Shown: piece by piece, positions 1-64,000 of the stretch
Position numbering within the stretch: position 1 is the first letter of the stretch
Layout of the letters: every line of letters begins with the position of its first letter
Assembly (NCBI RefSeq): GCF_046105845.1
Contig: NZ_CP151004.1
From: Escherichia coli
Lineage (GTDB): Bacteria > Pseudomonadota > Gammaproteobacteria > Enterobacterales > Enterobacteriaceae
Strand: one strand, 5' to 3'
DNA length: 64,000 nucleotides
Notes under the pieces: model-generated
Database searches by the model: none
Told to the model about the DNA's origin: nothing
The model's input: the letters and a program-made list of their open reading frames with translations, nothing else
Made by a program: the position numbers and the translations under genes

Positions 1-612
1 GGCGAATTTCCGGCAGCTTATGCGAGATAAAAACAATACCCACGCCAGTAGCAAGCAGCTCCCGCAAGCGACTAAACAAGCGTTCGGTTTCCGCAGGGGT
101 AAGCGAGGCGGTAGGTTCATCGAGGATCAGAATCTGCGAGTCGCGCATCAGCCCACGGAGGATTTCCACCATTTGGCGATCGGCGACATCCAGCGATCCT
201 GCCAGACTATGCAGATCAAACTGGCAGCCCAGCGCCACCAGCAAGTTATTCATTTTCTGTATGGAGAGTTGTTTTTTTGCCAGACCAAACAGGATGTTTT
301 CTTTTATCGACAGGCTTGGAAAAAGCAGCGGTTCCTGGGGAACGAGATAAATGCCCAGCTGATGAGCATGAACTGGCGTTAATCTGGTGTAGTTGTTGCC
401 CCCAATCTCAAGCGTACCGCTATCAGCAGGGGTAATACCGGCAATAATCTTCATTAACGTCGATTTACCGGCACCATTGCCGCCGAGCAGGGCGTGGACC
501 TCCCCCTGGTGCAACGTAAAATCGATGCCTTTCAGGACATTAACCCCTGAATACTGTTTATAAACCGAGCGGGCGCAAAGTAGCGGTAACGCGCGGGTAT
601 CACTCGTTTGCA
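1..612 (-). CDS. lsrA: AI-2 ABC transporter ATP-binding protein LsrA, N-terminal part (continues beyond window start)
   Basis: Minus-strand translation from ATG at 612..610 gives [32 protein letters not shown]...GGNGAGKST (Walker A); divergent from lsrR as in the known lsr locus. The + ORF 20..382 is its antisense shadow. Confidence 0.9.
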
Positions 613-634
613 TATTTCCCCCGTTCAGTTTTGC

Positions 635-667
635 AGGTGAGTTTTGAACAAATGTATTTTTGCTTTT
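635..667. promoter_or_regulatory. Perfect 9-bp inverted repeat TGAACAAAT-N15-ATTTGTTCA in the lsrA/lsrR divergent promoter region; candidate repressor (LsrR) operator
   Basis: Inverted repeat read directly; location between divergent lsrA and lsrR. Assignment to LsrR is inference. Confidence 0.35.
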
Positions 668-777
668 AATTTGTTCATAACCTTAGGCGGGCATTGCATA
701 TATTTCCGACGAATAGATCACAATTTATGCTATTTTGATTTTCACGGTTGCGTTTGTTCATGCTCGTAGAGTCAAAC

Positions 778-793
778 TGTGGTTGCTATCACA
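778..793. promoter_or_regulatory. CRP-like site TGTGG-N6-TCACA in lsr intergenic region
   Basis: Matches CRP consensus TGTGA-N6-TCACA in 4/5 + 5/5 positions; lsr operon is known to be cAMP-CRP dependent. Confidence 0.45.
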
Positions 794-861
794 GATATAA
801 ATGCGCAAGAACTGAACAATTGCATTAAAGATTTAAATATGTTCAAAGTGAAGAATGAATT

Positions 862-1815
862 ATGACAATCAACGATTCGGCAATTTCAGAACAGGGAATG
901 TGTGAAGAAGAACAGGTCGCGCGGATCGCGTGGTTTTACTACCACGACGGGCTGACCCAGAGCGAGATCAGCGATCGTCTCGGGCTGACCCGTTTGAAAG
1001 TGTCGCGATTACTGGAGAAAGGGCATCAGTCCGGCATTATTCGCGTGCAGATTAATTCTCGCTTTGAAGGCTGTCTGGAATATGAAACACAATTACGTCG
1101 TCAGTTTTCGCTACAACATTTCCGGGTGATCCCTGGGCTTGCGGATGCTGATGTCGGCGGGCGACTGGGGATAGGCGCGGCGCATATGTTGATGAGTTTA
1201 CTTCAACCACAACAGATGCTGGCGATTGGTTTTGGCGAGGCAACCATGAATACGCTGCAACGCTTAAGTGGTTTTATTTCGTCACAGCAAATTCGCTTGG
1301 TCACGCTCTCCGGTGGCGTCGGTTCTTATATGACGGGTATCGGGCAGCTTAACGCGGCGTGCAGTGTGAATATTATTCCGGCTCCGTTGCGGGCATCCTC
1401 CGCTGACATTGCCCGTACGCTAAAAAATGAAGATTGCGTCAAAGACGTTCTGCTAGCCGCGCAAGCAGCGGATGTGGCGATTGTCGGCATTGGGGCTGTG
1501 AGTCAACAAGACGACGCAACAATCATTCGCTCCGGCTATATCAGCCAGGGCGAACAGTTAATGATTGGTCGAAAAGGGGCGGTTGGCGACATTTTAGGCT
1601 ACTTTTTTGATGCAAAAGGTGACGTTGTCACGGATATTAAAATACATAACGAACTGATTGGCTTACCTTTAAGCGCGCTGAAGACCATTCCCGTCCGGGT
1701 TGGCGTAGCAGGGGGAGAAAATAAAGCCGAAGCCATTGCCGCTGCAATGAAAGGCGGCTATATCAACGCACTGGTTACCGATCAGGACACAGCAGCGGCG
1801 ATTTTACGTAGTTAA
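862..1815 (+). CDS. lsrR: lsr operon transcriptional repressor LsrR (SorC family)
   Basis: 317-aa [54 protein letters not shown]...; near-identical to remembered K-12 LsrR. Confidence 0.95.
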
Positions 1816-1893
1816 ATTTGCATGACCTTATTACCGGGAATGATGGAGAACGTATAGAGGAACAGACAGAACGCATAAGCCGAGGATAATCTA

Positions 1894-3486
1894 ATGGCTC
1901 GACTCTTTACCCCTTCAGAATCAAAGTACTACCTGATGGCGCTGGATGCAGGCACCGGAAGTATTCGGGCTGTGATATTCGACCTGGAAGGCAATCAAAT
2001 AGCAGTGGGACAGGCGGAGTGGCGGCACCTGGCAGTACCGGACGTTCCTGGTTCTATGGAGTTTGATCTCAACAAAAACTGGCAACTGGCGTGTGAGTGT
2101 ATGCGCCAGGCGCTTCACAACGCCGGCATAGCCCCGGAGTATATCGCTGCCGTTTCGGCATGTTCGATGCGCGAAGGCATTGTTTTATATAACAATGAAG
2201 GAACACCGATCTGGGCCTGCGCCAATGTGGATGCCAGAGCGGCGCGCGAAGTTAGCGAACTTAAAGAACTGCACAACAATACCTTTGAAAACGAAGTTTA
2301 TCGCGCCACCGGACAAACGCTGGCTTTAAGCGCTATTCCCAGATTACTTTGGCTGGCGCACCATCGTTCCGATATTTACCGTCAGGCATCAACCATCACC
2401 ATGATCAGCGACTGGCTGGCCTATATGCTCAGCGGCGAACTGGCGGTGGATCCCTCTAACGCTGGCACCACGGGACTTCTTGATCTAACCACCCGTGACT
2501 GGAAACCTGCATTGCTGGATATGGCCGGACTGCGGGCCGATATTCTTTCTCCTGTCAAAGAAACCGGCACATTGCTGGGCGTGGTAAGTTCACAAGCGGC
2601 GGAACTCTGCGGTCTGAAGGCGGGCACTCCGGTGGTCGTTGGAGGAGGCGACGTGCAACTTGGTTGCCTGGGGTTAGGCGTTGTGCGTCCGGCACAAACC
2701 GCTGTTCTTGGCGGCACATTCTGGCAGCAAGTTGTAAACTTAGCCGCGCCGGTGACAGACCCAGAAATGAACGTGCGCGTTAATCCTCATGTTATTCCTG
2801 GCATGGTACAAGCTGAATCTATAAGCTTTTTTACCGGACTCACCATGCGCTGGTTCCGCGATGCTTTCTGTGCCGAAGAAAAACTGATTGCCGAACGTTT
2901 AGGCATCGACACCTATACGCTGCTGGAAGAGATGGCAAGTCGGGTGCCGCCTGGGTCGTGGGGCGTAATGCCGATATTCTCCGACAGAATGCGCTTTAAA
3001 ACCTGGTATCACGCTGCGCCTTCCTTTATTAATTTGTCTATTGATCCGGATAAATGTAACAAAGCGACGTTGTTCCGTGCGCTGGAAGAAAATGCGGCGA
3101 TTGTATCAGCGTGTAACTTGCAGCAAATCGCTGATTTCTCGAATATTCATCCTTCATCGTTAGTCTTTGCAGGCGGAGGTTCAAAAGGGAAATTATGGAG
3201 TCAAATTCTCGCTGATGTCTCGGGATTACCCGTCAATATTCCAGTGGTCAAAGAAGCCACCGCATTAGGATGTGCCATTGCAGCTGGCGTCGGTGCCGGA
3301 ATTTTTTCATCAATGGCAGAAACCGGAGAACGCCTGGTTCGCTGGGAACGGACGCACACACCAGACCCGGAAAAGCATGAACTTTATCAGGATTCACGCG
3401 ATAAGTGGCAGGCAGTTTATCAGGATCAGCTGGGGCTGGTTGATCACGGGCTGACGACGTCGTTATGGAAAGCGCCTGGGTTATAG
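1894..3486 (+). CDS. lsrK: autoinducer-2 kinase LsrK (FGGY carbohydrate kinase family)
   Basis: 530-aa [33 protein letters not shown]...; matches K-12 LsrK; directly downstream of lsrR. Confidence 0.95.
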
Positions 3487-3493
3487 TTTCATT

Positions 3494-3531
3494 GACAGCC
3501 ACATCATGATGACCGTGGCTGTTAGTTTTTG
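3494..3531 (+). terminator. Rho-independent terminator after lsrK
   Basis: Hairpin ACAGCCAC-loop-GTGGCTGT followed by TTAGTTTTT. Confidence 0.6.
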
Positions 3532-4009
3532 AGTATTCTTATTTCCCTTCTTTTAGATCTGGTTTGTTAAATGCCAGCTTGCAGATTCATCGTTCCATCG
3601 CCAGTAATATATTCAAGGGGAAATTGCTATTTTTCTTAAAATATTAAGCATAACCCTTATTTTATAGCGAATATTCCTAAAGACATAAATGAATGAAAAA
3701 GAGTTTTAATAGAGTTCTTTTTTAGCAATTAATGCTATTCTTTGTTAAATATGATGATGGTAATTTTCTTATTGAAAGAAACATTTTTCTTATTAAGCAA
3801 CAATAACTCATGGTTCATTTTTAAATAAAATAAGAACTATGCAATTTTTAATCTATCAATTCGAAAGTATTAGCAAATGAGCCAAATTGACACCTTCCCA
3901 CCTCCAACCAACACTCAATACAGACCTCTGACAACTTAATAAGTTTCATTTTTAACGTCTGATGACTCATCTCTTTCGTGGCTGTATTGTTTGTATATGG
4001 AGCGTTTAT

Positions 4010-7000
4010 ATGAATAGAATCTATCGCGTGATATGGAATTGCACCCTACAGGTATTTCAGGCCTGCTCGGAATTAACTCGCAGGGTAGGTAAAACATCAA
4101 CGGTTAATTTGCGTAAATCCTCTGGACTGACAACGAAATTCAGTAGATTGACGCTGGGTGTTTTGCTGGCACTAAGCGGTTCAGCGTCTGGTGCGAGTCT
4201 GGAAGTTGATAATGATCAGATTATCAATATTGATACTGATGTTGCTTATGATGCCTACCTGGTTGGGTGGTATGGCACTGGAGTGCTTAATATTTTGGCT
4301 GGCGGTAATGCCTCCTTAACCACTATTACTACCAGCGTCATTGGTGGTAATGAGAACTCGAAGGGCACCGTTAATGTTTTGGGTGGCACCTGGCGATTGT
4401 ATGATAGCGGAAATAATGCAAGGCCTTTAAATGTGGGCCAATCCGGAACGGGGATGCTGAATATTAAACAGAAGGGGCACGTTGACGGAGGCTATTTAAG
4501 ATTAGGTACTCAAGCTGTAGGCGTCGGGATGGTTAATGTTGAGGGAGAGGACTCGGTTCTGACGACCGAATTATTCGAAATAGGGAGTTACGGTACAGGC
4601 TCATTAAATATTACGGATAAGGGTTACGTCACGAGTTCAATCGTCGCCATTGTAGGATATCAGGCGAACAGCACTGGTAAGGTTGTCGTTGAAAAGGGTG
4701 GCGAGTGGCTAATAAAAAATAATGATTCCTCAATTGAATTTCAAATTGGTAATCAAGGAACTGGGGAGGCGACTATTCGCGAGGGTGGACTGATTACGGC
4801 TGAAAATACGATTATCGGTGGCAATGCCACCGGTATCGGAACCCTGAATGTGCAGGATCAAGACTCTGTCATCACGGTACGCAGAGTCTATAATGGATAT
4901 TTCGGTAATGGCACAGTCAATATTTCCAATAATGGACTGATTAATAATAAAGAATATTCATTGGTGGGCGTTCAGGACGGGTCCCACGGTGTCGTCAACG
5001 TGACCAATAAAGGGCATTGGAATTTCCTCGGAACGGGCGAAGCTTTCCGCTATATCTATATCGGTGATGCTGGCGACGGTGAACTTAATGTCTCTAGTGA
5101 AGGCAAAGTAGATTCGGGAATTATCACTGCGGGGATGAAAGAAACAGGCACAGGCAACATTACTATTAAGGATAAGAACTCCATTATCACTAATCTCGGA
5201 ACTAATCTTGGTTATGACGGCCACGGCGAAATGAATATCAGTAATGAGGGGCTTGTTATCAGCAACGGAGGAAGCTCACTCGGTTATGGAGAAACCGGCG
5301 TCGGGAAGGTTAGCATCACCACGGGGGGGATGTGGGAGGTCAATAAGAATGTCTATACCACCATTGGTGTTGCGGGCGTCGGAAACCTCAATATCAGCGA
5401 TGGCGGTAAGTTCGTATCGCAAAATATTACTTTTTTGGGCGATAAAGCAAGCGGTATCGGCACACTGAACCTGATGGATGCGACATCATCGTTCGATACT
5501 GTAGGTATCAATGTCGGTAATTTTGGTAGCGGCATCGTAAATGTCAGTAATGGTGCCACCCTTAATTCAACGGGCTATGGATTTATCGGAGGAAATGCCT
5601 CCGGTAAGGGGATAGTTAATATTTCAACGGATAGTCTCTGGAATTTAAAAACGTCATCTACTAACGCCCAATTGTTACAGGTCGGTGTATTAGGCACGGG
5701 TGAACTGAATATTAGCACCGGAGGTATAGTTAAAGCGCGTGATACACAAATAGCTCTCAATGACAAAAGTAAGGGCGACGTGCGGGTGGATGGGCAGAAC
5801 TCTCTTCTTGAAACATTCAATATGAACGTAGGGACGACTGGCACAGGTACGTTAACCCTGACGAATAACGGTACGCTGAATGTCGAAGGTGGAGAAGTTT
5901 ACTTAGGTGTTTTTGCGCCTGCTGTAGGAACGCTAAACATTGGTGCTGCTCACGGTGAGGCGGCGGCAGATGCCGGATTTATCACCAATGCGACGAAAGT
6001 GGAGTTTGGTCTTGGCGAAGGCGTTTTTGTCTTTAATCATACCAATAACAGTGATGCCGGCTACCAGGTCGATATGCTGATTACGGGTGACGATAAAGAC
6101 GGAAAAGTGATGCATGATGCAGGCCATACGGTGTTCAATGCAGGGAATACTTATAGCGGTAAAACGTTGGTCAATGGCGGCCTCCTGACCATTGCGTCAC
6201 ATACGGCAGATGGGGTAACGGGCATGGGTTCGAGTGAAGTAACCATTGCAAACCCCGGTACGCTCGACATTCTCGCATCAACGAACAGTGCAGGAGATTA
6301 CACGCTGACCAATGCGCTCAAAGGCGATGGCTTGATGCGAGTGCAGCTGTCATCCTCCGACAAAATGTTTGGCTTTACCCATGCAACAGGAACTGAATTC
6401 GCCGGTGTTGCCCAACTGAAAGACAGTACCTTCACACTGGAACGCGACAACACCGCTGCGCTTACTCACGCGATGCTTCAGTCTGACAGTGAAAATACCA
6501 CATCGGTAAAAGTGGGAGAGCAATCCATTGGTGGACTAGCCATGAATGGCGGTACGCTCACTTTCGATACGGATATACCTGCTGCGACGCTCGCGGAGGG
6601 ATATATCAGCGTCGATACGCTGGTTGTCGGCGCGGGTGACTACACCTGGAAAGGCCGTAACTATCAGGTAAACGGGACGGGCGACGTGCTTATCGACGTG
6701 CCTAAACCGTGGAATGATCCCATGGCGAATAACCCTCTGACGACGCTCAATTTGCTGGAACACGATGATAGTCATGTCGGCGTTCAACTGGTGAAGGCGC
6801 AAACGGTTATTGGGTCGGGTGGCTCATTAACGTTACGTGATTTACAGGGCGACGAGGTGGAAGCGGACAAAACGTTACATATTGCACAAAACGGGACAGT
6901 GGTCGCCGAGGGTGATTATGGATTCCGCCTCACGACCGCTCCTGGTGATGGTTTGTATGTTAACTATGGGCTGAAAGCGCTGAACATCCATGGTGGGCAA

Positions 7001-9430
7001 AAGCTGACGTTAGCCGAACATGGCGGAGCCTATGGCGCAACGGCCGATATGTCGGCAAAAATCGGTGGTGAAGGGGATCTGGCAATCAATACGGTGCGAC
7101 AGGTTTCGCTTTCTAACGGTCAGAACGACTATCAGGGGGCAACCTACGTTCAGATGGGGACATTACGTACCGATGCGGATGGCGCTCTGGGCAATACTCG
7201 GGAACTGAACATCAGCAACGCGGCCATCGTCGATCTTAATGGATCGGAGCAGACGGTAGAGACATTCACCGGGCTGATGGGTTCGACTATTTTGTTCAAA
7301 GAAGGTTCGCTGACGGTGAATAAAGGTGGGATCAGTCAGGGCGAACTGACAGGTGGCGGAAACCTGAATGTTACAGGGGGAACACTGGCTATCGAGGGGC
7401 TTAATGCACGCTACAATGCGTTAACCAGCATTAGCCCAAATGCGGAAGTCAGCCTCGACAATACGCAGGGGTTAGGCAGAGGAAATATTGCCAATGACGG
7501 TCTGTTAACGCTAAAAAACGTGACCGGCAAACTGCGCAATAGCATAAGCGGTAAAGGTATCGTGAGCGCAACCGCCAGCACAGACGTAGAGCTGGATGGC
7601 GATAATAGCCGCTTTGTGGGGCAATTCAACATCGATGCAGGCAGCGCGCTCAGCGTCAACGAGCAGAAAAACCTGGGTGATGCTTCCGTTATCAATAATG
7701 GCCTGCTCACCATCGCCACTGAGCGTAGCTGGGCGATGACGCACAGTATCACCGGTAGCGGCGATGTGACAAAACTGGGGACCGGGATCCTGACTCTTAA
7801 CAACGATTCCGCGGCGTATCAGGGTACGACGGATATCGTGGGTGGTGAAATTGCTTTCGGTTCCGACTCTGCCATTAATATGGCAAGTCAGCACATTAAT
7901 ATCCATAACAGCGGTGTGATGTCGGGAAATGTCACCACTGCAGGTGATGTGAACGTTATGCCAGGGGGGACACTGCGTGTCGCTAAAACCACTGTCGGCG
8001 GTAACCTGGAGAATGGTGGCACGGTTCAAATGAACAGCGAAGGGGGGAAACCGGGGAATGTACTGACCGTTAACGGCAACTATACCGGAAACAATGGCCT
8101 GATGACGTTCAACGCGACGCTGGGTGGCGATAATTCGCCCACGGATAAAATGAACGTGAAAGGCGATACCCAAGGGAATACTCGCGTTCGGGTTGATAAC
8201 ATTGGCGGCGTCGGTGCACAAACGGTCAACGGTATTGAACTCATTGAGGTTGGCGGTAATTCTGCAGGTAAATTCGCGCTGACCACCGGAACTGTCGAAG
8301 CTGGGGCTTACGTCTACACGCTGGCTAAAGGGAAGGGGAATGACGAGAAAAACTGGTATCTGACCAGTAAATGGGACGGCGTAACGCCAGCGGATACACC
8401 CGATCCCATCAATAATCCCCCTGTTGTGGATCCGGAAGGCCCATCAGTTTATCGCCCGGAGGCCGGAAGCTATATCAGCAACATTGCCGCAGCCAACTCG
8501 CTGTTTAGCCATCGCTTACACGACCGTCTGGGTGAGCCGCAGTATACAGATTCACTGCATTCTCAGGGTTCGGCAAGCAGTATGTGGATGCGTCATGTCG
8601 GGGGGCACGAACGTTTCAGGACCGGTGACGGCCAGCTAAATATTCAGGCTAACCGCTATGTATTGCAGCTAGGAGGCGATTTGGCGCAGTGGAGTAGCAA
8701 CGCGCAGGATCGCTGGCATCTCGGCATCATGGCAGGCTATGCCAATCAGCACAGTAATACTCAGAGTAATCATGTGGGTTATAAATCGGATGGGCGCATC
8801 AGCGGTTACAGCGCAGGACTGTACGCGACCTGGTATCAGAACGATGCGAATAAGACCGGCGCTTATGTTGACAGCTGGGCGCTGTATAACTGGTTTGATA
8901 ACAGCGTCAGTTCCGATAACCGTTCTGCTGACGACTATGATTCTCGCGGTGTGACGGCCTCTGTTGAGGGGGGGTATACCTTTGAAGCGGGAACATTTAG
9001 CGGCAGCGAAGGGACGCTGAATACCTGGTACGTCCAGCCACAGGTACAAATCACCTGGATGGGTGTGAAAGATTCTGACCATACCCGGAAAGACGGAACA
9101 CGCATTGAAACGGAAGGCGACGGAAACGTGCAAACGCGACTTGGGGTGAAAACCTACCTGAACAGCCATCACCAGCGTGACGATGGTAAACAGCGTGAGT
9201 TCCAGCCTTACATTGAAGCGAACTGGATCAACAACAGCAAAGTCTACGCCGTGAAGATGAATGGTCAAACCGTAAGCCGTGATGGTGCGCGTAATCTCGG
9301 TGAAGTACGTACCGGGGTTGAGGCGAAAGTAAATAACAACCTTAGCCTGTGGGGGAATGTCGGTGTGCAACTAGGTGATAAAGGCTATAGCGATACTCAG
9401 GGCATGCTGGGAGTGAAATATATCTGGTAA
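4010..9430 (+). CDS. ydeK: Large type Va autotransporter adhesin (full length, 1806 aa) with extended signal peptide region, repetitive beta-helix passenger and C-terminal beta-barrel
   Basis: Start at MNRIYRVIWNCTLQVF (ESPR-like) with GGAG RBS 7 nt upstream; many GTGxLNI/GNASG passenger repeats; C-terminus ends ...LGVKYIW (aromatic terminal residue). Locus position between lsrK and hipB matches ydeK/yneO, which I recall as a pseudogene in K-12. Confidence 0.85.
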   Translation: MNRIYRVIWNCTLQVFQACSELTRRVGKTSTVNLRKSSGLTTKFSRLTLGVLLALSGSASGASLEVDNDQIINIDTDVAYDAYLVGWYGTGVLNILAGGNASLTTITTSVIGGNENSKGTVNVLGGTWRLYDSGNNARPLNVGQSGTGMLNIKQKGHVDGGYLRLGTQAVGVGMVNVEGEDSVLTTELFEIGSYGTGSLNITDKGYVTSSIVAIVGYQANSTGKVVVEKGGEWLIKNNDSSIEFQIGNQGTGEATIREGGLITAENTIIGGNATGIGTLNVQDQDSVITVRRVYNGYFGNGTVNISNNGLINNKEYSLVGVQDGSHGVVNVTNKGHWNFLGTGEAFRYIYIGDAGDGELNVSSEGKVDSGIITAGMKETGTGNITIKDKNSIITNLGTNLGYDGHGEMNISNEGLVISNGGSSLGYGETGVGKVSITTGGMWEVNKNVYTTIGVAGVGNLNISDGGKFVSQNITFLGDKASGIGTLNLMDATSSFDTVGINVGNFGSGIVNVSNGATLNSTGYGFIGGNASGKGIVNISTDSLWNLKTSSTNAQLLQVGVLGTGELNISTGGIVKARDTQIALNDKSKGDVRVDGQNSLLETFNMNVGTTGTGTLTLTNNGTLNVEGGEVYLGVFAPAVGTLNIGAAHGEAAADAGFITNATKVEFGLGEGVFVFNHTNNSDAGYQVDMLITGDDKDGKVMHDAGHTVFNAGNTYSGKTLVNGGLLTIASHTADGVTGMGSSEVTIANPGTLDILASTNSAGDYTLTNALKGDGLMRVQLSSSDKMFGFTHATGTEFAGVAQLKDSTFTLERDNTAALTHAMLQSDSENTTSVKVGEQSIGGLAMNGGTLTFDTDIPAATLAEGYISVDTLVVGAGDYTWKGRNYQVNGTGDVLIDVPKPWNDPMANNPLTTLNLLEHDDSHVGVQLVKAQTVIGSGGSLTLRDLQGDEVEADKTLHIAQNGTVVAEGDYGFRLTTAPGDGLYVNYGLKALNIHGGQKLTLAEHGGAYGATADMSAKIGGEGDLAINTVRQVSLSNGQNDYQGATYVQMGTLRTDADGALGNTRELNISNAAIVDLNGSEQTVETFTGLMGSTILFKEGSLTVNKGGISQGELTGGGNLNVTGGTLAIEGLNARYNALTSISPNAEVSLDNTQGLGRGNIANDGLLTLKNVTGKLRNSISGKGIVSATASTDVELDGDNSRFVGQFNIDAGSALSVNEQKNLGDASVINNGLLTIATERSWAMTHSITGSGDVTKLGTGILTLNNDSAAYQGTTDIVGGEIAFGSDSAINMASQHINIHNSGVMSGNVTTAGDVNVMPGGTLRVAKTTVGGNLENGGTVQMNSEGGKPGNVLTVNGNYTGNNGLMTFNATLGGDNSPTDKMNVKGDTQGNTRVRVDNIGGVGAQTVNGIELIEVGGNSAGKFALTTGTVEAGAYVYTLAKGKGNDEKNWYLTSKWDGVTPADTPDPINNPPVVDPEGPSVYRPEAGSYISNIAAANSLFSHRLHDRLGEPQYTDSLHSQGSASSMWMRHVGGHERFRTGDGQLNIQANRYVLQLGGDLAQWSSNAQDRWHLGIMAGYANQHSNTQSNHVGYKSDGRISGYSAGLYATWYQNDANKTGAYVDSWALYNWFDNSVSSDNRSADDYDSRGVTASVEGGYTFEAGTFSGSEGTLNTWYVQPQVQITWMGVKDSDHTRKDGTRIETEGDGNVQTRLGVKTYLNSHHQRDDGKQREFQPYIEANWINNSKVYAVKMNGQTVSRDGARNLGEVRTGVEAKVNNNLSLWGNVGVQLGDKGYSDTQGMLGVKYIW

Positions 9431-9437
9431 ACCTTAT

Positions 9438-9472
9438 AAGCCGCATGTCGAAGATGGCATGCGGCTTAATAT
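9438..9472 (+). terminator. Terminator-like hairpin after autotransporter gene
   Basis: AAGCCGCATG-loop-CATGCGGCTT inverted repeat directly after stop; weak U tract. Confidence 0.45.
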
Positions 9473-9506
9473 TGCCGACTTCAAACGACTTTTAAATCCT
9501 CCTTTT

Positions 9507-9620
9507 TATCCGCGATCGCGGATATCACAGCGTTTATCCCGTAGAGCGGATAAAATGTGTTTCCTGATTGACTTTATCCCCACTAAAGGATAAAACTGAT
9601 AATATCCCCTTGAGCGGATA
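9507..9620 (+). promoter_or_regulatory. hipBA promoter with four HipB operator sites TATCC-N8-GGATA
   Basis: Four exact TATCC-N8-GGATA palindromes at 9507-9524, 9535-9552, 9575-9592, 9603-9620, immediately upstream of hipB. Confidence 0.9.
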
Positions 9621-9641
9621 AATATGCTGTGGACGTATGAC

Positions 9642-9908
9642 ATGATGAGCTTTCAGAAGATCTATAGCCCAACGCAATTAGCGAATGCAATGAAACTGGT
9701 TCGTCAGCAAAATGGCTGGACGCAGAGCGAGCTGGCGAAAAAAATCGGTATTAAGCAGGCGACAATTTCCAATTTCGAAAACAACCCTGACAATACCACG
9801 CTCACGACATTTTTTAAGATTTTACAGTCGCTTGAACTCTCAATGACGCTATGCGACACGAAAAATGCCTCGCCAGAATCAACAGAACAGCAAGATCTGG
9901 AGTGGTAA
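9642..9908 (+). CDS. hipB: HipB antitoxin (Xre-family HTH)
   Basis: 88-aa product MMSFQKIYSPTQLANAMKLVRQQNGWTQSELAKKIGIKQATISNFENNPDNTTL...; matches K-12 HipB; stop overlaps hipA start (TAATG). Confidence 0.95.
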   Translation: MMSFQKIYSPTQLANAMKLVRQQNGWTQSELAKKIGIKQATISNFENNPDNTTLTTFFKILQSLELSMTLCDTKNASPESTEQQDLEW

Positions 9909-11230
9909 TGCCTAAACTTGTCACTTGGATGAACAACCAGCGGGTAGGCGAGTTAACGAAGTTAGCCAATGGCGCGCACACCTTTAAGTATGCACCGGAG
10001 TGGTTAGCTAACCGTTATGCCAGACCGTTGTCACTTTCGCTGCCATTGCAGAGGGGGAATATCACCTCTGATGCCGTATTTAACTTCTTCGATAACCTGT
10101 TACCCGATAGCCCGATTGTACGTGACCGGATCGTTAAACGTTATCATGCCAAATCCAGACAACCGTTTGATTTATTGTCAGAAATAGGGCGAGACAGCGT
10201 TGGTGCCGTGACGTTAATACCCGAAGACGAAACCGTAACGCATCCGATAATGGCATGGGAAAAGCTTACTGAAGCCAGACTTGAAGAAGTATTAACGGCT
10301 TATAAAGCAGATATCCCTCTGGGCATGATTAGAGAAGAAAATGACTTTCGCATCTCGGTTGCTGGCGCGCAGGAGAAGACAGCGCTGCTCAGAATAGGCA
10401 ATGACTGGTGCATTCCGAAAGGAATAACGCCGACGACGCACATCATTAAATTACCGATTGGCGAAATCAGGCAGCCCAATGCGACGCTCGATCTCAGCCA
10501 AAGCGTTGATAATGAGTATTACTGTCTGCTGCTGGCGAAAGAACTTGGGTTGAATGTTCCGGACGCAGAAATCATTAAAGCGGGAAGGGTGCGCGCGTTA
10601 GCGGTCGAACGTTTTGACAGGCGTTGGAATGCTGAGCGAACGGTTTTACTTCGCTTGCCACAGGAGGATATGTGTCAGACATTCGGTTTACCTTTATCGG
10701 TGAAATATGAATCAGATGGAGGCCCAGGCATCGCGCGGATCATGGCTTTTTTGATGGGGTCCAGCGAGGCGCTGAAAGATCGCTATGATTTTATGAAGTT
10801 TCAGGTGTTCCAGTGGTTGATTGGCGCAACGGATGGCCATGCAAAAAACTTCTCCGTATTTATTCAGGCTGGCGGCAGTTATCGACTCACGCCATTTTAC
10901 GACATCATTTCAGCATTTCCGGTATTGGGTGGCGCAGGAATACACATCAGCGATCTCAAACTGGCAATGGGGCTTAACGCATCCAAAGGCAAAAAAACGG
11001 CAATCGATAAAATTTATCCGCGACATTTTCTGGCGACAGCAAAGGTGCTGAAATTTCCGGAAGTGCAGATGCATGAAATCCTGAGTGACTTTGCCAGAAT
11101 GATTCCGGCAGCACTGGATAACGTGAAGACTTCATTACCGACAGATTTTCCGGAGAACGTGGTGACGGCAGTTGAAACAAATGTGTTGAGGTTGCACCGT
11201 CGGTTAAGCCGAGAATACGGTATTAAGTAA
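9908..11230 (+). CDS. hipA: HipA serine/threonine kinase toxin
   Basis: 440-aa product MPKLVTWMNNQRVGELTKLANGAHTFKYAPEWL...; matches K-12 HipA. Residue 22 is Gly (not the hipA7 G22S allele). Confidence 0.95.
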   Translation: MPKLVTWMNNQRVGELTKLANGAHTFKYAPEWLANRYARPLSLSLPLQRGNITSDAVFNFFDNLLPDSPIVRDRIVKRYHAKSRQPFDLLSEIGRDSVGAVTLIPEDETVTHPIMAWEKLTEARLEEVLTAYKADIPLGMIREENDFRISVAGAQEKTALLRIGNDWCIPKGITPTTHIIKLPIGEIRQPNATLDLSQSVDNEYYCLLLAKELGLNVPDAEIIKAGRVRALAVERFDRRWNAERTVLLRLPQEDMCQTFGLPLSVKYESDGGPGIARIMAFLMGSSEALKDRYDFMKFQVFQWLIGATDGHAKNFSVFIQAGGSYRLTPFYDIISAFPVLGGAGIHISDLKLAMGLNASKGKKTAIDKIYPRHFLATAKVLKFPEVQMHEILSDFARMIPAALDNVKTSLPTDFPENVVTAVETNVLRLHRRLSREYGIK

Positions 11231-11510
11231 GATATGGGGTTTGGCTGTTGTTAATGAGCAGGACAATCATGACCGCCAACGACTGGATTCTCCCTTGGTT
11301 TATGTTGGTGCGCATAATGTATATTATGTTAAATTGAATTTGAGTGATACGAAGCGATTTTCCGGTCGTCGTTATTACTTCAGGGTTCCAGAACATAAAG
11401 CCTCTCCTCTTTCATAATTGGCCTGTGCATACCGGATATAGGCTGGCTGGTATGCAGGTTTGCCGTTTGCCGCATCTTCCCTGCGTTGAAGAGTCAGGCT
11501 GGCAAACCGC

Positions 11511-11765
11511 GTGCAAATGAACACCCCCTCTTTCCATCAACACTTCAGACAGCTTGCGGGAATGAGTCCACTCCGGTATCAGAAATGGCTACGCCTCAAT
11601 GAAGCCAGGCGACTGATGCTGAATGAACATTACGATGTCACCACTGCAGCCTATGCTGTCGGTTACGAAAGCTTATCCCATTTCAGTCGGGAATATTCGC
11701 GGATGTTTGGAGAGTCACCTAAGAGAGATATTACCGGGTTAAGAAAGTCTGTCGGTCAGCTTTAA
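11511..11765 (+). pseudogene. yneL: AraC-family regulator C-terminal HTH fragment (remnant)
   Basis: 84-aa ORF containing only an AraC-type HTH tail (…LRYQKWLRLNEARRLMLNEHYDVTTAAYAVGYESLSHFSREYSRMFGESP…); no N-terminal domain; position matches K-12 yneL pseudogene. Confidence 0.7.
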
Positions 11766-12199
11766 TAAACCCTGCACTTATCTGTTTAGAGCAATTCCGT
11801 GTTAGTTACACCAGTCAAACATTAACCATAGCTAATGTTTTATAGCCATATAAACCATTGGCCGCTCTTGACCTTTCCTGACACTTCCCTTGTTCGCAAT
11901 AATATTCTGTTTAGTCGCTGTTTATAAATAACATGCATAATGAAATCGTAATGTTATTTAGCGACATAAAATGTCTTTGCAAATACTCTCTACAACAAGT
12001 GCTGCAATAAACTTGTTGTGATTAGGTGTCCTTGTAATTTAAAGATATTATCGTTCTTCGTGAAATGTAATAACCCTGGAAACTATATTCTCAGGGCAAT
12101 ATCCCATCAAGAATGATTCTTGTTTTATAAGCAATAACAGAATTACTTAATTGTTAACTTTCTTTATTCAGCTACTTAAATATAAATTTTGGAGAATTA

Positions 12200-12762
12200 T
12201 GAAACTCAAACATGTCGGTATGATTGTCGTTTCTGTGTTGGCGATGTCGTCTGCTGCGGTAAGCGCAGCCGAGGGTGATGAATCAGTAACGACCACTGTT
12301 AATGGCGGTGTTATTCATTTTAAAGGTGAAGTGGTAAATGCCGCTTGTGCGATTGATTCAGAATCAATGAACCAAACGGTTGAGCTGGGTCAGGTCCGTT
12401 CTTCTCGTCTGGCTAAAGCGGGTGACCTCAGCTCCGCCGTTGGCTTCAATATCAAGCTGAATGATTGTGATACCAATGTTTCCAGTAATGCAGCTGTTGC
12501 ATTCCTGGGTACTACTGTCACCAGTAATGACGATACCTTAGCGCTGCAGAGTTCAGCGGCAGGCTCTGCCCAAAATGTCGGTATTCAAATTTTGGACCGT
12601 ACGGGGGAGGTATTAATACTTGATGGTGCCACTTTTAGCGCTAAAACCGACTTGATTGATGGCACGAATATACTGCCATTCCAGGCTCGTTATATTGCTC
12701 TCGGGCAGTCAGTAGCTGGTACTGCAAACGCTGATGCGACCTTCAAAGTTCAATATCTATAA
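12200..12762 (+). CDS. Fimbrial major subunit (type 1/F9-like pilin)
   Basis: Start at [23 protein letters not shown] (signal peptide); Cys pair and C-terminal ...TFKVQYL beta-strand typical of chaperone-usher pilins; first gene of a six-gene cluster. Confidence 0.85.
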
Positions 12763-12803
12763 TTCAATCTTAAGGTGGCTATACGTCATCTGAAATTGAA
12801 ACA

Positions 12804-12832
12804 GGGTGTGTGTGGCATGGCTACGCACACCC
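12804..12832 (+). other. 12-bp stem-loop in the pilin-chaperone intergenic region (possible intra-operon attenuator / mRNA stabiliser)
   Basis: GGGTGTGTGTGG-CATGG-CTACGCACACCC read directly; no U tract follows. Confidence 0.35.
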
Positions 12833-13122
12833 GAGCAATTCACCAATGTGAATCTCATTATTAATGAGGAGTGGTTTGTATTTGGAGCACTATGAAAAAT
12901 CACATAATATCTAAACGTTCAATAAACAACAGTAGTTAAACTTACTGTTATTTAAAATATTTACTTTGTAGCAAGGTTTTCCTGTTAAAAGAGAACCAAC
13001 ATTTATTACAAACGCATTAAGTCTGGAAACCCAGCGAGTCGCCGATGTATTAGCAACATTTACCGATTGTCTGATGTAACGGTTTCCCCGCTTATCCTCT
13101 TAACACATGGAGAATGCATCAG

Positions 13123-13833
13123 ATGCAAACTACGCGTACCCCCTACTCTGTTTCCTTTATGGCGACAGTGTTACTTTTATTGGTCTTTGCTTGCCATAGC
13201 ACCATTGCCAACGCAGCTGTCGCACTGGGTGCGACGCGGGTAATTTATCCGGCAAACCAGAAACAGGTTTTATTGCCTGTCACGAATAATGATCCTGCCA
13301 GTGTCTATCTCATTCAGTCATGGATAGAAAATGCAGGTGACCAAAAAGACACCCAGTTTGTCATTACCCCACCGCTTTTTTCCATGCAAGGTAAAAAAGA
13401 GAATACGCTGCGGATAATCAACGCCACTAATCATCAGTTACCAGGCGACCGTGAAAGCCTGTTCTGGGTGAATGTTAAAGCTATTCCTGCTATGGAAAAA
13501 GACCAGAAGAATGAGAATACATTACAGCTGGCAATTATTAGCCGCATAAAAATGTTTTATCGCCCCACGAACCTGGCAATGGCACCTGAAGAAGCGCCTG
13601 CAATGCTTCGGTTTCGTCGCAGCGGTAGCAAACTCACTCTTATTAATCCAACGCCCTACTTCATTACCGTAACAAATATGAAAGCAGGAAATAGCAATCT
13701 CCCAAACACCATGGTGCCGCCAAAAGGTGAAGTATCGGTGGATATCCCGCATGCTGCAACCGGGGATATCAGTTTTCAGACGATCAATGATTACGGTGCA
13801 TTAACTCCGCGTATTAAGGCAACCATGCAGTAA
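13123..13833 (+). CDS. Periplasmic fimbrial chaperone (PapD/FimC family)
   Basis: Signal peptide then ...RVIYPANQKQVLLPVTNNDPASVYLIQSWIE...; typical chaperone N-terminal motif. Start could be 13114 or 13123. Confidence 0.85.
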   Translation: MQTTRTPYSVSFMATVLLLLVFACHSTIANAAVALGATRVIYPANQKQVLLPVTNNDPASVYLIQSWIENAGDQKDTQFVITPPLFSMQGKKENTLRIINATNHQLPGDRESLFWVNVKAIPAMEKDQKNENTLQLAIISRIKMFYRPTNLAMAPEEAPAMLRFRRSGSKLTLINPTPYFITVTNMKAGNSNLPNTMVPPKGEVSVDIPHAATGDISFQTINDYGALTPRIKATMQ

Positions 13834-13874
13834 GCCAGTGACCTAATTAATAATAAACTCAATCGGAATTAAAA

Positions 13875-16526
13875 ATGACAGCCTTTCGTGCCGCATTTAA
13901 GGCATATCGTATGCATCAGGTGTTACTACTGCCTCGCTTTGCACGGCTTACCATTGCCCTTGGCTTAGCAACTGCGGTATTTCCCGTTGACGCAGAGTAT
14001 TATTTTAATCCACGGTTTTTAAGCAATGATCTTGCTGAATCTGTCGATTTATCCGCCTTTACTAAGGGACGCGAGGCACCACCTGGTACATATCGGGTCG
14101 ACATTTATTTGAACGACGAATTTATGACTAGTCGGGATATTACTTTTATTGCAGATGATAATAACGCAGATCTCATCCCATGCCTGAGTACAGATCTTCT
14201 TGTCAGTCTTGGCATAAAAAAATCAGCGTTATTAGACAATAAAGAACATTCGGCAGAAAAACATGTGCCGGACAACAGCACATGCACACCACTTCAGGAT
14301 CGTTTGGCTGACGCATCATCTGAGTTTGATGTTGGTCAGCAACATCTGTCACTCTCCGTTCCGCAAATTTATGTTGGCAGAATGGCTCGCGGCTATGTTT
14401 CTCCGGATCTGTGGGAAGAAGGAATAAATGCTGGGCTACTAAACTATAGTTTTAATGGTAATTCTATTAATAATCATAGTAACCATAATGCAGGAAAATC
14501 CAACTATGCATATTTGAATTTACAGAGTGGCATCAACATTGGTAGTTGGCGACTGCGTGATAACTCAACGTGGAGTTATAACAGTGGGAGTAGCAATTCA
14601 TCTGACAGCAATAAATGGCAGCATATCAATACGTCGGCTGAACGTGACATTATTCCCTTACGCTCACGGTTAACGGTGGGTGATAGTTATACCGATGGCG
14701 ATATTTTTGATAGTGTGAACTTTCGTGGCCTCAAAATAAATTCAACAGAAGCGATGTTGCCCGATAGCCAACATGGTTTCGCTCCGGTGATTCATGGTAT
14801 TGCCCGTGGCACAGCACAAGTGAGTGTAAAACAGAATGGATACGATGTTTATCAGACTACTGTTCCACCCGGCCCTTTTACTATTGATGATATCAACTCT
14901 GCGGCCAATGGTGGTGATCTGCAAGTAACCATAAAAGAGGCAGACGGCAGTATTCAGACATTATATGTTCCTTATTCGTCTGTTCCGGTTCTCCAACGTG
15001 CTGGATATACGCGTTATGCGCTTGCCATGGGGGAATATCGTAGTGGAAATAACCTGCAAAGCTCCCCCAAGTTCATACAAGGTAGCTTGATGCATGGACT
15101 GGAAGGAAACTGGACACCTTATGGCGGAATGCAAATTGCAGAAGATTATCAGGCCTTCAACCTTGGTATTGGTAAAGATTTAGGACTTTTTGGTGCCTTT
15201 TCTTTCGATATCACGCAGGCCAATACGACACTTGCAGATGGCACCCGTCACAGCGGGCAATCGATTAAATCCGTCTACAGCAAATCCTTCTACCAGACGG
15301 GAACCAATATCCAGGTCGCAGGATATCGCTATTCTACGCAAGGTTTTTATAACTTATCCGACAGTGCCTACAGTCGAATGAGTGGTTACACCGTCAAGCC
15401 TCCTACCGGAGACAGCAATGAGCAGACACAATTTATTGATTATTTTAATCTGTTCTACAGTAAGCGTGGTCAGGAACAAATAAGCATCTCTCAGCAGCTT
15501 GGAAATTACGGTACGACATTTTTCAGTGCCAGTCGCCAAAGTTACTGGAACACGTCACGCAGCGACCAGCAAATATCATTTGGATTAAATGTGCCGTTTG
15601 GCGATATTACAACTTCGCTGAATTACAGCTATTCCAATAATATATGGCAAAACGATCGGGATCATTTACTTGCTTTTACGCTTAATGTTCCCTTCAGTCA
15701 TTGGATGCGTACAGACAGTCAGTCGGCATTTCGTAATTCAAACGCCAGTTACAGTATGTCAAACGATTTGAAAGGCGGCATGACCAATCTATCAGGGGTT
15801 TATGGCACTCTGCTGCCGGATAATAACCTGAATTATAGCGTTCAGGTAGGTAACACCCACGGAGGTAATACATCGTCTGCCACCAGTGGTTACAGTTCTC
15901 TTAATTATCGTGGAGCTTACGGTAATACTAATGTCGGTTACAGTCGGAGTGGGGACAGCAGCCAGATTTATTACGGAATGAGTGGTGGGATTATTGCTCA
16001 TGCTGATGGCATCACCTTTGGTCAGCCGCTGGGCGACACAATGGTTCTGGTTAAGGCTCCTGGCGCTGATAATGTCAAAATAGAGAACCAGACCGGAATT
16101 CATACCGACTGGCGTGGCTATGCCATATTACCATTTGCGACAGAATATAGAGAAAATCGTGTCGCTCTTAACGCGAATTCCCTTGCAGATAATGTTGAAC
16201 TGGATGAAACCGTGGTCACTGTCATCCCAACTCACGGTGCTATTGCCAGAGCAACATTTAATGCACAAATCGGCGGGAAAGTATTAATGACGTTGAAGTA
16301 CGGTAATAAGAGCGTTCCATTCGGTGCAATTGTCACTCACGGAGAGAATAAAAATGGCAGCATTGTCGCGGAAAACGGTCAGGTTTATCTGACTGGACTT
16401 CCACGGTCAGGGAAATTACAGGTTTCATGGGGCAATGATAAAAACTCAAACTGTATAGTCGATTACAAGCTTCCTGAAGTCACTCCTGGAACCTTACTGA
16501 ACCAGCAGACAGCAATCTGTCGCTAA
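13875..16526 (+). CDS. ydeT: Fimbrial outer-membrane usher (full length, 883 aa)
   Basis: Length and sequence features of PapC/FimD ushers (…YFNPRFL…, C-terminal Cys pair …NSNCIVDYKLPEV…TAICR). Position corresponds to ydeT, which I recall as truncated in K-12. Confidence 0.85.
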   Translation: MTAFRAAFKAYRMHQVLLLPRFARLTIALGLATAVFPVDAEYYFNPRFLSNDLAESVDLSAFTKGREAPPGTYRVDIYLNDEFMTSRDITFIADDNNADLIPCLSTDLLVSLGIKKSALLDNKEHSAEKHVPDNSTCTPLQDRLADASSEFDVGQQHLSLSVPQIYVGRMARGYVSPDLWEEGINAGLLNYSFNGNSINNHSNHNAGKSNYAYLNLQSGINIGSWRLRDNSTWSYNSGSSNSSDSNKWQHINTSAERDIIPLRSRLTVGDSYTDGDIFDSVNFRGLKINSTEAMLPDSQHGFAPVIHGIARGTAQVSVKQNGYDVYQTTVPPGPFTIDDINSAANGGDLQVTIKEADGSIQTLYVPYSSVPVLQRAGYTRYALAMGEYRSGNNLQSSPKFIQGSLMHGLEGNWTPYGGMQIAEDYQAFNLGIGKDLGLFGAFSFDITQANTTLADGTRHSGQSIKSVYSKSFYQTGTNIQVAGYRYSTQGFYNLSDSAYSRMSGYTVKPPTGDSNEQTQFIDYFNLFYSKRGQEQISISQQLGNYGTTFFSASRQSYWNTSRSDQQISFGLNVPFGDITTSLNYSYSNNIWQNDRDHLLAFTLNVPFSHWMRTDSQSAFRNSNASYSMSNDLKGGMTNLSGVYGTLLPDNNLNYSVQVGNTHGGNTSSATSGYSSLNYRGAYGNTNVGYSRSGDSSQIYYGMSGGIIAHADGITFGQPLGDTMVLVKAPGADNVKIENQTGIHTDWRGYAILPFATEYRENRVALNANSLADNVELDETVVTVIPTHGAIARATFNAQIGGKVLMTLKYGNKSVPFGAIVTHGENKNGSIVAENGQVYLTGLPRSGKLQVSWGNDKNSNCIVDYKLPEVTPGTLLNQQTAICR

Positions 16527-16539
16527 GGAACAATAGATT

Positions 16540-17070
16540 ATGAAATACAATAACGTTATTTTCCTCGGTTTATGTCTGGGGTTAACCACCTATTCTGCTT
16601 TATCCGCAGATAGCGTTATTAAAATTAGCGGGCGCGTCCTCGATTATGGCTGCACAGTCTCATCGGATTCGCTTAATTTTACCGTAGATCTCCAAAAAAA
16701 CAGTGCCAGACAATTTCCAACGACCGGTAGCACAAGTCCAGCCGTCCCTTTTCAGATTACGTTAAGTGAATGCAGCAAAGGGACAACGGGGGTTCGAGTT
16801 GCATTTAACGGGATTGAGGATGCAGAAAATAATACTCTGTTGAAACTGGATGAAGGAAGCAATACAGCCTCCGGTTTGGGTATAGAAATACTGGACGGAA
16901 ATATGCGTCCGGTGAAATTGAATGACCTTCATGCCGGGATGCAGTGGATCCCACTGGTACCAGAACAGAACAATATTTTGCCTTACTCCGCTCGTCTGAA
17001 GTCAACTCAGAAGTCCGTCAATCCGGGACTGGTGAGGGCTTCGGCAACCTTTACCCTTGAATTTCAATAA
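16540..17070 (+). CDS. ydeS: Fimbrial minor subunit
   Basis: 176-aa pilin-like protein with signal peptide and Cys pair; gene order matches K-12 ydeS. Confidence 0.8.
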   Translation: MKYNNVIFLGLCLGLTTYSALSADSVIKISGRVLDYGCTVSSDSLNFTVDLQKNSARQFPTTGSTSPAVPFQITLSECSKGTTGVRVAFNGIEDAENNTLLKLDEGSNTASGLGIEILDGNMRPVKLNDLHAGMQWIPLVPEQNNILPYSARLKSTQKSVNPGLVRASATFTLEFQ

Positions 17071-17082
17071 TCAGAGTCAGAT

Positions 17083-17586
17083 ATGAAAAGACTTCACAAG
17101 AGGTTCCTGTTAGCTACGTTTTGCGCGTTATTCACAGCAACTCTCCAGGCCGCCGATGTCACTATCACTGTTAATGGTCGGGTAGTCGCTAAACCCTGCA
17201 CTATTCAAACCAAAGAAGCTAACGTTAATCTCGGGGATCTTTATACACGCAATCTGCAACAACCTGGCTCTGCATCTGGCTGGCACAATATTACTTTGTC
17301 ATTAACCGATTGTCCGGTTGAAACAAGTGCAGTGACGGCAATCGTGACAGGTTCAACTGACAATACGGGTTATTACAAAAATGAAGGTAGTGCCGAAAAT
17401 ATTCAGATAGAGCTGAGGGACGACCAGGATGCTGCGTTAAAAAATGGCGATAGCAAAACGGTTATTGTTGATGAGATCACTCGTAATGCACAGTTTCCAC
17501 TTAAGGCAAGAGCTATCACGGTGAATGGAAACGCAAGCCAGGGAACGATCGAGGCTCTAATCAATGTGATCTACACCTGGCAATAA
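17083..17586 (+). CDS. ydeR: Fimbrial minor subunit
   Basis: 167-aa pilin-like protein with signal peptide; gene order matches K-12 ydeR. Confidence 0.8.
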   Translation: MKRLHKRFLLATFCALFTATLQAADVTITVNGRVVAKPCTIQTKEANVNLGDLYTRNLQQPGSASGWHNITLSLTDCPVETSAVTAIVTGSTDNTGYYKNEGSAENIQIELRDDQDAALKNGDSKTVIVDEITRNAQFPLKARAITVNGNASQGTIEALINVIYTWQ

Positions 17587-17645
17587 CGTCGATTCGATTT
17601 TCTTAGCCTCCTTTTTAAATCAATTTTTTAACCTTAGGATATATC

Positions 17646-18560
17646 ATGGGTAAAACAATAAGTATGAAGCTTCTGTTCGGTATTTATCTTCTATTAATGG
17701 CAGGCAAAGTTTTTGCCTTCAGTTGTAATGTCGATGGCGGGTCAAGTATTGGAGCAGGTACAACCTCTGTTTATGTTAATCTCGACCCTGTAATACAACC
17801 GGGCCAGAATCTGGTTGTAGACTTGTCTCAGCACATAAGTTGCTGGAATGATTACGGCGGCTGGTACGACACTGATCATATAAACCTGGTACAAGGCTCA
17901 GCTTTCGCAGGCTCTCTACAGTCATATAAAGGATCGCTGTACTGGAATAATGTGACCTACCCCTTCCCGTTGACGACAAATACTAATGTATTAGATATTG
18001 GTGATAAGACACCGATGCCATTACCGTTAAAACTCTATATTACCCCAGTCGGTGCGGCCGGTGGAGTTGTCATAAAAGCCGGGGAAGTTATTGCCCGTAT
18101 TCATATGTATAAAATTGCCACGTTAGGAAGCGGAAATCCGCGTAATTTTACGTGGAATATTATTTCAAATAACAGTGTTGTTATGCCAACAGGCGGCTGC
18201 ACCGTTGATAGTCGTAATGTCAACGTGAATCTCCCGGACTTTCCTGGAAGCGCAGAAATACCCCTTGGCGTATATTGCTCAAGTGAACAAAAGCTCTCAT
18301 TTTATCTTTCGGGTGCTACCACTGACAGTGCCAGACAAGTGTTTGCTAACACAGCACCAGATGCAACAAAAGCATCGGGAGTGGGTGTCTCTCTGATGCG
18401 TAATGGAAAAATACTGGCTACGGGAGAAAACGTCTCCCTGGGGACAGTAAATAAAAGCAAAGTACCTCTGGGTTTAAGCGCAACCTATGGACAAACAGGA
18501 AACAAGGTTGCAGCCGGAACCGTCCAGTCAGTCATTGGTGTCACTTTTATCTATGAATAA
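17646..18560 (+). CDS. ydeQ: Fimbrial tip adhesin (FimH-like two-domain adhesin)
   Basis: 304-aa, signal peptide, N-terminal lectin-like domain + C-terminal pilin domain; last gene of fimbrial operon. Confidence 0.8.
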
Positions 18561-18632
18561 TTGTGATTTTGACATTGGTCTATGCGCTCCATTCACGAAA
18601 ATTGCGCGGATATTTATTTTGTGAAGGCTATT

Positions 18633-18650
18633 ATCCTACATCTGTAAGAA
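18633..18650. promoter_or_regulatory. EvgA box (ATCCTACA-TC-TGTAAGAA) upstream of ydeP
   Basis: Matches the 18-bp EvgA inverted-repeat consensus TTCYTACA-N2-TGTARGAA; ydeP is a known direct EvgA target. Confidence 0.7.
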
Positions 18651-18892
18651 AATCCGCGCACAATTGAAGCCAGAGTCTTATTTTTTATATTGAAAAATAT
18701 GTTAATTTAAACACTATGAGAGATGATGCTTAATTTATCGTATTTAATCTTTTGTTTAACGATAATAGATTAAAATAGAAAGAGAGTAGTCCCCTACTCT
18801 TATATATCCATGTTGACGATAATCCCTTTGTATATACTGTGCATCATCGCTATTACAAATCCTAATAATTCATTTCCACACAGGATAAGCAG

Positions 18893-21172
18893 ATGAAGAA
18901 AAAAATTGAATCCTACCAGGGAGCTGCCGGTGGTTGGGGTGCTGTTAAATCCGTAGCGAATGCAGTACGTAAGCAGATGGATATACGCCAGGATGTTATT
19001 GCCATGTTTGACATGAATAAGCCAGAGGGCTTTGACTGTCCGGGTTGTGCATGGCCAGATCCTAAGCACAGTGCGTCATTCGACATTTGTGAAAACGGCG
19101 CAAAAGCAATCGCCTGGGAAGTCACGGATAAGCAGGTAAACGCCTCTTTCTTTGCTGAGAATACGGTTCAATCATTACTTACCTGGGGAGACCACGAGCT
19201 CGAGGCTGCGGGGCGTCTCACCCAGCCTTTGAAATATGATGCCGTCAGCGACTGTTACAAGCCATTAAGCTGGCAACAAGCTTTCGACGAAATTGGCGAA
19301 CGCCTTCAAAGCTATAGTGATCCCAATCAGGTTGAATTCTATACTTCGGGCCGCACTTCCAATGAAGCTGCCTTTCTTTATCAGCTTTTTGCCCGTGAAT
19401 ACGGGAGCAATAACTTCCCCGACTGCTCCAACATGTGCCATGAACCGACCAGTGTGGGTTTGGCAGCGAGTATCGGTGTAGGTAAAGGGACCGTGTTGCT
19501 GGAAGACTTTGAGAAATGCGATTTAGTCATTTGCATTGGGCATAACCCTGGTACAAACCACCCTCGCATGTTGACTTCGTTGCGCGCTTTAGTGAAACGG
19601 GGAGCGAAAATGATCGCCATCAATCCTCTACAGGAACGTGGCCTGGAGCGATTTACCGCACCGCAAAACCCGTTTGAAATGCTGACGAACTCTGAGACTC
19701 AGTTGGCCAGTGCCTACTATAACGTGCGCATTGGTGGTGATATGGCGTTGCTCAAGGGGATGATGCGCCTGTTAATTGAGCGCGATGATGCTGCAAGCGC
19801 CGCAGGTCGGCCCTCATTGCTGGATGACGAATTTATTCAAACGCATACCGTCGGCTTTGACGAGCTACGCCGTGACGTGCTCAATTCCGAGTGGAAAGAT
19901 ATCGAACGTATTTCTGGATTAAGTCAGACTCAAATCGCCGAACTGGCTGATGCATATGCCGCTGCCGAACGCACCATTATCTGTTACGGAATGGGGATCA
20001 CTCAGCACGAACATGGTACCCAGAATGTACAGCAACTGGTCAATCTGCTGTTGATGAAAGGTAACATTGGCAAGCCTGGTGCGGGTATCTGCCCACTACG
20101 AGGTCACTCTAATGTACAGGGCGACCGAACCGTCGGTATCACCGAGAAACCGTCTGCAGAGTTTCTGGCTCGCCTGGGTGAGCGCTATGGTTTCACCCCA
20201 CCTCATGCACCTGGACATGCTGCAATTGCCAGCATGCAAGCAATATGTACGGGGCAGGCTCGAGCATTGATCTGCATGGGGGGCAACTTTGCACTGGCAA
20301 TGCCAGATCGGGAAGCGAGCGCTGTACCGTTAACGCAATTAGATTTGGCGGTACACGTAGCCACTAAGCTTAACCGCTCTCATCTGCTGACCGCACGGCA
20401 TAGCTATATTCTGCCGGTTCTTGGGCGTAGCGAGATTGACATGCAAAAAAGCGGTGCGCAGGCGGTAACCGTTGAGGATTCAATGTCGATGATTCATGCC
20501 TCGCGTGGCGTGTTAAAACCCGCCGGTGTAATGCTGAAATCAGAGTGTGCAGTGGTCGCGGGAATCGCGCAGGCAGCACTACCCCAGAGCGTGGTAGCCT
20601 GGGAGTATCTGGTGGAAGATTATGATCGCATTCGCAATGACATTGAAGCTGTGCTGCCAGAGTTCGCCGACTATAACCAGCGCATCCGTCATCCCGGTGG
20701 TTTTCACCTGATAAATGCAGCTGCTGAAAGGCGCTGGATGACGCCGTCAGGTAAGGCTAATTTCATTACCAGTAAAGGGCTGTTAGAAGATCCCTCTTCA
20801 GCGTTTAACAGTAAGCTAGTCATGGCGACAGTACGCAGTCACGATCAGTACAACACGACGATTTATGGTATGGATGATCGCTATCGAGGGGTATTCGGTC
20901 AACGAGATGTGGTCTTTATGAGTGCTAAACAAGCTAAAATTTGCCGTGTAAAAAACGGCGAAAGAGTTAATCTTATTGCGCTTACGCCAGACGGTAAGCG
21001 AAGCTCACGCCGCATGGATAGATTAAAAGTGGTCATTTACCCTATGGCTGACCGCTCACTGGTGACCTATTTTCCAGAATCGAATCACATGCTAACACTT
21101 GATAACCACGATCCATTGAGTGGCATTCCTGGCTATAAAAGTATTCCGGTTGAATTAGAACCATCAAATTAA
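18893..21172 (+). CDS. ydeP: Acid-resistance molybdopterin oxidoreductase YdeP (formate-dehydrogenase-like)
   Basis: 759-aa [31 protein letters not shown]...; matches K-12 YdeP. Confidence 0.95.
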
Positions 21173-21185
21173 TTCGCCTCCTCAT

Positions 21186-21216
21186 TTCTTCTGCTGTCAT
21201 CCGCACAGCAGAAGAA
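21186..21216 (+). terminator. Terminator-like hairpin after ydeP
   Basis: 12-bp stem TTCTTCTGCTGT / ACAGCAGAAGAA with 7-nt loop; weak U tract. Confidence 0.5.
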
Positions 21217-21290
21217 TTCCTCATTGACCATTGTCGCGCAATTTACTCACATGTGCTAAATTAAACTGCTCGTTATAAGATATATACCTC

Positions 21291-21308
21291 CGCCTACAGC
21301 TGTAAGAA
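21291..21308. promoter_or_regulatory. EvgA box (CGCCTACA-GC-TGTAAGAA) upstream of safA-ydeO
   Basis: Second copy of the EvgA inverted-repeat motif; safA-ydeO is a known EvgA-activated operon. Confidence 0.7.
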
Positions 21309-21419
21309 ACTCCGCTCAGTACTGAAGCGCCAGTCCTATTTCCTCTATTCTCCAGCCTGTTATATTAAGCATACTGATTAACGATGCTTAACGTCATTCG
21401 TTTAATAAACATATTTGAA

Positions 21420-21617
21420 ATGCATGCGACCATAGTGAAAAATAAAATCACGCAAAGAGACAACTATAAAGGGATCATGTCTGTAATTGTGGTTGTATTA
21501 TTACTGACCCTTACATTGATAGCCATTTTTTCGGCAATTGATCAGCTGGGTATTTCAGAAATGGGTCGCATTGCAAGGGATCTTACACATTTCATTATCA
21601 ATAGTTTGCAAGACTGA
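21420..21617 (+). CDS. safA: Small membrane connector protein SafA (links EvgS/EvgA to PhoQ/PhoP)
   Basis: 65-aa product MHATIVKNKITQRDNYKGIMSVIVVVLLLTLTLIAIFSAIDQLG...; single TM helix; position before ydeO. Confidence 0.85.
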   Translation: MHATIVKNKITQRDNYKGIMSVIVVVLLLTLTLIAIFSAIDQLGISEMGRIARDLTHFIINSLQD

Positions 21618-21691
21618 AAATAAACAGCAAATTATAAATATGAAATGTTAAAAAAGTATCGATAAAAACTTTATTGTTTTAAGGAGATAAA

Positions 21692-22453
21692 ATGTCGCTC
21701 GTTTGTTCTGTTATATTTATTCATCATGCCTTCAACGCTAACATTTTAGATAAAGATTACGCCTTCTCTGACGGCGAGATCCTGATGGTAGATAACGCTG
21801 TTCGTACGCATTTTGAACCTTATGAGCGGCATTTCAAAGAAATCGGATTTAATGAAAATACCATTAAAAAATATCTACAATGCACTAACATCCAGACAGT
21901 GACGGTGCCTGTTCCTGCGAAGTTTTTACGTGCTTCAAATGTACCGACTGGATTGCTTAATGAAATGATTGCTTATCTCAACTCGGAAGAACGCAATCAT
22001 CATAATTTTTCAGAACTTTTGCTTTTTTCTTGCCTGTCTATTTTTGCCGCATGCAAAGGTTTCATTACACTATTAACTAACGGTGTGCTATCCGTTTCCG
22101 GGAAAGTGAGAAATATTGTCAACATGAAGCTGGCGCACCCATGGAAGCTGAAAGATATTTGTGACTGCCTGTACATCAGTGAAAGCCTGCTCAAGAAAAA
22201 ACTAAAGCAAGAGCAAACGACATTCTCACAGATTCTTTTAGATGCCAGAATGCAGCACGCAAAAAATTTGATACGCGTAGAAGGTTCTGTTAATAAAATT
22301 GCCGAACAATGTGGTTATGCCAGTACATCTTATTTTATTTATGCGTTCCGCAAACATTTCGGCAACAGTCCGAAGAGAGTTTCTAAGGAGTACCGTTGTC
22401 AAAGGCACACGGGAATAAATACGGGCAACACGATGAATGCTTTAGCTATTTGA
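21692..22453 (+). CDS. ydeO: AraC-family acid-resistance regulator YdeO
   Basis: 253-aa ORF with C-terminal AraC HTH (…YASTSYFIYAFRKHFGNSPKR…); matches K-12 YdeO. Confidence 0.9.
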   Translation: MSLVCSVIFIHHAFNANILDKDYAFSDGEILMVDNAVRTHFEPYERHFKEIGFNENTIKKYLQCTNIQTVTVPVPAKFLRASNVPTGLLNEMIAYLNSEERNHHNFSELLLFSCLSIFAACKGFITLLTNGVLSVSGKVRNIVNMKLAHPWKLKDICDCLYISESLLKKKLKQEQTTFSQILLDARMQHAKNLIRVEGSVNKIAEQCGYASTSYFIYAFRKHFGNSPKRVSKEYRCQRHTGINTGNTMNALAI

Positions 22454-22499
22454 TTATTTGCTAACGAGTAGTCAACCACACACGCTACGTAAGAATTAA

Positions 22500-22531
22500 A
22501 TGGGGCAGCCATTTCCTGCCCCGCGTTGTTT
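22500..22531 (+). terminator. Rho-independent terminator after ydeO
   Basis: GGGGCAG-CCATTTC-CTGCCCC followed by GCGTTGTTTTT. Confidence 0.7.
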
Positions 22532-22854
22532 TTAGGCGATATATTTATTGAAATAAATAAGTGACATTCATCACATATTTATGCATTTGCATAACCCGTT
22601 GCATGATTATTTATGATCTCAATTCGGCATTTTGTCAGTAAAATACAATAATTTATTAAATATCAATAGATTAGTTGTTTATCATCGAGAAATTACTTAG
22701 TAGAACAGAAAGTAATGTCAACGCTTTATGGACTGTTATTTCCCTTTTTTTAGCTAAATCTGCTATCTCTTTATGTGACTAACTTCACTTACATTCACTT
22801 ATTTCTCTTCGTAAAATTACTTTGGAATTAAGTACAATAAGAAGAGGAACATTT

Positions 22855-24537
22855 ATGAAGTCTGCATTAAAGAAAAGTGTCGTAAGTACCTCGATATCTT
22901 TGATACTGGCATCTGGTATGGCTGCATTTGCTGCTCATGCGGCAGATGATGTAAAGCTAAAAGCAACCAAAACAAACGTTGCTTTCTCAGACTTTACGCC
23001 GACTGAATACAGTACCAAGGGAAAGCCAAATATTATCGTACTGACTATGGATGATCTTGGTTATGGACAACTTCCTTTTGATAAGGGATCTTTTGACCCA
23101 AAAACAATGGAAAATCGTGAAGTTGTCGATACCTACAAAATAGGGATAGATAAAGCCATTGAAGCTGCGCAAAAATCAACGCCGACGCTCCTTTCATTAA
23201 TGGATGAAGGCGTACGTTTTACTAACGGCTATGTGGCGCACGGTGTTTCCGGCCCCTCCCGCGCCGCAATAATGACCGGTCGAGCGCCCGCCCGCTTTGG
23301 TGTCTATTCCAATACCGATGCTCAGGATGGTATTCCGCTAACAGAAACTTTCTTGCCTGAATTATTCCAGAATCATGGTTATTACACTGCAGCAGTAGGT
23401 AAATGGCACTTGTCAAAAATCAGTAATGTGCCAGTACCAGAAGATAAACAAACGCGTGACTATCATGACAACTTCACCACATTTTCTGCGGAAGAATGGC
23501 AACCTCAAAACCGTGGCTTTGATTACTTTATGGGATTCCACGCTGCAGGAACGGCATATTACAACTCCCCTTCACTGTTCAAAAACCGTGAACGCGTCCC
23601 CGCAAAAGGTTATATCAGCGATCAGTTAACCGATGAGGCAATTGGCGTTGTTGATCGTGCCAAAACACTTGACCAGCCTTTTATGCTTTACCTGGCTTAT
23701 AATGCTCCGCACCTGCCAAATGATAATCCTGCACCGGAGCAATATCAGAAGCAATTTAATACTGGTAGTCAAACAGCAGATAACTACTACGCTTCCGTTT
23801 ATTCTGTTGATCAGGGTGTAAAACGCATTCTCGAACAACTGAAGAAAAACGGACAGTATGACAATACTATTATTCTCTTTACCTCCGATAATGGTGCGGT
23901 TATCGATGGTCCTCTGCCGCTGAACGGGGCGCAAAAAGGCTATAAGAGTCAGACCTATCCTGGCGGTACTCACACCCCAATGTTTATGTGGTGGAAAGGA
24001 AAACTTCAACCCGGTAATTATGACAAGCTGATTTCCGCAATGGATTTCTACCCGACAGCTCTTGATGCAGCCGATATCAGCATTCCAAAAGACCTTAAGC
24101 TGGATGGCGTTTCCTTGCTGCCGTGGTTGCAAGATAAGAAACAAGGCGAGCCACATAAAAATCTGACCTGGATAACCTCTTATTCTCACTGGTTTGACGA
24201 GGAAAATATTCCATTCTGGGATAATTACCACAAATTTGTCCGCCATCAGTCAGACGATTACCCGCATAACCCCAATACCGAGGACTTAAGCCAATTCTCT
24301 TATACGGTGAGAAATAACGATTATTCGCTTGTCTATACAGTAGAAAACAATCAGTTAGGTCTATACAAACTGACGGATCTACAGCAAAAAGATAACATTG
24401 CCGCCGCCAATCCGCAGGTCGTTAAAGAGATGCAAGGCGTGGTAAGAGAGTTTATCGACAGCAGCCAGCCACCGCTTAGCGAGGTAAATCAGGAGAAGTT
24501 TAACAATATCAAGAAAGCACTAAGCGAAGCGAAATAA
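22855..24537 (+). CDS. ydeN: Ser-type sulfatase (periplasmic, signal peptide)
   Basis: Start MKSALKKSVVSTSISLILASGMAAFAAHA with RBS AAGAGGAA; sulfatase signature S-G-P-S-R-AAIMTGR (Ser in the C/S-x-P-x-R motif) read at approx. 23250-23285. Confidence 0.9.
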   Translation: MKSALKKSVVSTSISLILASGMAAFAAHAADDVKLKATKTNVAFSDFTPTEYSTKGKPNIIVLTMDDLGYGQLPFDKGSFDPKTMENREVVDTYKIGIDKAIEAAQKSTPTLLSLMDEGVRFTNGYVAHGVSGPSRAAIMTGRAPARFGVYSNTDAQDGIPLTETFLPELFQNHGYYTAAVGKWHLSKISNVPVPEDKQTRDYHDNFTTFSAEEWQPQNRGFDYFMGFHAAGTAYYNSPSLFKNRERVPAKGYISDQLTDEAIGVVDRAKTLDQPFMLYLAYNAPHLPNDNPAPEQYQKQFNTGSQTADNYYASVYSVDQGVKRILEQLKKNGQYDNTIILFTSDNGAVIDGPLPLNGAQKGYKSQTYPGGTHTPMFMWWKGKLQPGNYDKLISAMDFYPTALDAADISIPKDLKLDGVSLLPWLQDKKQGEPHKNLTWITSYSHWFDEENIPFWDNYHKFVRHQSDDYPHNPNTEDLSQFSYTVRNNDYSLVYTVENNQLGLYKLTDLQQKDNIAAANPQVVKEMQGVVREFIDSSQPPLSEVNQEKFNNIKKALSEAK

Positions 24538-24549
24538 CTAAACCTTCAT

Positions 24550-24575
24550 GCGGCGGATTTTTCCGCCGCCTTATT
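24550..24575 (+). terminator. Hairpin between ydeN and ydeM (attenuator/terminator-like)
   Basis: GCGGCGG-ATTTTT-CCGCCGC then TTATTG. Confidence 0.4.
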
Positions 24576-24588
24576 GAGCGAGATAGCG

Positions 24589-25746
24589 ATGCACGTTACA
24601 GCCAAGCCCTCCAGTTTTCAATGTAATCTCAAATGTGATTACTGTTTTTACCTTGAAAAAGAGTCGCAGTTTACTCATGAAAAATGGATGGATGACAGCA
24701 CTCTGAAAGAGTTCATCAAACAATATATCGCAGCGTCTGGCAATCAGGTCTATTTTACGTGGCAAGGCGGTGAACCCACTCTGGCTGGTCTGGATTTTTT
24801 CCGTAAAGTTATTCACTATCAACAACGCTATGCAGGCCAAAAACGTATTTTTAATGCATTACAAACGAATGGCATTTTATTGAATAATGAATGGTGTGCC
24901 TTTCTCAAAGAACATGAGTTTCTGGTTGGTATCTCGATCGATGGACCCCAGGAGCTACATGACCGTTACAGACGCAGTAATTCAGGTAACGGTACTTTTG
25001 CAAAAGTGATAGCAGCCATCGAGCGTCTGAAATCATTTCAAGTAGAGTTTAATACGTTAACCGTCATTAATAACGTTAATGTCCATTACCCTCTTGAGGT
25101 TTATCATTTTTTAAAATCTATCGGCAGTAAACATATGCAATTTATCGAATTGCTCGAAACCGGGACGCCGAATATTGATTTCAGTGGTCATAGTGAGAAC
25201 ACATTCCGTATCATTGATTTTTCTGTGCCTCCTACGGCTTATGGCAAGTTTATGTCGACCATTTTTATGCAATGGGTTAAAAACGATGTGGGTGAAATTT
25301 TCATCCGTCAGTTTGAAAGCTTTGTCAGCCGTTTTTTGGGGAATGGGCATACCAGTTGTATTTTCCAGGAGTCCTGCAAGGATAATCTGGTTGTTGAAAG
25401 TAATGGAGACATTTACGAATGCGACCATTTTGTCTATCCACAGTACAAAATTGGAAACATTAATAAATCTGAACTCAAAACGATGAACAGTGTTCAACTG
25501 ACAGCGCAAAAAAAACGGATTTCAGCGAAATGTCAGCAATGTGCATATAAACTTATCTGCAATGGCGGTTGCCCTAAGCATCGTATTACTAAAGTAAACA
25601 ATGAGACTGTTTCCTATTTTTGCGAAGGTTATAAAATCCTTTTTTCAACCATGGTACCTTATATGAACGCCATGGTGGAGTTAGCCAAGAACAGAGTACC
25701 GCTTTACCACATTATGGATGTTGCAAAACAAATGGAGAATAATTAA
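24589..25746 (+). CDS. ydeM: Anaerobic sulfatase-maturating enzyme homolog (radical SAM, SPASM domain)
   Basis: 385-aa product [21 protein letters not shown]… (CxxxCxxC radical-SAM cluster motif) plus C-terminal Cys-rich region; adjacent to Ser-type sulfatase. Confidence 0.9.
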
Positions 25747-25992
25747 TAACGCTCCTTCTTTGCTCCAGTCTTAGCCTCCGTCTTATGACCTTAACAAAGC
25801 ACCCGACATAAATTCCTGTTGGGTGTTTCGTCATCATCATCTTCCCTTGCGAAAATCCTGGCTTACGTGGTATGCGTCAGGGCATTAGCAATATCCTTGA
25901 TTATCAATAGCATAACCATAACCACTGAAAATGAAATATTCCTTTATATTTCATATTGTTAAATGATACTTAAATAAATTTCATCAGTAAAT

Positions 25993-26016
25993 CATTGCCA
26001 TAGATAATCATTGGAT
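25993..26016. promoter_or_regulatory. Fur-box-like sequence (…TTGCCATAGATAATCATTGG…) upstream of yddA
   Basis: Contains GATAATCATT, a close match to the core of the Fur consensus GATAATGATAATCATTATC; 20-45 bp upstream of yddA start. Confidence 0.45.
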
Positions 26017-26036
26017 GGCACAATCAATTTTCGCTA

Positions 26037-27722
26037 ATGATAACCATTCCCATTACGTTTCGTATGTTGATAGCAAAGTATCTCTGTCTGCTGAAGCCCT
26101 TTTGGCTGCGTAAGAATAATAAAACTTCAGTGCTGTTAATCATTATTATCCTCGCCATGATCCTTGGCGTGGTTAAAATTCAGGTCTGGTTAAACGACTG
26201 GAATAATGATTTTTTCAATGCGCTAAGCCAGAAAGAAACCGATAAGCTTTGGCAGCTTGTTCTTTGGTTCCCTGCCCTGCTGGGGATCTTTGTATTAATA
26301 TCCGTAAACAAAACATGGTTAATTAAACTACTGACTATTCGCTGGCGCGAATGGTTAACAGATTACTACCTTAATCGCTGGTTTGCAGATAAAAACTACT
26401 ACTTCACGCAAATCTACGGCGAGCATAAAAATACAGATAACCCTGACCAACGTATCGCTGAAGACATTCTCTTACTGATCAGTAAAACGCTCAGCCTTTC
26501 ATTTGGCTTCATCCAGTCGCTTAGCATGCTGATCACCTTTACCGTTATTCTTTGGCAAAGCGCGGGTACGCTCTCATTCACTGTTGGTGGAACAGAATGG
26601 AATATCCAGGGGTATATGGTCTATACCGTCGTGCTCATTGTGATCGGTGGAACTTTATTTACTCATAAGGTGGGTAAACGTATTCGTCCGCTTAATGTGG
26701 AAAAACAACGTAGCGAAGCGACATTTCGAACTAATCTTGTGCAGCATAATAAGCAGGCTGAACTGATTGCGCTAAGCAATGCTGAGTCTCTACAACGCCA
26801 GGAGTTGAGCGACAATTTTCATACCATTAAAGAGAACTGGCATCGTTTAATGAATCGTCAGCGGTGGCTTGATTACTGGCAGAATATTTATTCGCGCTCG
26901 CTTAGCGTTCTTCCCTACTTTCTGTTATTGCCACAGTTTATTAGCGGACAGATCAATCTGGGCGGACTGATGAAATCGCGCCAGGCATTTATGCTGGTAT
27001 CGAACAATTTAAGCTGGTTTATTTATAAATATGATGAACTTGCTGAACTGGCTGCGGTTATCGATCGCTTGTATGAGTTCCATCAACTCACCGAACAGCG
27101 CCCTACGAATAAGCCTAAAAATTGCCAACATGCGGTACAAGTGGCTGACGCGAGTATTCGTACTCCTGATAATAAGATCATATTAGAGAACCTAAACTTT
27201 CATGTTTCGCCAGGCAAATGGCTATTACTGAAAGGTTACTCTGGTGCGGGAAAAACCACACTGCTTAAAACATTATCCCACTGCTGGCCGTGGTTTAAAG
27301 GTGATATTTCTTCTCCTGCTGACAGTTGGTATGTGTCACAAACACCGTTAATCAAAAGCGGCTTACTGAAAGAGATTATTTGTAAAGCACTTCCCCTGCC
27401 CGTAGACGATAAATCGTTGAGCGAAGTACTGCATCAGGTTGGTTTGGGGAAATTGGCTGCGCGTATTCATGACCACGATCGCTGGGGAGATATTCTTTCC
27501 AGCGGCGAAAAACAACGCATCGCGCTGGCACGATTAATTTTACGACGTCCGAAATGGATATTTCTTGACGAAACTACCTCTCATCTTGAGGAACAAGAGG
27601 CTATCCGCTTACTGTGTTTAGTGCGTGAAAAACTACCCACAAGCGGCGTCATTATGGTTACACATCAACCCGGTGTCTGGAACCTGGCCGATGATATTTG
27701 TGACATTAGCGCGGTTTTATAA
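26037..27722 (+). CDS. yddA: Fused ABC transporter permease/ATP-binding protein (exporter-type)
   Basis: 561-aa ORF; N-terminal TM domain, C-terminal NBD with Walker A GYSGAGKTT and ABC signature LSSGEKQR; matches K-12 YddA. Confidence 0.9.
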   Translation: MITIPITFRMLIAKYLCLLKPFWLRKNNKTSVLLIIIILAMILGVVKIQVWLNDWNNDFFNALSQKETDKLWQLVLWFPALLGIFVLISVNKTWLIKLLTIRWREWLTDYYLNRWFADKNYYFTQIYGEHKNTDNPDQRIAEDILLLISKTLSLSFGFIQSLSMLITFTVILWQSAGTLSFTVGGTEWNIQGYMVYTVVLIVIGGTLFTHKVGKRIRPLNVEKQRSEATFRTNLVQHNKQAELIALSNAESLQRQELSDNFHTIKENWHRLMNRQRWLDYWQNIYSRSLSVLPYFLLLPQFISGQINLGGLMKSRQAFMLVSNNLSWFIYKYDELAELAAVIDRLYEFHQLTEQRPTNKPKNCQHAVQVADASIRTPDNKIILENLNFHVSPGKWLLLKGYSGAGKTTLLKTLSHCWPWFKGDISSPADSWYVSQTPLIKSGLLKEIICKALPLPVDDKSLSEVLHQVGLGKLAARIHDHDRWGDILSSGEKQRIALARLILRRPKWIFLDETTSHLEEQEAIRLLCLVREKLPTSGVIMVTHQPGVWNLADDICDISAVL

Positions 27723-27759
27723 AAACAATAAAAGCCCTGCTGTACGGAGATAAAAATAA

Positions 27760-30132
27760 ATGAAGCGAGTTCTTATTCCTGGCGTCATTTTATGTGGCGC
27801 TGATGTGGCGCAGGCCGTCGATGACAAAAACATGTACATGCATGTTTTTGAAGAGATGACGGTCTATGCTCCTGTCCCTGTACCCGTAAACGGCAACACG
27901 CATTACACCAGTGAAAGCATCGAGCGTTTACCGACCGGGAATGGCAATATCAGCGATCTGCTGAGAACAAACCCTGCGGTACGCATGGATTCAACGCAAA
28001 GTACCTCGTTGAACCAGGGAGATATTCGCCCGGAGAAAATCTCTATTCACGGTGCGTCGCCCTATCAGAATGCCTATTTGATTGACGGTATTAGTGCAAC
28101 TAACAACCTGAATCCAGCGAATGAGTCCGATGCCAGTAGTGCAACCAATATTAGCGGGATGTCACAGGGGTATTATCTTGATGTCAGCTTACTGGACAAT
28201 GTGACGCTTTATGACAGTTTTGTGCCGGTTGAATTCGGTCGCTTCAATGGCGGGGTAATTGATGCAAAGATCAAACGCTTCAACGCTGATGATAGCAGCG
28301 TGAAACTGGGTTATCGCACTACGCGTTCGGACTGGTTAACATCGCATATCGATGAGAATAACAAGAGCGCATTTAATCAAGGTTCTTCAGGAAGTACTTA
28401 TTTCTCTCCAGATTTTAAAAAGAACTTTTATACCTTGTCGTTTAATCAGGAACTGGCTGATAACTTTGGCGTTACTGCCGGTTTATCGCGCCGCCAGTCT
28501 GATATCACCCGCGCGGATTATGTTTCGAATGACGGCATTGTCGCCGGTCGGGCACAGTATAAAAATGTTATCGATACCGCATTGAGCAAATTTACCTGGT
28601 TTGCCAGCGACCGCTTTACCCACGATTTAACCTTAAAATATACCGGCTCCAGTCGTGATTATAATACCAGCACCTTCCCGCAGTCTGATCGCGAAATGGG
28701 TAATAAATCCTACGGTCTGGCATGGGATATGGATACGCATCTCGCATGGGCCAAACTACGTACCACCGTTGGTTGGGATCATATTAGTGATTATACCCGT
28801 CACGATCATGACATCTGGTACACCGAACTTTCATGTACATATGGTGATATTACAGGGCGTTGCACCCGTGGCGGATTAGGACACATTTCCCAGGCTGTAG
28901 ATAATTACACCTTCAAAACACGCCTGGACTGGCAAAAATTCACCGTGGGTAATGTTTCGCATCAACCCTACTTCGGCGCGGAATACATCTATTCCGATGC
29001 ATGGACTGAACGCCATAACCAGTCTGAATCCTATGTGATTAATGCTGCCGGAAAGAAAACTAACCATACCATTTACCATAAAGGTAAAGGCAGCCTGGGA
29101 ATTGACAACTACACGCTGTATATGGCGGATCGCATTAGCTGGCGTAATGTGTCATTAATGCCCGGCGTGCGGTATGACTATGACAACTATCTGTCAAACC
29201 ACAATATCTCCCCGCGCTTTATGACGGAATGGGATATTTTTGCTGATCAAACCTCAATGATTACCGCAGGTTATAACCGTTACTATGGCGGGAATATTCT
29301 TGATATGGGATTACGTGATATCCGCAATAGCTGGACGGAATCGGTATCAGGCAATAAAACCCTGACGCGTTATCAGGATTTGAAAACGCCTTATAACGAT
29401 GAACTGGCAATGGGATTGCAGCAAAAAATCGGTAAGAACGTTATTGCGCGCGCAAACTATGTTTACCGTGAAGCGCATGATCAAATCAGCAAAAGCAGTC
29501 GTACCGACAGCGCGACTAAAACCACCATTACTGAATATAACAACGACGGCAAAACCAAAACGCATTCGTTCAACCTCAGTTTTGAACTGGCCGAACCCCT
29601 GCATATCAGCCAGGTAGATATTAACCCGCAAATTGTCTTTAGCTATATCAAGAGCAAGGGCAACTTGTCGTTAAACAATGGTTATGAGGAAAGCAATACC
29701 GGTGATAACCAGGTGGTTTATAACGGTAATCTGGTCTCTTACGATAGCGTTCCAGTGGCAGATTTTAATAACCCATTAAAGATCTCCTTAAACATGGATT
29801 TCACGCATCAACCGAGCGGGTTGGTGTGGGCGAATACGCTGGCCTGGCAAGAAGCGCGTAAAGCTCGCATTATCCTTGGTAAGACAAATGCGCAATACAT
29901 CAGTGAATATTCAGATTACAAGCAGTATGTTGACGAAAAACTGGATAGCAGCCTGACCTGGGACACCCGCTTGTCCTGGACGCCACAATTTCTGAAACAA
30001 CAAAACCTGACGATCAGTGCCGATATTCTCAATGTACTGGATAGCAAAACCGCGGTTGATACAACGAATACCGGTGTGGCGACCTACGCCAGTGGCCGTA
30101 CTTTCTGGCTTGATGTCAGCATGAAATTTTAA
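27760..30132 (+). CDS. yddB: TonB-dependent outer-membrane receptor-like protein
   Basis: 790-aa ORF with signal peptide, plug-like N-terminal region and C-terminal …WLDVSMKF (terminal aromatic); gene order matches K-12 yddB. Confidence 0.9.
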   Translation: MKRVLIPGVILCGADVAQAVDDKNMYMHVFEEMTVYAPVPVPVNGNTHYTSESIERLPTGNGNISDLLRTNPAVRMDSTQSTSLNQGDIRPEKISIHGASPYQNAYLIDGISATNNLNPANESDASSATNISGMSQGYYLDVSLLDNVTLYDSFVPVEFGRFNGGVIDAKIKRFNADDSSVKLGYRTTRSDWLTSHIDENNKSAFNQGSSGSTYFSPDFKKNFYTLSFNQELADNFGVTAGLSRRQSDITRADYVSNDGIVAGRAQYKNVIDTALSKFTWFASDRFTHDLTLKYTGSSRDYNTSTFPQSDREMGNKSYGLAWDMDTHLAWAKLRTTVGWDHISDYTRHDHDIWYTELSCTYGDITGRCTRGGLGHISQAVDNYTFKTRLDWQKFTVGNVSHQPYFGAEYIYSDAWTERHNQSESYVINAAGKKTNHTIYHKGKGSLGIDNYTLYMADRISWRNVSLMPGVRYDYDNYLSNHNISPRFMTEWDIFADQTSMITAGYNRYYGGNILDMGLRDIRNSWTESVSGNKTLTRYQDLKTPYNDELAMGLQQKIGKNVIARANYVYREAHDQISKSSRTDSATKTTITEYNNDGKTKTHSFNLSFELAEPLHISQVDINPQIVFSYIKSKGNLSLNNGYEESNTGDNQVVYNGNLVSYDSVPVADFNNPLKISLNMDFTHQPSGLVWANTLAWQEARKARIILGKTNAQYISEYSDYKQYVDEKLDSSLTWDTRLSWTPQFLKQQNLTISADILNVLDSKTAVDTTNTGVATYASGRTFWLDVSMKF

Positions 30133-30188
30133 TAGTTCGGATTTTACTTAACCGGGTAAATTTGCCCGGTTTTCGCATGGAGATAATT

Positions 30189-32972
30189 ATGAGAAACCTC
30201 TGTTTCTTACTGACGTTAGTGGCAACTCTGTTGCTCCCCGGGCGACTGATTGCCGCCGCCTTACCGCAGGATGAAAAGTTAATTACCGGGCAACTGGACA
30301 ATGGCTTGCGATATATGATTTATCCGCATGCTCAACCAAAGGATCAGGTAAATTTATGGCTGCAAATTCATACCGGTTCATTGCAGGAAGAGGACAATGA
30401 GCGCGGCGTGGCTCATTTTGTAGAACATATGATGTTTAACGGCACAAAAACATGGCCGGGTAATAAAGTCATCGAAACATTTGAGTCAATGGGCCTGCGT
30501 TTTGGTCGCGATGTTAATGCCTATACCAGCTATGACGAAACGGTGTATCAGGTGAGTTTGCCGACTACGCAGAAACAAAATCTGCAACAAGTGATGGCAA
30601 TCTTTAGTGAATGGAGTAATGCCGCAAGCTTTGAAAAACTCGAAGTAGACGCTGAACGCGGCGTAATTACTGAGGAATGGCGTGCCCATCAGGATGCGAA
30701 ATGGCGCACCTCTCAGGCGCGCCGCCCTTTCCTGCTGGCTAATACCCGTAATTTAGACCGTGAACCTATCGGCCTGATGGATACTGTCGCCACGGTCACA
30801 CCGGCACAATTGCGCCAATTTTATCAACGCTGGTATCAACCAAATAATATGACCTTTATCGTGGTCGGCGATATTGACAGTAAAGAAGCGCTGGCGCTGA
30901 TTAAGGATAATTTAAGTAAGCTTCCGGCTAACAAAGTAGCTGAAAATCGCGTCTGGCCGACAAAAGCCGAAAACCACCTGCGCTTTAATATCATTAATGA
31001 TAAAGAAAACCGGGTGAACGGCATCGCACTCTATTATCGCCTGCCAATGGTGCAAGTGAGCGATGAGCAAAGCTTTATCGAACAAGCTGAATGGAGCATG
31101 TTGGTTCAGCTGTTCAATCAGCGTCTGCAGGAACGCATACAGTCGGGCGAGTTGAAGACTATTTCTGGCGGCACTGCGCGCAGCGTTAAAATTGCACCCG
31201 ATTATCAGTCGCTGTTTTTCCGTGTAAATGCACGAGACGATAATATGCAGGATGCTGCGAATGCATTAATGGCAGAGTTGGCAACTATTGATCAGCATGG
31301 TTTTTCTGCTGAAGAACTCGATGATGTCAAATCTACCCGCCTCACCTGGCTGAAAAATGCGGTTGATCAGCAAGCTGAACGTGATTTACGTATGCTGACC
31401 AGTCGCCTGGCATCCAGCTCATTAAATAATACGCCGTTCTTGTCGCCGGAAGAGACATATCAACTTTCGAAACGTCTGTGGCAGCAAATTACCGTGCAAA
31501 GTCTGGCGGAAAAATGGCAGCAGTTAAGAAAGAACCAGGACGCATTTTGGGAGCAAATGGTAAACAATGAGGTTGCCGCAAAAAAAGCATTGTCTCCTGC
31601 GGCTATCCTGGCGCTGAAAAAAGAGTACGCCAACAAAAAGCTGGCGGCTTACATCTTCCCAGGCAGAAATTTATCGTTAACAGTAGACGCTGACCCACAG
31701 GCGGAAATTAGCAGCAAAGAAACGCTGGCTGAGAATCTGACATCATTAACACTTTCCAATGGTGCCAGGGTTATTCTGGCAAAATCCGCGGGTGAAGAGC
31801 AAAAGCTACAAATTACTGCCGTATCTAATAAAGGCGATTTAAGTTTCCCTGCGCAGCAAAAATCACTTATCGCGCTGGCAAATAAAGCAGTAAGCGGAAG
31901 CGGCGTTGGTGAACTCTCCTCTTCCAGCCTGAAACGCTGGAGTGCGGAAAACTCGGTAACCATGAGCAGTAAAGTCAGTGGCATGAATACGTTGCTCTCC
32001 GTTAGCGCGCGGGCTAATAACCCTGAACCTGGTTTCCAGTTGATTAACCAGCGAATCACCCACAGCACGATTAACGACAATATTTGGGCATCGCTACAAA
32101 ATGCTCAAATTCAGGCGTTGAAAACGCTCGACCAGCGTCCAGCGGAGAAATTCGCCCAGCAGATGTATGAGACGCGCTATGCTGATGACCGCACGAAATT
32201 ACTGCAAGAAAATCAGATTGCACAGTTTACTGCCGCAGATGCGCTGGCTGCCGATCGCCAGTTGTTTTCATCTCCAGCGGATATCACGTTTGTCATTGTC
32301 GGTAATGTCGCAGAAGACAAACTCGTGGCGTTAATTACGCGTTACTTAGGGTCAATCAAACACTCTGATTCGCCATTAGCCGCAGGTAAACCATTAACTC
32401 GCGCGACGGACAACGCATCGGTTACTGTAAAAGAACAAAATGAACCTGTGGTACAGGTTTCACAGTGGAAGCGTTATGATTCCCGGACACCTGTTAATCT
32501 GGCGACGCGTATGGCGCTCGATGCTTTTAACGTCGCACTGGCAAAAGATCTACGCGTTAATATTCGTGAACAGGCCTCTGGGGCATACAGCGTTTCTTCT
32601 CGCCTCTCGGTTGATCCTCAGGCCAAAGATATCAGTCATTTGCTGGCTTTTACTTGTCAACCGGAACGACATGATGAACTGTTAACGTTAGCGAATGAAG
32701 TGATGGTTAAGCGTCTGGCTAAAGGGATCAGTGAGCAAGAACTGAACGAATACCAGCAAAACGTTCAGCGCAGCCTCGATATCCAACAGCGTAGCGTTCA
32801 ACAATTAGCGAACACCATTGTAAATAGTCTTATTCAATATGACGATCCTGCAGCATGGACTGAGCAGGAGCAATTATTGAAACAAATGACGGTAGAGAAT
32901 GTTAACACTGCCGTTAAACAATATCTTTCTCATCCGGTGAATACCTATACCGGAGTATTATTGCCAAAATAA
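30189..32972 (+). CDS. pqqL: Periplasmic M16-family zinc metallopeptidase (pitrilysin-like)
   Basis: 931-aa product MRNLCFLLTLVATLLLPGRLIAA…; inverted zinc-binding motif HFVEH at approx. residue 85; matches K-12 PqqL. Confidence 0.9.
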   Translation: MRNLCFLLTLVATLLLPGRLIAAALPQDEKLITGQLDNGLRYMIYPHAQPKDQVNLWLQIHTGSLQEEDNERGVAHFVEHMMFNGTKTWPGNKVIETFESMGLRFGRDVNAYTSYDETVYQVSLPTTQKQNLQQVMAIFSEWSNAASFEKLEVDAERGVITEEWRAHQDAKWRTSQARRPFLLANTRNLDREPIGLMDTVATVTPAQLRQFYQRWYQPNNMTFIVVGDIDSKEALALIKDNLSKLPANKVAENRVWPTKAENHLRFNIINDKENRVNGIALYYRLPMVQVSDEQSFIEQAEWSMLVQLFNQRLQERIQSGELKTISGGTARSVKIAPDYQSLFFRVNARDDNMQDAANALMAELATIDQHGFSAEELDDVKSTRLTWLKNAVDQQAERDLRMLTSRLASSSLNNTPFLSPEETYQLSKRLWQQITVQSLAEKWQQLRKNQDAFWEQMVNNEVAAKKALSPAAILALKKEYANKKLAAYIFPGRNLSLTVDADPQAEISSKETLAENLTSLTLSNGARVILAKSAGEEQKLQITAVSNKGDLSFPAQQKSLIALANKAVSGSGVGELSSSSLKRWSAENSVTMSSKVSGMNTLLSVSARANNPEPGFQLINQRITHSTINDNIWASLQNAQIQALKTLDQRPAEKFAQQMYETRYADDRTKLLQENQIAQFTAADALAADRQLFSSPADITFVIVGNVAEDKLVALITRYLGSIKHSDSPLAAGKPLTRATDNASVTVKEQNEPVVQVSQWKRYDSRTPVNLATRMALDAFNVALAKDLRVNIREQASGAYSVSSRLSVDPQAKDISHLLAFTCQPERHDELLTLANEVMVKRLAKGISEQELNEYQQNVQRSLDIQQRSVQQLANTIVNSLIQYDDPAAWTEQEQLLKQMTVENVNTAVKQYLSHPVNTYTGVLLPK

Positions 32973-33234
32973 TAACAGCCCCGTCAACACCTCGTTGGCG
33001 GGGATTTTAGCAATATTCGCTATTTTTATGTAATAATTTTATAAATGCGTTCAAAATAATAACCAAGTACTAATAGTGATATTTTAAGGTCTGATTTTTA
33101 CGTGATAATTCAGGAGGCGTAGAAAGTGCATAAAAATAACAGCATAAAACACCTTGCCATCACCCAAGAATTCAATAATGTATTGATTTTCAATGATAAA
33201 ATATTATTCGCATAATATCTCACGATAAATAACA

Positions 33235-33254
33235 TTAGGATTTTGTTATTTAAA
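33235..33254 (+). promoter_or_regulatory. GAD box (GadE binding site) TTAGGATTTTGTTATTTAAA in gadB promoter
   Basis: Exact 20-bp GAD box sequence as remembered for gadA/gadBC promoters, about 80 bp upstream of the gadB ATG. Confidence 0.8.
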
Positions 33255-33333
33255 CACGAGTCCTTTGCACTTGCTTACTTTATCGATAAATCCTACTTTT
33301 TTAATGCGATCCAATCATTTTAAGGAGTTTAAA

Positions 33334-34734
33334 ATGGATAAGAAGCTAGTAACGGATTTAAGGTCGGAACTACTCGATTCACGTTTTGGTGCGAAGTCTA
33401 TTTCCACTATCGCAGAATCAAAACGTTTTCCGCTGCACGAAATGCGCGACGATGTCGCATTTCAGATTATCAATGACGAATTATATCTTGATGGCAACGC
33501 TCGTCAGAACCTGGCCACTTTCTGCCAGACCTGGGACGACGAAAATGTCCACAAGTTGATGGATTTATCCATTAACAAAAACTGGATCGACAAAGAAGAA
33601 TATCCGCAATCTGCAGCCATCGACCTGCGTTGCGTAAACATGGTTGCCGATCTGTGGCATGCGCCTGCGCCGAAAAATGGTCAGGCCGTTGGCACCAACA
33701 CCATTGGTTCTTCCGAGGCCTGTATGCTCGGCGGGATGGCGATGAAATGGCGTTGGCGCAAGCGTATGGAAGCCGCAGGTAAGCCGACCAACAAACCAAA
33801 CCTGGTGTGCGGTCCGGTACAAATCTGCTGGCATAAATTCGCCCGCTACTGGGATGTGGAGCTGCGTGAGATCCCTATGCGCCCCGGTCAGTTGTTTATG
33901 GACCCGAAACGCATGATTGAAGCCTGCGACGAAAACACCATCGGCGTGGTGCCGACTTTTGGCGTGACCTACACCGGTAACTATGAGTTCCCGCAGCCGC
34001 TGCACGATGCGCTGGATAAATTCCAGGCCGACACCGGTATCGACATCGACATGCACATCGACGCCGCCAGCGGTGGCTTCCTGGCACCGTTCGTCGCCCC
34101 GGATATCGTCTGGGACTTCCGCCTGCCGCGTGTGAAATCGATCAGTGCTTCAGGCCATAAATTCGGTCTGGCTCCGCTGGGCTGCGGCTGGGTTATCTGG
34201 CGTGATGAAGAAGCGCTGCCGCAGGAACTGGTGTTCAACGTTGACTATCTCGGTGGTCAGATTGGGACTTTCGCCATCAACTTCTCCCGCCCGGCGGGTC
34301 AGGTGATTGCACAGTACTATGAATTCCTGCGCCTTGGTCGTGAAGGCTATACCAAAGTACAGAACGCTTCCTACCAGGTCGCTGCCTATCTGGCGGATGA
34401 AATCGCCAAACTGGGGCCGTATGAGTTCATCTGTACTGGTCGCCCGGACGAAGGCATTCCGGCGGTTTGCTTCAAACTGAAAGATGGTGAAGATCCGGGA
34501 TACACCCTCTACGACCTCTCTGAACGTCTGCGTCTGCGCGGCTGGCAGGTTCCGGCCTTCACTCTCGGCGGTGAAGCCACCGACATCGTGGTGATGCGCA
34601 TTATGTGTCGTCGCGGCTTCGAAATGGACTTTGCTGAACTGTTGCTGGAAGACTACAAAGCCTCCCTGAAATATCTCAGCGATCACCCGAAACTGCAGGG
34701 TATTGCCCAGCAGAACAGCTTTAAACATACCTGA
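33334..34734 (+). CDS. gadB: Glutamate decarboxylase B (PLP-dependent)
   Basis: 466-aa product [40 protein letters not shown]…; followed by gadC, so it is the gadB paralogue. Confidence 0.95.
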
Positions 34735-34754
34735 TAACGTTTAACGGTAACGGT

Positions 34755-34780
34755 GTCCCGAAACCCACCCGTTTCGGGAC
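34755..34780 (+). other. 10-bp stem-loop in gadB-gadC intergenic region
   Basis: GTCCCGAAAC-CCACCC-GTTTCGGGAC read directly; followed by AATTTCC (weak U tract). Confidence 0.45.
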
Positions 34781-34889
34781 AATTTCCAAAGTCTGTTCAC
34801 TGGCATTAGCAACGGAAAATATTGTTCTGAATACGCTACAGAACAAAACAGGTGCGGTTCCGACAGGAATACCGTTTTAGGGGGATAAT

Positions 34890-36425
34890 ATGGCTACATC
34901 AGTACAGACAGGTAAAGCTAAGCAGCTCACATTACTCGGATTTTTTGCCATAACGGCATCGATGGTAATGGCTGTTTATGAATACCCTACCTTCGCAACA
35001 TCGGGCTTTTCATTAGTCTTCTTCCTGCTATTAGGCGGGATTTTATGGTTTATTCCCGTGGGACTTTGTGCTGCGGAAATGGCCACCGTCGACGGCTGGG
35101 AAGAAGGTGGTGTCTTCGCCTGGGTATCAAATACTCTGGGGCCGAGATGGGGATTTGCAGCGATCTCATTTGGCTATCTGCAAATCGCCATTGGTTTTAT
35201 TCCGATGCTCTATTTCGTGTTAGGGGCACTCTCCTACATCCTGAAATGGCCAGCGCTGAATGAAGACCCTATTACCAAAACTATTGCAGCACTCATCATT
35301 CTTTGGGCGCTGGCATTAACGCAGTTTGGTGGCACAAAATACACGGCGCGAATTGCTAAAGTTGGCTTCTTCGCCGGTATCCTGTTACCTGCATTTATTT
35401 TGATCGCATTAGCGGCTATTTATCTGCACTCCGGTGCCCCCGTTGCTATCGAAATGGATTCGAAGACCTTCTTCCCTGACTTCTCTAAAGTGGGCACCCT
35501 GGTTGTATTTGTTGCCTTCATTTTGAGTTATATGGGCGTTGAAGCTTCCGCAACCCACGTCAATGAAATGAGCAATCCAGGGCGTGACTATCCACTGGCT
35601 ATGTTACTGCTGATGGTGGCGGCAATCTGCTTAAGCTCTGTTGGCGGTTTGTCTATTGCGATGGTCATTCCGGGTAATGAAATCAACCTCTCCGCAGGGG
35701 TAATGCAAACCTTTACCGTTCTGATGTCCCATGTGGCACCGGAAATTGAGTGGACGGTTCGCGTGATCTCCGCACTGCTGTTACTGGGTGTTCTGGCGGA
35801 AATCGCCTCCTGGATTGTTGGTCCTTCTCGCGGGATGTATGTCACAGCGCAGAAAAACCTGCTGCCAGCGGCATTCGCTAAAATGAACAAAAATGGCGTA
35901 CCGGTAACGCTGGTCATTTCGCAGCTGGTGATTACTTCTATCGCGTTGATCATCCTCACCAATACCGGTGGCGGTAACAACATGTCCTTCCTGATCGCAC
36001 TGGCGCTGACGGTGGTGATTTATCTGTGTGCTTATTTCATGCTGTTTATTGGCTACATTGTGTTGGTTCTTAAACATCCTGACTTAAAACGCACATTTAA
36101 TATCCCTGGTGGTAAAGGGGTGAAACTGGTCGTGGCTGTTGTCGGTCTGCTGACTTCAATTATGGCGTTTATTGTTTCCTTCCTGCCGCCGGATAACATC
36201 CAGGGTGACTCTACCGATATGTATGTTGAATTACTGGTCGTTAGTTTCCTGGTGGTACTTGCCCTGCCCTTTATTCTCTATGCTGTTCATGATCGTAAAG
36301 GCAAAGGGAATACCGGCGTCACTCTGGAGCCAATCAACAGTCAGAACGCACCAAAAGGTCACTTCTTCCTGCACCCGCGTGCACGTTCACCACACTATAT
36401 TGTGATGAATGACAAGAAACACTAA
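34890..36425 (+). CDS. gadC: Glutamate:GABA antiporter
   Basis: 511-aa APC-family transporter [33 protein letters not shown]…; matches K-12 GadC. Confidence 0.95.
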
Positions 36426-36448
36426 CCATGTCTGAATGGTTATAAGAT

Positions 36449-36480
36449 AAGGGAGCGATAATTCATCGCTCCCTTTTTCG
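36449..36480 (+). terminator. Rho-independent terminator of gadBC
   Basis: GGGAGCGAT-AATTC-ATCGCTCCC followed by TTTTT. Confidence 0.85.
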
Positions 36481-36555
36481 TGCTTGCTGTCGTATTGACT
36501 TAACCGGGATAAGTACGAGAATGAGCGCACATCTGTTTACCGGAAACCAGCACAT

Positions 36556-37875
36556 ATGGATATCTGCTCCCGAAACGAGAAATTAGCGATTAGAAGACCA
36601 GCGGTACTGGTTGCACTGGCACTTTTACTGTGTAGTTGCAAAAGCACGCCTCCAGAGTCAATGGTGACACCACCAACAGGTTCGAAGCCACCAGCTACGA
36701 CGCAACAATCGTCACAACCGATGCGTGGCATCTGGCTGGCCACAGTGTCTCGCCTCGACTGGCCACCGGTTTCCTCGGTTAACATTAGTAACCCCACCAG
36801 CCGGGCCCGTGTACAACAACAGGCGATGATCGACAAACTGGATCATCTGCAACGTCTCGGCATAAACACGGTCTTTTTCCAGGTCAAGCCAGACGGTACC
36901 GCCCTGTGGCCATCGAAAATTTTGCCGTGGTCCGATCTTATGACCGGTAAGATTGGTGAAAATCCGGGTTACGATCCGCTGCAATTTATGCTCGACGAAG
37001 CCCACAAGCGTGGGATGAAAGTACACGCCTGGTTTAACCCCTATCGCGTATCGGTTAATACGAAGCCCGGTACTATCAGGGAACTGAATAGCACTCTGTC
37101 TCAACAACCAGCGAGCGTCTATGTGCAACACCGCGACTGGATCAGAACGTCCGGCGATCGCTTTGTCCTCGACCCGGGCATCCCTGAGGTTCAGGACTGG
37201 ATCACATCAATAGTCGCAGAAGTGGTTTCCCGCTATCCGGTAGATGGCGTGCAGTTTGACGACTATTTCTATACTGAGTCACCAGCTTCACGGCTAAATG
37301 ATAACGAAACGTACCGCAAATACGGAGGCGCATTTGCGTCAAAAGCAGACTGGCGGCGCAACAATACTCAGCAGTTAATTGCGAAGGTATCGCACACCAT
37401 TAAAAGCATTAAGCCGGAAGTCGAATTTGGCGTTAGCCCGGCAGGCGTGTGGCGTAACCGATCACACGATCCGCTCGGTTCCGATACCCGAGGCGCGGCA
37501 GCCTATGACGAATCATACGCTGACACCCGTCGATGGGTGGAACAAGGATTGCTGGATTACATTGCTCCCCAAATTTACTGGCCGTTCTCACGGAGTGCCG
37601 CACGTTATGACGTTTTGGCAAAATGGTGGGCGGATGTCGTTAAACCGACCAGGACCCGCCTGTATATCGGTATCGCCTTCTATAAAGTGGGTGAACCTTC
37701 AAAGATAGAGCCAGACTGGATGATTAACGGCGGCGTACCGGAACTGAAAAAGCAGCTCGATCTTAACGATGCCGTGCCAGAAATTAGCGGCACAATCTTG
37801 TTCCGTGAGGACTATCTGAATAAACCGCAGACTCAACAAGCGGTTAGCTATCTGCAAAGTCGTTGGGGCAGTTAA
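36556..37875 (+). CDS. yddW: Outer-membrane lipoprotein YddW (glycoside-hydrolase-like domain)
   Basis: 439-aa ORF, lipobox LLLCSC, matches K-12 YddW. Confidence 0.9.
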   Translation: MDICSRNEKLAIRRPAVLVALALLLCSCKSTPPESMVTPPTGSKPPATTQQSSQPMRGIWLATVSRLDWPPVSSVNISNPTSRARVQQQAMIDKLDHLQRLGINTVFFQVKPDGTALWPSKILPWSDLMTGKIGENPGYDPLQFMLDEAHKRGMKVHAWFNPYRVSVNTKPGTIRELNSTLSQQPASVYVQHRDWIRTSGDRFVLDPGIPEVQDWITSIVAEVVSRYPVDGVQFDDYFYTESPASRLNDNETYRKYGGAFASKADWRRNNTQQLIAKVSHTIKSIKPEVEFGVSPAGVWRNRSHDPLGSDTRGAAAYDESYADTRRWVEQGLLDYIAPQIYWPFSRSAARYDVLAKWWADVVKPTRTRLYIGIAFYKVGEPSKIEPDWMINGGVPELKKQLDLNDAVPEISGTILFREDYLNKPQTQQAVSYLQSRWGS

Positions 37876-38251
37876 ACTCCCATTCTTACTTTGTAACAAG
37901 CCGGTGCTTTCCCCCCCGGCTTGTTACCCTCTTGAAATATCCCACTAGTAATCATGCTTACTTAAGTCAAATTAACTACGCAATTAACCACACTTAGTTA
38001 AACAGTCATAAACCCCCTAATAAAAATGTATGAATATGAAAAAACATACGATATTCGCTGTCACCGAAAAATAATTACGATGGGCTATACTCTTCTGAAG
38101 AACAGTAGCGTAGATTGAAACTGTCCTAAGTCGCTTATTTGTTTTCAGTATATCTTCATATTTCAGGAGAATATGGTGCAGTTAGTCGATCTCGCACGTT
38201 GCGTTTCGTTTTGATTCCGTCTGCTTTCCCAGCCTTATAAGGGTGTGAATT

Positions 38252-39634
38252 ATGGAGATGTATTTTAAAAGAATGAAAGATGAGTGGACCGGGCTTGTCG
38301 AACAAGCAGATCCGCTCATTCGTGCTAAAGCCGCGGAAATTGCCGTTGCGCATGCCCATTATCTGAGTATTGAGTTTTACCGAATTGTCCGTATCGACCC
38401 GCATGCCGAAGAATTCTTGAGTAATGAACAAGTTGAGCGGCAGTTGAAAAGTGCGATGGAACGCTGGATTATTAACGTGCTTTCTGCCCAGGTTGACGAT
38501 GTCGAAAGGCTAATACAAATCCAGCATACCGTCGCGGAAGTGCATGCCCGCATAGGAATTCCGGTAGAAATTGTCGAGATGGGGTTTCGGGTGCTGAAAA
38601 AAATCCTCTATCCGGTAATCTTCTCTTCGGATTATTCCGCCGCAGAAAAACTTCAGGTCTACCATTTCTCTATTAACAGTATTGATATCGCTATGGAAGT
38701 GATGACCCGCGCGTTTACCTTTAGTGACAGTAGTGCCTCAAAGGAAGATGAAAACTATCGTATCTTCTCGTTACTGGAAAATGCCGAAGAAGAAAAAGAA
38801 CGGCAAATAGCCTCATTACTTTCATGGGAAATAGATATTATCTATAAAGTCCTACTGGATTCTGATTTAGGCAGTAGTTTGCCTTTAAGCCAGGCTGATT
38901 TTGGCCTGTGGTTTAACCATAAAGGTCGACATTATTTTAGCGGCATAGCCGAAGTGGGCCATATCTCCCGTCTGATTCAGGATTTCGACGGTATTTTCAA
39001 TCAAACCATGCGTAACACCAGGAATTTGAATAACAGAAGTTTGCGGGTGAAATTTTTATTACAGATAAGAAATACCGTATCGCAAATTATTACCTTGCTG
39101 CGTGAATTGTTTGAAGAAGTATCGCGCCACGAAGTCGGTATGGATGTACTGACGAAATTACTTAACCGCCGTTTCCTGCCGACGATCTTCAAACGCGAAA
39201 TTGCCCATGCCAACCGGACCGGTACACCGCTGTCAGTGCTGATTATTGACGTTGATAAATTCAAAGAGATTAACGATACGTGGGGCCATAACACTGGCGA
39301 TGAAATTCTGCGTAAAGTCTCTCAGGCCTTTTATGACAACGTCCGCAGTAGTGATTATGTTTTCCGCTACGGGGGCGATGAATTTATCATTGTTTTGACT
39401 GAAGCTTCGGAAAACGAAACGTTACGTACCGCAGAACGTATTCGCAGTCGGGTGGAGAAAACCAAACTGAAAGCCGCGAACGGCGAAGATATTGCCCTCT
39501 CACTTTCCATCGGTGCCGCCATGTTTAATGGTCATCCTGACTATGAGCGCCTCATTCAAATAGCCGATGAAGCTCTGTATATCGCCAAAAGACGAGGTAG
39601 AAACCGTGTTGAACTCTGGAAAGCCAGTCTTTAG
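38252..39634 (+). CDS. dosC: Globin-coupled diguanylate cyclase DosC
   Basis: 460-aa ORF MEMYFKRMKDEWTGLVEQ…; C-terminal GGDEF (…RYGGDEFIIVL…); matches K-12 DosC. Confidence 0.95.
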   Translation: MEMYFKRMKDEWTGLVEQADPLIRAKAAEIAVAHAHYLSIEFYRIVRIDPHAEEFLSNEQVERQLKSAMERWIINVLSAQVDDVERLIQIQHTVAEVHARIGIPVEIVEMGFRVLKKILYPVIFSSDYSAAEKLQVYHFSINSIDIAMEVMTRAFTFSDSSASKEDENYRIFSLLENAEEEKERQIASLLSWEIDIIYKVLLDSDLGSSLPLSQADFGLWFNHKGRHYFSGIAEVGHISRLIQDFDGIFNQTMRNTRNLNNRSLRVKFLLQIRNTVSQIITLLRELFEEVSRHEVGMDVLTKLLNRRFLPTIFKREIAHANRTGTPLSVLIIDVDKFKEINDTWGHNTGDEILRKVSQAFYDNVRSSDYVFRYGGDEFIIVLTEASENETLRTAERIRSRVEKTKLKAANGEDIALSLSIGAAMFNGHPDYERLIQIADEALYIAKRRGRNRVELWKASL

Positions 39635-39658
39635 ATGCGCCAGGATGCAGAGGTAATC

Positions 39659-42058
39659 ATGAAGCTAACCGATGCGGATAATGCCGCCGATGGCATTTTT
39701 TTCCCCGCCCTTGAGCAAAATATGATGGGCGCGGTGTTAATTAACGAAAATGATGAAGTGATGTTTTTCAACCCCGCCGCAGAGAAGCTCTGGGGGTACA
39801 AACGTGAAGAAGTTATTGGCAATAACATTGATATGCTGATTCCGCGGGATTTGCGTCCCGCGCATCCTGAATACATCCGTCACAACCGTGAAGGCGGTAA
39901 AGCGCGCGTCGAGGGGATGAGTCGGGAGCTGCAGCTGGAGAAAAAAGACGGCAGTAAAATCTGGACCCGTTTTGCGCTATCGAAAGTGAGCGCCGAGGGT
40001 AAAATTTATTACCTGGCGCTGGTACGAGATGCCAGCGTAGAAATGGCGCAAAAAGAACAGACCCGACAATTGATTATTGCCGTTGACCATCTCGACCGAC
40101 CGGTGATTGTCCTCGATCCGGAACGCCATATTGTGCAGTGCAATCGCGCATTTACCGAAATGTTTGGTTACTGCATTAGCGAAGCCAGCGGTATGCAGCC
40201 CGATACACTCCTGAACATTCCAGAATTCCCTGCTGATAACCGCATTCGTTTACAACAGTTGCTATGGAAAACCGCCCGCGATCAGGACGAATTTCTGCTG
40301 TTGACGCGCACCGGTGAAAAAATCTGGATTAAAGCCTCTATCAGCCCGGTCTATGATGTGCTCGCGCATCTGCAGAACCTGGTAATGACTTTCTCGGATA
40401 TCACCGAAGAACGGCAAATCCGCCAGCTTGAAGGCAATATTCTCGCCGCCATGTGCAGCAGCCCGCCATTTCATGAAATGGGGGAAATCATTTGTCGTAA
40501 CATCGAATCTGTTCTCAACGAATCGCATGTTTCGCTGTTCGCGCTGCGCAACGGGATGCCGATACACTGGGCGTCATCTTCGCACGGTACAGAAGTTCAA
40601 AATGCGCAAAGCTGGTCAGCGACCATTCGTCAGCGTGATGGCGCGCCGGCGGGGATCCTGCAAATTAAAACCTCGTCAGGAGCAGAAACCAGCGCCTTTA
40701 TCGAACGCGTGGCAGATATCAGCCAGCATATGGCCGCGCTGGCGCTGGAACAGGAAAAAAGCCGTCAGCATATTGAACAACTCATCCAATTTGATCCGAT
40801 GACCGGTCTGCCAAATCGCAATAACCTGCACAATTACCTCGATGACCTGGTCGACAAAGCCGTCTCTCCGGTGGTGTATCTCATCGGTGTTGACCATATT
40901 CAGGATGTGATTGATAGCCTTGGCTATGCGTGGGCCGATCAGGCATTGCTGGAAGTGGTCAATCGCTTTCGTGAAAAACTCAAACCGGATCAGTATCTCT
41001 GTCGTATCGAAGGTACGCAGTTTGTCCTCGTGAGCCTGGAAAACGACGTCAGTAACATTACCCAGATCGCCGATGAGCTACGGAATGTGGTCAGCAAGCC
41101 GATAATGATTGACGATAAACCATTCCCGCTTACCTTGAGTATTGGCATCAGCTACGACGTGGGTAAAAACCGCGATTACCTGCTCTCCACTGCTCACAAT
41201 GCAATGGATTATATTCGCAAGAATGGCGGTAACGGCTGGCAGTTCTTCAGCCCGGCGATGAACGAAATGGTAAAAGAGCGTTTGGTTTTAGGCGCAGCGC
41301 TGAAAGAAGCGATTAGCAATAACCAACTGAAACTGGTTTACCAGCCACAAATCTTCGCAGAAACGGGTGAACTCTACGGCATCGAAGCCCTTGCTCGCTG
41401 GCACGATCCCCTGCATGGTCATGTGCCCCCTTCACGGTTTATTCCTCTCGCAGAAGAGATTGGTGAAATCGAAAATATTGGGCGCTGGGTCATCGCGGAA
41501 GCTTGCCGTCAGTTAGCAGAATGGCGTAGCCAGAATATTCATATCCCGGCGTTATCCGTTAACTTGTCGGCGCTGCACTTTCGCAGTAATCAACTGCCTA
41601 ATCAGGTGTCTGATGCAATGCACGCCTGGGGTATTGACGGCCACCAGCTGACGGTGGAAATCACGGAAAGCATGATGATGGAACACGATACCGAAATCTT
41701 TAAGCGCATTCAGATCCTGCGCGATATGGGCGTGGGTTTATCGGTAGATGATTTTGGCACGGGCTTTTCCGGATTATCCCGCTTAGTCAGTCTTCCGGTA
41801 ACGGAAATCAAAATTGACAAAAGTTTTGTCGATCGTTGTCTGACCGAAAAACGCATCCTTGCCTTACTTGAAGCCATTACCAGCATTGGGCAAAGCCTTA
41901 ATTTAACCGTCGTGGCGGAAGGCGTCGAAACCAAAGAGCAATTTGAGATGCTACGCAAGATCCACTGTCGCGTTATTCAGGGATATTTCTTTTCCCGCCC
42001 CCTGCCCGCCGAAGAAATTCCAGGCTGGATGAGCAGCGTGTTACCGCTGAAAATCTGA
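39659..42058 (+). CDS. dosP: Heme/oxygen-sensing c-di-GMP phosphodiesterase DosP (PAS-PAS-GGDEF-EAL)
   Basis: 799-aa product MKLTDADNAADGIFFPALEQNMMGAVLINEND…; EAL motif region (…YGIEALARW…); matches K-12 DosP. Confidence 0.95.
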   Translation: MKLTDADNAADGIFFPALEQNMMGAVLINENDEVMFFNPAAEKLWGYKREEVIGNNIDMLIPRDLRPAHPEYIRHNREGGKARVEGMSRELQLEKKDGSKIWTRFALSKVSAEGKIYYLALVRDASVEMAQKEQTRQLIIAVDHLDRPVIVLDPERHIVQCNRAFTEMFGYCISEASGMQPDTLLNIPEFPADNRIRLQQLLWKTARDQDEFLLLTRTGEKIWIKASISPVYDVLAHLQNLVMTFSDITEERQIRQLEGNILAAMCSSPPFHEMGEIICRNIESVLNESHVSLFALRNGMPIHWASSSHGTEVQNAQSWSATIRQRDGAPAGILQIKTSSGAETSAFIERVADISQHMAALALEQEKSRQHIEQLIQFDPMTGLPNRNNLHNYLDDLVDKAVSPVVYLIGVDHIQDVIDSLGYAWADQALLEVVNRFREKLKPDQYLCRIEGTQFVLVSLENDVSNITQIADELRNVVSKPIMIDDKPFPLTLSIGISYDVGKNRDYLLSTAHNAMDYIRKNGGNGWQFFSPAMNEMVKERLVLGAALKEAISNNQLKLVYQPQIFAETGELYGIEALARWHDPLHGHVPPSRFIPLAEEIGEIENIGRWVIAEACRQLAEWRSQNIHIPALSVNLSALHFRSNQLPNQVSDAMHAWGIDGHQLTVEITESMMMEHDTEIFKRIQILRDMGVGLSVDDFGTGFSGLSRLVSLPVTEIKIDKSFVDRCLTEKRILALLEAITSIGQSLNLTVVAEGVETKEQFEMLRKIHCRVIQGYFFSRPLPAEEIPGWMSSVLPLKI

Positions 42059-42255
42059 CAAATTCCTCTCGCCCGCACTCGCGGGTTTTCCTTTAAAGTG
42101 ACACTGTCACTTAAATACTGTGATTTCAGCTACGATTCCGGGAGATTCCTTCCTTAACTTCCCCTCTTGCACCAAAACTGCACTACGCTGCACAAATGTT
42201 GATCAAAAGTTAAAAAATATAACTTTAAGCCAGCATTCTGGCGCTTATCCCGGCA

Positions 42256-42271
42256 TGGCATGAGATCTGCA
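42256..42271 (+). promoter_or_regulatory. Sigma54-type -24/-12 promoter element TGGCAT-N5-CTGCA upstream of ddpX
   Basis: GG and GC dinucleotides with correct spacing (consensus TGGCAC-N5-TTGCA), 45 bp upstream of ddpX ATG; ddp operon is known to be nitrogen (NtrC) regulated. Confidence 0.6.
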
Positions 42272-42315
42272 TAAGCGGAAAGCGCAGCAATTTTTGTCTT
42301 ATACAGGAACCGTTT

Positions 42316-42897
42316 ATGTCGGATACCACCGAACTGGTTGATTTAGCCGTGATCTTCCCTGATCTGGAGATCGAATTGAAATACGCCTGCGCTGATAACA
42401 TCACAGGTAAAGCTATTTATCAGCAAGCGCGTTGTCTGTTACACAAGGATGCGATTACCGCGCTGGCGAAAAGTATCAGTATCGCCCAGCTGTCAGGCTT
42501 ACAACTGGTGATTTACGATGCGTATCGCCCACAACAAGCACAGGCGATGTTGTGGCAAACCTGCCCAGACCCGCAATATGTTGTTGATGTGGCGGTCGGT
42601 TCTAATCACAGCCGTGGCACGGCGATCGACCTGACGCTTCGTGATGAGCACGGGAACATCCTGGATATGGGTGCAGAGTTCGATGAAATGCACGAACGTT
42701 CCCATGCTTATCACCCTTCCGTCCCGCCCGCTGCTCAGCGCAATCGGCTGTTGCTGAATGCGATTATGACTGGCGGTGGCTTTGTCGGTATCCCGAGCGA
42801 ATGGTGGCACTTCGAATTACCCCTGGCAGCGAGTTACCCACTACTCGCTGATCAATTCACCTGTTTTATATCCCCTGGCACACAGCACGCCAGTTAA
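42316..42897 (+). CDS. ddpX: D-Ala-D-Ala dipeptidase (VanX-like)
   Basis: 193-aa ORF MSDTTELVDLAVIFPDLEIELKYACADNITG…; matches K-12 DdpX. Confidence 0.95.
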   Translation: MSDTTELVDLAVIFPDLEIELKYACADNITGKAIYQQARCLLHKDAITALAKSISIAQLSGLQLVIYDAYRPQQAQAMLWQTCPDPQYVVDVAVGSNHSRGTAIDLTLRDEHGNILDMGAEFDEMHERSHAYHPSVPPAAQRNRLLLNAIMTGGGFVGIPSEWWHFELPLAASYPLLADQFTCFISPGTQHAS

Positions 42898-42910
42898 TCA
42901 GGAAACTGTC

Positions 42911-44461
42911 ATGAAGAGATCGATATCGTTTCGTCCTACATTGCTCGCGATCGTCCTTGCCACAACAATGCCGGTTGCGCACGCCGCCGTACCGAAAGAT
43001 ATGCTGGTGATCGGTAAAGCTGCCGACCCACAAACCCTCGACCCAGCGGTGACAATTGATAATAACGACTGGACAGTGACCTACCCGTCTTATCAGCGAC
43101 TGGTTCAGTACAAAACGGACGGTGATAAAGGCTCAACCGACGTTGAAGGCGATCTGGCGAGTAGCTGGAAAGCGTCTGACGATCAAAAAGAGTGGACGTT
43201 CACCCTGAAGGACAATGCTAAATTTGCCGATGGCACACCTGTCACTGCCGAAGCAGTAAAACTCTCTTTTGAGCGGTTACTAAAAATCGGCCAGGGGCCA
43301 GCAGAAGCATTTCCCAAAGATTTAAAGATTGATGCTCCCGACGAACATACGGTGAAGTTTACCCTTAGCCAACCATTCGCACCGTTCCTCTACACGCTGG
43401 CGAATGACGGTGCATCCATTATCAATCCGGCGGTCTTAAAGGAACATGCAGCGGATGATGCCCGTGGTTTCCTCGCGCAAAATACCGCTGGCTCCGGACC
43501 GTTTATGCTGAAAAGCTGGCAAAAAGGTCAGCAATTAGTTCTGGTGCCAAATCCGCATTACCCCGGTAATAAACCGAATTTCAAACGGGTATCGGTAAAA
43601 ATTATCGGTGAAAGTGCTTCCCGTCGCCTGCAGCTCTCCCGTGGCGACATTGACATTGCCGATGCGCTGCCGGTGGATCAACTCAACGCACTGAAGCAGG
43701 AAAACAAAGTCAATGTGGCAGAGTATCCGTCACTGCGCGTCACCTATCTGTATCTGAATAACAGCAAAGCGCCACTTAATCAGGCGGATCTGCGTCGGGC
43801 CATTTCCTGGTCTACCGATTATCAGGGTATGGTTAACGGCATTCTGAGTGGTAACGGAAAACAAATGCGCGGCCCGATTCCGGAAGGCATGTGGGGATAC
43901 GATGCGACGGCAATGCAATACAACCATGACGAAACGAAAGCCAAAGCCGAATGGGATAAAGTGACGAGCAAACCCACCAGCCTGACGTTTCTCTATTCTG
44001 ATAATGATCCGAACTGGGAGCCTATTGCTCTGGCGACACAATCCAGTCTCAACAAGCTGGGCATCAATGTGAAGCTGGAAAAGCTGGCGAACGCCACCAT
44101 GCGCGACAGAGTGGGTAAAGGTGATTACGACATTGCGATTGGCAACTGGAGCCCGGATTTTGCCGACCCGTATATGTTTATGAATTACTGGTTTGAGTCA
44201 GACAAAAAAGGTCTGCCGGGTAACCGCTCGTTCTATGAAAACAGTGAGGTCGATAAGCTACTGCGCAATGCGCTAGCGACCACCGACCAGACGCAGCGTA
44301 CCCGGGACTACCAGCAGGCACAGAAAATCGTCATTGATGACGCTGCTTATGTGTACCTGTTCCAGAAAAACTACCAACTGGCGATGAACAAAGAGGTGAA
44401 AGGTTTTGTGTTCAATCCCATGCTGGAACAGGTCTTCAATATCAATACCATGAGTAAATAA
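42911..44461 (+). CDS. ddpA: Dipeptide ABC transporter periplasmic binding protein
   Basis: 516-aa product with signal peptide MKRSISFRPTLLAIVLATTMPVAHA; SBP family 5. Confidence 0.9.
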   Translation: MKRSISFRPTLLAIVLATTMPVAHAAVPKDMLVIGKAADPQTLDPAVTIDNNDWTVTYPSYQRLVQYKTDGDKGSTDVEGDLASSWKASDDQKEWTFTLKDNAKFADGTPVTAEAVKLSFERLLKIGQGPAEAFPKDLKIDAPDEHTVKFTLSQPFAPFLYTLANDGASIINPAVLKEHAADDARGFLAQNTAGSGPFMLKSWQKGQQLVLVPNPHYPGNKPNFKRVSVKIIGESASRRLQLSRGDIDIADALPVDQLNALKQENKVNVAEYPSLRVTYLYLNNSKAPLNQADLRRAISWSTDYQGMVNGILSGNGKQMRGPIPEGMWGYDATAMQYNHDETKAKAEWDKVTSKPTSLTFLYSDNDPNWEPIALATQSSLNKLGINVKLEKLANATMRDRVGKGDYDIAIGNWSPDFADPYMFMNYWFESDKKGLPGNRSFYENSEVDKLLRNALATTDQTQRTRDYQQAQKIVIDDAAYVYLFQKNYQLAMNKEVKGFVFNPMLEQVFNINTMSK

Positions 44462-44462
44462 C

Positions 44463-45485
44463 GTGACCTTCTGGAGTATTTTACGCCAACGCTGCTGGGG
44501 GCTGGTGCTCGTGGTGGCGGGCGTCTGTGTGATTACGTTTATTATCTCGCATCTTATCCCCGGCGATCCGGCGCGGTTACTGGCGGGTGACCGCGCCAGC
44601 GATGCTATCGTGGATAATATTCGCCAGCAACTGGGACTGGACCAGCCACTGTACGTACAGTTTTACCGCTACGTCAGCGACCTGTTTCAGGGTGACCTGG
44701 GAACATCCATTCGTACCGGGCGTCCGGTGCTGGAAGAGTTGCGCATATTTTTCCCGGCGACGCTGGAACTGGCTTTTTGTGCCCTGCTGCTGGCACTCCT
44801 GATTGGCATCCCGCTGGGCATACTCTCTGCAGTCTGGCGAAATCGCTGGCTGGATCATCTGGTGCGAATAATGGCCATTACCGGAATCTCCACACCTGCG
44901 TTCTGGCTTGGGCTGGGCGTCATTGTGCTGTTTTATGGTCATCTGCAAATTCTTCCCGGCGGCGGAAGGCTTGATGACTGGCTGGATCCACCAACGCACG
45001 TTACCGGCTTTTATCTGCTCGATGCGCTGCTTGAAGGCAACGGTGAAGTCTTCTTCAATGCGCTGCAACATCTCATCTTACCGGCATTAACGCTGGCGTT
45101 CGTTCACCTGGGAATTGTCGCTCGCCAGATCCGCTCAGCGATGCTGGAACAATTGAGTGAAGACTACATTCGTACCGCCCGGGCCAGCGGCTTGCCCGGC
45201 TGGTATATCGTTTTATGTTATGCGCTACCCAATGCGTTGATCCCCTCGATTACCGTATTGGGGCTGGCGCTGGGCGATTTGTTGTATGGCGCAGTGCTCA
45301 CCGAAACCGTTTTTGCCTGGCCCGGAATGGGGGCATGGGTAGTGACATCAATACAGGCGCTCGACTTCCCTGCGGTGATGGGATTTGCCGTCGTGGTTTC
45401 GTTTGCTTATGTGCTGGTGAACCTGGTGGTGGATTTGCTCTATTTGTGGATTGATCCGCGTATCGGACGTGGAGGTGGTGAATGA
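44463..45485 (+). CDS. ddpB: Dipeptide ABC transporter permease
   Basis: 340-aa, GTG start, DppB-like permease. Confidence 0.9.
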   Translation: MTFWSILRQRCWGLVLVVAGVCVITFIISHLIPGDPARLLAGDRASDAIVDNIRQQLGLDQPLYVQFYRYVSDLFQGDLGTSIRTGRPVLEELRIFFPATLELAFCALLLALLIGIPLGILSAVWRNRWLDHLVRIMAITGISTPAFWLGLGVIVLFYGHLQILPGGGRLDDWLDPPTHVTGFYLLDALLEGNGEVFFNALQHLILPALTLAFVHLGIVARQIRSAMLEQLSEDYIRTARASGLPGWYIVLCYALPNALIPSITVLGLALGDLLYGAVLTETVFAWPGMGAWVVTSIQALDFPAVMGFAVVVSFAYVLVNLVVDLLYLWIDPRIGRGGGE

Positions 45486-46378
45486 TGCTAAGCGAGGAAA
45501 CGTCAGCCGTGCGCCCACCAAAACAAACGCGATTTAACGGTGCAAAACTGGTATGGATGCTGAAAGGCAGCCCGCTTACCGTGACCGGCGCAGTCATCAT
45601 TGTATTAATGCTACTGATGATGATTTTTTCACCGTGGCTGGCGACGCATGATCCCAACGCCATTGATTTAACCGCCCGCCTTTTGCCGCCTTCTGCGGCG
45701 CACTGGTTTGGCACCGATGAAGTGGGACGCGATCTGTTTAGCCGCGTACTGGTCGGCAGTCAGCAATCAATTCTCGCCGGATTAGTGGTAGTCGCCATTG
45801 CAGGTATGATGGGGTCGCTACTCGGGTGTCTATCCGGTGTGCTTGGCGGACGCGCAGACGCGATTATCATGCGCATCATGGACATTATGCTGTCGATTCC
45901 TTCGCTGGTGCTGACAATGGCACTGGCAGCCGCTCTCGGTCCGAGTTTGTTTAACGCCATGCTGGCGATTGCTATTGTGCGAATTCCCTTTTATGTGCGC
46001 CTGGCGCGGGGGCAAACATTAGTTGTTCGCCAGTACACTTACGTTCAGGCGGCGAAAACCTTTGGTGCGTCACGCTGGCATCTGATCAACTGGCATATTT
46101 TACGTAACTCCCTGCCGCCGCTGATTGTGCAGGCATCGCTGGATATCGGTAGCGCGATTTTAATGGCCGCCACGTTGGGATTTATTGGCCTGGGTGCTCA
46201 ACAACCGAGTGCTGAATGGGGGGCGATGGTGGCGAATGGTCGCAACTATGTGCTCGATCAATGGTGGTATTGCGCATTTCCGGGGGCAGCGATTTTGCTT
46301 ACCGCCGTCGGGTTTAATCTCTTTGGCGATGGTATTCGCGATCTGCTTGACCCGAAAGCAGGAGGAAAGCAGTCATGA
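45482..46378 (+). CDS. ddpC: Dipeptide ABC transporter permease
   Basis: 298-aa DppC-like permease; ATGA overlap with ddpB stop. Confidence 0.9.
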   Translation: MMLSEETSAVRPPKQTRFNGAKLVWMLKGSPLTVTGAVIIVLMLLMMIFSPWLATHDPNAIDLTARLLPPSAAHWFGTDEVGRDLFSRVLVGSQQSILAGLVVVAIAGMMGSLLGCLSGVLGGRADAIIMRIMDIMLSIPSLVLTMALAAALGPSLFNAMLAIAIVRIPFYVRLARGQTLVVRQYTYVQAAKTFGASRWHLINWHILRNSLPPLIVQASLDIGSAILMAATLGFIGLGAQQPSAEWGAMVANGRNYVLDQWWYCAFPGAAILLTAVGFNLFGDGIRDLLDPKAGGKQS

Positions 46379-47361
46379 CCCAACCCGTTCTGGACATTCA
46401 ACAGCTGCATTTGAGTTTCCCCGGTTTTAACGGCGACGTTCACGCGCTCAACAATGTGTCATTGAAAATCAACCGCGGTGAAATTGTCGGTCTGGTGGGA
46501 GAATCCGGCTCGGGTAAATCAGTCACTGCAATGTTGATTATGCGTCTGCTACCGACGGGCAGTTATTGCGTACATCGGGGGCAGATTTCACTGCTGGGAG
46601 AAGATGCTCTTAACGCTCGGGAAAAGCAGCTTCGTCAGTGGCGCGGCGCACGAGTGGCGATGATCTTTCAGGAACCGATGACCGCCCTTAATCCGACACG
46701 TCGAATAGGTCTTCAGATGATGGACGTGATCCGCCATCATCAGCCAATAAGTCGTCGGGAAGCCAGAGCTAAAGCGATTGCCCTGCTGGAAGAGATGCAA
46801 ATCCCGGATGCCGTGGAAGTTATGTCGCGCTATCCGTTTGAGCTTTCAGGTGGTATGCGCCAGCGGGTAATGATTGCGCTGGCATTCTCCTGCGAGCCGC
46901 AATTGATTATTGCCGACGAACCGACTACGGCGCTGGACGTCACGGTACAGTTGCAGGTACTGCGTCTGCTTAAACATAAAGCCCGCGCCAGTGGAACTGC
47001 GGTACTGTTCATCAGCCATGATATGGCCGTGGTGTCGCAACTGTGCGATAGCGTTTACGTGATGTATGCCGGAAGCGTGATTGAGAGCGGCGTGACGGCA
47101 GACGTTATCCATCATCCCCGGCATCCGTATACCATTGGTTTGCTGCAATGCGCACCGGAACATGGAATACCGCGCCAGCCATTACCCGCCATTCCAGGGA
47201 CGGTACCAAACCTCACCCATTTGCCTGACGGCTGCGCTTTTCGCGATCGTTGCTATGCGGCAGGTGCACAGTGTGAAAACGTCCCGGCGCTGACAGCGTG
47301 TGGTGACAACAACCACCGCTGCGCCTGTTGGTATCCTCAGCAGGAGGTCATTAGTGTCTGA
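46375..47361 (+). CDS. ddpD: Dipeptide ABC transporter ATP-binding protein
   Basis: 328-aa, Walker A GESGSGKS, signature LSGGMRQR. Confidence 0.9.
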   Translation: MTQPVLDIQQLHLSFPGFNGDVHALNNVSLKINRGEIVGLVGESGSGKSVTAMLIMRLLPTGSYCVHRGQISLLGEDALNAREKQLRQWRGARVAMIFQEPMTALNPTRRIGLQMMDVIRHHQPISRREARAKAIALLEEMQIPDAVEVMSRYPFELSGGMRQRVMIALAFSCEPQLIIADEPTTALDVTVQLQVLRLLKHKARASGTAVLFISHDMAVVSQLCDSVYVMYAGSVIESGVTADVIHHPRHPYTIGLLQCAPEHGIPRQPLPAIPGTVPNLTHLPDGCAFRDRCYAAGAQCENVPALTACGDNNHRCACWYPQQEVISV

Positions 47362-48280
47362 CACGTTATTAACGTTACGCGACGTCCATATCAATTTCCC
47401 TGCCCGAAAAAACTGGCTTGGTAAAACTACGGAACATGTTCATGCCATCAATGGTATTGATTTACAGATCCGTCGTGGTGAAACCTTAGGGATCGTCGGT
47501 GAGTCAGGCTGCGGCAAAAGCACCCTCGCACAGCTTTTAATGGGTATGCTGCAACCGAGCCACGGGCAGTACATCCGTTCAGGATCACAACGCATTATGC
47601 AGATGGTGTTTCAGGACCCGCTCTCTTCGCTTAATCCGCGCTTACCGGTGTGGCGCATCATCACGGAACCGCTCTGGATTGCTAAGCGTAGTAGTGAACA
47701 ACAGCGGCGAGCGTTGGCAGAGGAGCTGGCTGTGCAGGTGGGTATTCGTCCGGAGTATCTCGACCGCTTGCCTCATGCGTTCTCAGGCGGGCAGCGGCAA
47801 CGTATCGCCATTGCCAGAGCACTCTCTTCGCAGCCTGACGTGATTGTGCTTGATGAACCAACCTCGGCGCTGGATATCTCCGTGCAGGCGCAGATCCTCA
47901 ATTTACTGGTAACGCTACAGGAAAATCGCGAGCTGACTTATGTGCTGATTTCACACAATGTCTCGGTGATACGTCATATGAGCGATCGGGTGGCGGTGAT
48001 GTATCTCGGACAGATTGTGGAACTAGGAGACGCGCAACAGGTGCTGACAGCTCCGGCACATCCATACACCCGATTATTGCTGGATTCCCTCCCCGCCATT
48101 GATAAACCGCTGGAGGAAGAATGGGCATTACGTAAAACGGATCTGCCGGGAAACCGCACGTTGCCACAAGGCTGTTTTTTCCGCGAACGCTGCCCTCTGG
48201 CAACCCACGGATGTGAAGTCCGGCAATCATTAACAATAAGGGAGGACGGACGTGAGATCCGGTGCTGGCGGGCGCTGTAG
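47354..48280 (+). CDS. ddpF: Dipeptide ABC transporter ATP-binding protein
   Basis: 308-aa from GTG 47354 (VSDTLLTLRDVHINF…), Walker A GESGCGKST, signature FSGGQRQR; 8-bp overlap with ddpD. Confidence 0.85.
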   Translation: MSDTLLTLRDVHINFPARKNWLGKTTEHVHAINGIDLQIRRGETLGIVGESGCGKSTLAQLLMGMLQPSHGQYIRSGSQRIMQMVFQDPLSSLNPRLPVWRIITEPLWIAKRSSEQQRRALAEELAVQVGIRPEYLDRLPHAFSGGQRQRIAIARALSSQPDVIVLDEPTSALDISVQAQILNLLVTLQENRELTYVLISHNVSVIRHMSDRVAVMYLGQIVELGDAQQVLTAPAHPYTRLLLDSLPAIDKPLEEEWALRKTDLPGNRTLPQGCFFRERCPLATHGCEVRQSLTIREDGREIRCWRAL

Positions 48281-48282
48281 AG

Positions 48283-48335
48283 ACGCTAACAACGCATCAG
48301 GCAATCACGCGCCTGACGCGTCATCCGGCAACGCT
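48283..48335. repeat. REP-like palindromic element between convergent ddpF and osmC
   Basis: …CGCATCAGGCAATCACGCGCCTGACGCGTCATCCGGCA… imperfect GC-rich palindromes resembling REP units. Confidence 0.4.
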
Positions 48336-48767
48336 TTATGATTTCAACTGGTAATCAAGCGTAATTTCAGCTTTCAGTACCTGAGAAACCGGGCATCCTG
48401 CTTTTGCTTTCTGGATAATGCCGTCAAAGGTGGCTGCATCAATACCCGGCACCGCAACTTCGCTCTTCAGTGCGATTTTAGTAATCGCAAAACCGGCATC
48501 CACTTTATCCAGCGACACATCGGCGGTGGTATCAATCGATGTTGGCGTGAATCCCGCTTCCCCCAGCATTAATGAAAGCGCCATTGAGAAACATGCGGCA
48601 TGCGCTGCGCCAATCAGTTCTTCAGGGTTGGTTCCTTTTTCGCCTTCAAAACGCGTGTTAAATCCATACGGCTGTTGGTTCAGCACGCCGCTCTCGGTGG
48701 ATACTGTTCCCTTCCCGCGTTTGATATCGCCTTCCCAGTGTGCCTGACCTTTCTTATGGATTGTCAT
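48336..48767 (-). CDS. osmC: Osmotically inducible peroxiredoxin OsmC
   Basis: 143-aa minus-strand ORF MTIHKKGQAHWEGDIKRGKGTVSTESG…; matches K-12 OsmC. Confidence 0.95.
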   Translation of the reverse strand: MTIHKKGQAHWEGDIKRGKGTVSTESGVLNQQPYGFNTRFEGEKGTNPEELIGAAHAACFSMALSLMLGEAGFTPTSIDTTADVSLDKVDAGFAITKIALKSEVAVPGIDAATFDGIIQKAKAGCPVSQVLKAEITLDYQLKS

Positions 48768-49111
48768 TGTTGCTCTCCTGTGGGTTTAAAAAGGAAATTA
48801 TAGACTACGTGAGAAACAGCACGAGGATAAGCAGGATATTCCGAATGAAATCCGGCGAAAACATTATTTCTGTACTTAAATTAAATTCCCACAATAGATA
48901 ACGGGGAATATATAATCCAAAAGATATTGTATCAATATTAATCGGATCACCCCAATTACAATCCCTATGAATATCATGGTGTTAAAATATAAAAATTATC
49001 AACCAGGACTAATCTTAACAACGAAGCGGCAAATATTTGCCATGCTGAATGTGCTTTATAAATCTGCGATCCGTAGCAGACACCATAAATACACAGACAC
49101 GGAGAATCACT

Positions 49112-49327
49112 ATGTTTACTTATTATCAGGCAGAAAATTCAACAGCAGAACCCGCTCTGGTTAATGCCATTGAGCAAGGCCTTCGGGCAGAGCACGGTGT
49201 TGTCACTGAAGATGACATTCTCATGGAGCTGACCAAATGGGTGGAAGCTTCTGATAACGACATCCTCAGTGATATCTACCAGCAAACGATCAATTATGTG
49301 GTCAGTGGCCAGCACCCTACGCTTTAA
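49112..49327 (+). CDS. bdm: Biofilm-dependent modulation protein Bdm
   Basis: 71-aa product MFTYYQAENSTAEPALVNAIEQGLRAEHGVV…; GGAGA RBS upstream. Confidence 0.9.
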   Translation: MFTYYQAENSTAEPALVNAIEQGLRAEHGVVTEDDILMELTKWVEASDNDILSDIYQQTINYVVSGQHPTL

Positions 49328-49428
49328 GGTGCTATGCTTGATCGGCAACCTAATTTAGGGGTTTAGCACGTGTTTCTTCGCTACGGCGATGTTGTCCTTA
49401 AAACTAGCAACAGGATTGAGGAGTTAAA

Positions 49429-49566
49429 ATGAAATCGAACCGTCAGGCACGTCATATTCTTGGACTGGACCATAAAATTTCTAACCAGCGCAAAATAGTT
49501 ACCGAAGGTGACAAATCCAGCGTGGTAAATAACCCAACCGGCAGAAAACGCCCCGCTGAAAAGTAA
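49429..49566 (+). CDS. sra: Stationary-phase ribosome-associated protein Sra (S22)
   Basis: 45-aa product [52 protein letters not shown] upstream; below the ORF-track length cut-off. Confidence 0.85.
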
Positions 49567-49597
49567 TTCATAACCATCAGTCCTCAATGACGATTAA

Positions 49598-49630
49598 ACA
49601 CCATTGCCTGCGCAATGGTGTTTTTGTTTT
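49598..49630 (+). terminator. Rho-independent terminator after sra
   Basis: ACACCATTGC-CTGC-GCAATGGTGT followed by TTTTTGTTTTT. Confidence 0.85.
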
Positions 49631-49722
49631 TATCTGCTTTATACTTGGGGCCGACGCCCTGGCGGTAAAGCAAAGACGATAAAAGCGTGCCAGGGATGGA
49701 TATTCAAAAAAGAGTGAGTGAC

Positions 49723-51420
49723 ATGGAACCAAAAACAAAAAAACAGCGTTCGCTTTATATCCCTTACGCTGGCCCTGTACTGCTGGAATTTCCGTTGTTG
49801 AATAAAGGCAGCGCCTTCAGCATGGAAGAACGCCGTAACTTCAACCTGCTGGGGTTACTGCCGGAAGTGGTCGAAACCATCGAAGAGCAAGCGGAACGAG
49901 CATGGATCCAGTATCAGGGATTCAAAACCGAAATCGACAAACACATCTACCTGCGTAACATCCAGGACACTAACGAAACCCTCTTCTACCGTCTGGTAAA
50001 CAATCATCTTGATGAGATGATGCCTGTTATTTATACCCCAACCGTCGGCGCAGCCTGTGAGCGTTTTTCTGAGATCTACCGCCGTTCACGCGGCGTGTTT
50101 ATCTCTTACCAGAACCGCCACAATATGGACGATATTCTGCAAAACGTGCCGAACCATAATATTAAAGTGATTGTGGTGACTGACGGTGAACGTATTCTGG
50201 GGCTTGGTGACCAGGGCATCGGCGGGATGGGCATTCCGATCGGTAAACTGTCACTCTATACCGCCTGTGGCGGCATCAGCCCGGCGTATACCCTTCCGGT
50301 GGTGCTGGATGTCGGGACGAACAACCAACAGCTGCTTAACGATCCGCTGTATATGGGCTGGCGTAATCCGCGTATCACTGACGACGAATACTATGAATTC
50401 GTTGATGAATTTATCCAGGCTGTGAAACAACGCTGGCCGGACGTGCTGTTGCAGTTTGAAGACTTCGCACAAAAAAATGCGATGCCGTTACTTAACCGCT
50501 ATCGCAATGAAATTTGTTCCTTTAACGATGACATTCAGGGCACTGCGGCGGTAACAGTCGGCACCCTGATCGCAGCCAGCCGCGCGGCAGGTGGTCAGTT
50601 AAGCGAGAAAAAAATCGTCTTCCTTGGCGCAGGTTCAGCGGGATGCGGCATTGCCGAAATGATCATCGCCCAGACCCAGCGCGAAGGATTAAGCGAGGAA
50701 GCGGCGCGGCAGAAAGTCTTTATGGTCGATCGCTTTGGCCTGCTGACCGACAAGATGCCGAACCTGCTGCCTTTCCAGACCAAACTGGTGCAGAAGCGCG
50801 AAAACCTCAGTGACTGGGATACCAACAGCGATGTGCTGTCACTGCTGGATGTGGTGCGCAATGTAAAACCAGATATTCTGATTGGCGTCTCAGGACAGAC
50901 CGGGCTGTTTACGGAAGAGATCATCCGTGAGATGCATAAACACTGTCCGCGTCCGATCGTGATGCCGCTGTCTAACCCGACTTCACGCGTGGAAGCCACA
51001 CCGCAGGACATTATCGCCTGGACTGAAGGTAACGCGCTGGTCGCCACTGGCAGTCCGTTTAACCCAGTGGTATGGAAAGATAAAATCTACCCTATCGCCC
51101 AGTGTAACAACGCCTTTATTTTCCCGGGCATCGGGCTGGGCGTTATTGCTTCCGGTGCGTCACGTATCACCGATGAGATGCTGATGTCGGCAAGTGAAAC
51201 GCTTGCTCAGTATTCGCCGCTGGTGCTGAACGGCGAAGGTCTGGTACTACCGGAACTGAAAGATATTCAGAAAGTCTCCCGCGCAATTGCGTTTGCGGTT
51301 GGCAAAATGGCGCAGCAGCAAGGCGTGGCGGTGAAAACCTCCGCCGAAGCTCTGCAACAGGCCATTGATGATAATTTCTGGCAAGCCGAATACCGCGACT
51401 ACCGCCGTACCTCCATCTAA
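49723..51420 (+). CDS. maeA: NAD-dependent malic enzyme
   Basis: 565-aa from [29 protein letters not shown]…; an upstream in-frame ATG at 49687 is possible but gives a non-conserved extension. Confidence 0.95.
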
Positions 51421-51553
51421 GCCTGCGCCCGGTAGTGAAGGCTACCGGGCAATTTCCCTCTCCCTTTTTCAGATCTCATCCATACTGGGTAGTGGCGAAT
51501 AAATCTCATTTGCCTCACCTGCTATGCAGAACATCATCCGAAAAGGAGGAACT

Positions 51554-52564
51554 ATGAAGGCTGCAGTTGTTACGAAGGATCATCATGTTGACGTTACGGA
51601 TAAAACACTGCGCTCACTGAAACATGGCGAAGCCCTGCTGAAAATGGAGTGTTGTGGTGTATGTCATACCGATCTTCATGTTAAGAATGGCGATTTTGGT
51701 GACAAAACCGGCGTAATTCTGGGCCATGAAGGCATCGGTGTGGTGGCAGAAGTTGGCCCAGGTGTCACCTCATTAAAACCAGGCGATCGTGCCAGCGTGG
51801 CGTGGTTTTACGAAGGATGCGGTCATTGCGAATACTGTAACAGTGGTAACGAAACGCTCTGCCGTTCAGTTAAAAATGCCGGATACAGCGTTGATGGCGG
51901 GATGGCGGAAGAGTGCATCGTGGTCGCTGATTACGCGGTAAAAGTGCCAGATGGTCTGGACTCGGCGGCGGCCAGCAGCATTACCTGTGCGGGGGTCACC
52001 ACCTACAAAGCCGTTAAGCTGTCAAAAATTCGTCCAGGGCAGTGGATTGCTATCTACGGTCTTGGCGGTCTGGGTAACCTCGCCCTGCAATACGCGAAGA
52101 ATGTCTTTAACGCCAAAGTGATCGCCATTGATGTCAATGATGAGCAGTTAAAACTGGCAACCGAAATGGGCGCTGATTTAGCGATTAACTCACGCACTGA
52201 AGACGCCGCCAAAATTGTGCAGGAAAAAACCGGTGGCGCTCACGCCGCGGTGGTGACAGCAGTAGCTAAAGCTGCGTTTAACTCGGCGGTTGATGCTGTA
52301 CGAGCAGGCGGTCGTGTTGTGGCTGTCGGTCTGCCGCCGGAGTCAATGAGCCTGGACATCCCACGCCTTGTGCTGGATGGTATTGAAGTGGTCGGTTCGC
52401 TGGTCGGCACGCGCCAGGATCTAACCGAAGCCTTCCAGTTTGCCGCCGAAGGCAAAGTGGTGCCGAAAGTCGCCCTGCGTCCGTTAGCGGACATCAACAC
52501 CATCTTTACTGAGATGGAAGAAGGCAAAATCCGTGGCCGTATGGTGATTGATTTCCGCCGCTAA
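51554..52564 (+). CDS. adhP: Zn-dependent alcohol dehydrogenase (propanol-preferring)
   Basis: 336-aa product [15 protein letters not shown]…; Zn ligand motifs ([15 protein letters not shown]); RBS AAGGAGG. Confidence 0.95.
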
Positions 52565-52680
52565 GAGGCCTTTGCTGCGACTGCCATGTTCGGGTCGCAG
52601 CATCGCACACTCTCCAACATGAAATGGCTAAATGGATTATTGTTGCGTAGGAAGGAACGCTACTGAGAGTAAAGACACTA

Positions 52681-52965
52681 ATGAAAATGGCCAATCATCC
52701 CCGCCCGGGGGACATTATTCAGGAATCACTGGACGAACTTAATGTCAGCCTGCGCGAGTTTGCCAGAGCAATGGAAATTGCGCCCTCAACGGCAAGCCGA
52801 TTGCTGACCGGAAAAGCAGCTTTGACACCAGAAATGGCGATTAAACTTTCCGTGGTGATCGGCAGTTCGCCGCAAATGTGGCTGAATCTGCAAAACGCCT
52901 GGAGTCTGGCAGAGGCAGAAAAAACGGTGGATGTGTCGCGATTACGCCGTCTGGTTACGCAATAA
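52681..52965 (+). CDS. yddM: HigA-like (Xre-family HTH) antitoxin-type DNA-binding protein, solitary
   Basis: 94-aa ORF with HTH (…[40 protein letters not shown]…); position between adhP and fdnI matches K-12 yddM. Confidence 0.8.
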
Positions 52966-52997
52966 AAAAAATGGCGCTTCTTAAAGCGCCATTTTCA
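52965..52997. terminator. Bidirectional Rho-independent terminator between yddM (+) and fdnI (-)
   Basis: AAAAAAATGGCGCTT-CTTA-AAGCGCCATTTT: hairpin flanked by A tract upstream and T tract downstream. Confidence 0.8.
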
Positions 52998-53016
52998 GCT
53001 TAAAGTTCAAAAGAGA

Positions 53017-53670
53017 TTATATCCCTTCTTCACTCTCTTTTTTCGCTTCTGCCTTCTCGATTTCACGATACCAGCGCGGATGGTGTTTCTTCGCCCAGCG
53101 ACGGCTCACCTTTCCTTCGATCATCCCTTTAATCGATCCTTTCACCCAGAATGCCATATACATATGGATCAGGATGGCGTGGATCAGGATGATACCCGCA
53201 GCCGCGTGGATCAGCAGGCTATAACGGACAACCTGTATCGGGAAGTACTGCGCAAAGTACGGACGCCAGATAATCACCCCGGTCACCAGCAGCACGAAAA
53301 TCATGCTCATGATCGACCAGAACATCATCTTTTGCCCGGCGTTGTACTTACCGACATCCGCCACTTTGTGCTCATTGCCTTTTAATACTTCGACAATGTT
53401 CAACAGCCACGGAATATCTTTCTTATCCGGGATGTTGTGATGCACAAAACGCACAAACATAAACATCAGCGCGACGAAAATCGCAATGCCGAAGAACGGG
53501 TGCAAAATGCGCCCCATCTGCGGCGTACCGAAGGTTTGCGTCAGCCATTGCAGCGTCGGGAAGAAGAACGAAATCCCGGACAGCGCCACCAGGAAGAAGC
53601 AAATCACCACGGTCCAGTGACAGGCGCGATCAATAAATTTGGTGCGCACAATCATTTTCGACTTACTCAT
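53017..53670 (-). CDS. fdnI: Formate dehydrogenase-N gamma subunit (cytochrome b556)
   Basis: 217-aa from [28 protein letters not shown]…; the ORF-track entry (to 53712) carries a non-native N-terminal extension overlapping fdnH. Confidence 0.9.
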
Positions 53671-54547
53671 GATGATCCTCCTCGTCATCGTCCACTTCCT
53701 TATTCGGGCCAATACCGATGTAGTGGAAAATCAACCCGGCAAAAGTGGCAATAAAGCCAGCCGCTGCCAGCGGTTTCAACGCGCCTTTCCACAGGCTTAC
53801 CGAGGTGTCGATCTTCGGATCTTTCGGCAGACCATGATACAGCTCCGGCTGATCGGCGTGATGCAGCACGTACATGACATGCGTACCACCGACCCCTTCC
53901 GGGTTGTAGACGCCAGCATGTTCGTAACCACGCGCTTTCAGTTTCGCCACGCGCTGTTCCGCCAGCTCCAGCATCTCCTTCTTGGTGCCGAAGTGGATAG
54001 CCCCGGTCGGACAGGTTTTCACACAAGCCGGTTCCTGGCCGACGCTGACGCGATCGACGCAGAGCGTGCATTTATATACCCGGTTATCCTCTTTGTTGAG
54101 GCGCGGAATATTAAACGGACACCCGGCAATGCAGTAACCACAGCCGATGCAGTTTTCCGACTGGAAATCGACAATCCCGTTAGCGTACTGAATGATTGCA
54201 CCAGCAGACGGGCACGCCTTCAGGCAGCCCGGATCTTCACAGTGCATACAGCCGTCTTTACGGATCAGCCACTCCAGCTTGCCGTTCTGTTCGGTTTCGC
54301 TAAAGCGCATCACCGTCCAGGACTTGGCGCTCAGATCGGCGGGGTTATCGTAAACCCCGACGCAGTGCCCCACTTCATCACGGATGTCGTTCCACTCCGA
54401 ACATGCCACCTGACAGGCTTTACAGCCGATACAGGTGGAAACGTCGATAAGTTTCGCGACTTCTGCTTTGTAATCACGCACCTGAGAAGGCGGCGTGATG
54501 GAGTTAGTTGCGGACCTTTTGATAATGTCCTGCGTTTCCATAGCCAT
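53663..54547 (-). CDS. fdnH: Formate dehydrogenase-N beta subunit (4x[4Fe-4S])
   Basis: 294-aa [49 protein letters not shown]…; multiple CxxCxxCxxxCP ferredoxin motifs. Confidence 0.95.
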
Positions 54548-54559
54548 CTGTTCGCCCCC

Positions 54560-57500
54560 TTACGCCTTCTCGATGTTTACTAAGAACGCTTTATATTCCG
54601 GCGTTTGCGAGTTTGCATCACCGACATTAGGCGTCAGAGTGTTAGCGATGTAACCTTTACGCGCGACACCCTCAAAGCCCCAGTGGATTGGAATACCCAC
54701 CGTTTCAACCTGCTGACCGTTTACATTCAGCGGCTTCAGACGGCGCGTTACCACAGCCACCGCGCGGATAAAACCACGCTTGCTGGAGACAGTGACACGA
54801 TCGCCATTATTAATGCCTTTCGCCGCCGCCAGCGTTTCGCTGATTTCCACAAACTGTTCCGGCTGAGCAATTGCGTTGAGCAACGCGTGCTTGGTCCAGG
54901 TGTGGAAGTGCTCGGTCAGACGATAGGTCGTACCCACATACGGGAACTGCTCTTTTTTACCCATCCGCAGCGCGTCTTGTTCATACAGACGAACCACCGG
55001 GTTAGACACCACGTTCGGATGCAGCGGGTTAGTGCCCAGCGGCGTTTCAATCGGCTCGTAGTGTTCCGGGAACGGACCTTCCGCCATTTTGTTGATGGCA
55101 AACAGGCGTCCCATCCCTTCCGGCTGCATGATAAACGGTCCGGTTAGTGTACCTGGCGCGGCATTGCCGAAGTCCGGAATATCGTTACCCGTCCACTTGC
55201 TGCCGTTCCACTGGATCAGCATCCGTTTCGGATCCCACGGTTTACCGTTGATATCCGCCGAAGCACGGTTGTACAGCACGCGACGGTTGAGCGGCCACGC
55301 CCAGGCCCATCCCAGCGTATTCCCCAGACCGGACGGGTCGGAGTTATCGCGGTTAGCCATCTGGTTGCCCTGCTCTGTCCAGCTACCAGTGTAGATCCAG
55401 CAAGAAGATGCGGTTGTACCGTCATCACGCAGATGCGCAAAGCTACTCAGCAACTGACCTTTCTTCGCAATCAGCACGCCATTAGCATCATAGAGATCTT
55501 CCAGCGCATAGCCGTTGTTCTCTTTAGCTACTTCGTCAGATTGCGGTTCGTGCGGCTGCTTGTAGTTCCAGCTCATCTTCATCAGCGGTTCTACGCCTTT
55601 GCCACCTTCGGCCTGGTACAACTCGCGCAGATGATGGTAGATACCCGCCAGAATTTCGCCGTCGTTACGCGCTTCGCCCGGCGCGTCCTGACCTTTCCAG
55701 TGCCACTGCAACCAGCGACCGGAGTTAGCGATAGAACCATCTTCTTCAGCAAAGCAGGTCGAAGGCAGACGGAATACTTCAGTCTGAATAGACGCCGGAT
55801 CGACATCGTTCGACTCGCCGTGGTTCTGCCAGAAGGTTGAGGTTTCAGTCACCAGCGGATCGATAACCACCATGTACTTCAGTTTGCTCAGGCAGCTCAC
55901 CACTTTGTTTTTGTCCGGGAAGGACGCAACCGGGTTAAAGCCCTGGCAGAAATAACCGGTGACTTTGCCTTCGTCCATCATGTTGAAATACTTGATGACG
56001 TCGTAGGTCTGGTCCCACTTCGGCAGCCAGTCGTAGCCCCAGTTGTTTTCTTTCTGCGCGGCATCGCCATAGAAAGATTTCATCAGGCTAACGAAGAACT
56101 TCGGATAGTTGCTCCAGTAGTTCACCTGATCAGCCAGCGTCGCTTTCGGCGTATTCGCTTCCAGATACGACTGCAAATCAACCTGTTTTTCTGACGGCAG
56201 CGTCAGATAACCCGGCAGGCTGGTTGAGAGCAGACCTAAGTCGGTCAGCCCCTGAATGTTGGAGTGACCACGCAATGCGTTCACGCCGCCACCGGCCATA
56301 CCCATGTTACCGAGCAGTAACTGGATCATCGCCATAGTACGGATGTTCTGCGCACCCACGGTGTGCTGCGTCCAGCCCAGCGCGTAAAGGAAGGTGGTTG
56401 TGCGATCCGGTGCGCTGGTGGAGGCCAGCACTTCACACACTTTCAGGAAGTCGGCTTTTGGCGTACCACAGATGTTTTCTACTACGTCCGGCGTGTAGCG
56501 GGAAACGTGCTCTTTCAGCAAGTTCCACACACAGCGCGGATGAGTCAGTGTTTCATCGCGTTTCGCATAGCCGTTTTCATCGAACTGATAGTTCCAGGAC
56601 GATTTATCGTATTGACGTTTTTCAGCGTCGTAGCCGCTGAACAGACCGTCTTCGAAAGCAAAATCATCACGCACCAGCAGACTGGCGTTGGTGTAATGCT
56701 TAACGTATTCGGCGTTGATTTTGTTGTTTTCGATCAGGTAGCGCAAAACGCCAGACAGGAACGTAATGTCCGTACCGGAACGAATAGGTGCGTAAATATC
56801 CGCTACAGAAGCGGTACGCGTAAAACGGGGATCGACAACGATCAAGGTTGCATCGTTGTTGTTTTTCGCTTCCATCGCCCAGCGGAAACCGACGGGATGC
56901 GCTTCAGCAGCGTTACCACCCATCACCATTACGACGTTAGCGTTTTTGATATCCACCCAGTGGTTGGTCATCGCACCGCGACCAAATGTTGGAGCAAGAC
57001 TTGCTACCGTTGGTCCGTGTCAGACGCGCGCCTGGTTGTCTACCGCCAGCATCCCGAGGGAGCGGGCAAATTTTTGAGTCAGCATCCCGGTTTCGTTGCT
57101 GGCACCGGAGGCACACAGCATACCGGTAGAAAGCCAACGGTTTACCGTTACGCCCTGCTCGTTCTTTTCAATAAAGTTAGCGTCACGGTCAGCTTTCATC
57201 AGCTTGGCAATACGGGAGAATGCTTCATCCCAGCTAATGCGCTGCCATTTATCAGAACCTGGCGCACGATATTCCGGGTAGCGCAGACGGTTTTCGCTGT
57301 TGACGTAATCCAGCAAACCGGCCCCTTTCGGGCACAGCGCACCACGGCTTACCGGATGATCCGGGTCACCTTCAATGTGATAAATCGCTTCTCTGGCGTT
57401 TTTCGCGCCATCACCCAGGCTATACATCAATAGCCCGCAACCTACGGAACAGTATGTGCAGGTGTTACGGATCTCTTTCGCGCGTAATAATTTATAGTTT

Positions 57501-57607
57501 CGCGCCTGAGCCAGTGCTTGCTTCGGGGCAAAGCCCAATGCCGCTACCGTTGTTCCAGCCATACCGCCCGCGCAGATTTTAAAAAATTGTCTGCGACTGA
57601 CGTCCAT
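54560..57607 (-). CDS. fdnG: Formate dehydrogenase-N alpha subunit, selenoprotein (Tat signal; in-frame UGA = Sec)
   Basis: Two ORF-track pieces (57020..57607 and 54560..56971) are one 1015-codon frame interrupted only by TGA at 57020..57022 (minus strand); N-terminus MDVSRRQFFK (twin-arginine); sequence continues …VDNQARV-U-HGPTVASLAPTFGRGAMTNHW…. Confidence 0.9.
56975..57019 (-). other. Predicted SECIS region immediately 3' of the fdnG UGA codon
   Basis: mRNA 3' of UGA reads CACGGACCAACGGUAGCAAGUCUUGCUCCAACAUUUGGUCGCGG with a short AGCAAG/CUUGCU hairpin; bacterial SECIS elements lie directly downstream of the Sec codon. Exact fold not computed. Confidence 0.5.
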
Positions 57608-57671
57608 TGCTTTCCTCTTTTTTCAGGGGTATTACTGCGCGAGGAAACTAACAGCAAAATTCTGAATCTTT

Positions 57672-57685
57672 TTGCGCGAAATCAA
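57672..57685. promoter_or_regulatory. FNR-like site TTGCG-N4-ATCAA in fdnG promoter
   Basis: Close match to FNR consensus TTGAT-N4-ATCAA, about 65-80 bp upstream of fdnG start; fdnGHI is anaerobically induced. Confidence 0.5.
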
Positions 57686-57732
57686 AAAGAACACGTGTTT
57701 GCCACAAAATAATCCGCCTGCGCAAATTGACC

Positions 57733-57749
57733 TACCTCAATAGCGGTAG
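57733..57749. promoter_or_regulatory. Candidate NarL heptamer pair (TACCTCA-AT-AGCGGTAG, 7-2-7-like) upstream of fdnG
   Basis: Inverted TACYYMT-like heptamers separated by 2-3 bp; fdnG is nitrate/NarL activated. Motif match is approximate. Confidence 0.35.
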
Positions 57750-57838
57750 AAAAACGCACCGCTGCCTGACAGGCCAGTTAAAAAAATGCTATAAAATTCA
57801 GCTTAATTTTTAACGGCAAGAGAGACAAAACAGCGAGC

Positions 57839-58720
57839 ATGACACGACAAAAAGCAACGCTCATAGGGCTAATAGCGATCGTCCTGTGGAGCACGATGGT
57901 AGGATTGATTCGCGGTGTCAGTGAGGGGCTCGGCCCGGTCGGCGGCGCAGCTGCTATCTATTCATTAAGCGGGCTGCTGTTAATCTTCACGGTTGGATTT
58001 CCGCGTATTCGGCAGATCCCGAAAGGCTATTTACTCGCCGGGTGTCTGTTATTCGTCAGCTATGAAATCTGTCTGGCGCTTTCCTTAGGATATGCGGCGA
58101 CCCGTCATCAGGCGATTGAAGTGGGTATGGTGAACTATCTGTGGCCCAGCCTGACAATTCTCTTTGCCATTCTGTTTAATGGTCAGAAAACCAACTGGCT
58201 GATTGTACCAGGATTATTATTAGCCCTGGTTGGCGTCTGCTGGGTGTTAGGTGGTGACAATGGATTACATTATGATGAAATCATCAATAATATCACCACC
58301 AGCCCATTGAGTTATTTCCTGTCGTTTATTGGTGCGTTTATCTGGGCAGCCTACTGCACAGTAACGAATAAATACGCACGCGGATTTAACGGAATTACCG
58401 TTTTTGTCCTGCTAACTGGAGCAAGTCTGTGGGTTTACTATTTTCTCACGCCACAACCAGAAATGGTATTTAGCACGCCAGTCATGATTAAACTCATCTC
58501 TGCGGCATTTACCTTAGGATTTGCTTATGCTGCATGGAACGTCGGTATATTACATGGCAACGTCACCATTATGGCGGTAGGTTCGTATTTTACGCCCGTC
58601 CTTTCCTCAGCGCTTGCAGCCGTGCTGCTCAGCGCCCCGCTGTCGTTCTCGTTCTGGCAAGGCGCGCTAATGGTCTGCGGCGGTTCCCTGCTCTGCTGGC
58701 TGGCGACACGTCGTGGCTAA
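57839..58720 (+). CDS. yddG: Aromatic amino acid exporter (DMT superfamily)
   Basis: 293-aa 10-TM protein MTRQKATLIGLIAIVLWSTMVGLIRG…; matches K-12 YddG. Confidence 0.95.
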   Translation: MTRQKATLIGLIAIVLWSTMVGLIRGVSEGLGPVGGAAAIYSLSGLLLIFTVGFPRIRQIPKGYLLAGCLLFVSYEICLALSLGYAATRHQAIEVGMVNYLWPSLTILFAILFNGQKTNWLIVPGLLLALVGVCWVLGGDNGLHYDEIINNITTSPLSYFLSFIGAFIWAAYCTVTNKYARGFNGITVFVLLTGASLWVYYFLTPQPEMVFSTPVMIKLISAAFTLGFAYAAWNVGILHGNVTIMAVGSYFTPVLSSALAAVLLSAPLSFSFWQGALMVCGGSLLCWLATRRG

Positions 58721-58978
58721 AATAATTGTCGGGTCTACGGCCCGGCAGTTAATCAGATAAATTCCGACAATATAAAAAAATAAATTTCAAATACCAGTAG
58801 TTCACCTTATATTTCATTTCGACTTCGATCACATATCGATAAATAATATTATTTCATCTATTTTTCTCATTGTTTTTAATCACCATTCTATTTTAAAAAC
58901 AGTATGTCATTTATAAATGACGCCGTTTAAAATTCGTTTAGAAAATACGTTTAACGATAATTAAAAGGATTCTGTTAA

Positions 58979-60079
58979 ATGAAATTAAAAATAGTTGCGG
59001 TGGTTGTAACTGGTTTGTTAGCTGCGAACGTAGCACACGCTGCCGAAGTCTATAACAAGGATGGTAATAAACTCGACCTTTATGGCAAGGTTACCGCTCT
59101 ACGTTATTTTACTGATGATAAGCGTGACGATGGTGATAAAACTTATGCCCGTCTCGGCTTTAAAGGAGAAACGCAAATCAATGATCAAATGATTGGTTTT
59201 GGTCACTGGGAATATGATTTTAAAGGCTATAACGATGAAGCCAACGGCTCGCGCGGTAACAAGACCCGTCTGGCCTATGCAGGTTTAAAAATTAGTGAAT
59301 TTGGCTCTCTGGACTATGGTCGTAACTACGGTGTCGGCTATGACATTGGTTCATGGACCGATATGTTGCCAGAATTTGGTGGCGATACCTGGAGTCAGAA
59401 AGATGTCTTCATGACATACCGTACTACCGGTGTGGCAACCTATCGCAACTACGATTTCTTCGGCTTAATTGAAGGTCTGAACTTTGCCGCGCAATATCAA
59501 GGCAAAAATGAACGCACTGACAATGGTCATCTTTATGGTGCTGACTACACGCGTGCCAATGGTGACGGTTTCGGTATCTCCTCAACTTATGTTTATGATG
59601 GCTTTGGTATCGGTGCGGTGTATACCAAATCCGATCGGACAAATGCGCAGGAAAGAGCCGCTGCTAATCCTCTCAATGCCTCCGGTAAGAATGCAGAACT
59701 GTGGGCTACAGGTATAAAATATGATGCCAACAACATCTACTTTGCAGCTAATTACGCTGAAACATTAAACATGACCACCTATGGCGATGGTTATATCTCT
59801 AACAAAGCACAAAGTTTTGAAGTAGTGGCACAATATCAATTCGACTTCGGCTTGCGCCCATCACTCGCTTACCTGAAATCGAAAGGCAGAGATCTGGGCC
59901 GCTACGGCGACCAGGACATGATTGAGTATATCGACGTTGGTGCGACGTATTTCTTCAACAAAAATATGTCGACCTATGTTGATTATAAAATCAACCTGAT
60001 TGATGAAAGCGACTTTACCCGTGCCGTAGATATTCGCACCGATAACATCGTCGCAACGGGCATTACCTATCAGTTCTAA
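58979..60079 (+). CDS. yddL: General bacterial porin, OmpC/OmpF/PhoE family (full length, 366 aa)
   Basis: Signal peptide [21 protein letters not shown] then [17 protein letters not shown]…, ends …GITYQF (C-terminal Phe); position matches yddL, which I recall as a fragment in K-12. Confidence 0.8.
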
Positions 60080-60091
60080 CATCCTCTCCTG

Positions 60092-60118
60092 ACCAGCCCT
60101 TCTCTGGGCTGGTTTTTG
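60092..60118 (+). terminator. Rho-independent terminator after porin gene
   Basis: ACCAGCCC-TTCTCT-GGGCTGGT followed by TTTTTGATTT. Confidence 0.85.
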
Positions 60119-60248
60119 ATTTAAGTGCTGCTGTATGACTCCTTAAGTAAAAATGAGCAATTTTTGATATTTCTGGTCATTCACCTCAATTAATATTATT
60201 CCATACCCTCCGGGGACATCTTACTATAATATTTATTGATGAGTGATT

Positions 60249-64000: not shown

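Follow-up and report, generated by a model that had tools for sequence, protein, structure and literature searches.

The ydeN-ydeM pair of Escherichia coli: a probable Ser-type sulfatase with its own maturase, and a tentative lead to its substrate

Introduction

Close to genes of acid resistance, the Escherichia coli chromosome carries two genes whose products resemble a sulfatase and the enzyme that would activate it, which raises the questions of whether they form a working system, whether they belong to the acid response of their neighbours and on what sulfated compound they act. The genes are real and intact, and the pair itself is no novelty, having been annotated as an E. coli operon before and discussed since at least 2007. 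E. coli has three putative sulfatases without demonstrated activity, YdeN among them, and the role of YdeN bears on the use of sulfated host and dietary glycans by gut bacteria other than Bacteroides. A first-pass annotation of this DNA considered the substrate of the pair not established, in agreement with a 2024 paper, as of which none had been reported (PMC10878103).

The locus

The window analysed here (64,000 nucleotides of E. coli chromosome) contains ydeN at 22855-24537 (560 aa) and ydeM at 24589-25746 (385 aa), both on the plus strand and both exactly within the span 22855-25746 assigned to the pair in the first-pass annotation. Coordinates and strand also agree with its placing of the pair directly downstream of safA (21384-21617) and ydeO (21692-22453). 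Further along, gadB starts at 33334 and gadC occupies 34890-36425. The AT-rich character that had been noticed is borne out by a G+C content of 0.44 in ydeN, 0.39 in ydeM and 0.31 in the ydeO-ydeN spacer, all below the 0.47 of the whole window. An Rfam search of positions 18000-31000 gave zero matches. The pair is present in 5325 of 5426 complete E. coli genomes (ca. 98%), counting as positive those that carried at least 80% of the ydeN-ydeM region.

A probable Ser-type sulfatase and its predicted maturase

The sulfatase domain of YdeN is complete (Pfam PF00884, E = 1.3e-70, profile positions 1-301 of 301 aligned) and follows a putative Sec signal peptide encoded by codons 1-29 (22855-22941, plus strand), which ends in AHA and is followed by ADD. 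The signature S132-G-P-S-R-A-A-I-M-T-G-R, preceded by G-V, can be read directly in the translation (23248-23283, plus strand) and has Ser rather than Cys at the formylglycine position (Ser132, codon 23248-23250), followed by the xxxL/MTGR auxiliary motif, just as had been claimed. The second sulfatase motif, GYYTAAVGKWH, covers residues 175-185. A lack of the other catalytic residues on alignment had been named as what would speak against a sulfatase, and the full set turned out to be present: D66, D67, S132, R136, K183, H185, H286, D345, N346 and K364 are invariant among 16 YdeN orthologues, and the metal-binding and catalytic residues align with the same motifs of structures of sulfatase subfamily S1_19. 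The AlphaFold model (pLDDT 92, from an alignment of 62 sequences) matches sulfatase structures; a model made with the 16 close orthologues reached only 53.8 and was discarded. Compared to the S1_19 structures, YdeN and its orthologues carry ca. 28 additional residues (81-108) and extend further at the C terminus. Published work reports the protein both from tolA-mutant vesicles and from an anaerobic rumen-fluid proteome.

The first-pass annotation had described YdeM as a radical-SAM/SPASM enzyme with CxxxCxxC near the N terminus, and its match to the anaerobic sulfatase-maturating enzymes (anSMEs) is full-length. Both Pfam domains were found (Radical_SAM PF04055, E = 6.8e-22; SPASM PF13186, E = 7.1e-7), and the NCBIfam model TIGR03942 ('anaerobic sulfatase maturase') scored 502.4 bits over a cut-off of 349.45, with the next-best peptide-maturase models far under their own cut-offs. 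The radical-SAM motif CNLKCDYC (CX3CX2C) lies at residues 12-19, with the cluster cysteines C12, C16 and C19 encoded at 24622-24645 (plus strand). Those of the auxiliary clusters (C257, C263, C278, C315, C318, C324, C328 and C345; 25357-25623, plus strand) include a second cysteine motif at residues 315-328. Along the full-length alignment to the Clostridium perfringens enzyme anSMEcpe (PDB 4K36-4K39; E = 2e-62 for 4K36), all 11 iron-sulfur cysteines (three of the CX3CX2C motif and eight auxiliary) coincide and Asp279 aligns with the catalytic Asp277; the Cys-Asp catalytic dyad is conserved. In nature anSMEcpe serves a Cys-type sulfatase, whereas the partner of YdeM, whose activity is predicted, is Ser-type.

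These features, with the inheritance, selection and expression of the pair described below, make it very probable (we would put it at about 85%) that ydeN-ydeM is a self-contained two-gene operon, in which ydeN encodes a Ser-type formylglycine sulfatase of the periplasm and ydeM a cytoplasmic maturase dedicated to it. The chemistry that we infer is that of the characterised homologues, Klebsiella AtsA/AtsB and Clostridium anSMEcpe. A YdeN precursor bearing a Sec-type signal peptide would be synthesised first. YdeM, a radical-SAM enzyme that would hold three [4Fe-4S] clusters, would bind the signature of this protein while it is still unfolded in the cytoplasm, cleave S-adenosylmethionine, take a C-beta hydrogen from Ser132 and oxidise the residue to C-alpha-formylglycine. 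After export, YdeN would fold around a Ca2+ bound by D66, D67, D345 and N346, and the hydrated aldehyde would hydrolyse the sulfate ester with the help of R136, K183, H185, H286 and K364, roles that are assigned to these residues by analogy with homologues.

A close parallel is the AtsA/AtsB system of Klebsiella pneumoniae, which also consists of a periplasmic Ser-type sulfatase and an adjacent gene for a radical-SAM maturase, and in which maturation of AtsA takes place in the cytoplasm, before Sec export. The two systems differ in gene order (the maturase is first in atsBA, the sulfatase first in ydeNM), in sulfatase subfamily (arylsulfatase-type structures are distant from YdeN) and in regulation, by sulfur and tyramine in Klebsiella and by CRP, AraC and GadX in ydeNM. 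Klebsiella AtsA is poorly matured by E. coli K-12 without AtsB, and we know of no report of sulfatase activity in K-12, which would mean that its own system has weak expression or is specific for its substrate. The same genome has another sulfatase and putative anSME pair, AslA/AslB, at a separate locus and of a different sulfatase lineage. AslB and YdeM were reportedly studied by Benjdia et al. in 2007 as the two putative E. coli anSMEs, and deletions of aslB and ydeM reportedly left Cys-type maturation unaffected.

Inheritance of the pair

If the two proteins work together, a way to see it is the fate of their genes in other lineages. All 20 of the orthologous sulfatases examined, from Enterobacterales to Fusobacterium, are Ser-type (SGPSR), and a ydeM orthologue lies directly 3' on the same strand in 19 of these 20 loci, across two phyla. 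This strengthens the functional pairing of a Ser-type sulfatase with a fitting maturase that had been proposed from the E. coli sequence. Identity among orthologues is at least 54%; it drops to 45% or less in the nearest relatives outside the clade, which are mostly Cys-type (46 of 52). Since the out-group is mostly Cys-type and the clade entirely Ser-type with a linked maturase, both traits together define the YdeN clade. The genes are under purifying selection, with dN/dS values against E. coli 042 of 0.06 and 0.12 (ydeN-ydeM); between genera synonymous sites are saturated and dN is just 0.11-0.24. Their co-inheritance is obligate. A search next to the second sulfatase copy of E. coli found no maturase remnants.

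Clustering of all flanking ORFs at the 20 loci gave no recurrent neighbour besides the maturase, and no transporter or sugar-catabolic gene was linked to the pair. Reading the substrate from conserved neighbours was thus dropped, the maturase being the sole recurrent gene. A porin was seen upstream of the orthologous sulfatase in two cases only.

Promoter and regulation

A terminator-like hairpin after ydeO (22501-22523, plus strand; GGGGCAG-loop-CTGCCCC followed by a T-run), found by a terminator scan and kept in K-12 and in Escherichia sp. MOD1, is predicted to separate ydeNM from safA-ydeO. Downstream of it, 295 bases before the ydeN ATG, a pattern search found a distal CRP site on the minus strand (TGTGATGAATGTCACT, 22560-22575; one of three matches in the 64 kb), whose K-12 counterpart taTGTGAtggatgTCACTtat binds CRP in vitro with a Kd of 1.8 nM and has been assigned to ydeN (PMC12871828). 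Genomic SELEX also lists ydeN among CRP targets (PMC3105977). The same kind of search found a proximal CRP-like site (TGTGACTAACTTCACT, 22774-22789, plus strand), the most strongly conserved part of the spacer (E. albertii differs by one spacer base only). Its centre is ca. 42 bases upstream of the predicted start point, a class II geometry. That start would follow from the -10 hexamer TAAAAT of the proximal promoter (22812-22817, plus strand), predicted by a promoter scan and invariant in a four-way Escherichia alignment; the ribosome-binding site AGAGGA is at 22843-22848 (plus strand). No CRP sites were conserved upstream of the orthologues in other genera, which indicates that CRP control is an Escherichia-level feature.

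AraC was found upstream of ydeN by ChIP only with arabinose present (PMC3738151; PMC10878103). The region bound may be 22727-22765 (minus strand), where a TCCATA box (22732-22727) and two TAGC boxes (22765-22762 and 22756-22753) can be read with low confidence. The pattern TAGC-N7-TCCATA with up to three mismatches had 441 matches where 442 were expected, that is, chance, and was rejected as a way to locate the site; the TATGGA box is not kept in E. albertii either. The AraC site is for these reasons a candidate only.

Between the two genes, at 24550-24569 (plus strand), a hairpin (GCGGCGGA-TTTT-TCCGCCGC, then CTTATT) has a predicted dG of -18.7 kcal/mol (z = -2.45). G+C-rich hairpins of differing sequence occupy the same place in all 12 of the short spacers from Proteobacteria, and in E. 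albertii the changes in the stem preserve pairing; none was found in the 25-31 nt spacers of Fusobacterium. The hairpin is probably a partial terminator or 3' stabiliser that keeps the sulfatase mRNA above that of the maturase. According to a published statement, the two genes are co-transcribed and are a target of AraC (PMC10878103).

According to the literature, ydeN is transcribed from a CRP-dependent promoter of its own and its regulators are CRP and AraC, with repression by AraC plus arabinose, by GadX, whose binding at the promoter lowers the transcript (PMC4918353), and by low pH, where the fall of ydeN ranks with the strongest of any gene (log2 fold change -5.3 at pH 4.4; PMC10746267). 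In published data ydeN drops together with malE, lamB, xylF and treC.

What YdeN may act on

The top PDB matches of YdeN by sequence are S1_19 carrageenan galactose-4-sulfatases (E around 1e-51), although at only 37% identity, and SulfAtlas defines its subfamilies by trees or HMMs. Structure points the same way: a Foldseek search with the YdeN model had S1_19 members in 15 of the top 16 places, plus one S1_16 entry at rank 15. The best matches by both sequence and fold (ZgCgsA 9HH2, PsS1_19A 6B0J and PsS1_19B 6PSM; TM 0.80 over the target) come from marine carrageenan loci and are Cys-type, unlike YdeN, which is Ser-type and has no glycoside hydrolase neighbours. S1_19 and S1_16 sulfatases take the sulfate off O4 of galactose or GalNAc.

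Among the five nearest out-group relatives, three are found in chondroitin-sulfate loci, which have adjoining PL8 chondroitin lyases or else genes of GalNAc catabolism along with a KdgM porin and an anSME. These putative Cys-type sulfatases (P0122, P0125 and P0127; full-length, 39-45% identity) are embedded in large catabolic loci, unlike ydeNM, although one of them, beside the KdgM porin, also adjoins an anSME. In that locus the first sulfatase is a close match to a solved chondroitin/dermatan 4-O-endosulfatase (6J66). A different enzyme already serves as 4-O-sulfatase in the Vibrio-like locus, so that the YdeN relative there could act at another position.

The closest sequences and folds, together with the relatives from chondroitin loci, lead to a 4-O-sulfated galacto-type sugar, and our tentative choice, offered at well under even odds, is a small one (GalNAc-4-sulfate, Gal-4-sulfate or a fragment of chondroitin-4-sulfate). 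It would be small enough to enter the periplasm through porins, and the desulfated product would then be imported by general sugar transport. Against this lead, the supporting relatives are all at most 45% identical to YdeN, and the gut S1_19 member Amuc_1182 was inactive on every sulfated substrate tried. The insertion and the C-terminal extension of the YdeN clade, which S1_19 structures lack, also speak against it.

YdeN could instead be an arylsulfatase that scavenges sulfur from phenolic or other small aromatic sulfates, like AtsA of Klebsiella and Pseudomonas. Klebsiella AtsA/AtsB is the founding Ser-type sulfatase and maturase pair, and ydeNM has no linked transporter or sugar-catabolic gene. 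A sulfonated azo dye, FD&C Red 40, induced ydeN as the sole gene (PMC10653809). We find this proposal doubtful, given that the P. aeruginosa arylsulfatase 1HDH is distant (E = 7e-15), that the known regulators CRP and AraC are of the carbon-catabolite and not the sulfur-starvation type, and that ydeN falls alongside malE, lamB, xylF and treC.

A mucin-type GlcNAc-6-O-sulfatase was suggested in the 2024 paper, on evolution in the mouse gut, from a 33% similarity to BT4656; in mice, ydeM was also up-regulated alongside nagABE and galP (PMC10878103). The hosts of the YdeN clade, largely gut- or animal-associated, would suit such a substrate, but BT4656 (5G2V) matches at E = 2.6e-30, against 5.8e-52 for the S1_19/S1_16 enzymes, and is only at rank 47 by fold, which makes this activity unlikely.

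Is the pair functional in E. coli, and is it part of acid resistance?

The low G+C of both genes (0.39-0.44), the IS elements or integrative-element genes that flank the orthologues in Aeromonas and Salmonella and the absence, as far as we are aware, of reported K-12 activity might suggest a silent or decaying cassette, acquired horizontally and without function in E. coli. Such a fate is improbable for genes that are intact, under purifying selection and present in ca. 98% of complete genomes, with a strongly regulated transcript and a protein that has been detected.

The acid-resistance neighbourhood described in the first-pass annotation stands as far as position goes, near safA-ydeO and gadBC, and is not supported as a regulatory link: the evidence speaks against co-transcription or co-induction of ydeNM with the acid-resistance genes of the EvgA/YdeO/GadE regulon, and its setting is positional only. 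That the pair serves this programme, as its place between safA-ydeO and gadBC and the GadX bound at its promoter might suggest, is highly improbable in view of the predicted terminator 3' of ydeO, the lowering of the transcript by GadX, the fall at pH 4.4 and the unrelated neighbourhoods of the orthologous pairs in every other genus examined. From the terminator and the repression by low pH and GadX, induction of EvgA/YdeO is more likely to result in repression of ydeNM or no change.

Implications

For the Ser-type sulfatase and maturase pair, the analysis points to 4-O-sulfated galacto sugars as the substrates to consider first, and to catabolite-derepressed, arabinose-free, non-acidic and anaerobic conditions over acid-stress induction. 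The clade includes Escherichia, Yersinia, Salmonella, Proteus, Aeromonas, Anaerobiospirillum and Fusobacterium. A wider and more speculative picture, which we regard as possible but would not bet on, is that these facultative anaerobes living with animals share a discrete, horizontally mobile and uniformly Ser-type sulfatase that acts in the periplasm on 4-O-sulfated GalNAc or Gal, freed by primary degraders from host glycosaminoglycans or mucins, with the intergenic hairpin setting the sulfatase-to-maturase ratio. If true, this would provide a function for a long-standing unknown gene of E. coli and a route of cross-feeding in the gut.

Catalytic features of the pair

The observation of a Ser-type sulfatase gene followed by a maturase gene at ydeN-ydeM is confirmed, and its interpretation as a sulfatase-maturase pair is supported. 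The span singled out in the first-pass annotation (22855-25746) runs exactly from the start of ydeN to the stop of ydeM. YdeN (560 aa; 22855-24537, plus strand) matches the Pfam Sulfatase profile over its full length (E = 1.3e-70) and does carry the proposed Ser-type signature, G-V-S132-G-P-S-R-A-A-I-M-T-G-R, together with a second sulfatase motif, GYYTAAVGKWH; both were identified with PROSITE-style patterns. In an alignment of 16 orthologues (70-84% identity), D66, D67, S132, R136, K183, H185, H286, D345, N346 and K364 are invariant. In S1 sulfatases these positions serve metal binding and catalysis, and they line up with the motifs of solved enzymes of SulfAtlas subfamily S1_19, so YdeN is not a sulfatase lacking further catalytic residues, the possibility to which the annotation had left its reading exposed.

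The N terminus (MKSALKKSVVSTSISLILASGMAAFAAHA, followed beyond the AXA site by ADD) combines basic residues, a hydrophobic core and an AXA site, and no twin arginine is present in its sequence, so it reads, by eye rather than by a predictor, as a Sec signal peptide. The periplasmic label given to YdeN (PMC10746267) and its detection among periplasmic proteins in tolA-mutant vesicles both agree with this reading. Several database proteins of 742-878 aa (P0001, P0002, P0008, P0013) join YdeN to a portion of YdeO, of YdeP or of a fimbrial chaperone; most are entries with a single member, drawn from assembled read sets, and they seem to be products of faulty gene calling or assembly rather than true fusions.

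The radical-SAM/SPASM assignment of YdeM (385 aa; 24589-25746, plus strand) was borne out as well. Both domains are present, the equivalog model TIGR03942 scores 502 bits against a cut-off of 349, and the protein can be aligned over its whole length with the anaerobic sulfatase-maturating enzyme (anSME) of Clostridium perfringens, known from a crystal structure (4K36, E = 2e-62). YdeM keeps the CX3CX2C motif of that enzyme (in YdeM C12, C16, C19), all eight auxiliary-cluster cysteines (C257, C263, C278, C315, C318, C324, C328, C345) and the Cys-Asp dyad (278-279).

Distribution and inheritance

The stretch is E. coli chromosome: 5385 RefSeq records match 22700-25900 (top identity 99.4%), and at least 80% of this segment is covered at one place in 5325 of 5426 complete genomes. 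The gene order of E. coli 042 (ydeP, safA, ydeO, ydeN, ydeM, yddA, yddB, pqqL, gadB, gadC) recurs in the window, as judged from its list of ORFs and from the start of gadB, which matches exactly. For E. coli 042, RefSeq has a hypothetical protein of 40 aa on the strand opposite the ydeM 3' end (L001 12013-12135), whose counterpart by collinearity is at about 25712-25834 on the minus strand; nothing in the present analysis speaks for a real gene there. A 13 kb contig (JARKOR010000108.1) of a MAG labelled 'Candidatus Nanosynbacter sp.' carries ydeN and ydeM at 99.6-100% and 99% identity to those of the window, and is almost certainly mis-binned E. coli DNA.

Orthologous loci gathered from metagenome and genome collections came from Yersinia, Salmonella, Citrobacter, Cedecea, Mixta, Leminorella, E. 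albertii, Aeromonas, Grimontia, Psychromonas, Anaerobiospirillum and Iodobacter, together with Fusobacterium (54% identity). Each of the 20 sulfatases is of the Ser type and has SGPSR, and in 19 of the 20 loci the ydeM orthologue lies directly 3' on the same strand. All-against-all clustering of flanking ORFs from the 20 loci found no recurrent neighbour besides the maturase; the Aeromonas pair is flanked by IS elements and the Salmonella pair is surrounded by integrase and relaxase genes. When 1.84 billion representative proteins were searched exhaustively, the YdeN orthologues came out as a discrete clade, beyond which identity falls to 45% or less and relatives are mainly Cys-type (46/52). 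Ser-type status is thus inherited jointly with the linked maturase, as is biochemically expected since no enzymes other than those of the anSME type are known to convert Ser. Purifying selection acts on both ydeN and ydeM: dN/dS against E. coli 042 is 0.06 and 0.12 for the two genes, and between genera, where synonymous sites are saturated, dN is only 0.11-0.47.

Two loci (L004 2615-5544, L005 1497-4426) hold a further YdeN-like sulfatase of the Ser type (565 aa, 77% identity), whose gene lies directly 3' of a porin gene on an IS110-bearing island. Of 5426 E. coli genomes, 114 have this sulfatase, and 14 of the places are on plasmids. No maturase gene or remnant was found near it in these two loci, so it would need the chromosomal ydeM in trans.

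Between sulfatase stop and maturase start lies a stable G+C-rich hairpin (24550-24569). Such a hairpin appears in every short proteobacterial spacer examined (those in the window and in L002, L003, L007, L008, L010, L012-L015, L018 and L019; z = -1.8 to -4.7) and in none of the Fusobacterium spacers of 25-31 nt. Its sequence varies between loci, the stem changes of E. albertii preserve pairing, and in many cases there is a T-rich run behind it. The hairpin may act as a stabiliser or as a partial terminator, fixing the ratio of the two products.

Regulation

The annotation had placed the pair in an acid-resistance neighbourhood; this is true of the map, but the neighbourhood does not amount to a regulatory unit. 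Downstream of ydeO (22501-22523) is a hairpin with a T-run that resembles a terminator; it is terminator-like on both strands, the minus-strand version having no convergent gene to serve. Only three near-consensus CRP sites occur in the whole 64 kb, and two of them lie in the ydeO-ydeN spacer (401 bases, 0.31 G+C). The distal one (22560-22575) corresponds to a site of K-12 for which in vitro binding gave a Kd of 1.8 nM (PMC12871828), and Genomic SELEX lists ydeN as a CRP target (PMC3105977). The proximal CRP-like site (22774-22789) precedes by about 42 bases the transcription start that a TAAAAT -10 box would imply; no other block of the spacer is as well conserved against K-12, Escherichia sp. 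MOD1 and E. albertii. Both genes are co-transcribed and a direct AraC target, derepressed in an araC mutant (PMC10878103), and AraC occupies the ydeN region solely with arabinose present (PMC3738151); pattern search and the Escherichia alignment gave no confident placement of an AraC site upstream of ydeN. GadX binding lowers the ydeN transcript (PMC4918353), which at pH 4.4 falls by log2 5.3 together with malE, lamB, xylF and treC (PMC10746267). Taken together, the CRP sites, the AraC control and both decreases show ydeNM behaving as a sugar-utilisation operon under catabolite control would, one switched off during acid stress.

Candidate substrate

As the annotation held, no substrate of YdeN/YdeM has been published. 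Structure-sequence matches, fold matches and chondroitin-locus relatives, all of them indirect evidence, agree in favouring a small 4-O-sulfated galacto-type sugar, to which we give a tentative probability of little more than one in three. The top solved-structure sequence matches are S1_19 carrageenan sulfatases (E ~1e-51, 37% identity over 320 residues), followed by an S1_16 enzyme. With the AlphaFold model (pLDDT 92), 15 of the top 16 Foldseek matches are S1_19, a single S1_16 entry standing at rank 15; characterised members of both subfamilies take sulfate off O4 of galactose or GalNAc. The GlcNAc-6-sulfatase BT4656, the comparison made in a 2024 paper, ranked only 47th. Three of the five nearest out-group relatives reside in chondroitin-sulfate loci, two of them adjoining PL8 lyases. 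The locus of the third (Vibrio-like) also holds a KdgM porin, an anSME and GalNAc-catabolism genes, and its first sulfatase closely matches 6J66 (E = 2e-289), a solved chondroitin/dermatan 4-O-endosulfatase.

Against a 4-O-sulfated substrate count the distance of the relatives, the inactivity of one gut S1_19 enzyme on all substrates tried, a clade-specific insertion in YdeN (residues 81-108) and the fact that another enzyme already fills the 4-O role in the Vibrio-like locus. An anaerobic transcriptome showed ydeN as the sole gene with significant induction by FD&C Red 40, a sulfonated azo dye that a ydeN mutant nevertheless degraded normally (PMC10653809); this induction fits none of the explanations well.

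The genes are annotated, the literature has referred to them as a pair of sulfatase and maturase since 2007, and their co-transcription and AraC control are already published (PMC10878103). What the present analysis adds is a sharper, testable substrate hypothesis for YdeN and a correction, namely that acid-stress induction is the wrong condition for testing ydeNM.

What the first reader, a model, noticed from the sequence alone, without database searches (positions are those of the whole stretch)
25993..32972. yddA-yddB-pqqL: candidate Fur-controlled protease-associated import system
An ABC exporter-type gene, a TonB-dependent receptor and a periplasmic M16 peptidase with the inverted HxxEH zinc motif lie co-directionally, preceded by a Fur-box-like sequence. 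The receptor plus M16 protease pairing resembles the FusA/FusC ferredoxin-uptake system of Pectobacterium, where an iron-containing host protein is imported and then proteolysed. The substrate in E. coli is not firmly established.
Basis: partly seen in the sequence, partly recalled or inferred. Interest (0 to 1): 0.55.

Follow-up and report, generated by a model that had tools for sequence, protein, structure and literature searches.

The report
Known Fur-repressed yddA-yddB-pqqL import operon
This is the well-studied E. coli yddA-yddB-pqqL operon, an iron-regulated outer-membrane transporter, periplasmic protease and inner-membrane ABC transporter already proposed in print to import and digest a still unidentified protein, so the finding is correct but not new.

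Summary
yddA (26037-27722) has an SbmA/BacA-type membrane domain plus an ABC ATPase. yddB (27760-30132) is a TonB-dependent transporter. pqqL (30177/30189-32972) is a single-chain M16 peptidase with HFVEH at residues 80-84. All three are intact and on the + strand.

YddB matches only two solved structures by sequence: its own and the ferredoxin receptor FusA. PqqL matches FusC over its full length.

The convincing Fur box is 26033-26051. It is the joint-best consensus match in the 64 kb window, it is conserved, and the published CFT073 Fur ChIP coordinate falls on it.

The ABC-receptor-protease module recurs in at least five unrelated genomic contexts. In four of them the best Fur-like site of the locus lies just upstream of the ABC gene.

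All of this, including the Fus analogy, co-transcription, Fur regulation, crystal structures and the unknown substrate, was published between 2013 and 2019. A 2025 review still lists no substrate. Verdict: correct interpretation, already known, low interest. Two small additions: the yddA start is probably ATG 26064, and a conserved hairpin sits between yddB and pqqL.

The parts
25995..26024 (+). Promoter-like site: -35 TTGCCA (25995-26000), 18-nt spacer, extended -10 TGgCACAAT (26016-26024)
   Evidence: Consensus scan. The scan as a whole is not above chance (17 found, 16.6 expected). However, TGGCACAAT and most of the -35 are conserved in E. fergusonii although the spacer is not. The block 25968-26057 is nearly invariant in six E. 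coli strains. The transcription start is inferred, not shown.
25997..26015 (+).
   Evidence: It matches the Fur consensus at 12/19 and is not above chance. It is not conserved in E. fergusonii. It could at most be an auxiliary part of an extended Fur array.
26033..26057 (+). Main Fur box: GCTAATGATAACCATTCCC (26033-26051, 15/19), with a second register six bases on at 26039-26057 (13/19)
   Evidence: It is the joint-best match in the 64 kb window and is reached in 0.5% of shuffles. It is conserved at 15/19 in E. fergusonii. It equals the published box GGGAATGGTTATCATTAG (PMC3855560). The CFT073 Fur ChIP coordinate 1765013 falls on the yddA start codon.
26037..27722 (+). yddA: fused inner-membrane ABC transporter (SbmA/BacA-type membrane domain plus ATPase), 561 aa as annotated; the conserved start is probably ATG 26064
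   Evidence: Pfam domains. The best solved relative is 6TQE/6TQF (E 9e-67). Walker A, signature and Walker B motifs are intact and invariant across homologues. Start-codon argument.
27760..30132 (+). yddB: FusA-clade TonB-dependent outer-membrane transporter, 790 aa, with GGAG 9 nt upstream of the ATG
30150..30171 (+). Hairpin followed by a U-run in the yddB-pqqL spacer (possible partial terminator or RNA-stabilising element)
   Evidence: -13.8 kcal/mol, z -3.2. The CCGGG/CCCGG stem and T-run are kept in E. fergusonii with a different loop. Read-through was shown by RT-PCR in CFT073 (PMC3855560).
30177..32972 (+). pqqL: periplasmic single-chain M16B zinc peptidase, 931 aa from ATG 30177 (RefSeq uses ATG 30189); signal peptide ends ...LIA/AALPQ; HFVEH 80-84; Glu167
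   Evidence: The crystal chain 6OFS begins at residue 27.
32979..33003 (+). Terminator-like hairpin 6 nt after the pqqL stop codon, followed by AUUUUA
   Evidence: -18.6 kcal/mol, z -4.2. A different hairpin occupies the same position in E. fergusonii.

Best explanation
This is the Fur-repressed yddA-yddB-pqqL operon of E. coli, a Fus-like protease-associated import system. The proposed mechanism has four steps. (1) When iron is plentiful, Fur-Fe2+ binds the box at 26033-26051, immediately downstream of the -10 element, and blocks transcription. When iron is scarce (urine, serum), the three genes are transcribed as one mRNA. (2) YddB, energised by the general TonB because no dedicated TonB gene is present, captures a small globular protein or large peptide of up to about 28 Angstrom in its unusually large extracellular pocket and moves it into the periplasm. 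(3) PqqL closes around the cargo and cleaves it, releasing an iron-containing cofactor or cofactor-bearing peptides. (4) YddA, an exporter-fold ABC transporter of the SbmA/BacA-like family whose characterised relatives import hydrophilic cargo, carries the product into the cytoplasm. Shown by sequence here or by experiment in the literature: gene identities and folds, Fur binding and derepression, co-transcription, periplasmic location and peptidase activity of PqqL, and a fitness contribution in mouse bacteraemia. Inferred only: that a protein is imported, that iron is the cargo, and that YddA transports inward.
Against: No substrate is known. PqqL did not cleave human ferredoxins, globins or plant ferredoxin. 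yddB and pqqL deletions grow like wild type in iron-limited LB, even in a strain lacking all other TonB-dependent transporters (PMC6793856). One study saw no transcript change with dipyridyl alone in CFT073 (PMC3855560). A dedicated TonB homologue (FusB) is required for ferredoxin import in Pectobacterium (PMC7593965) but is absent here and in all related loci examined. One paper reports YddA as a drug exporter (PMC9728188).
Confidence: 0.75

Rival explanations
1. The system imports a protein or large peptide, but the useful product is peptide or amino-acid nutrition or a non-iron cofactor. Fur control would then reflect only the host environment. YddA would import the peptides that PqqL produces.
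For: The membrane domain of YddA belongs to the SbmA/BacA family, whose characterised members import peptides (PMC8442886 and PMC12912959). Untargeted metabolomics linked yddA to faster depletion of proline, a glutamyl dipeptide and other amino-acid derivatives (PMC10971958). There is no growth phenotype under iron limitation (PMC6793856).
Against: A strong, conserved Fur box precedes the module in five loci spanning 45-86% identity. The Fur ChIP value for yddA (657) is close to those listed beside it for gpmA (677) and nrdH (849). The distant relative in Oryzisolibacter pairs the receptor with a di-haem cytochrome c peroxidase instead of a protease, which points to redox or metal chemistry on the cargo.
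Confidence: 0.15
2. YddA is an ATP-driven multidrug efflux pump, and its neighbourhood with yddB and pqqL has no functional meaning.
For: MIC and dye or norfloxacin accumulation assays in acrB-deleted E. coli were interpreted as YddA-dependent efflux (PMC9728188). The fold is the ABC exporter type.
Against: The classical exporter membrane domain PF00664 does not match significantly (E about 2), whereas ABC_membrane_2 and SbmA_BacA do. The three genes stay together, mostly in the same order, in five unrelated contexts and are co-transcribed. Earlier overexpression studies found no change in drug resistance, as summarised in PMC10971958. Repression by Fur is not typical of drug pumps.
Confidence: 0.05
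3. PqqL takes part in pyrroloquinoline-quinone (PQQ) biosynthesis or processing, as its historical name suggests, and YddB takes up PQQ or a precursor.
For: E. coli pqqL was reported to complement pqqE/pqqF mutants of Methylobacterium organophilum (cited in PMC3855560). There is a weak match to the PqqF model (E 1.3e-12, 47 bits).
Against: The PqqF match is far below the curated cutoff of 320 bits. E. coli does not make PQQ (PMC3855560). PqqL is much closer to FusC than to any PqqF-type entry in PDB.
Confidence: 0.02

Closest known systems
Ferredoxin uptake system FusABCD of Pectobacterium and Dickeya
   Different: There is no dedicated TonB homologue (FusB) here or in related loci. The gene order is ABC-receptor-protease rather than the order in fus. 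Plant ferredoxin is not cleaved by PqqL and the cargo is unknown. Import of a protein has not been shown.
Published E. coli K-12 / CFT073 yddA-yddB-pqqL operon (structures 6OFR, 6OFS, 6OFT)
   Same: It is the same locus. YddB and PqqL in the window are about 99% identical to the crystallised proteins. The DNA is 98.9% identical to RefSeq E. coli genomes. The neighbours are the same: ydeM on one side, gadB and gadC on the other.
   Different: There are only allelic differences. For example, eight substitutions are visible across the 761 aligned YddB residues.
Rv1819c (M. tuberculosis) and SbmA/BacA transporters
   Same: The YddA membrane domain hits Pfam SbmA_BacA and ABC_membrane_2, and the best PDB match is 6TQE/6TQF. 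These are exporter-fold proteins that import hydrophilic cargo such as vitamin B12 and peptides.
   Different: The substrate and transport direction of YddA are not established. SbmA and BacA lack the ATPase domain. YddA is encoded next to an outer-membrane receptor and a protease.
YddB-like receptor paired with a di-haem cytochrome c peroxidase (Achromobacter/Bordetella cluster of Grinter 2019)
   Same: The receptor family is the same. The Oryzisolibacter homologue (30% identity) is followed by a CCP_MauG gene, as described in PMC6793856.
   Different: That variant has no M16 protease and no SbmA-type ABC gene, so it presumably releases the cofactor by reduction rather than proteolysis.

Membership tests
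Fus-type protease-associated import system | Outer-membrane transporter of the FusA clade, closer to FusA than to other TonB-dependent transporters | tested here: met
   phmmer against all PDB sequences returns only 6OFR (YddB itself) and FusA 4ZGV/9RHR at E 1.4e-80. No other TonB-dependent transporter reaches 1e-3.
Fus-type protease-associated import system | Adjacent secreted single-chain M16 protease related to FusC with an intact HxxEH...E active site | tested here: met
   PqqL matches FusC (6B03/6B05/6BRS) at E about 1e-58 over residues 9-930. It has HFVEH at 80-84 and Glu167. Pfam finds M16 plus two M16_C domains. An N-terminal signal peptide is present, and the crystal chain starts at residue 27.
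Fus-type protease-associated import system | Fused inner-membrane ABC transporter in the same cluster (FusD-like) | tested here: met
   YddA has ABC_membrane_2/SbmA_BacA plus ABC_tran domains. The same architecture lies next to the receptor in five other loci. Direct comparison with the FusD sequence was not run; that homology is stated in PMC5095587.
Fus-type protease-associated import system | System-specific TonB homologue (FusB) encoded in the cluster | tested here: not met
   No TonB-like gene lies between ydeM and gadB. None is listed in any related locus. FusB is required in Pectobacterium (PMC7593965).
Fus-type protease-associated import system | Demonstrated uptake of an intact protein into the periplasm followed by its cleavage | not testable with these tools
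   This has not been shown for YddB/PqqL in the literature either. The proteins tested were not cleaved (PMC6793856), and the substrate is listed as n/a in the 2025 review (PMC12731061).
TonB-dependent transporter | N-terminal TonB box, plug domain, beta-barrel and C-terminal aromatic residue | tested here: met
   The Plug domain matches at E 1.3e-6. EEMTVYA aligns with D/E-x-hydrophobic-V-V-x-A motifs in 13 homologues, and all end in Phe. The 22-strand barrel is known from the solved structure 6OFR, which is about 99% identical.
Fur regulon (direct target) | 19-bp Fur box overlapping the promoter or transcription start | tested here: met
   A 15/19 match at 26033-26051 is the joint best in the 64 kb window and is reached in 0.5% of shuffles. 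It lies 9 bp downstream of the predicted -10 and is conserved in E. fergusonii. Analogous best-in-locus sites occur in L009, L010 and L013.
Fur regulon (direct target) | Fur occupancy in vivo and derepression in a fur mutant | not testable with these tools
   From the literature: CFT073 ChIP value 657 at coordinate 1765013, which falls on the yddA start codon, and 42-56-fold derepression (PMC7157518 supplement). Fur is also bound upstream in K-12 (PMC4676285).
ABC multidrug exporter | Classical type I exporter membrane domain (Pfam ABC_membrane PF00664) and outward drug transport | tested here: inconclusive
   PF00664 matches only at E about 2, while PF06472 and PF05992 match at 1e-43 and 1e-33. 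Transport direction cannot be tested here, and the literature conflicts.

The most novel reading that the evidence does not exclude
YddA may import peptide fragments, possibly still carrying an Fe-S cluster, haem or other metal, that PqqL cuts from a protein brought in by YddB. That would make the operon a complete three-compartment line taking a protein from outside the cell to a peptide in the cytoplasm. The cargo would be a specific small protein of the host or of the gut microbiota that has not been tried yet. The system would also work with the housekeeping TonB, unlike Fus.
Probability: 0.25. Interest if true: 0.6.

Novelty: already known. Interest (0 to 1): 0.15.

Why it matters
The operon matters biologically. 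It contributes to fitness of uropathogenic E. coli in bloodstream infection, and it is one of the few candidates for whole-protein import across the outer membrane. Its cargo is still an open question. The finding adds nothing to what was published in 2013-2019, though. The practical value of this re-check is narrow. It points any Fur EMSA or footprint at 26033-26051 rather than 25990-26020. It suggests the yddA start codon is ATG 26064. It shows that Fur control travels with the three-gene module across distant bacteria, which strengthens the case for a metal-related cargo.

Tried and rejected
1. It was rejected as the main operator.
2. The sigma-70 and terminator consensus scan over the operon gave counts equal to chance. 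Only the site supported by conservation was kept, and both hairpins were checked separately by folding.
3. NCBIfam gave no family for YddB and only sub-threshold hits for YddA and PqqL, so it did not help with naming.
4. PDB entry 9LDY, an M16 peptidase closer to PqqL than FusC is, could not be traced to a paper.
5. The supplement of PMC4676285, needed for the K-12 Fur ChIP position, is not held.
6. The Corticibacter homologue P0039 could not be located on a contig.
7. The PQQ-biosynthesis reading and the drug-efflux reading were considered and judged unlikely (see the rival explanations).
8. I did not run the large genome contigs or metagenome scans, structure prediction or fold searches. Solved structures and a published family survey already answer those questions.
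Full report
**What is in the sequence**

The interval holds three + strand ORFs: 26037-27722 (561 aa), 27760-30132 (790 aa) and 30162-32972. The stretch 25700-33300 is 98.9% identical to RefSeq E. coli chromosomes. There it is annotated ydeM | yddA | yddB | pqqL | gadB gadC. Of 5,426 complete E. coli genomes, 5,412 have a match and 4,603 carry at least 80% of the stretch in one piece. All three reading frames in the window are full length.

**The proteins**

YddA has Pfam ABC_membrane_2 (E 2e-43), SbmA_BacA (E 2e-33) and ABC_tran domains. The classical exporter membrane domain PF00664 does not match. Its best solved relative is the mycobacterial Rv1819c-type transporter 6TQE/6TQF (E 9e-67), followed by ABCD-family proteins.

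YddB has only a Plug domain in Pfam and no NCBIfam model. Against all PDB sequences it matches just two: its own structure 6OFR and the ferredoxin receptor FusA 4ZGV (E 1.4e-80, two stretches covering the plug and the barrel). A TonB-box-like motif (EEMTVYA) and the terminal Phe are conserved in 13 homologues down to about 26% identity.

PqqL has Peptidase_M16 and two M16_C domains. It has HFVEH at residues 80-84 and Glu167, counting from ATG 30177. It also has a signal peptide: the crystallised chain 6OFS begins at residue 27. After its own structures, its best PDB matches are an unnamed M16 peptidase 9LDY (E 3e-81) and FusC 6B03/6B05/6BRS (E about 1e-58, end to end).

**The Fur box**

I scanned the whole window with the 19-bp consensus GATAATGATAATCATTATC.
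- The joint-best match (15/19) is GCTAATGATAACCATTCCC at 26033-26051.
- A second register lies six bases on (13/19 at 26039).

In 2,000 dinucleotide shuffles of the 354-bp intergenic region, a match of 15 or better appears in 0.5% of shuffles. A match of 12 or better appears in 64%.

Six E. coli strains show a nearly invariant block at 25968-26057, against about 16% variable columns further upstream. The more distant E. fergusonii discriminates between the two sites. The extended -10 TGGCACAAT and CGCTAATGATAA are conserved, and the downstream box again scores 15/19.

The downstream box is the one published for CFT073 (GGGAATGGTTATCATTAG on the other strand; PMC3855560). The Fur ChIP coordinate listed for yddA in CFT073, 1765013, falls on the yddA start codon. 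That supplement also gives 42-56-fold derepression of yddA, yddB and pqqL in a fur mutant. Fur binding upstream in K-12 is reported in PMC4676285.

Fur control is therefore well founded, but the operator is 26033-26051, not 25990-26020. It might be a flanking part of an extended Fur array, but nothing requires that.

**Operon structure**

- The yddA-yddB spacer is 37 bp, with GGAG before the yddB ATG and no structure.
- The yddB-pqqL spacer holds a hairpin at 30150-30171 (-13.8 kcal/mol, z -3.2) followed by a U-run. Its stem is kept in E. fergusonii with a different loop.
- A stronger hairpin (-18.6 kcal/mol, z -4.2) follows the pqqL stop at 32979-33003.
- Co-transcription of all three genes was shown by RT-PCR (PMC3855560).

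**Related loci**

A search with YddB found 62 proteins at E 1e-10 or better.
- The same ABC-receptor-M16 order occurs in E. fergusonii (86% identity), on two unnamed metagenome or read-assembly contigs (61% and 44%) and in an Orbaceae bacterium (45%). Each sits among different neighbouring genes.
- In Muribacter muris (28%) the receptor and protease are followed by the ABC gene on the other strand.
- In Oryzisolibacter (30%) the receptor is followed by a di-haem cytochrome c peroxidase, with no protease. This is the variant Grinter et al. described.
- In the four loci with the E. coli gene order, the best Fur-consensus match of the entire 14-18 kb locus (15-16/19, with phased secondary matches) lies in the short spacer just upstream of the ABC gene.
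- No locus contains a TonB-like gene.

**What is known**

The Fus analogy for YddB, PqqL and YddA was stated in 2016 (PMC5095587) and tested in 2019 (PMC6793856).
- PqqL is periplasmic, active on F/Y-F/Y-V/A peptides, and induced by bipyridine and by urine.
- PqqL does not cleave human ferredoxins, globins or plant ferredoxin.
- yddB and pqqL deletions show no growth defect in iron-limited LB.
- yddB and pqqL mutants are outcompeted in mouse bacteraemia, and the genes are induced more than 30-fold in urine (PMC3855560).
- The genes are also induced in serum (PMC4145685).
- A December 2025 review still lists the PqqL substrate as not available (PMC12731061).
- My literature searches from 2020 onward found no substrate report.

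**Mechanism and rivals**

The best explanation is the published one: Fur-repressed, TonB-dependent import of a small protein, cleavage by PqqL, and inward transport of the product by YddA. I put this at about 0.75. The import step, the iron cargo and the direction of YddA transport remain inferences.

The main rival keeps the import line but makes the useful product peptides or a non-iron cofactor (about 0.15). It rests on the SbmA/BacA kinship of YddA, on metabolomics and on the lack of an iron phenotype.

A drug-efflux role for YddA (PMC9728188) fits poorly with the conserved linkage and Fur control. The historical PQQ reading is not supported.

Compared with Fus, one defining part is missing: the dedicated TonB homologue FusB, which is required there (PMC7593965). 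This is a Fus-like system, not a full Fus system.

**Verdict**

Both are already in the literature. Interest is low.

Noticed in passing
window 26037-26066: The annotated yddA start (ATG 26037) adds nine residues, MITIPITFR, that no homologue has. In E. fergusonii the same ATG runs into an in-frame TAG after six codons, and the gene is called from the ATG equivalent to window 26064. The true start is probably 26064. That would place the Fur box between the -10 element and the start codon rather than on the start codon.
   Followed up: partly
window 30150-30171: A hairpin with a U-run lies between yddB and pqqL. Its stem is conserved in E. fergusonii with a different loop. It may be a partial terminator or a processing or stabilising element that sets the YddB:PqqL ratio.
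   Followed up: partly
window 26129-26153: A third cluster of Fur-consensus-like matches (13-14/19, GTTAATCATTATTATCCTC) lies inside yddA. It falls in codons for an Ile/Leu-rich membrane helix, so it may be a by-product of coding.
   Followed up: no
window 25712-25834 (- strand): A small ORF annotated in RefSeq as YneP or as a hypothetical protein overlaps the 3' end of ydeM on the opposite strand.
   Followed up: no
window 56967-57025 (- strand): Rfam SECIS_3 matches at 84 bits, between the - strand ORFs 54560-56971 and 57020-57607. This is a selenoprotein gene, presumably a formate dehydrogenase, that the ORF list splits at its UGA codon.
   Followed up: no
L008 8001-10364: A 70%-identical YddB homologue occurs in an assembly labelled E. 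coli O146. It lies about 3.4 kb from IS66- and IS110-family transposase genes and has no ABC gene upstream. The best Fur-like site of the locus (15/19) is about 190 bp upstream. The contig ends about 500 bp downstream of the gene, so a protease gene cannot be excluded.
   Followed up: partly
L011 8001-11652: In Oryzisolibacter a 30%-identical YddB homologue is followed by a CCP_MauG di-haem peroxidase gene instead of an M16 protease. This independently reproduces the variant described by Grinter et al. in 2019.
   Followed up: yes
window 25700-33300 versus E. coli genomes: About 15% of complete E. coli genomes lack a contiguous copy of the locus (4,603 of 5,426 have at least 80% in one place). 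One top hit has an ISEc47 insertion splitting yddB. The protein search also returned many truncated or fused YddB products.
   Followed up: no
PDB 9LDY, versus PqqL (window 30177-32969): An unnamed 916-aa M16-family peptidase structure is closer to PqqL (E 3e-81) than FusC is (E 2e-58). No paper mentioning it was found.
   Followed up: partly

Follow-up and report, generated by a model that had tools for sequence, protein, structure and literature searches.

How might a single operon supply an enzyme and a transporter in unequal amounts? GadB is an abundant soluble hexamer, whereas less is needed of the membrane antiporter GadC, which is costly if over-inserted. The question is raised by a stretch of Escherichia coli DNA (64 kb in all, hereafter the window) that carries the GadE/RcsB-activated gadBC operon of glutamate-dependent acid resistance (AR2). 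The operon, its GAD box, and the terminator that follows gadC are textbook knowledge, and the locus is a strain-level variant of gadBC from E. coli K-12. The only little-described part of the operon is a conserved RNA hairpin between gadB and gadC, located at the end of a gadB-only message. A full-text literature search for any description of a stem-loop or terminator between gadB and gadC, or of a monocistronic transcript, returned nothing relevant, though an older subscription paper may mention the hairpin. The genes and the elements that bound them are arranged as follows:

32979..33003, plus strand: hairpin after pqqL, CCCCGUCAAC-ACCUC-GUUGGCGGGG, then AUUUUAGC (RNAfold)
33235..33254, plus strand: GAD box, an exact 20-mer, TTAGGATTTTGTTATTTAAA
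33271..33299, plus strand: inferred gadB core promoter, with -35 TTGCTT at 33271-33276, a 17-nt spacer, -10 TACTTT at 33294-33299, and a C before the -10
33334..34734, plus strand: gadB, glutamate decarboxylase B, 466 aa (RefSeq annotation; NCBIfam TIGR01788 equivalog)
34890..36425, plus strand: gadC, glutamate/GABA antiporter, 511 aa (RefSeq annotation; NCBIfam TIGR00910 equivalog)
36449..36479, plus strand: intrinsic terminator of the operon, with an 11-bp stem and loop AAUUC, then UUUUUC

Both coding sequences score well above the cut-offs of their protein families, with 691.6 bits for GadB against TIGR01788 (cut-off 380.4) and 1027.3 bits for GadC against TIGR00910 (cut-off 673.5). GadB shares 99.6% amino acid identity with its K-12 counterpart, and its codon 5 is CTA (Leu) here versus CAA (Gln) in K-12. 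The true start of gadB is the ATG at 33334, which is preceded by AAGGAG; a start at TTG 33265, which stems from a mechanical open reading frame call, was rejected in favor of this ATG and its AAGGAG. The gene ends with tandem stop codons, TGA (34732-34734) and TAA. The gene order, pqqL-gadB-gadC-digH(yddW)-dosC, is the usual context of gadBC in Escherichia, and the genes, their order, and their neighbors (pqqL, digH, and dosC) are the same in K-12. Likewise, the K-12 promoter is identical to that of this strain from the GAD box through the ATG, as is the gadC terminator. The spacers that separate gadB from gadC differ at 3 of 155 positions, two of which fall within the hairpin loop (CCACCC here versus GAACCC in K-12). 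Among 5,426 complete genomes, the best match to the locus is 99.1% over 3.6 kb.

The hairpin located 3′ of pqqL has a 10-bp stem and a predicted folding energy of -18.6 kcal/mol (RNAfold), and its sequence is conserved in K-12. This structure is likely the pqqL terminator, which would form the upstream boundary of the gadBC unit. Farther downstream, the sequence TTAGGATTTTGTTATTTAAA occurs exactly once in the window, where chance would yield approximately 0.02 matches with three or fewer mismatches. It is identical upstream of K-12 gadA and gadB; elsewhere the distal parts of these two promoters have diverged, and no other 20-nt block in them is fully conserved. By definition, the GAD box is where the RcsB/GadE heterodimer binds to activate gadBC (PMC2887963). 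The position rule, as given for gadA, puts 16 bp between the 20-bp box and the -35 element downstream of it, with the box centered approximately 63 bp upstream of the start site (PMC2887963). The -35 element that we assign to gadB starts at 33271, 16 bp downstream of its GAD box, in agreement with this rule, and transcription would start about 27 nt upstream of gadB. Two additional blocks, CTTGCTT and GATAAATCCTACTTTTTTA, are common to the gadA and gadB promoters. A consensus scanner was silent on the gadB promoter because its -10 element matches the consensus at only three of six positions.

At its other end, the operon closes with a canonical intrinsic (Rho-independent) terminator, as evident from its stem, its U tract, and a mapped RNA 3′ end. 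Specifically, the stem (36449-36459 paired with 36465-36475) is formed by GGGAGCGAU and AUCGCUCCC extended by AA/UU, and is followed by U5, with the U run at 36474-36478 preceding a C. The structure folds at -22 kcal/mol (z = -3.7), a value equaled by none of 200 shuffled sequences. Published K-12 Term-seq data place an RNA 3′ end at 1568900(-), or window position 36479, with 70,553 reads and the sequence ...CUCCCUUUUUC. A terminator discriminant, whose formula reportedly originates with d'Aubenton Carafa in 1990, assigns this hairpin a value of +19. The consensus scanner missed the terminator because some of the T run is taken up by the A-U pairs that extend the stem, which is a limit of the tool and not counter-evidence. 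The hairpin between the two genes also went unreported and, having missed the gadB promoter and both hairpins, the scanner was excluded as evidence. The first-pass annotation of this DNA had proposed an exact GAD box upstream of gadB and a canonical terminator after gadC, and both proposals are confirmed by these data.

The intercistronic hairpin is a different case, and its parts are as follows:

34754..34781, plus strand: intercistronic stem-loop, with 10 G+C-rich pairs, a closing U-A pair, and a 6-nt loop
34782..34787, plus strand: degenerate tail AUUUCC, in which 34785 is the equivalent of the RNA 3′ end mapped in K-12

The hairpin begins 21 nt after the gadB stop codon. Its arms (34755-34764 and 34771-34780) form 10 perfect pairs, or 11 when U34754-A34781 is included, and enclose the loop CCACCC (34765-34770). 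In a 51-nt context the structure folds at -19.6 kcal/mol (z = -3.2), with 2 of 200 shuffled sequences folding equally well, and its stability ranges from -15.7 to -19.6 kcal/mol. Given these folding and shuffling controls, and given that the hairpin pattern is unique in the window, we conclude that the structure is real and unlikely to have arisen by chance. It is present in 5407 of 5426 E. coli genomes, at a median of one place per genome. The 10-bp, GC-rich stem-loop without a strong U tract that had been proposed for this spacer is borne out at 34755-34780.

Several other origins for the hairpin were considered and rejected. Inheritance via the gadA/gadB duplication fails because homology between the two loci stops approximately 6 nt after the stop codon and no such hairpin follows gadA. 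A terminator for an antisense transcript would require the minus-strand hairpin, which is followed by ACCGUUACCG, to act without a U tract and without a convergent gene. A perfect palindromic pair of arms in an intergenic region could also function as DNA or be selfish, for example as a REP/BIME-like repeat, a protein operator, or a recombination site, and play no part in gadBC mRNA. This proposal is largely refuted, and we consider it extremely unlikely, given that the sequence is unique in the window, single-copy per genome, and absent 3′ of gadA, that RNA-type pairing (including G.U) is kept, and that an RNA 3′ end maps at the hairpin.

The preservation of pairing is apparent when the stem is compared among nine Escherichia sequences. 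Compensatory changes are observed at 4 of its 11 pairs, although this covariation rests mainly on two diverged lineages. In the alignment, 94.9% of stem cells are paired compared with 26-50% in slid controls, and as many compensated pairs as in the real alignment arise in just 3 of 500 shuffles. The changes preserve RNA-type pairing, G.U intermediates included, whereas the loop varies freely across species. The tail is not conserved either, and reads AATTCC, GCATTCC, AAATTCC, or AAACTCC in other Escherichia. At the level of sequence comparison, these compensatory substitutions show that the hairpin structure is under selection.

A similar arrangement recurs far beyond this genus. Of 58 proteobacterial spacers between gadB and gadC that measure 40 nt or more, 53 carry a hairpin of -12 kcal/mol or lower after gadB, as scored by an ungapped-stem statistic. 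The median distance from the gadB stop codon to the hairpin is 18 nt, and the hairpins are non-homologous, with no sequence relationship to one another. The presence of unrelated hairpins at one position in most proteobacterial gadBC operons suggests that the arrangement is selected rather than accidental. In an alignment of the Providencia/Proteus group, 10 of 21 pairs are compensated. A U tract (at least six T in 8 nt) follows 5 of the 53 post-gadB hairpins, compared with 17 of 56 hairpins after gadC; among the species whose equivalent hairpin carries a full U tract are Yersinia rohdei, Serratia sp. H1w, Citrobacter sp. FP75, and Comamonas kerstersii.

Public data sets indicate that RNA molecules end at the hairpin. 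In the published Term-seq data, which were obtained with K-12 and not with the strain analyzed here, a dominant RNA 3′ end at 1570594(-) aligns with window position 34785, lies 5 nt after the hairpin stem, and has an average read count of 33,817 and the sequence ...GGGACAAUUU. This end was recorded for K-12 in M63 glucose (the condition assigned to the data sheet), is listed in one of three conditions only, and is absent from the LB OD 2.0 list. The SMRT-Cappable-seq supplements hold no entry for gadB or gadC, and neither do the four supplementary files of the Adams 2021 Rho dataset (PMC7815308; LB, OD 0.5), all of which were searched. In public RNA-seq data collected at pH 5.5, gadB is represented at 2532.55 FPKM and gadC at 1189 FPKM (approximately 2.1-fold), with the gadB reads confounded by those of the 98%-identical gadA. 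The first-pass annotation had taken the hairpin as more likely a partial terminator or a processing site that would set the gadB:gadC ratio, a view that is supported by the mapped 3′ end, the FPKM imbalance, and the compensation and recurrence of the stem. It had also set uniform read coverage across the gadB-gadC junction against this view; on this point, the unequal FPKM values suggest that coverage is not uniform, subject to the gadA reads within the gadB value.

What process generates the 3′ end within the spacer? Partial terminators and attenuators are known within other operons, including the rplKAJL-rpoBC attenuator and T1 of rpsU-dnaG-rpoD. As in those systems, gadBC has a hairpin between cistrons and both short and read-through transcripts. 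It is quite possible that the hairpin is a leaky factor-independent (intrinsic) terminator, at which some polymerases release the RNA at AAUUU while others read through to gadC. The base of the stem is G+C-rich, the distance of 5 nt from stem to 3′ end is comparable to the spacing of 4-6 nt that these Term-seq data give for the gadC terminator, and an mRNA ratio of approximately 2:1 is compatible with about 50% termination. In addition, the equivalent hairpins in the four species named above have full U tracts. However, the gadBC tract differs from those of the known internal terminators in that it is degenerate and is not conserved across Escherichia. Its tail, AAUUUCCAAAG (AAUUUCC after the stem), has just three U residues, and the two residues adjoining the stem are A. 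No U run was found directly 3′ of the stem, where the T score is 0.9-1.5 compared with 4.0 at the gadC terminator, and the classical discriminant yields -30 to -42 compared with the +19 noted earlier. Furthermore, other Escherichia have a still more decayed tail (E. albertii has AAACUCC) next to a compensated stem, and 48 of the 53 equivalent hairpins lack a U tract.

We tentatively favor an explanation in which the hairpin marks where a gadB-only mRNA ends and shields that 3′ end, which would be generated mainly by trimming and protection. Transcription would proceed from the start site upstream of gadB to the hairpin and U5 terminator after gadC. Some transcripts would then lose their gadC portion, through an endonucleolytic cut within the spacer or through premature termination farther downstream (Rho-dependent or of another kind), and the shortened RNAs would be trimmed 3′-to-5′ until the stable stem halts the exonucleases a few nucleotides away. 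As a result, the gadB segment would outlive or outnumber the gadC segment, and more soluble decarboxylase than membrane antiporter would be made.

Stabilizing stem-loops between cistrons set differential expression in other operons, as exemplified by the REP hairpins in malE-malF and by the Rhodobacter capsulatus puf operon. Like these systems, gadBC has a stable hairpin without a U tract right after a highly expressed upstream gene, and a 3′ end at that site. The upstream mRNA is the more abundant in those systems and may be so in gadBC, judging from FPKM values in which gadB is confounded by gadA reads. Unlike the malE-malF REP sequences, the gadBC hairpin is single-copy and is not a REP element. 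Rho-dependent or processed transcripts are reported to be trimmed back to a protective hairpin (Dar & Sorek 2018, PMC6061677; discussed in Adams 2021, PMC7815308). Such transcripts resemble gadBC in that a stable stem lacking a U tract lies just a few nucleotides before the 3′ end, with a long untranslated spacer downstream. Some observations count against trimming: the mapped 3′ end is exactly where the short UUU run stops, as weak intrinsic termination would give, and the five species with a full U tract point to true termination in at least some lineages. On balance, we infer that trimming and protection, more than release of the polymerase, may account for the end, and that the gadB:gadC ratio may be caused by the hairpin.

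A gadB-only message that is ended or protected by the hairpin would be a simple, hard-wired means of setting the stoichiometry of GadB and GadC, and would probably allow decarboxylase to be produced in excess of the transporter. The finding has modest practical value: it bears on how the transcript isoforms of the operon are annotated, and on how gadBC cassettes are designed for making GABA or for engineering acid tolerance. Our understanding of acid resistance is unchanged by it.

The remainder of the 155-nt spacer holds two more predicted structures:

34822..34846, plus strand: second spacer hairpin, UUGUUCUG...CAGAACAA, with 8 bp here and 10 bp in K-12
34855..34885, plus strand: third small hairpin (34855-34874, by folding) and the gadC Shine-Dalgarno sequence GGGGGA (34880-34885)

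In other Escherichia species, the second hairpin exhibits one compensatory pair but three C.A mismatches, a pattern that suggests only weakly a conserved structure. The third region is nearly invariant in Escherichia, and hence its comparison is uninformative; the block at 34786-34821 is also nearly invariant. In the minimum-energy fold of the spacer, the AUUUCC just 3′ of the intercistronic hairpin pairs with the gadC Shine-Dalgarno sequence GGGGGAU.

With three predicted hairpins, a nearly invariant block, and a fold that engages the Shine-Dalgarno sequence, the spacer could be viewed as a structured gadC leader. The intercistronic hairpin would then be mainly a piece of this leader, which would tune translation or sense pH, temperature, an sRNA, or a protein, and the 3′ end would be a by-product. 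A second spacer hairpin with compensatory changes in the Providencia/Proteus group is in keeping with this proposal. Nonetheless, we regard it as unlikely, as the hairpin adjoins gadB and not the gadC ribosome-binding site, the second hairpin is broken in several Escherichia species, and no covariation supports the long-range pairing between AUUUCC and GGGGGAU. Moreover, Rfam covariance models reveal no family match in the region; the only hit, to a plastid 3′UTR model, falls at the gadC terminator on the minus strand and is attributable to chance (E = 0.33; 23.7 bits against a gathering threshold of 55.8).

A broader and highly unlikely proposal is that the spacer does more than stabilize passively and constitutes an unrecognized but widely conserved regulatory module, composed of the post-gadB hairpin, one or two additional hairpins and, in Escherichia, the nearly invariant block. 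If true, a signal or factor such as pH, an sRNA, Hfq or ProQ, or a nuclease adaptor would actively switch read-through, processing, or the translation of gadC. The supply of GadC would thereby be uncoupled from that of GadB under particular conditions in many Proteobacteria. Two further matches were noted in the spacer. The sole scanner hit for an internal gadC promoter (34860-34889, 9/12) overlaps the Shine-Dalgarno sequence and start codon, and a weak TTCACT-16-AATATT match lies within the nearly invariant block.

The region from 33235 to 36480 is the Escherichia gadBC locus. Selection maintains a stable stem immediately 3′ of gadB, and an RNA 3′ end lies at this stem. The genes, placed by open reading frames and the RefSeq annotation of near-identical genomes, and the two arms of the internal hairpin are arranged as follows.

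30162-32972, + strand, pqqL
33334-34734, + strand, gadB
34755-34764, + strand, 5′ arm of the internal hairpin, GUCCCGAAAC
34771-34780, + strand, 3′ arm of the internal hairpin, GUUUCGGGAC, with loop CCACCC
34890-36425, + strand, gadC
36556-37875, + strand, digH/yddW
from 38252, + strand, dosC

The gadB product reaches the NCBIfam equivalog TIGR01788 for glutamate decarboxylase (691.6 bits), and the gadC product reaches TIGR00910 for the GadC antiporter (1027.3 bits). The true gadB start is the annotated ATG at 33334 (466 aa), which has AAGGAG ahead of it. A TTG at 33265 in the open reading frame listing (489 aa) is a mechanical extension, as both the annotation and the Shine-Dalgarno sequence favor the ATG. 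Tandem stops TGA TAA (34732-34737) close the gene, and codon 5 (33346-33348) is CTA (Leu) in the window versus CAA (Gln) in K-12. Among 5,426 complete E. coli genomes, 5,383 match 80% or more of this 3.6-kb region. Most genomes share 95-99% identity over 32950-36560, and because the best value is only 99.1% (environmental and poultry isolates), the window comes from an ordinary lineage that is not yet completely sequenced and not closely represented in the collection.

The gadBC operon, its GAD box and the gadC terminator are textbook features. The window has a single GAD box (TTAGGATTTTGTTATTTAAA), at 33235-33254, and the sequence from there through the gadB ATG is identical to that of K-12. 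When the K-12 gadA and gadB promoters are aligned with the window, this 20-mer forms a fully conserved block amid diverged sequence, with −35 (CTTGCTT) and −10 (GATAAATCCTACTTTTTTA) blocks common to all three downstream. Castanie-Cornet et al. (2010, PMC2887963) describe a 20-bp consensus recognized by the RcsB/GadE heterodimer; its center is placed 63 bp before the start sites of gadA and gadBC, with the −35 element 16 bp downstream of the box. The putative −35 element TTGCTT in the window begins at 33271, exactly 16 bp past the GAD box, and the gadB transcription start site is likewise putative.

The internal hairpin begins 21 nt past the gadB stop. An extra U-A pair (34754/34781) brings its stem to 11 pairs, the fold is predicted at −19.6 kcal/mol (z = −3.2, 51-nt context), and the tail that follows is AAUUUCCAAAG. 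The hairpin at the end of gadC, AAGGGAGCGAU-AAUUC-AUCGCUCCCUU then UUUC (36449-36479), folds at −22 kcal/mol (z = −3.7). The classical terminator discriminant of d'Aubenton Carafa et al., from 1990, is reportedly d = 96.59(−dG/L) + 18.16T − 116.87; on this formula the gadC terminator scores +19 and the internal hairpin −30 to −42. A further 10-bp hairpin (CCCCGTCAAC/GTTGGCGGGG then ATTTTAGC, 32979-33003), 7 nt past the pqqL stop, has a borderline value of −15 and is probably the pqqL terminator, which would shield gadBC from transcription arriving from upstream. The internal hairpin is not a repeat, given its single copy in the window and its one place per genome across 5,407 genomes, nor does it belong to the gadA/gadB duplication, in which homology ends ~6 nt beyond the stop codon. 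A search of Rfam returned no family that matches it.

Term-seq data from K-12 contain two neighboring dominant gadBC 3′ ends (Adams et al., 2021, PMC7815308, supplementary file 1), namely 1570594(-), with 33,816.8 reads and the sequence ...GUCCCGAAACGAACCCGUUUCGGGACAAUUU, and 1568900(-), with 70,553.1 reads and the sequence ...AUCGCUCCCUUUUUC. When K-12 coordinates are carried over by alignment (A1), the former falls at 34785, 5 nt past the internal stem, and the latter at 36479, immediately beyond the gadC terminator's U5 run. The 'orphan' label on both ends reflects their positions 51 and 54 nt past stop codons, just outside the 50-nt limit for 'primary' ends (PMC7815308). Judging by per-sheet row counts and file position, these entries belong to the M63-glucose OD 0.4 sheet, the only one with both ends; for LB at OD 2.0 neither end is listed, though gadX and gadY ends are abundant there. 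The end at the internal hairpin is thus publicly tabulated, without interpretation there (PMC7815308), and no paper discussing the gadB-gadC hairpin was found in the literature searched, which did not reach the original gadBC Northern papers.

Nine Escherichia spacers were compared: those of the window, K-12, SC418, two further Escherichia species, E. whittamii, E. albertii, and two diverged 'E. coli' GTDB representatives. Two-sided changes that keep pairing occur at 4 of the 11 stem pairs, including U-A to C-G in the spacer L007 and, in E. albertii, U-A to C-G and A-U to G-C (twice); G·U intermediates are present in L007 and a second comparison spacer, L008. Paired cells amount to 94.9%, versus 26-50% with the partner slid by 1-3 columns, and the compensated-pair count, taken over this hairpin and a second spacer hairpin together, is reached by 3 of 500 shuffles. 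Two diverged lineages contribute most of this signal. The loop varies across almost all lineages (CCACCC, GAACCC, ACACCC, GCACCC, AAACCC, GAAUCC and others), and the tail drifts (AAUUUCC, AAUUCC, GCAUUCC, AAAUUCC, and AAACUCC in E. albertii). Selection has kept the stem rather than a U tract.

Loop bases 34765-34766 differ in nearly every lineage (CC, GA, AC, GC, AA) while E. coli strains share the stem, and could mark a site of locally raised mutation or of relaxed constraint. L007 (1-152, E. coli strain SCPM-O-B-8794) is clearly diverged, with tail GCAUUCC and new G-C pairs that lengthen the stem outward, and behaves as a separate species-level lineage.

Beyond Escherichia, a GadC-based scan of one genome per species yielded 80 loci, of which 66, including the window, have gadB immediately ahead of gadC in the same orientation. 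Hairpins were counted in the 58 spacers of at least 40 nt, the other eight being too short to hold one. Of the 58, 53 contain a hairpin of −12 kcal/mol or lower, starting a median of 18 nt past the gadB stop (interquartile range 13-29), and under a stricter statistic on ungapped stems roughly three quarters outscored all of 100 dinucleotide shuffles or fell behind no more than 1-2 of them. Between genera the sequences are unrelated, with at least two dozen distinct versions by eye; aligned Providencia/Proteus spacers hold two hairpins in succession, and 10 of their 21 pairs show compensation. The eight short spacers (19-37 nt; L017, L019, L022, L055, L064, L065, L073, L076), from Advenella, Kosakonia, Paenalcaligenes, Spartobacteria/Verrucomicrobia MAGs and one Firmicutes MAG, carry no hairpin, so the arrangement is common, not universal. 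The hairpin belongs to a known element type, the intercistronic stabilizer or attenuator hairpin, and the recurrence of this arrangement across proteobacterial gadBC operons is a modest addition.

Because selection acts on the stem and not on a U tract, we tentatively favor, at somewhat short of an even chance, an exonuclease-blocking stem-loop that would define the 3′ end and thereby yield a stable gadB-only mRNA. A leaky intrinsic terminator is a real possibility that falls short of probable: the K-12 3′ end falls on a UUU run, and full U tracts follow the equivalent hairpin in Yersinia rohdei, Serratia sp. H1w, Proteus myxofaciens, Citrobacter sp. FP75 and Comamonas kerstersii. Among the 53 post-gadB hairpins, only these five have 6 or more T in 8 nt, versus 17 of 56 post-gadC hairpins (Mann-Whitney p = 0.013). 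The exonuclease barrier and the leaky terminator are compatible, not exclusive. That the hairpin is instead a gadC leader or switch seems unlikely, and that it acts at the DNA level very improbable.

Either as a barrier or as a leaky terminator, the hairpin would give more gadB message than gadC message, an excess that suits the pairing of an abundant soluble enzyme with a membrane transporter. In wild-type cells at pH 5.5, Cufflinks FPKM values are 2532.55 for gadB versus 1189 for gadC (Seo et al., 2015, PMC4918353), a 2.1-fold step, and the second mutant table listing both genes gives 1670 versus 803 (PMC4918353), with gadB read assignment uncertain because gadB is 98% identical to gadA.

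Adjoining the hairpin tail, a block at 34786-34821 (CCAAAGTCTGTTCACTGGCATTAGCAACGGAAAATAT) hardly varies among the nine Escherichia spacers, that of E. albertii included, and is more conserved than the neighboring hairpin. It contains a weak promoter-like match (TTCACT-16-AATATT) and might be a nuclease or sRNA site rather than a promoter. When the whole spacer is folded, the minimum-energy structure pairs AUUUCC (34782-34787) with the gadC Shine-Dalgarno sequence GGGGGAU (34880-34886), a possible long-range anti-Shine-Dalgarno interaction with no covariation in support. For the second spacer hairpin (34822-34846), which a T-to-A change at 34838 cuts to 8 bp in the window, support within Escherichia is mixed (one compensated pair, three C·A mismatches); the second spacer hairpin of Providencia/Proteus (L031-L039) carries clear compensatory changes.

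What the first reader, a model, noticed from the sequence alone, without database searches (positions are those of the whole stretch)
42256..42315. Sigma54 -24/-12 element upstream of ddpX
TGGCAT-N5-CTGCA sits about 45 bp upstream of the ddpX start, consistent with nitrogen-regulated (NtrC) expression of the D-Ala-D-Ala dipeptidase and dipeptide transporter operon. The ddp genes are tightly coupled (4- and 8-bp overlaps at ddpB/C, ddpC/D, ddpD/F).
Basis: partly seen in the sequence, partly recalled or inferred. Interest (0 to 1): 0.3.

Follow-up and report, generated by a model that had tools for sequence, protein, structure and literature searches.

The report
Known sigma-54 promoter of ddpXABCDF

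Summary
ATGGCATGAGATCTGCA lies at 42255-42271 (+), with GG at 42257-58 and GC at 42269-70 at canonical spacing, 44 nt before the ddpX ATG at 42316. The stated ddpB/C, ddpC/D and ddpD/F overlaps (4, 4 and 8 bp) are real.

Sequence alone is not significant. It is the best sigma-54 PWM hit in the window (15.9 bits), but shuffles give 0.57 such hits per window. Position, conservation and published experiments decide the case.

The window is 100% identical to E. coli K-12 from 42098 to ddpX. In K-12 this exact 17-mer is a sigma-54 ChIP-seq site (Bonocora 2015, OS16, predicted start 34 nt before ddpX). NtrC also binds there (ChIP-seq, Brown 2014; gel shift, Shimada 2021), and ddpX mRNA rises 104-fold on nitrogen depletion.

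New here: a sigma-54 element heads the operon in about 70 other Enterobacterales loci. A 46-bp NtrC-like upstream block (42168-42213) is conserved across several genera. Most other genera also carry an RpiR/SapR-like gene and a TGTTA-N6-TAACA inverted repeat between promoter and ddpX, which Escherichia lacks.

Verdict: interpretation supported, already known, low interest.

The parts
42255..42271 (+). Sigma-54 -24/-12 promoter element ATGGCATGAGATCTGCA (GG at 42257-58, GC at 42269-70)
   Evidence: PWM score 15.85 bits, the top hit of the window. Identical to published sigma-54 ChIP-seq site OS16 of K-12. Invariant in the four Escherichia sequences aligned.
42282..42282 (+). Predicted transcription start (+1), inferred and not mapped
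   Evidence: Bonocora rule: 19 bp downstream of the motif centre (42263). This gives 34 nt to the ATG at 42316, matching their 'Distance 34'.
42282..42315 (+). Predicted 34-nt 5' leader with Shine-Dalgarno AGGA at 42305-42308, 7 nt before the ATG
   Evidence: The RBS segment ACAGGAAcCGT is homologous to the rpiR-like/ddpX junction of Citrobacter. No Rfam match.
42168..42213 (+). Conserved 46-bp upstream block, the putative NtrC enhancer. Site A is TGCACCAAAACTGCACT (42168-42184, centre about -106). Site B is TGCACAAATGTTGATCA (42189-42205, centre about -85). The two sites are 21 bp apart and are followed by a conserved GTTAA.
   Evidence: Sites A and B match the NtrC consensus TGCACCAnnnTGGTGCA at 9/14 and 10/14 positions. 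The block is conserved across Escherichia, Citrobacter, Enterobacter, Mixta and MAG L037 while its flanks are not. NtrC-like sites are enriched at -170..-50 in 54 of 70 loci against 4.6% of control windows. Assigning NtrC to this exact block is an inference.
42316..42897 (+). ddpX, D-Ala-D-Ala dipeptidase (193 aa), first gene of the operon
   Evidence: Pfam Peptidase_M15 at 2.4e-77. NCBIfam PRK10178 at 327.7 bits, above its cutoff of 176. RefSeq annotation.
42911..48280 (+). ddpA (42911-44461), ddpB (44463-45485), ddpC (45482-46378), ddpD (46375-47361) and ddpF (47354-48280): tightly coupled ABC transporter genes
   Evidence: Gene lengths and overlaps match the K-12 annotation.
42068..42086 (+). 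Terminator-like hairpin with a T run after the dosP stop (42058), marking the upstream boundary of the ddp regulatory region

Best explanation
This is ddpXp, the sigma-54 (RpoN)-dependent, NtrC-activated promoter of the E. coli ddpXABCDF operon.

RNA polymerase carrying sigma-54 binds the GG/GC element at 42255-42271 and sits as a closed complex. Under nitrogen limitation, phosphorylated NtrC assembles on upstream DNA. The most likely site is the conserved block at 42168-42213, which holds two half-consensus NtrC sites on the same helical face at about -106 and -85. NtrC contacts the polymerase by DNA looping and uses ATP hydrolysis to open the promoter.

Transcription should start near 42282 and give a 34-nt leader. 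It then reads through six translationally coupled genes that import and cleave D-Ala-D-Ala, a nitrogen-scavenging function.

Shown by published K-12 experiments on identical sequence: sigma-54 occupancy, NtrC binding to the region, and strong induction on nitrogen depletion. Inferred: the exact start site, the exact NtrC sites, and the looping geometry.
For: - Canonical motif and spacing. It is the top PWM hit in the window and falls mid-range among real sigma-54 sites.
- No sigma-70-like promoter in 41950-42450.
- The window is identical to K-12 from 42098 to ddpX.
- Published sigma-54 ChIP-seq site with this exact 17-mer.
- Published NtrC ChIP-seq peak.
- gSELEX, gel shifts with NtrC and RpoN holoenzyme, and 104.5-fold ddpX induction on nitrogen depletion.
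- A sigma-54 element of 12-18.5 bits heads the operon in about 70 of 80 Enterobacterales loci.
- The upstream block is conserved while its flanks diverge, and NtrC-like sites are enriched at enhancer distance.
- In E. coli strains lacking ddp, the missing segment starts at about 42138, so enhancer, promoter and operon come and go as one unit.
Against: - The motif alone is not statistically significant in 64 kb.
- I found no experimentally mapped 5' end. EcoCyc listed the promoter only as 'predicted' in 2015.
- E. coli has no canonical palindromic NtrC box, the best match being 10/14.
- The NtrC ChIP-seq interval coincides with the promoter itself rather than the upstream block, so it does not localise the enhancer.
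- ddpXA also appears RpoS-dependent in EDL933, so sigma-54 may not be the only input.
- ddpF rose only 2.2-fold against 104.5-fold for ddpX, so whole-operon read-through is not uniform.
Confidence: 0.93

Rival explanations
1. The site binds sigma-54 holoenzyme but is not a productive promoter. It would be a poised or repressive binding site of the kind Bonocora 2015 and Shimada 2021 describe, with ddpX transcribed from elsewhere.
For: Bonocora et al. stress that binding sites are not necessarily promoters. Shimada et al. propose repressive RpoN sites. I found no mapped start site.
Against: ddpX rises 104.5-fold on nitrogen depletion, and the authors conclude activation requires RpoN and NtrC. 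No alternative sigma-70-like promoter exists in the 257-bp intergenic region. dosP ends in a terminator-like hairpin. The element is conserved at the operon head across genera.
Confidence: 0.03
2. A second promoter dependent on sigma-S or sigma-70 also drives ddpX in stationary phase. The sigma-54 element would then be only one of two inputs.
For: ddpXA is listed among RpoS-dependent genes in E. coli O157:H7 EDL933. From my own memory, not retrieved here: Lessard et al. 1998 reported RpoS-dependent stationary-phase ddpX expression.
Against: The consensus scan finds no -35/-10 pair between dosP and ddpX. The only -10-like hexamers have no usable -35 (TATAAC at 42218, read) or would start inside the ribosome-binding site (TATACA at 42300). 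The RpoS effect could be indirect.
Confidence: 0.2
3. The promoter depends on sigma-54, but the activator acting at the conserved upstream block is an enhancer-binding protein other than NtrC.
For: The block lacks a canonical NtrC palindrome in E. coli. Its conserved right halves (TTGATCA, GTTAA) are not NtrC consensus.
Against: NtrC ChIP-seq and NtrC gel shift on the ddpX region are published. More distant genera carry near-canonical NtrC palindromes at the same distance, for example TGCACCTTCTTTGTGCA at 12/14. In the two loci whose upstream neighbour I examined, L017 and L005, it is not an enhancer-binding protein gene.
Confidence: 0.04
4. The match is a chance occurrence of the consensus with no function.
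For: Shuffled windows yield 0.46-0.57 equally good matches.
Against: Published in vivo sigma-54 occupancy at exactly this 17-mer. Invariance in Escherichia. Positional conservation in about 70 loci from many genera.
Confidence: 0.01

Closest known systems
ddpXp of E. coli K-12 MG1655 (sigma-54 site OS16 in Bonocora et al. 2015, an NtrC target in Brown et al. 2014 and Shimada et al. 2021)
   Same: It is the same locus. The 17-mer is identical and the whole region from 42098 to ddpX is 100% identical. The predicted leader is also 34 nt.
   Different: Nothing in the promoter differs. The window has two substitutions further upstream, at 42091 and 42097, outside the conserved block.
Other NtrC-dependent sigma-54 promoters of E. 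coli: argT (ATGGCATAAGACCTGCA), yeaG (ATGGCATGAGAGTTGCT), and glnAp2, glnHp2, astC, nac
   Same: All share the same -24/-12 architecture. argT and yeaG share the ATGGCAT..AGA variant of the -24 half with ddpX, and argT also shares CTGCA at -12. They belong to the same nitrogen-scavenging regulon.
   Different: From established knowledge, not tested here: glnAp2 has two strong palindromic NtrC sites. ddpX has only two 9-10/14 sites with good left halves (TGCACCA, TGCACAA) and degenerate but conserved right halves, 21 bp apart.
Orthologous promoters heading rpiR-like-ddpXAB... operons in Citrobacter, Enterobacter, Serratia, Pantoea, Raoultella, Brenneria and Mixta
   Same: They carry a sigma-54 element of 12-18.5 bits and an NtrC-like site or block 75-135 bp upstream. 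The enhancer block is nearly identical to E. coli in Citrobacter and Enterobacter.
   Different: In those genera a TGTTA-N6-TAACA inverted repeat follows the promoter, starting 1-2 nt after the -12 element in most and 17 nt after it in the Serratia loci. A 284-288 aa RpiR/SapR-like gene precedes ddpX. Escherichia lacks both, so its promoter abuts ddpX directly.

Membership tests
Sigma-54 (RpoN) -24/-12 promoter | A GG dinucleotide and a GC dinucleotide separated by exactly 10 bp within TGGCAC-N5-TTGCW | tested here: met
   TGGCAT-GAGAT-CTGCA, with GG at 42257-58 and GC at 42269-70. It differs from the strict consensus at 2 positions.
Sigma-54 (RpoN) -24/-12 promoter | A weight-matrix score within the range of experimentally bound sites | tested here: met
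   15.85 bits with a leave-one-out PWM of 41 ChIP-seq sites. The training range is 9.0-21.4 with a median of 16.2. It is the best hit of the window.
Sigma-54 (RpoN) -24/-12 promoter | Intergenic, oriented toward a downstream gene, at a plausible leader distance | tested here: met
   It lies in the 257-bp dosP-ddpX spacer on the + strand. The predicted start at 42282 gives a 34-nt leader with an AGGA ribosome-binding site.
Sigma-54 (RpoN) -24/-12 promoter | Occupancy by sigma-54 holoenzyme | not testable with these tools
   Published for K-12: ChIP-seq peak OS16 (FAT 10) with this 17-mer, and gSELEX and gel shift with RpoN holoenzyme. Here I only showed that the sequence is identical to K-12.
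Sigma-54 (RpoN) -24/-12 promoter | A transcription start mapped about 11-12 nt downstream of the GC, dependent on rpoN | not tested
   I found no mapped 5' end in the papers read. EcoCyc status was 'predicted' in 2015. Shimada 2021 says RegulonDB lists ddpX as experimentally confirmed.
Sigma-54 (RpoN) -24/-12 promoter | Evolutionary conservation of the element at the operon head | tested here: met
   It is invariant in the Escherichia sequences. A 12-18.5 bit element sits at a fixed position ahead of the first operon gene in about 70 of 80 Enterobacterales loci.
NtrC (GlnG)-activated promoter of the Ntr regulon | NtrC binding sites (TGCACCAnnnTGGTGCA) about 80-150 bp upstream | tested here: inconclusive
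   E. coli has no site matching 11/14 or better. Two sites of 9/14 and 10/14, centred at about -106 and -85, lie inside a 46-bp block conserved across genera. Distant genera carry 11-12/14 palindromes at the same distance, and the enrichment is 54/70 loci against 4.6% of controls.
NtrC (GlnG)-activated promoter of the Ntr regulon | NtrC binding to the region and ntrC-dependent induction under nitrogen limitation | not testable with these tools
   Published: NtrC ChIP-seq peak at ddpXABCDF, NtrC gel shift with a ternary complex, and 104.5-fold induction in an experiment that included rpoN and ntrC mutants.
IHF-assisted sigma-54 promoter | An IHF site (WATCAANNNNTTR) between enhancer and promoter | tested here: not met
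   Read by eye. GATCAAAAGTTAA (42201-42213) misses the consensus at 2 of 9 specified positions and in effect has a spacer 1 nt short. The region is A/T-rich with A-tracts, so intrinsic bending remains possible (inference).

The most novel reading that the evidence does not exclude
The Escherichia ddp promoter may be a stripped-down derivative of an ancestral Enterobacterales control region. In most other genera the same sigma-54 promoter and NtrC-like enhancer are followed by a TGTTA-N6-TAACA inverted repeat over the start site and by an RpiR/SapR-like regulator gene as first cistron, which implies dual control by nitrogen status plus a specific signal. Escherichia, and independently the MAG L037, lack roughly 0.9 kb that carries both. 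That would leave nitrogen limitation as the only dedicated control of D-Ala-D-Ala scavenging. The whole enhancer-promoter-operon unit is itself a presence/absence cassette in E. coli, absent from about 22% of complete genomes.
Probability: 0.55. Interest if true: 0.3.

Novelty: already known. Interest (0 to 1): 0.1.

Why it matters
For the finding itself it matters little. It re-identifies a documented member of the E. coli Ntr regulon, in which D-Ala-D-Ala from cell-wall turnover is scavenged as a nitrogen and carbon source, and it shows that the first-stage reader can spot genuine sigma-54 promoters by eye.

The comparative by-products have modest value. They pinpoint a probable NtrC enhancer (42168-42213) that could be footprinted. 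They also suggest that E. coli lost a specific RpiR-family control layer that other enteric bacteria keep, which could explain why no specific inducer of ddp is known in E. coli.

Tried and rejected
- **Significance from sequence alone.** Both the strict pattern and the PWM give about 0.5 expected hits per shuffled window, so I did not rely on this.
- **Canonical NtrC palindrome in E. coli.** None reaches 11/14 in the spacer. The three direct TGCAC repeats at 42168, 42179 and 42189 looked suggestive, but the middle one is TGAAC in most Citrobacter and all Enterobacter loci. Only the outer two are treated as conserved half-sites.
- **Second sigma-54 promoter at 42166-42182** (CTTGCACCAAAACTGCA, 12.9 bits, third-best hit in the window). 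Rejected as a promoter because it lacks the GG and its -12 half is not conserved (GTGAA in Enterobacter). It is more likely NtrC-like site A.
- **Sigma-70 or sigma-S promoter.** None found by the scan, and the manual candidates are implausible.
- **IHF site.** No canonical match.
- **Structured RNA or riboswitch in the leader.** No Rfam match at E <= 1.
- **Localising the enhancer with the NtrC ChIP-seq coordinates.** The reported 80-bp intervals coincide with the sigma-54 element itself at ddpX, and also at glnH, rutA, astC and nac. They cannot resolve the upstream sites.
- **Retrieving Reitzer & Schneider 2001 and Zimmer et al. 2000.** Neither paper is held.
- **A dedicated enhancer-binding protein gene next to the operon in other genera.** The upstream neighbours are an alpha/beta hydrolase (L017) and an HdeA/HdeB-family protein (L005), not an activator.

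Full report
**What is in the sequence**

The + strand reads ...ccggcATGGCATGAGATCTGCAtaagcgg.... TGGCAT occupies 42256-42261, the 5-nt spacer 42262-42266 and CTGCA 42267-42271. The GG (42257-58) and GC (42269-70) are at the canonical sigma-54 spacing.

The first ORF downstream starts with ATG at 42316. Pfam Peptidase_M15 (2.4e-77) and NCBIfam PRK10178 (327.7 bits, cutoff 176) identify it as D-alanyl-D-alanine dipeptidase. A Shine-Dalgarno AGGA lies at 42305-42308.

The upstream gene is dosP, which ends at 42058 and is followed by a terminator-like hairpin at 42068-42086. The neighbourhood dosC-dosP-ddpXABCDF-osmC matches annotated E. coli chromosomes.

ddpB/ddpC and ddpC/ddpD overlap by 4 bp. 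ddpD/ddpF overlap by 8 bp, with GTG at 47354 and the ddpD stop ending at 47361. The ddpX-ddpA gap is 13 nt and the ddpA-ddpB gap is 1 nt.

**Is it more than chance?**

On sequence alone it is not. The strict pattern occurs once in the window against 0.46 expected. The consensus with up to 2 mismatches occurs 34 times against 38.7 expected.

I built a PWM from the 41 other intergenic sense sigma-54 ChIP-seq sites in Table 1 of Bonocora et al. 2015, leaving the ddpX site out. The site scores 15.85 bits. This is the best hit in the whole window on either strand and the 46th percentile of the real sites. Shuffled windows nevertheless contain 0.57 hits this good.

What exceeds chance is the placement. 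The site is on the right strand in a 257-bp spacer, a leader's length upstream of an operon start. By scaling, about 4e-4 such hits are expected in a given 100-bp strand-specific stretch. Conservation, described below, adds to this.

**Published experiments on the same DNA**

The window is 100% identical to K-12 MG1655 from 42098 through the start of ddpX. Only two substitutions lie further upstream.

- Bonocora et al. (PMC4591121) list sigma-54 ChIP-seq peak OS16 with the motif ATGGCATGAGATCTGCA, fold-above-threshold 10. The gene is ddpX and the distance from the predicted start to the gene is 34 bp. EcoCyc status was then 'predicted'.
- Applying their rule (start 19 bp downstream of the motif centre, here 42263) puts +1 at 42282, which is 34 nt before the ATG.
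- Brown et al. (PMC4066584) list an NtrC ChIP-seq peak at ddpXABCDF.
- Shimada et al. (PMC8743547) recovered the dos/ddpX spacer by gSELEX. They showed NtrC-probe, RpoN-holoenzyme-probe and ternary complexes on a ddpX probe.
- The same paper measured a 104.5-fold rise of ddpX mRNA (2.2-fold for ddpF) on nitrogen depletion, in an experiment that included rpoN and ntrC deletion strains. The authors describe ddpX as a known NtrC-dependent RpoN promoter.

**Comparative evidence generated here**

A scan of one genome per species with the DdpX protein returned 80 loci. The 17-mer is identical in the Escherichia loci.

In most other genera no sigma-54 element lies directly upstream of ddpX. This covers Citrobacter, Enterobacter, Lelliottia, Raoultella, Serratia, Pantoea, Brenneria and Mixta. 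In these genera ddpX is preceded, 13 bp away in L013, by a 284-288 aa gene on the same strand. That gene carries an RpiR-type HTH_6 domain. It resembles NCBIfam SapR at 400 bits, below the 500-bit cutoff.

A 12-18.5 bit sigma-54 element sits about 920-1055 bp upstream of ddpX, which is about 55-75 bp ahead of that regulator gene. The background rate of hits of 12 bits or more in my window is about 4 per 128 kb. Finding one at a fixed position in roughly 70 of 80 loci is strong evidence that a sigma-54 promoter is an ancestral feature of this operon.

One MAG (L037) has a stand-alone ddpX with a 15.4-bit element 39 bp upstream.

**The likely enhancer**

In E. coli the best matches to the NtrC consensus TGCACCAnnnTGGTGCA (quoted in PMC8743547) are weak:

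- TGCACAAATGTTGATCA at 42189-42205, matching 10/14 positions.
- TGCACCAAAACTGCACT at 42168-42184, matching 9/14 positions.
- A third 9/14 match at 42179.

There is no canonical palindrome. An alignment anchored on the promoter nevertheless shows a 46-bp block, TGCACCAAAAnTGnACTAcGCTGCACAnnTGTTGATCnnnnGTTAA (42168-42213). It is almost invariant from Escherichia to Citrobacter and Enterobacter, and recognisable in Mixta and L037, while the flanks are unalignable.

The two conserved TGCAC half-sites are 21 bp apart, so they lie on the same helical face. Their sites are centred at about -106 and -85 from the predicted start. More distant genera have near-canonical palindromes at the same distance, for example TGCACCTTCTTTGTGCA at 12/14. 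Overall, 54 of 70 loci have a match of 10/14 or better at -170..-50, against 4.6% of control windows. The loci are related, so this is not an independent-sample statistic.

I conclude that this block is probably where NtrC binds. That is an inference. The published ChIP intervals coincide with the sigma-54 element itself at this and other promoters and cannot resolve it.

**Mechanism**

E-sigma54 forms a closed complex on 42255-42271. Under nitrogen limitation NtrC~P oligomerises on the upstream block, loops to the polymerase and drives open-complex formation. Transcription starts near 42282 and runs into ddpXABCDF.

Shown in published work: sigma-54 and NtrC occupancy, and strong induction. 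Inferred: the start point, the exact NtrC sites, and how the DNA bends. There is no canonical IHF site, but the intervening DNA is A-tract rich.

A possible additional sigma-S input has no recognisable promoter in the spacer.

**Comparison with known promoters, and novelty**

This is the same object as the documented ddpXp of K-12. Among other Ntr promoters, argT (ATGGCATAAGACCTGCA) and yeaG (ATGGCATGAGAGTTGCT) share its ATGGCAT..AGA variant of the -24 half, and argT also shares CTGCA at -12. Novelty class: already known. Interest is low.

**Side observations**

- 61 of 72 anchored loci have a TGTTA-N6-TAACA inverted repeat downstream of the promoter. In most it starts 1-2 nt after the -12 element (about -9 to +7). 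In the Serratia loci it starts 17 nt after it. It occurs in loci that carry the RpiR/SapR-like gene, and Escherichia and L037 lack both.
- The E. coli ribosome-binding segment ACAGGAAcCGT is homologous to the regulator/ddpX junction of Citrobacter. This suggests that about 0.9 kb was deleted in the Escherichia lineage.
- About 22% of complete E. coli genomes lack the entire unit at about 42138-48291, with dosP running straight into osmC.
- Neither observation changes the verdict on the finding.

Noticed in passing
L004-L081 (for example L017 2134-2988, L005 2120-2986, L013 2046-2130), compared with window 42272-42315: In most non-Escherichia Enterobacterales a 284-288 aa RpiR-family gene is the first cistron ahead of ddpX. 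It has an HTH_6 domain and matches NCBIfam SapR at 400 bits, below the 500-bit cutoff. 61 of 72 loci carry a TGTTA-N6-TAACA inverted repeat, starting 1-2 nt after the -12 element in most loci (17 nt after it in Serratia), and a second imperfect copy can be seen in the Citrobacter and Enterobacter leaders. Escherichia and MAG L037 lack both gene and repeat. This is probably an autoregulated repressor/operator pair lost by a roughly 0.9-kb deletion.
   Followed up: partly
window about 42138-48291, compared with L082 5040-5110: The whole enhancer-promoter-ddpXABCDF unit is a presence/absence polymorphism in E. coli. 4217 of 5426 complete genomes carry the promoter region. About 560 keep only the left flank, and in the one such genome examined (L082) dosP runs directly into osmC with about 70 bp of unrelated filler. 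About 650 show no match at all.
   Followed up: partly
window 42096-42112: A perfect 17-bp palindrome, AAGTGACACTGTCACTT, lies just after the dosP terminator. Its core GTGACACTGTCAC is invariant in all Escherichia sequences aligned, including the ddp-less strain and K-12. The core pattern with up to 1 mismatch is expected 0.05 times per window and is found twice (the other at 1619-1631). It matches no regulator motif I could name, and its function is unknown.
   Followed up: partly
window 42166-42182: CTTGCACCAAAACTGCA is the third-best sigma-54 PWM hit of the window (12.9 bits), 89 bp upstream of the real element on the same strand. It lacks the GG, and its -12 half is not conserved in Enterobacter. 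It overlaps NtrC-like site A. Shimada et al. saw two or three RpoN-holoenzyme bands on the ddpX probe, which it might explain.
   Followed up: partly
literature on K-12 ddpX to ddpF (window 42316-48280): On nitrogen depletion ddpX mRNA rose 104.5-fold but ddpF, the last gene, rose only 2.2-fold (PMC8743547). This implies strong polarity, attenuation or differential mRNA decay along an operon whose genes are tightly coupled.
   Followed up: no
L001 7417-8821 (E. coli Z1323HEC0462): In the E. coli genome with the best overall match to the window, ddpX is annotated as shortened (516 bp) and the ddpA homologue as an N-terminally truncated pseudogene. The operon is therefore decaying in some strains even though the promoter is intact.
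   Followed up: no
L037 2840-3660: An Enterobacterales MAG has a stand-alone ddpX (its downstream neighbour is on the opposite strand). It carries its own sigma-54 element (CTGGCACAGACGCTGCA, 15.4 bits, 39 bp upstream) and a recognisably homologous upstream block. The promoter/enhancer module therefore travels with ddpX even without the transporter genes.
   Followed up: partly
window 6111-6127 (- strand): This is the second-best sigma-54 PWM hit in the window (ATGGCCTGCATCATGCA, 13.3 bits). I did not examine its context.
   Followed up: no

Follow-up and report, generated by a model that had tools for sequence, protein, structure and literature searches.

The genes ddpF (47300-48280, plus strand) and osmC (48336-48767, minus strand) run towards each other in Escherichia coli and are separated by a gap of 55 bp (48281-48335). 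All coordinates are those of the window, by which we mean the whole 64,000-nt stretch of E. coli DNA that was analysed, unless K-12 positions are given. osmC is an RpoS- and osmotically induced peroxiredoxin gene. The initial annotation of the gap described GC-rich imperfect palindromes that resemble REP units and that could act as a bidirectional transcript stabiliser or terminator. This raises the question of what the palindromic sequence is, whether it is a REP element at all, and for which of the two transcripts it matters.

The palindrome and its parts

The gap, whose plus-strand sequence is AGACGCTAACAACGCATCAGGCAATCACGCGCCTGACGCGTCATCCGGCAACGCT, has a G+C content of 60% (33 of 55 bases). 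A repeat search of the gap revealed two 11-nt inverted-repeat arms, ACGCATCAGGC at 48292-48302 and GCCTGACGCGT at 48311-48321, which are complementary at 10 of 11 positions (91%) and lie 8 nt apart. RNA folding of the 55-nt gap gave -27.6 kcal/mol with the osmC (minus) strand, where z was -3.7 and 1 of 200 shuffles did as well, and -18.7 kcal/mol with the ddpF (plus) strand, where z was -2.7 and 2 of 200 shuffles did as well. Since both strands fold better than their shuffles, the palindrome is real, at a level modestly beyond chance. The arms, the base composition and the folds of both strands together confirm the GC-rich imperfect palindrome that had first been described in the convergent gap. 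The plural used there is also fair, as there are two REP-like units; the strong hairpin is a single one and is formed between them. The features are as follows.

48277-48280, plus strand: GTAG that includes the ddpF stop codon TAG (48278-48280), a possible relic of the 5' GTAG of the REP consensus GTAGGCCTGATAAGACGCG...
48281-48303, plus strand: unit 1, a truncated z2-like REP AGACGCTAACAACGCATCAGGCA (nhmmer, model positions 13-37)
48304-48310, plus strand: linker ATCACGC between the units, resembling the short linker of the K-12 acs-yjcH BIME
48311-48329, plus strand: unit 2, a shortened inverted REP GCCTGACGCGTCATCCGGC, which reads GCCGGATGACGCGTCAGGC on the osmC strand (alignment with Citrobacter)
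48288-48325, minus strand: RNA hairpin of the osmC 3' UTR, with a stem of 16 bp, 5 being G.U pairs, and a loop of 6 nt (RNA fold)
48287-48289, minus strand: osmC mRNA 3' ends, transferred from K-12 (Term-seq, PMC7815308)

Unit 1 contains the exact half-site CGCATCAGGCA at 48293-48303 and lacks the 5' arm GCCTGATA. The GTAG at 48277-48280 adjoins AGACGC directly, which would fit a loss of the 8-nt 5' foot GCCTGATA. From the letters, it is possible that this GTAG derives from a REP; its TAG is given by the ddpF stop codon, and the preceding G would be expected by chance about 1 time in 4. Unit 2 (19 nt) is followed by AACG, not CTAC, and has no TTAT/GATAAG (bulge) segment, so that it looks like an inverted REP minus its inner arm. 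The 8-nt loop between the two arms (48303-48310) consists of A48303 and the linker. To the strong stem, unit 1 contributes its tail and unit 2 its head, and neither unit folds a REP hairpin of its own. Because the stem forms between the units, the strong palindrome is not a REP hairpin, and it is arranged as BIMEs are at their inner junction. The osmC hairpin of the window strain can be extended by an outer helix of 5 bp (48283-48287 with 48330-48334). Judged from its sequence, the gap appears to hold a decayed, BIME-like pair of REP fragments with a chimeric hairpin.

A weak sigma-70-like match was also seen at 48313-48342 on the plus strand (CTGACG, 18 nt, TATGAT; 9/12), overlapping unit 2 and reaching into antisense osmC. 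This match is within chance, as the promoter scan found 3 where 1.9 were expected.

Kinship with REP elements

REPs of E. coli are imperfect palindromes of 30-40 nt with two stem mismatches and a GTAG 5' of the foot. They are divided into classes y, z1 and z2 and are present in about 600 copies, mostly paired as BIMEs (PMC3333891, PMC8266576). Because the 64-kb window has no intact REP for comparison, REPs were harvested from K-12. A profile was built from 23 distinct REPs (41 harvested) in four 50-kb K-12 stretches (200 kb), which were chosen for known BIMEs; the harvested consensus was GTAGGCCGGATAAGGCGTTTACGCCGCATCCGGC for class y and GTAGGCCTGATAAGACGCGTCAGCGTCGCATCAGGC for class z2. By this profile, the 200 kb of K-12 hold 58 intact REPs and the 64-kb window none.

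The best profile match in the 64-kb window was in the gap itself (nhmmer; 48281-48303, plus strand, 11.5 bits, E 0.018), and the next best had an E value of 1.5. The gap match was aligned as AGACGCT--AACAACGCATCAGGCA to model positions 13-37 of 37. The K-12 allele of the gap scored 9.4 bits. Among the K-12 matches, 46 full-length REPs scored 22-45 bits (median 39.6), 12 near-full REPs scored 18-35 bits, and the remaining 12 scored at most 9.5 bits. The gap match barely exceeds this noise tier: it is a REP fragment, not a REP. With scores as marginal as these, the REP ancestry of unit 1 is partly based on context. The foot motifs GCC(G/T)GATG and CATC(C/A)GGC are common to the gap and to E. coli REPs and BIMEs, and the inner AGACGC...CGCATCAGGCA of unit 1 agrees with class z2. 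As in the acs-yjcH BIME, a short linker separates inverse units, and the gap lies between convergent genes. Local alignment with the acs-yjcH BIME junction paired CGCATCCGGCAATCA-ATGCCTGATGCG with CGCATCAGGCAATCACGCGCCTGACGCG at 25 identities in 28 columns (z 5.5, 0 of 500 dinucleotide shuffles equal).

Eighty loci encoding close OsmC relatives were retrieved. In Citrobacter, GCCGGATGCGAC..GCGTCTTATCCGGC stands 6-9 nt past the osmC stop codon. The REP downstream of osmC scored 25.7 bits in C. portucalensis (L027; model positions 1-36, CTAC present) and 24.0, 23.9 and 19.2 bits in three other Citrobacter loci (L016, L018 and L019, respectively; model positions 5-37 in each). The sequence GCCGGATG, 6-9 nt past the osmC stop, is invariant among the aligned Escherichia and Citrobacter sequences. 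This invariance, together with the Citrobacter REP scores of 19-26 bits, identifies unit 2 as an orthologue, now decayed, of a genuine REP.

An intact, functional REP or BIME would be bound and cleaved by RayT/TnpA-REP and would come with gyrase, IHF or Pol I binding. The gap resembles such an element in having three matches to GCCKGATGCGNCG within 40 bp, in carrying the exact half-site of unit 1, and in lying, as extragenic sequence, entirely within a convergent gap, which is a typical location for about 60% of REPs according to a recent preprint (bioRxiv 10.64898/2026.03.23.713779). REPs are extragenic and mostly occupy gaps of convergent or tandem genes. However, the profile match is confined to model positions 13-37, and its 11.5 bits (9.4 in K-12) compare with 18-45 bits for genuine copies. 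Without its 5' arm, unit 1 forms no REP hairpin and has no two-base bulge, and unit 2 lacks both CTAC and the TTAT/bulge segment; neither unit is a self-folding imperfect palindrome of 30-40 nt with a two-mismatch bulge. The GTAG stands without the foot GCCTGATA, and AACG occupies the place of the CTAC that follows an inverted copy. Both units lack their outer halves, so the gap is not a REP, linker and inverted REP in series. Unlike in a REP or BIME, the strong palindrome spans two units. TnpA-REP requires both GTAG and the stem mismatch for binding and cleavage (PMC3333891, PMC8266576); as the GTAG with foot and the stem bulge are missing, the gap is predicted not to be a substrate of TnpA-REP (RayT). 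The 58-nt gap segment was found by BLAST at one place per genome throughout the genome collection, and since BLAST at that database size shows long near-identical copies only, this excludes a high-identity repeat, not REP kinship. The profile test largely refutes the identity of the gap as an intact REP or BIME, and we consider that explanation highly improbable. The REP-likeness that was first proposed thus stands as to kinship, on the profile match, the BIME-junction similarity and the orthologous REP of Citrobacter, and fails as to completeness, in that neither unit is intact and the alignment with the REP consensus is partial.

At permissive thresholds, Rfam gave no match in the gap (positions 47000-50000 searched), and scans of the window for half-sites and head motifs gave, beyond the gap, only scattered matches at chance level. 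RefSeq K-12 has no REP feature at the locus. The K-12 control stretch 5000-12000, in which a REP was presumably annotated in older versions of the record, is also without repeat features in RefSeq, so the absence of annotation at the locus is uninformative. In the available supplements of the preprint, osmC is present in the expression table only and not in the REP tables (bioRxiv 10.64898/2026.03.23.713779). A literature search for osmC with ddpF returned nothing relevant.

The 3' end of the osmC transcript

Mapped 3' ends of osmC mRNA are available from K-12, which differs from the window strain at 3 of the 55 gap positions and has identical stem arms. The 'primary' 3' ends recorded by Term-seq are 1557105 and 1557103 on the plus strand of K-12 (Adams et al. 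2021, PMC7815308, Supplementary file 1); to judge by file position, these entries seem to belong to the LB OD 2.0 and M63 sheets. Since the osmC stop codon ends at K-12 1557056, the two ends fall at nt 49 and 47 of the 3' UTR, and via the K-12 sequence they were mapped to 48287 and 48289 of the window. The 16-bp stem starts 10 nt past the osmC stop codon and its last paired base is nt 48, which makes the end of the osmC RNA flush with the stem. In K-12, therefore, the RNA is mapped to end at the 3' foot of the stem-loop. The 49-nt 3' UTR folds at -24.6 kcal/mol in the window (z -4.1, 0 of 200 shuffles) and at -24.5 kcal/mol in K-12 (z -3.4). The osmC-strand hairpin had z values of -3.7 to -4.2.

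The gap could instead be a bidirectional intrinsic (Rho-independent) terminator common to ddpF and osmC, in which one hairpin stops RNA polymerase from either side, a class described between convergent E. coli genes (bioRxiv 10.1101/2022.10.23.513370). Like members of this class, the gap has a single palindrome in a very short space between convergent stop codons. A stable hairpin lies 10-11 nt past each of them, and the osmC 3' ends fall 3-5 nt past the Watson-Crick core, in the U-containing tail UGUUA. Unlike them, the GC stem of the gap is flanked by no A- or U-tract: as tails, the osmC strand has CUCUACAGCG and UGUUAGCGUCUCU and the ddpF strand has CAUCCGGCAACGC, none with a U-run. A terminator consensus scan found no terminator-like site in the gap either, and the two results together make efficient intrinsic termination unlikely.

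The two strands also differ strongly in the stability of the hairpin. Where the stem of the osmC strand has G.U pairs, that of the ddpF strand has A.C mismatches, which explains the difference of 9 kcal/mol between them (-27.6 versus -18.7) and suggests that the osmC transcript is the one that matters. For ddpF, no 3' end is present in the K-12 Term-seq dataset (PMC7815308). The same study reports a Rho termination region at K-12 1557696 on the plus strand (Rho score 7.8, p 4.9e-11; PMC7815308, Supplementary file 2). This region corresponds to about position 47696 on the minus strand of the window, antisense in ddpF and about 590 nt past the hairpin. Its position and strength imply that osmC transcription runs about 600 nt into antisense ddpF, with substantial read-through of the hairpin. 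These results render a bidirectional intrinsic terminator unlikely. The stabiliser or terminator proposed in the initial annotation is supported as far as osmC is concerned, whose 3' ends lie at the hairpin foot; its bidirectional action is not supported, given the much weaker plus-strand hairpin, the lack of a U-tract on either strand and the lack of a ddpF 3' end in the Term-seq dataset.

The best reading of the gap is that it is probably a REP-derived hairpin that defines and protects the 3' end of osmC mRNA. In the osmC transcript, unit 1 would pair through its tail with the unit 2 head, and the resulting 16-bp hairpin would set the mature 3' end. RNA polymerase would partly read past the hairpin, and Rho would halt it within antisense ddpF, several hundred nucleotides downstream. 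The osmC RNA would then be trimmed back to the hairpin by 3'-to-5' exonucleases, which the hairpin would block, and the message would be stabilised. Weak termination at the hairpin itself may contribute. What has been shown is the relationship of the sequence to REPs, the fold predicted for it, the 3' ends mapped in K-12 and the Rho region; trimming and stabilisation, like any effect on ddpF, are inferred.

Transcripts that are terminated by Rho are, as a rule, processed by 3'-to-5' exonucleases (Adams et al., PMC7815308). As with the processed ends of such transcripts, the osmC 3' end has a stable stem-loop and a Rho region a few hundred nucleotides on; nothing essential differs between them, and osmC may be one more example. 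Blocking exonucleases is the classical role of REP hairpins, and the malE-malF REP, the case of Newbury et al. in 1987, is said to be a stabiliser of an mRNA 3' end. REP 3' stabilisers and partial terminators, namely the malE-malF type and REP325 in yjdMN, share with osmC a GC-rich hairpin without a U-tract, an mRNA end flush with it and, further downstream, Rho termination. In osmC, unlike these, two REP fragments combine into a chimeric hairpin, whose stabilising effect is presumed. Liang, Rudd and Deutscher reportedly found in 2015 that REPs at most 15 nt from a stop codon can reduce translation. As the osmC stem starts 10 nt after the stop codon, a reduction of translation is conceivable there too, by analogy. 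A recent genome-wide analysis reports no general gain in half-life for mRNAs that end in a REP, and puts forward a dual terminator/stabiliser model for REPs (bioRxiv 10.64898/2026.03.23.713779), to which the reading of read-through, Rho termination and trimming for osmC corresponds.

Rearrangements at the locus

Of 5426 complete E. coli genomes, 5409 match a 901-bp stretch around the gap, with osmC and ddpF annotated there, and the ddpF/osmC locus is single-copy and conserved in 5405. Four arrangements were seen.

About 3700 genomes: 55-bp gap as in the window
349 genomes: 17-bp tandem duplication GCTGTAGAGATGCTAAC at the ddpF stop codon
About 1350 genomes: no ddp operon, dosP facing osmC
About 230 genomes: match split in two places

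The 17-bp duplication spans the ddpF stop codon (strain W60, L003 877-910; window 48273-48289). It lengthens the gap to 72 bp and leaves the hairpin core untouched. In the form without the ddp operon, about 6.15 kb from ddpX to ddpF (window 42136-48291) is absent by comparison with L002 2925-2999, and about 68 bp stands in its place, with another REP-like palindrome, GCCTGATGTGATTGTGCTGACGCATCAGGC. The junction sequence of this form is absent from the window. This form is homologous to the window from 48292 onwards, where the osmC stem core has its outer edge, and 14 bp of the hairpin is kept. Just after dosP, a sequence with the shape of a textbook intrinsic terminator, CGCCCGCACTCGCGGGTTTT, was seen at 42070-42090 on the plus strand; it is conserved in the ddp-less strain.

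The split matches in roughly 230 genomes reflect an island, whose loci are L009 1-3522 and L010 3537-7041. In EC01 and BEC1-S17-ESBL-07, this island separates ddpF from osmC by about 7.5 kb (window 48287-48313). It encodes a LysR regulator, CoA-transferase A/B, a thiolase (acetyl-CoA acetyltransferase), a 3-hydroxyacyl-CoA dehydrogenase, a GntP permease and a 3-hydroxybutyrate dehydrogenase. REP-like sequences are found at both of its junctions: on the osmC side a perfect 11-bp palindrome, GCCGGATGACGCGTCATCCGGC (-17.9 kcal/mol, z -4.8), and on the ddpF side GTAGGACGCGGCATCCGGC. In Citrobacter, too, a 3-hydroxybutyrate dehydrogenase gene adjoins osmC, which suggests that the island arrangement may be the older one.

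Three structural polymorphisms meet in the gap: the ddp operon, present or absent with a boundary at 48292, the insertion of the island (about 7.5 kb) at a place between 48286 and 48314, and the 17-bp duplication. The gap might on this account be a neutral recombination scar, made of REP leftovers at a rearrangement hotspot, with a palindrome that no selection maintains and next to which the osmC 3' end falls by accident. Against this, a strong hairpin lies at most 10 nt from the osmC stop codon in every arrangement, with 3' arms that differ, and the boundary of the ddp indel falls exactly at the edge of the stem core, not inside it. The asymmetry of G.U pairs versus A.C mismatches also favours the RNA of the osmC strand. 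In genera beyond Escherichia and Citrobacter, the sequence after osmC is unrelated and a GC-rich hairpin is almost always present at the same position. Among 84 regions downstream of osmC in Enterobacterales, the first 60 nt folded with a median z of -3.0, and 68% were below -2. Folds are kept where the sequences are unrelated, so what is conserved downstream of osmC is hairpin structure rather than sequence. Within E. coli, the stem arms are invariant among the window, K-12 and the ddp-less haplotype, and variation is too low to reveal compensatory changes. A neutral scar is very unlikely.

A more far-reaching proposal goes beyond the protective hairpin. It holds that the osmC hairpin is under selection and has been rebuilt from differing REP fragments at each rearrangement, REP fragments having mediated the gain and loss of ddp and of the 3-hydroxybutyrate island; we regard this as tentative. 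In the same proposal, the hairpin would have two forms, a self-palindrome in the island strains and in Citrobacter and, in most E. coli, a chimeric stem made of a ddpF-side tail and an osmC-side head, a division that is likewise possible rather than probable.

The gap element between ddpF and osmC is an ordinary, largely already documented feature of a well-studied locus, and it has little significance beyond annotation. Its chimeric make-up and its position at a rearrangement junction are mildly interesting, and only these. For annotation, osmC gains a defined 49-nt 3' UTR, and the ddpF/osmC gap is flagged as the junction of several strain-level rearrangements. The gap is an instance of a degenerate, chimeric REP remnant that fails a REP search yet marks, and probably protects, the 3' end of an mRNA. 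If the tentative proposal of repeated rebuilding were true, REP debris at a recombination hotspot would have been co-opted again and again as a working RNA 3'-end element.
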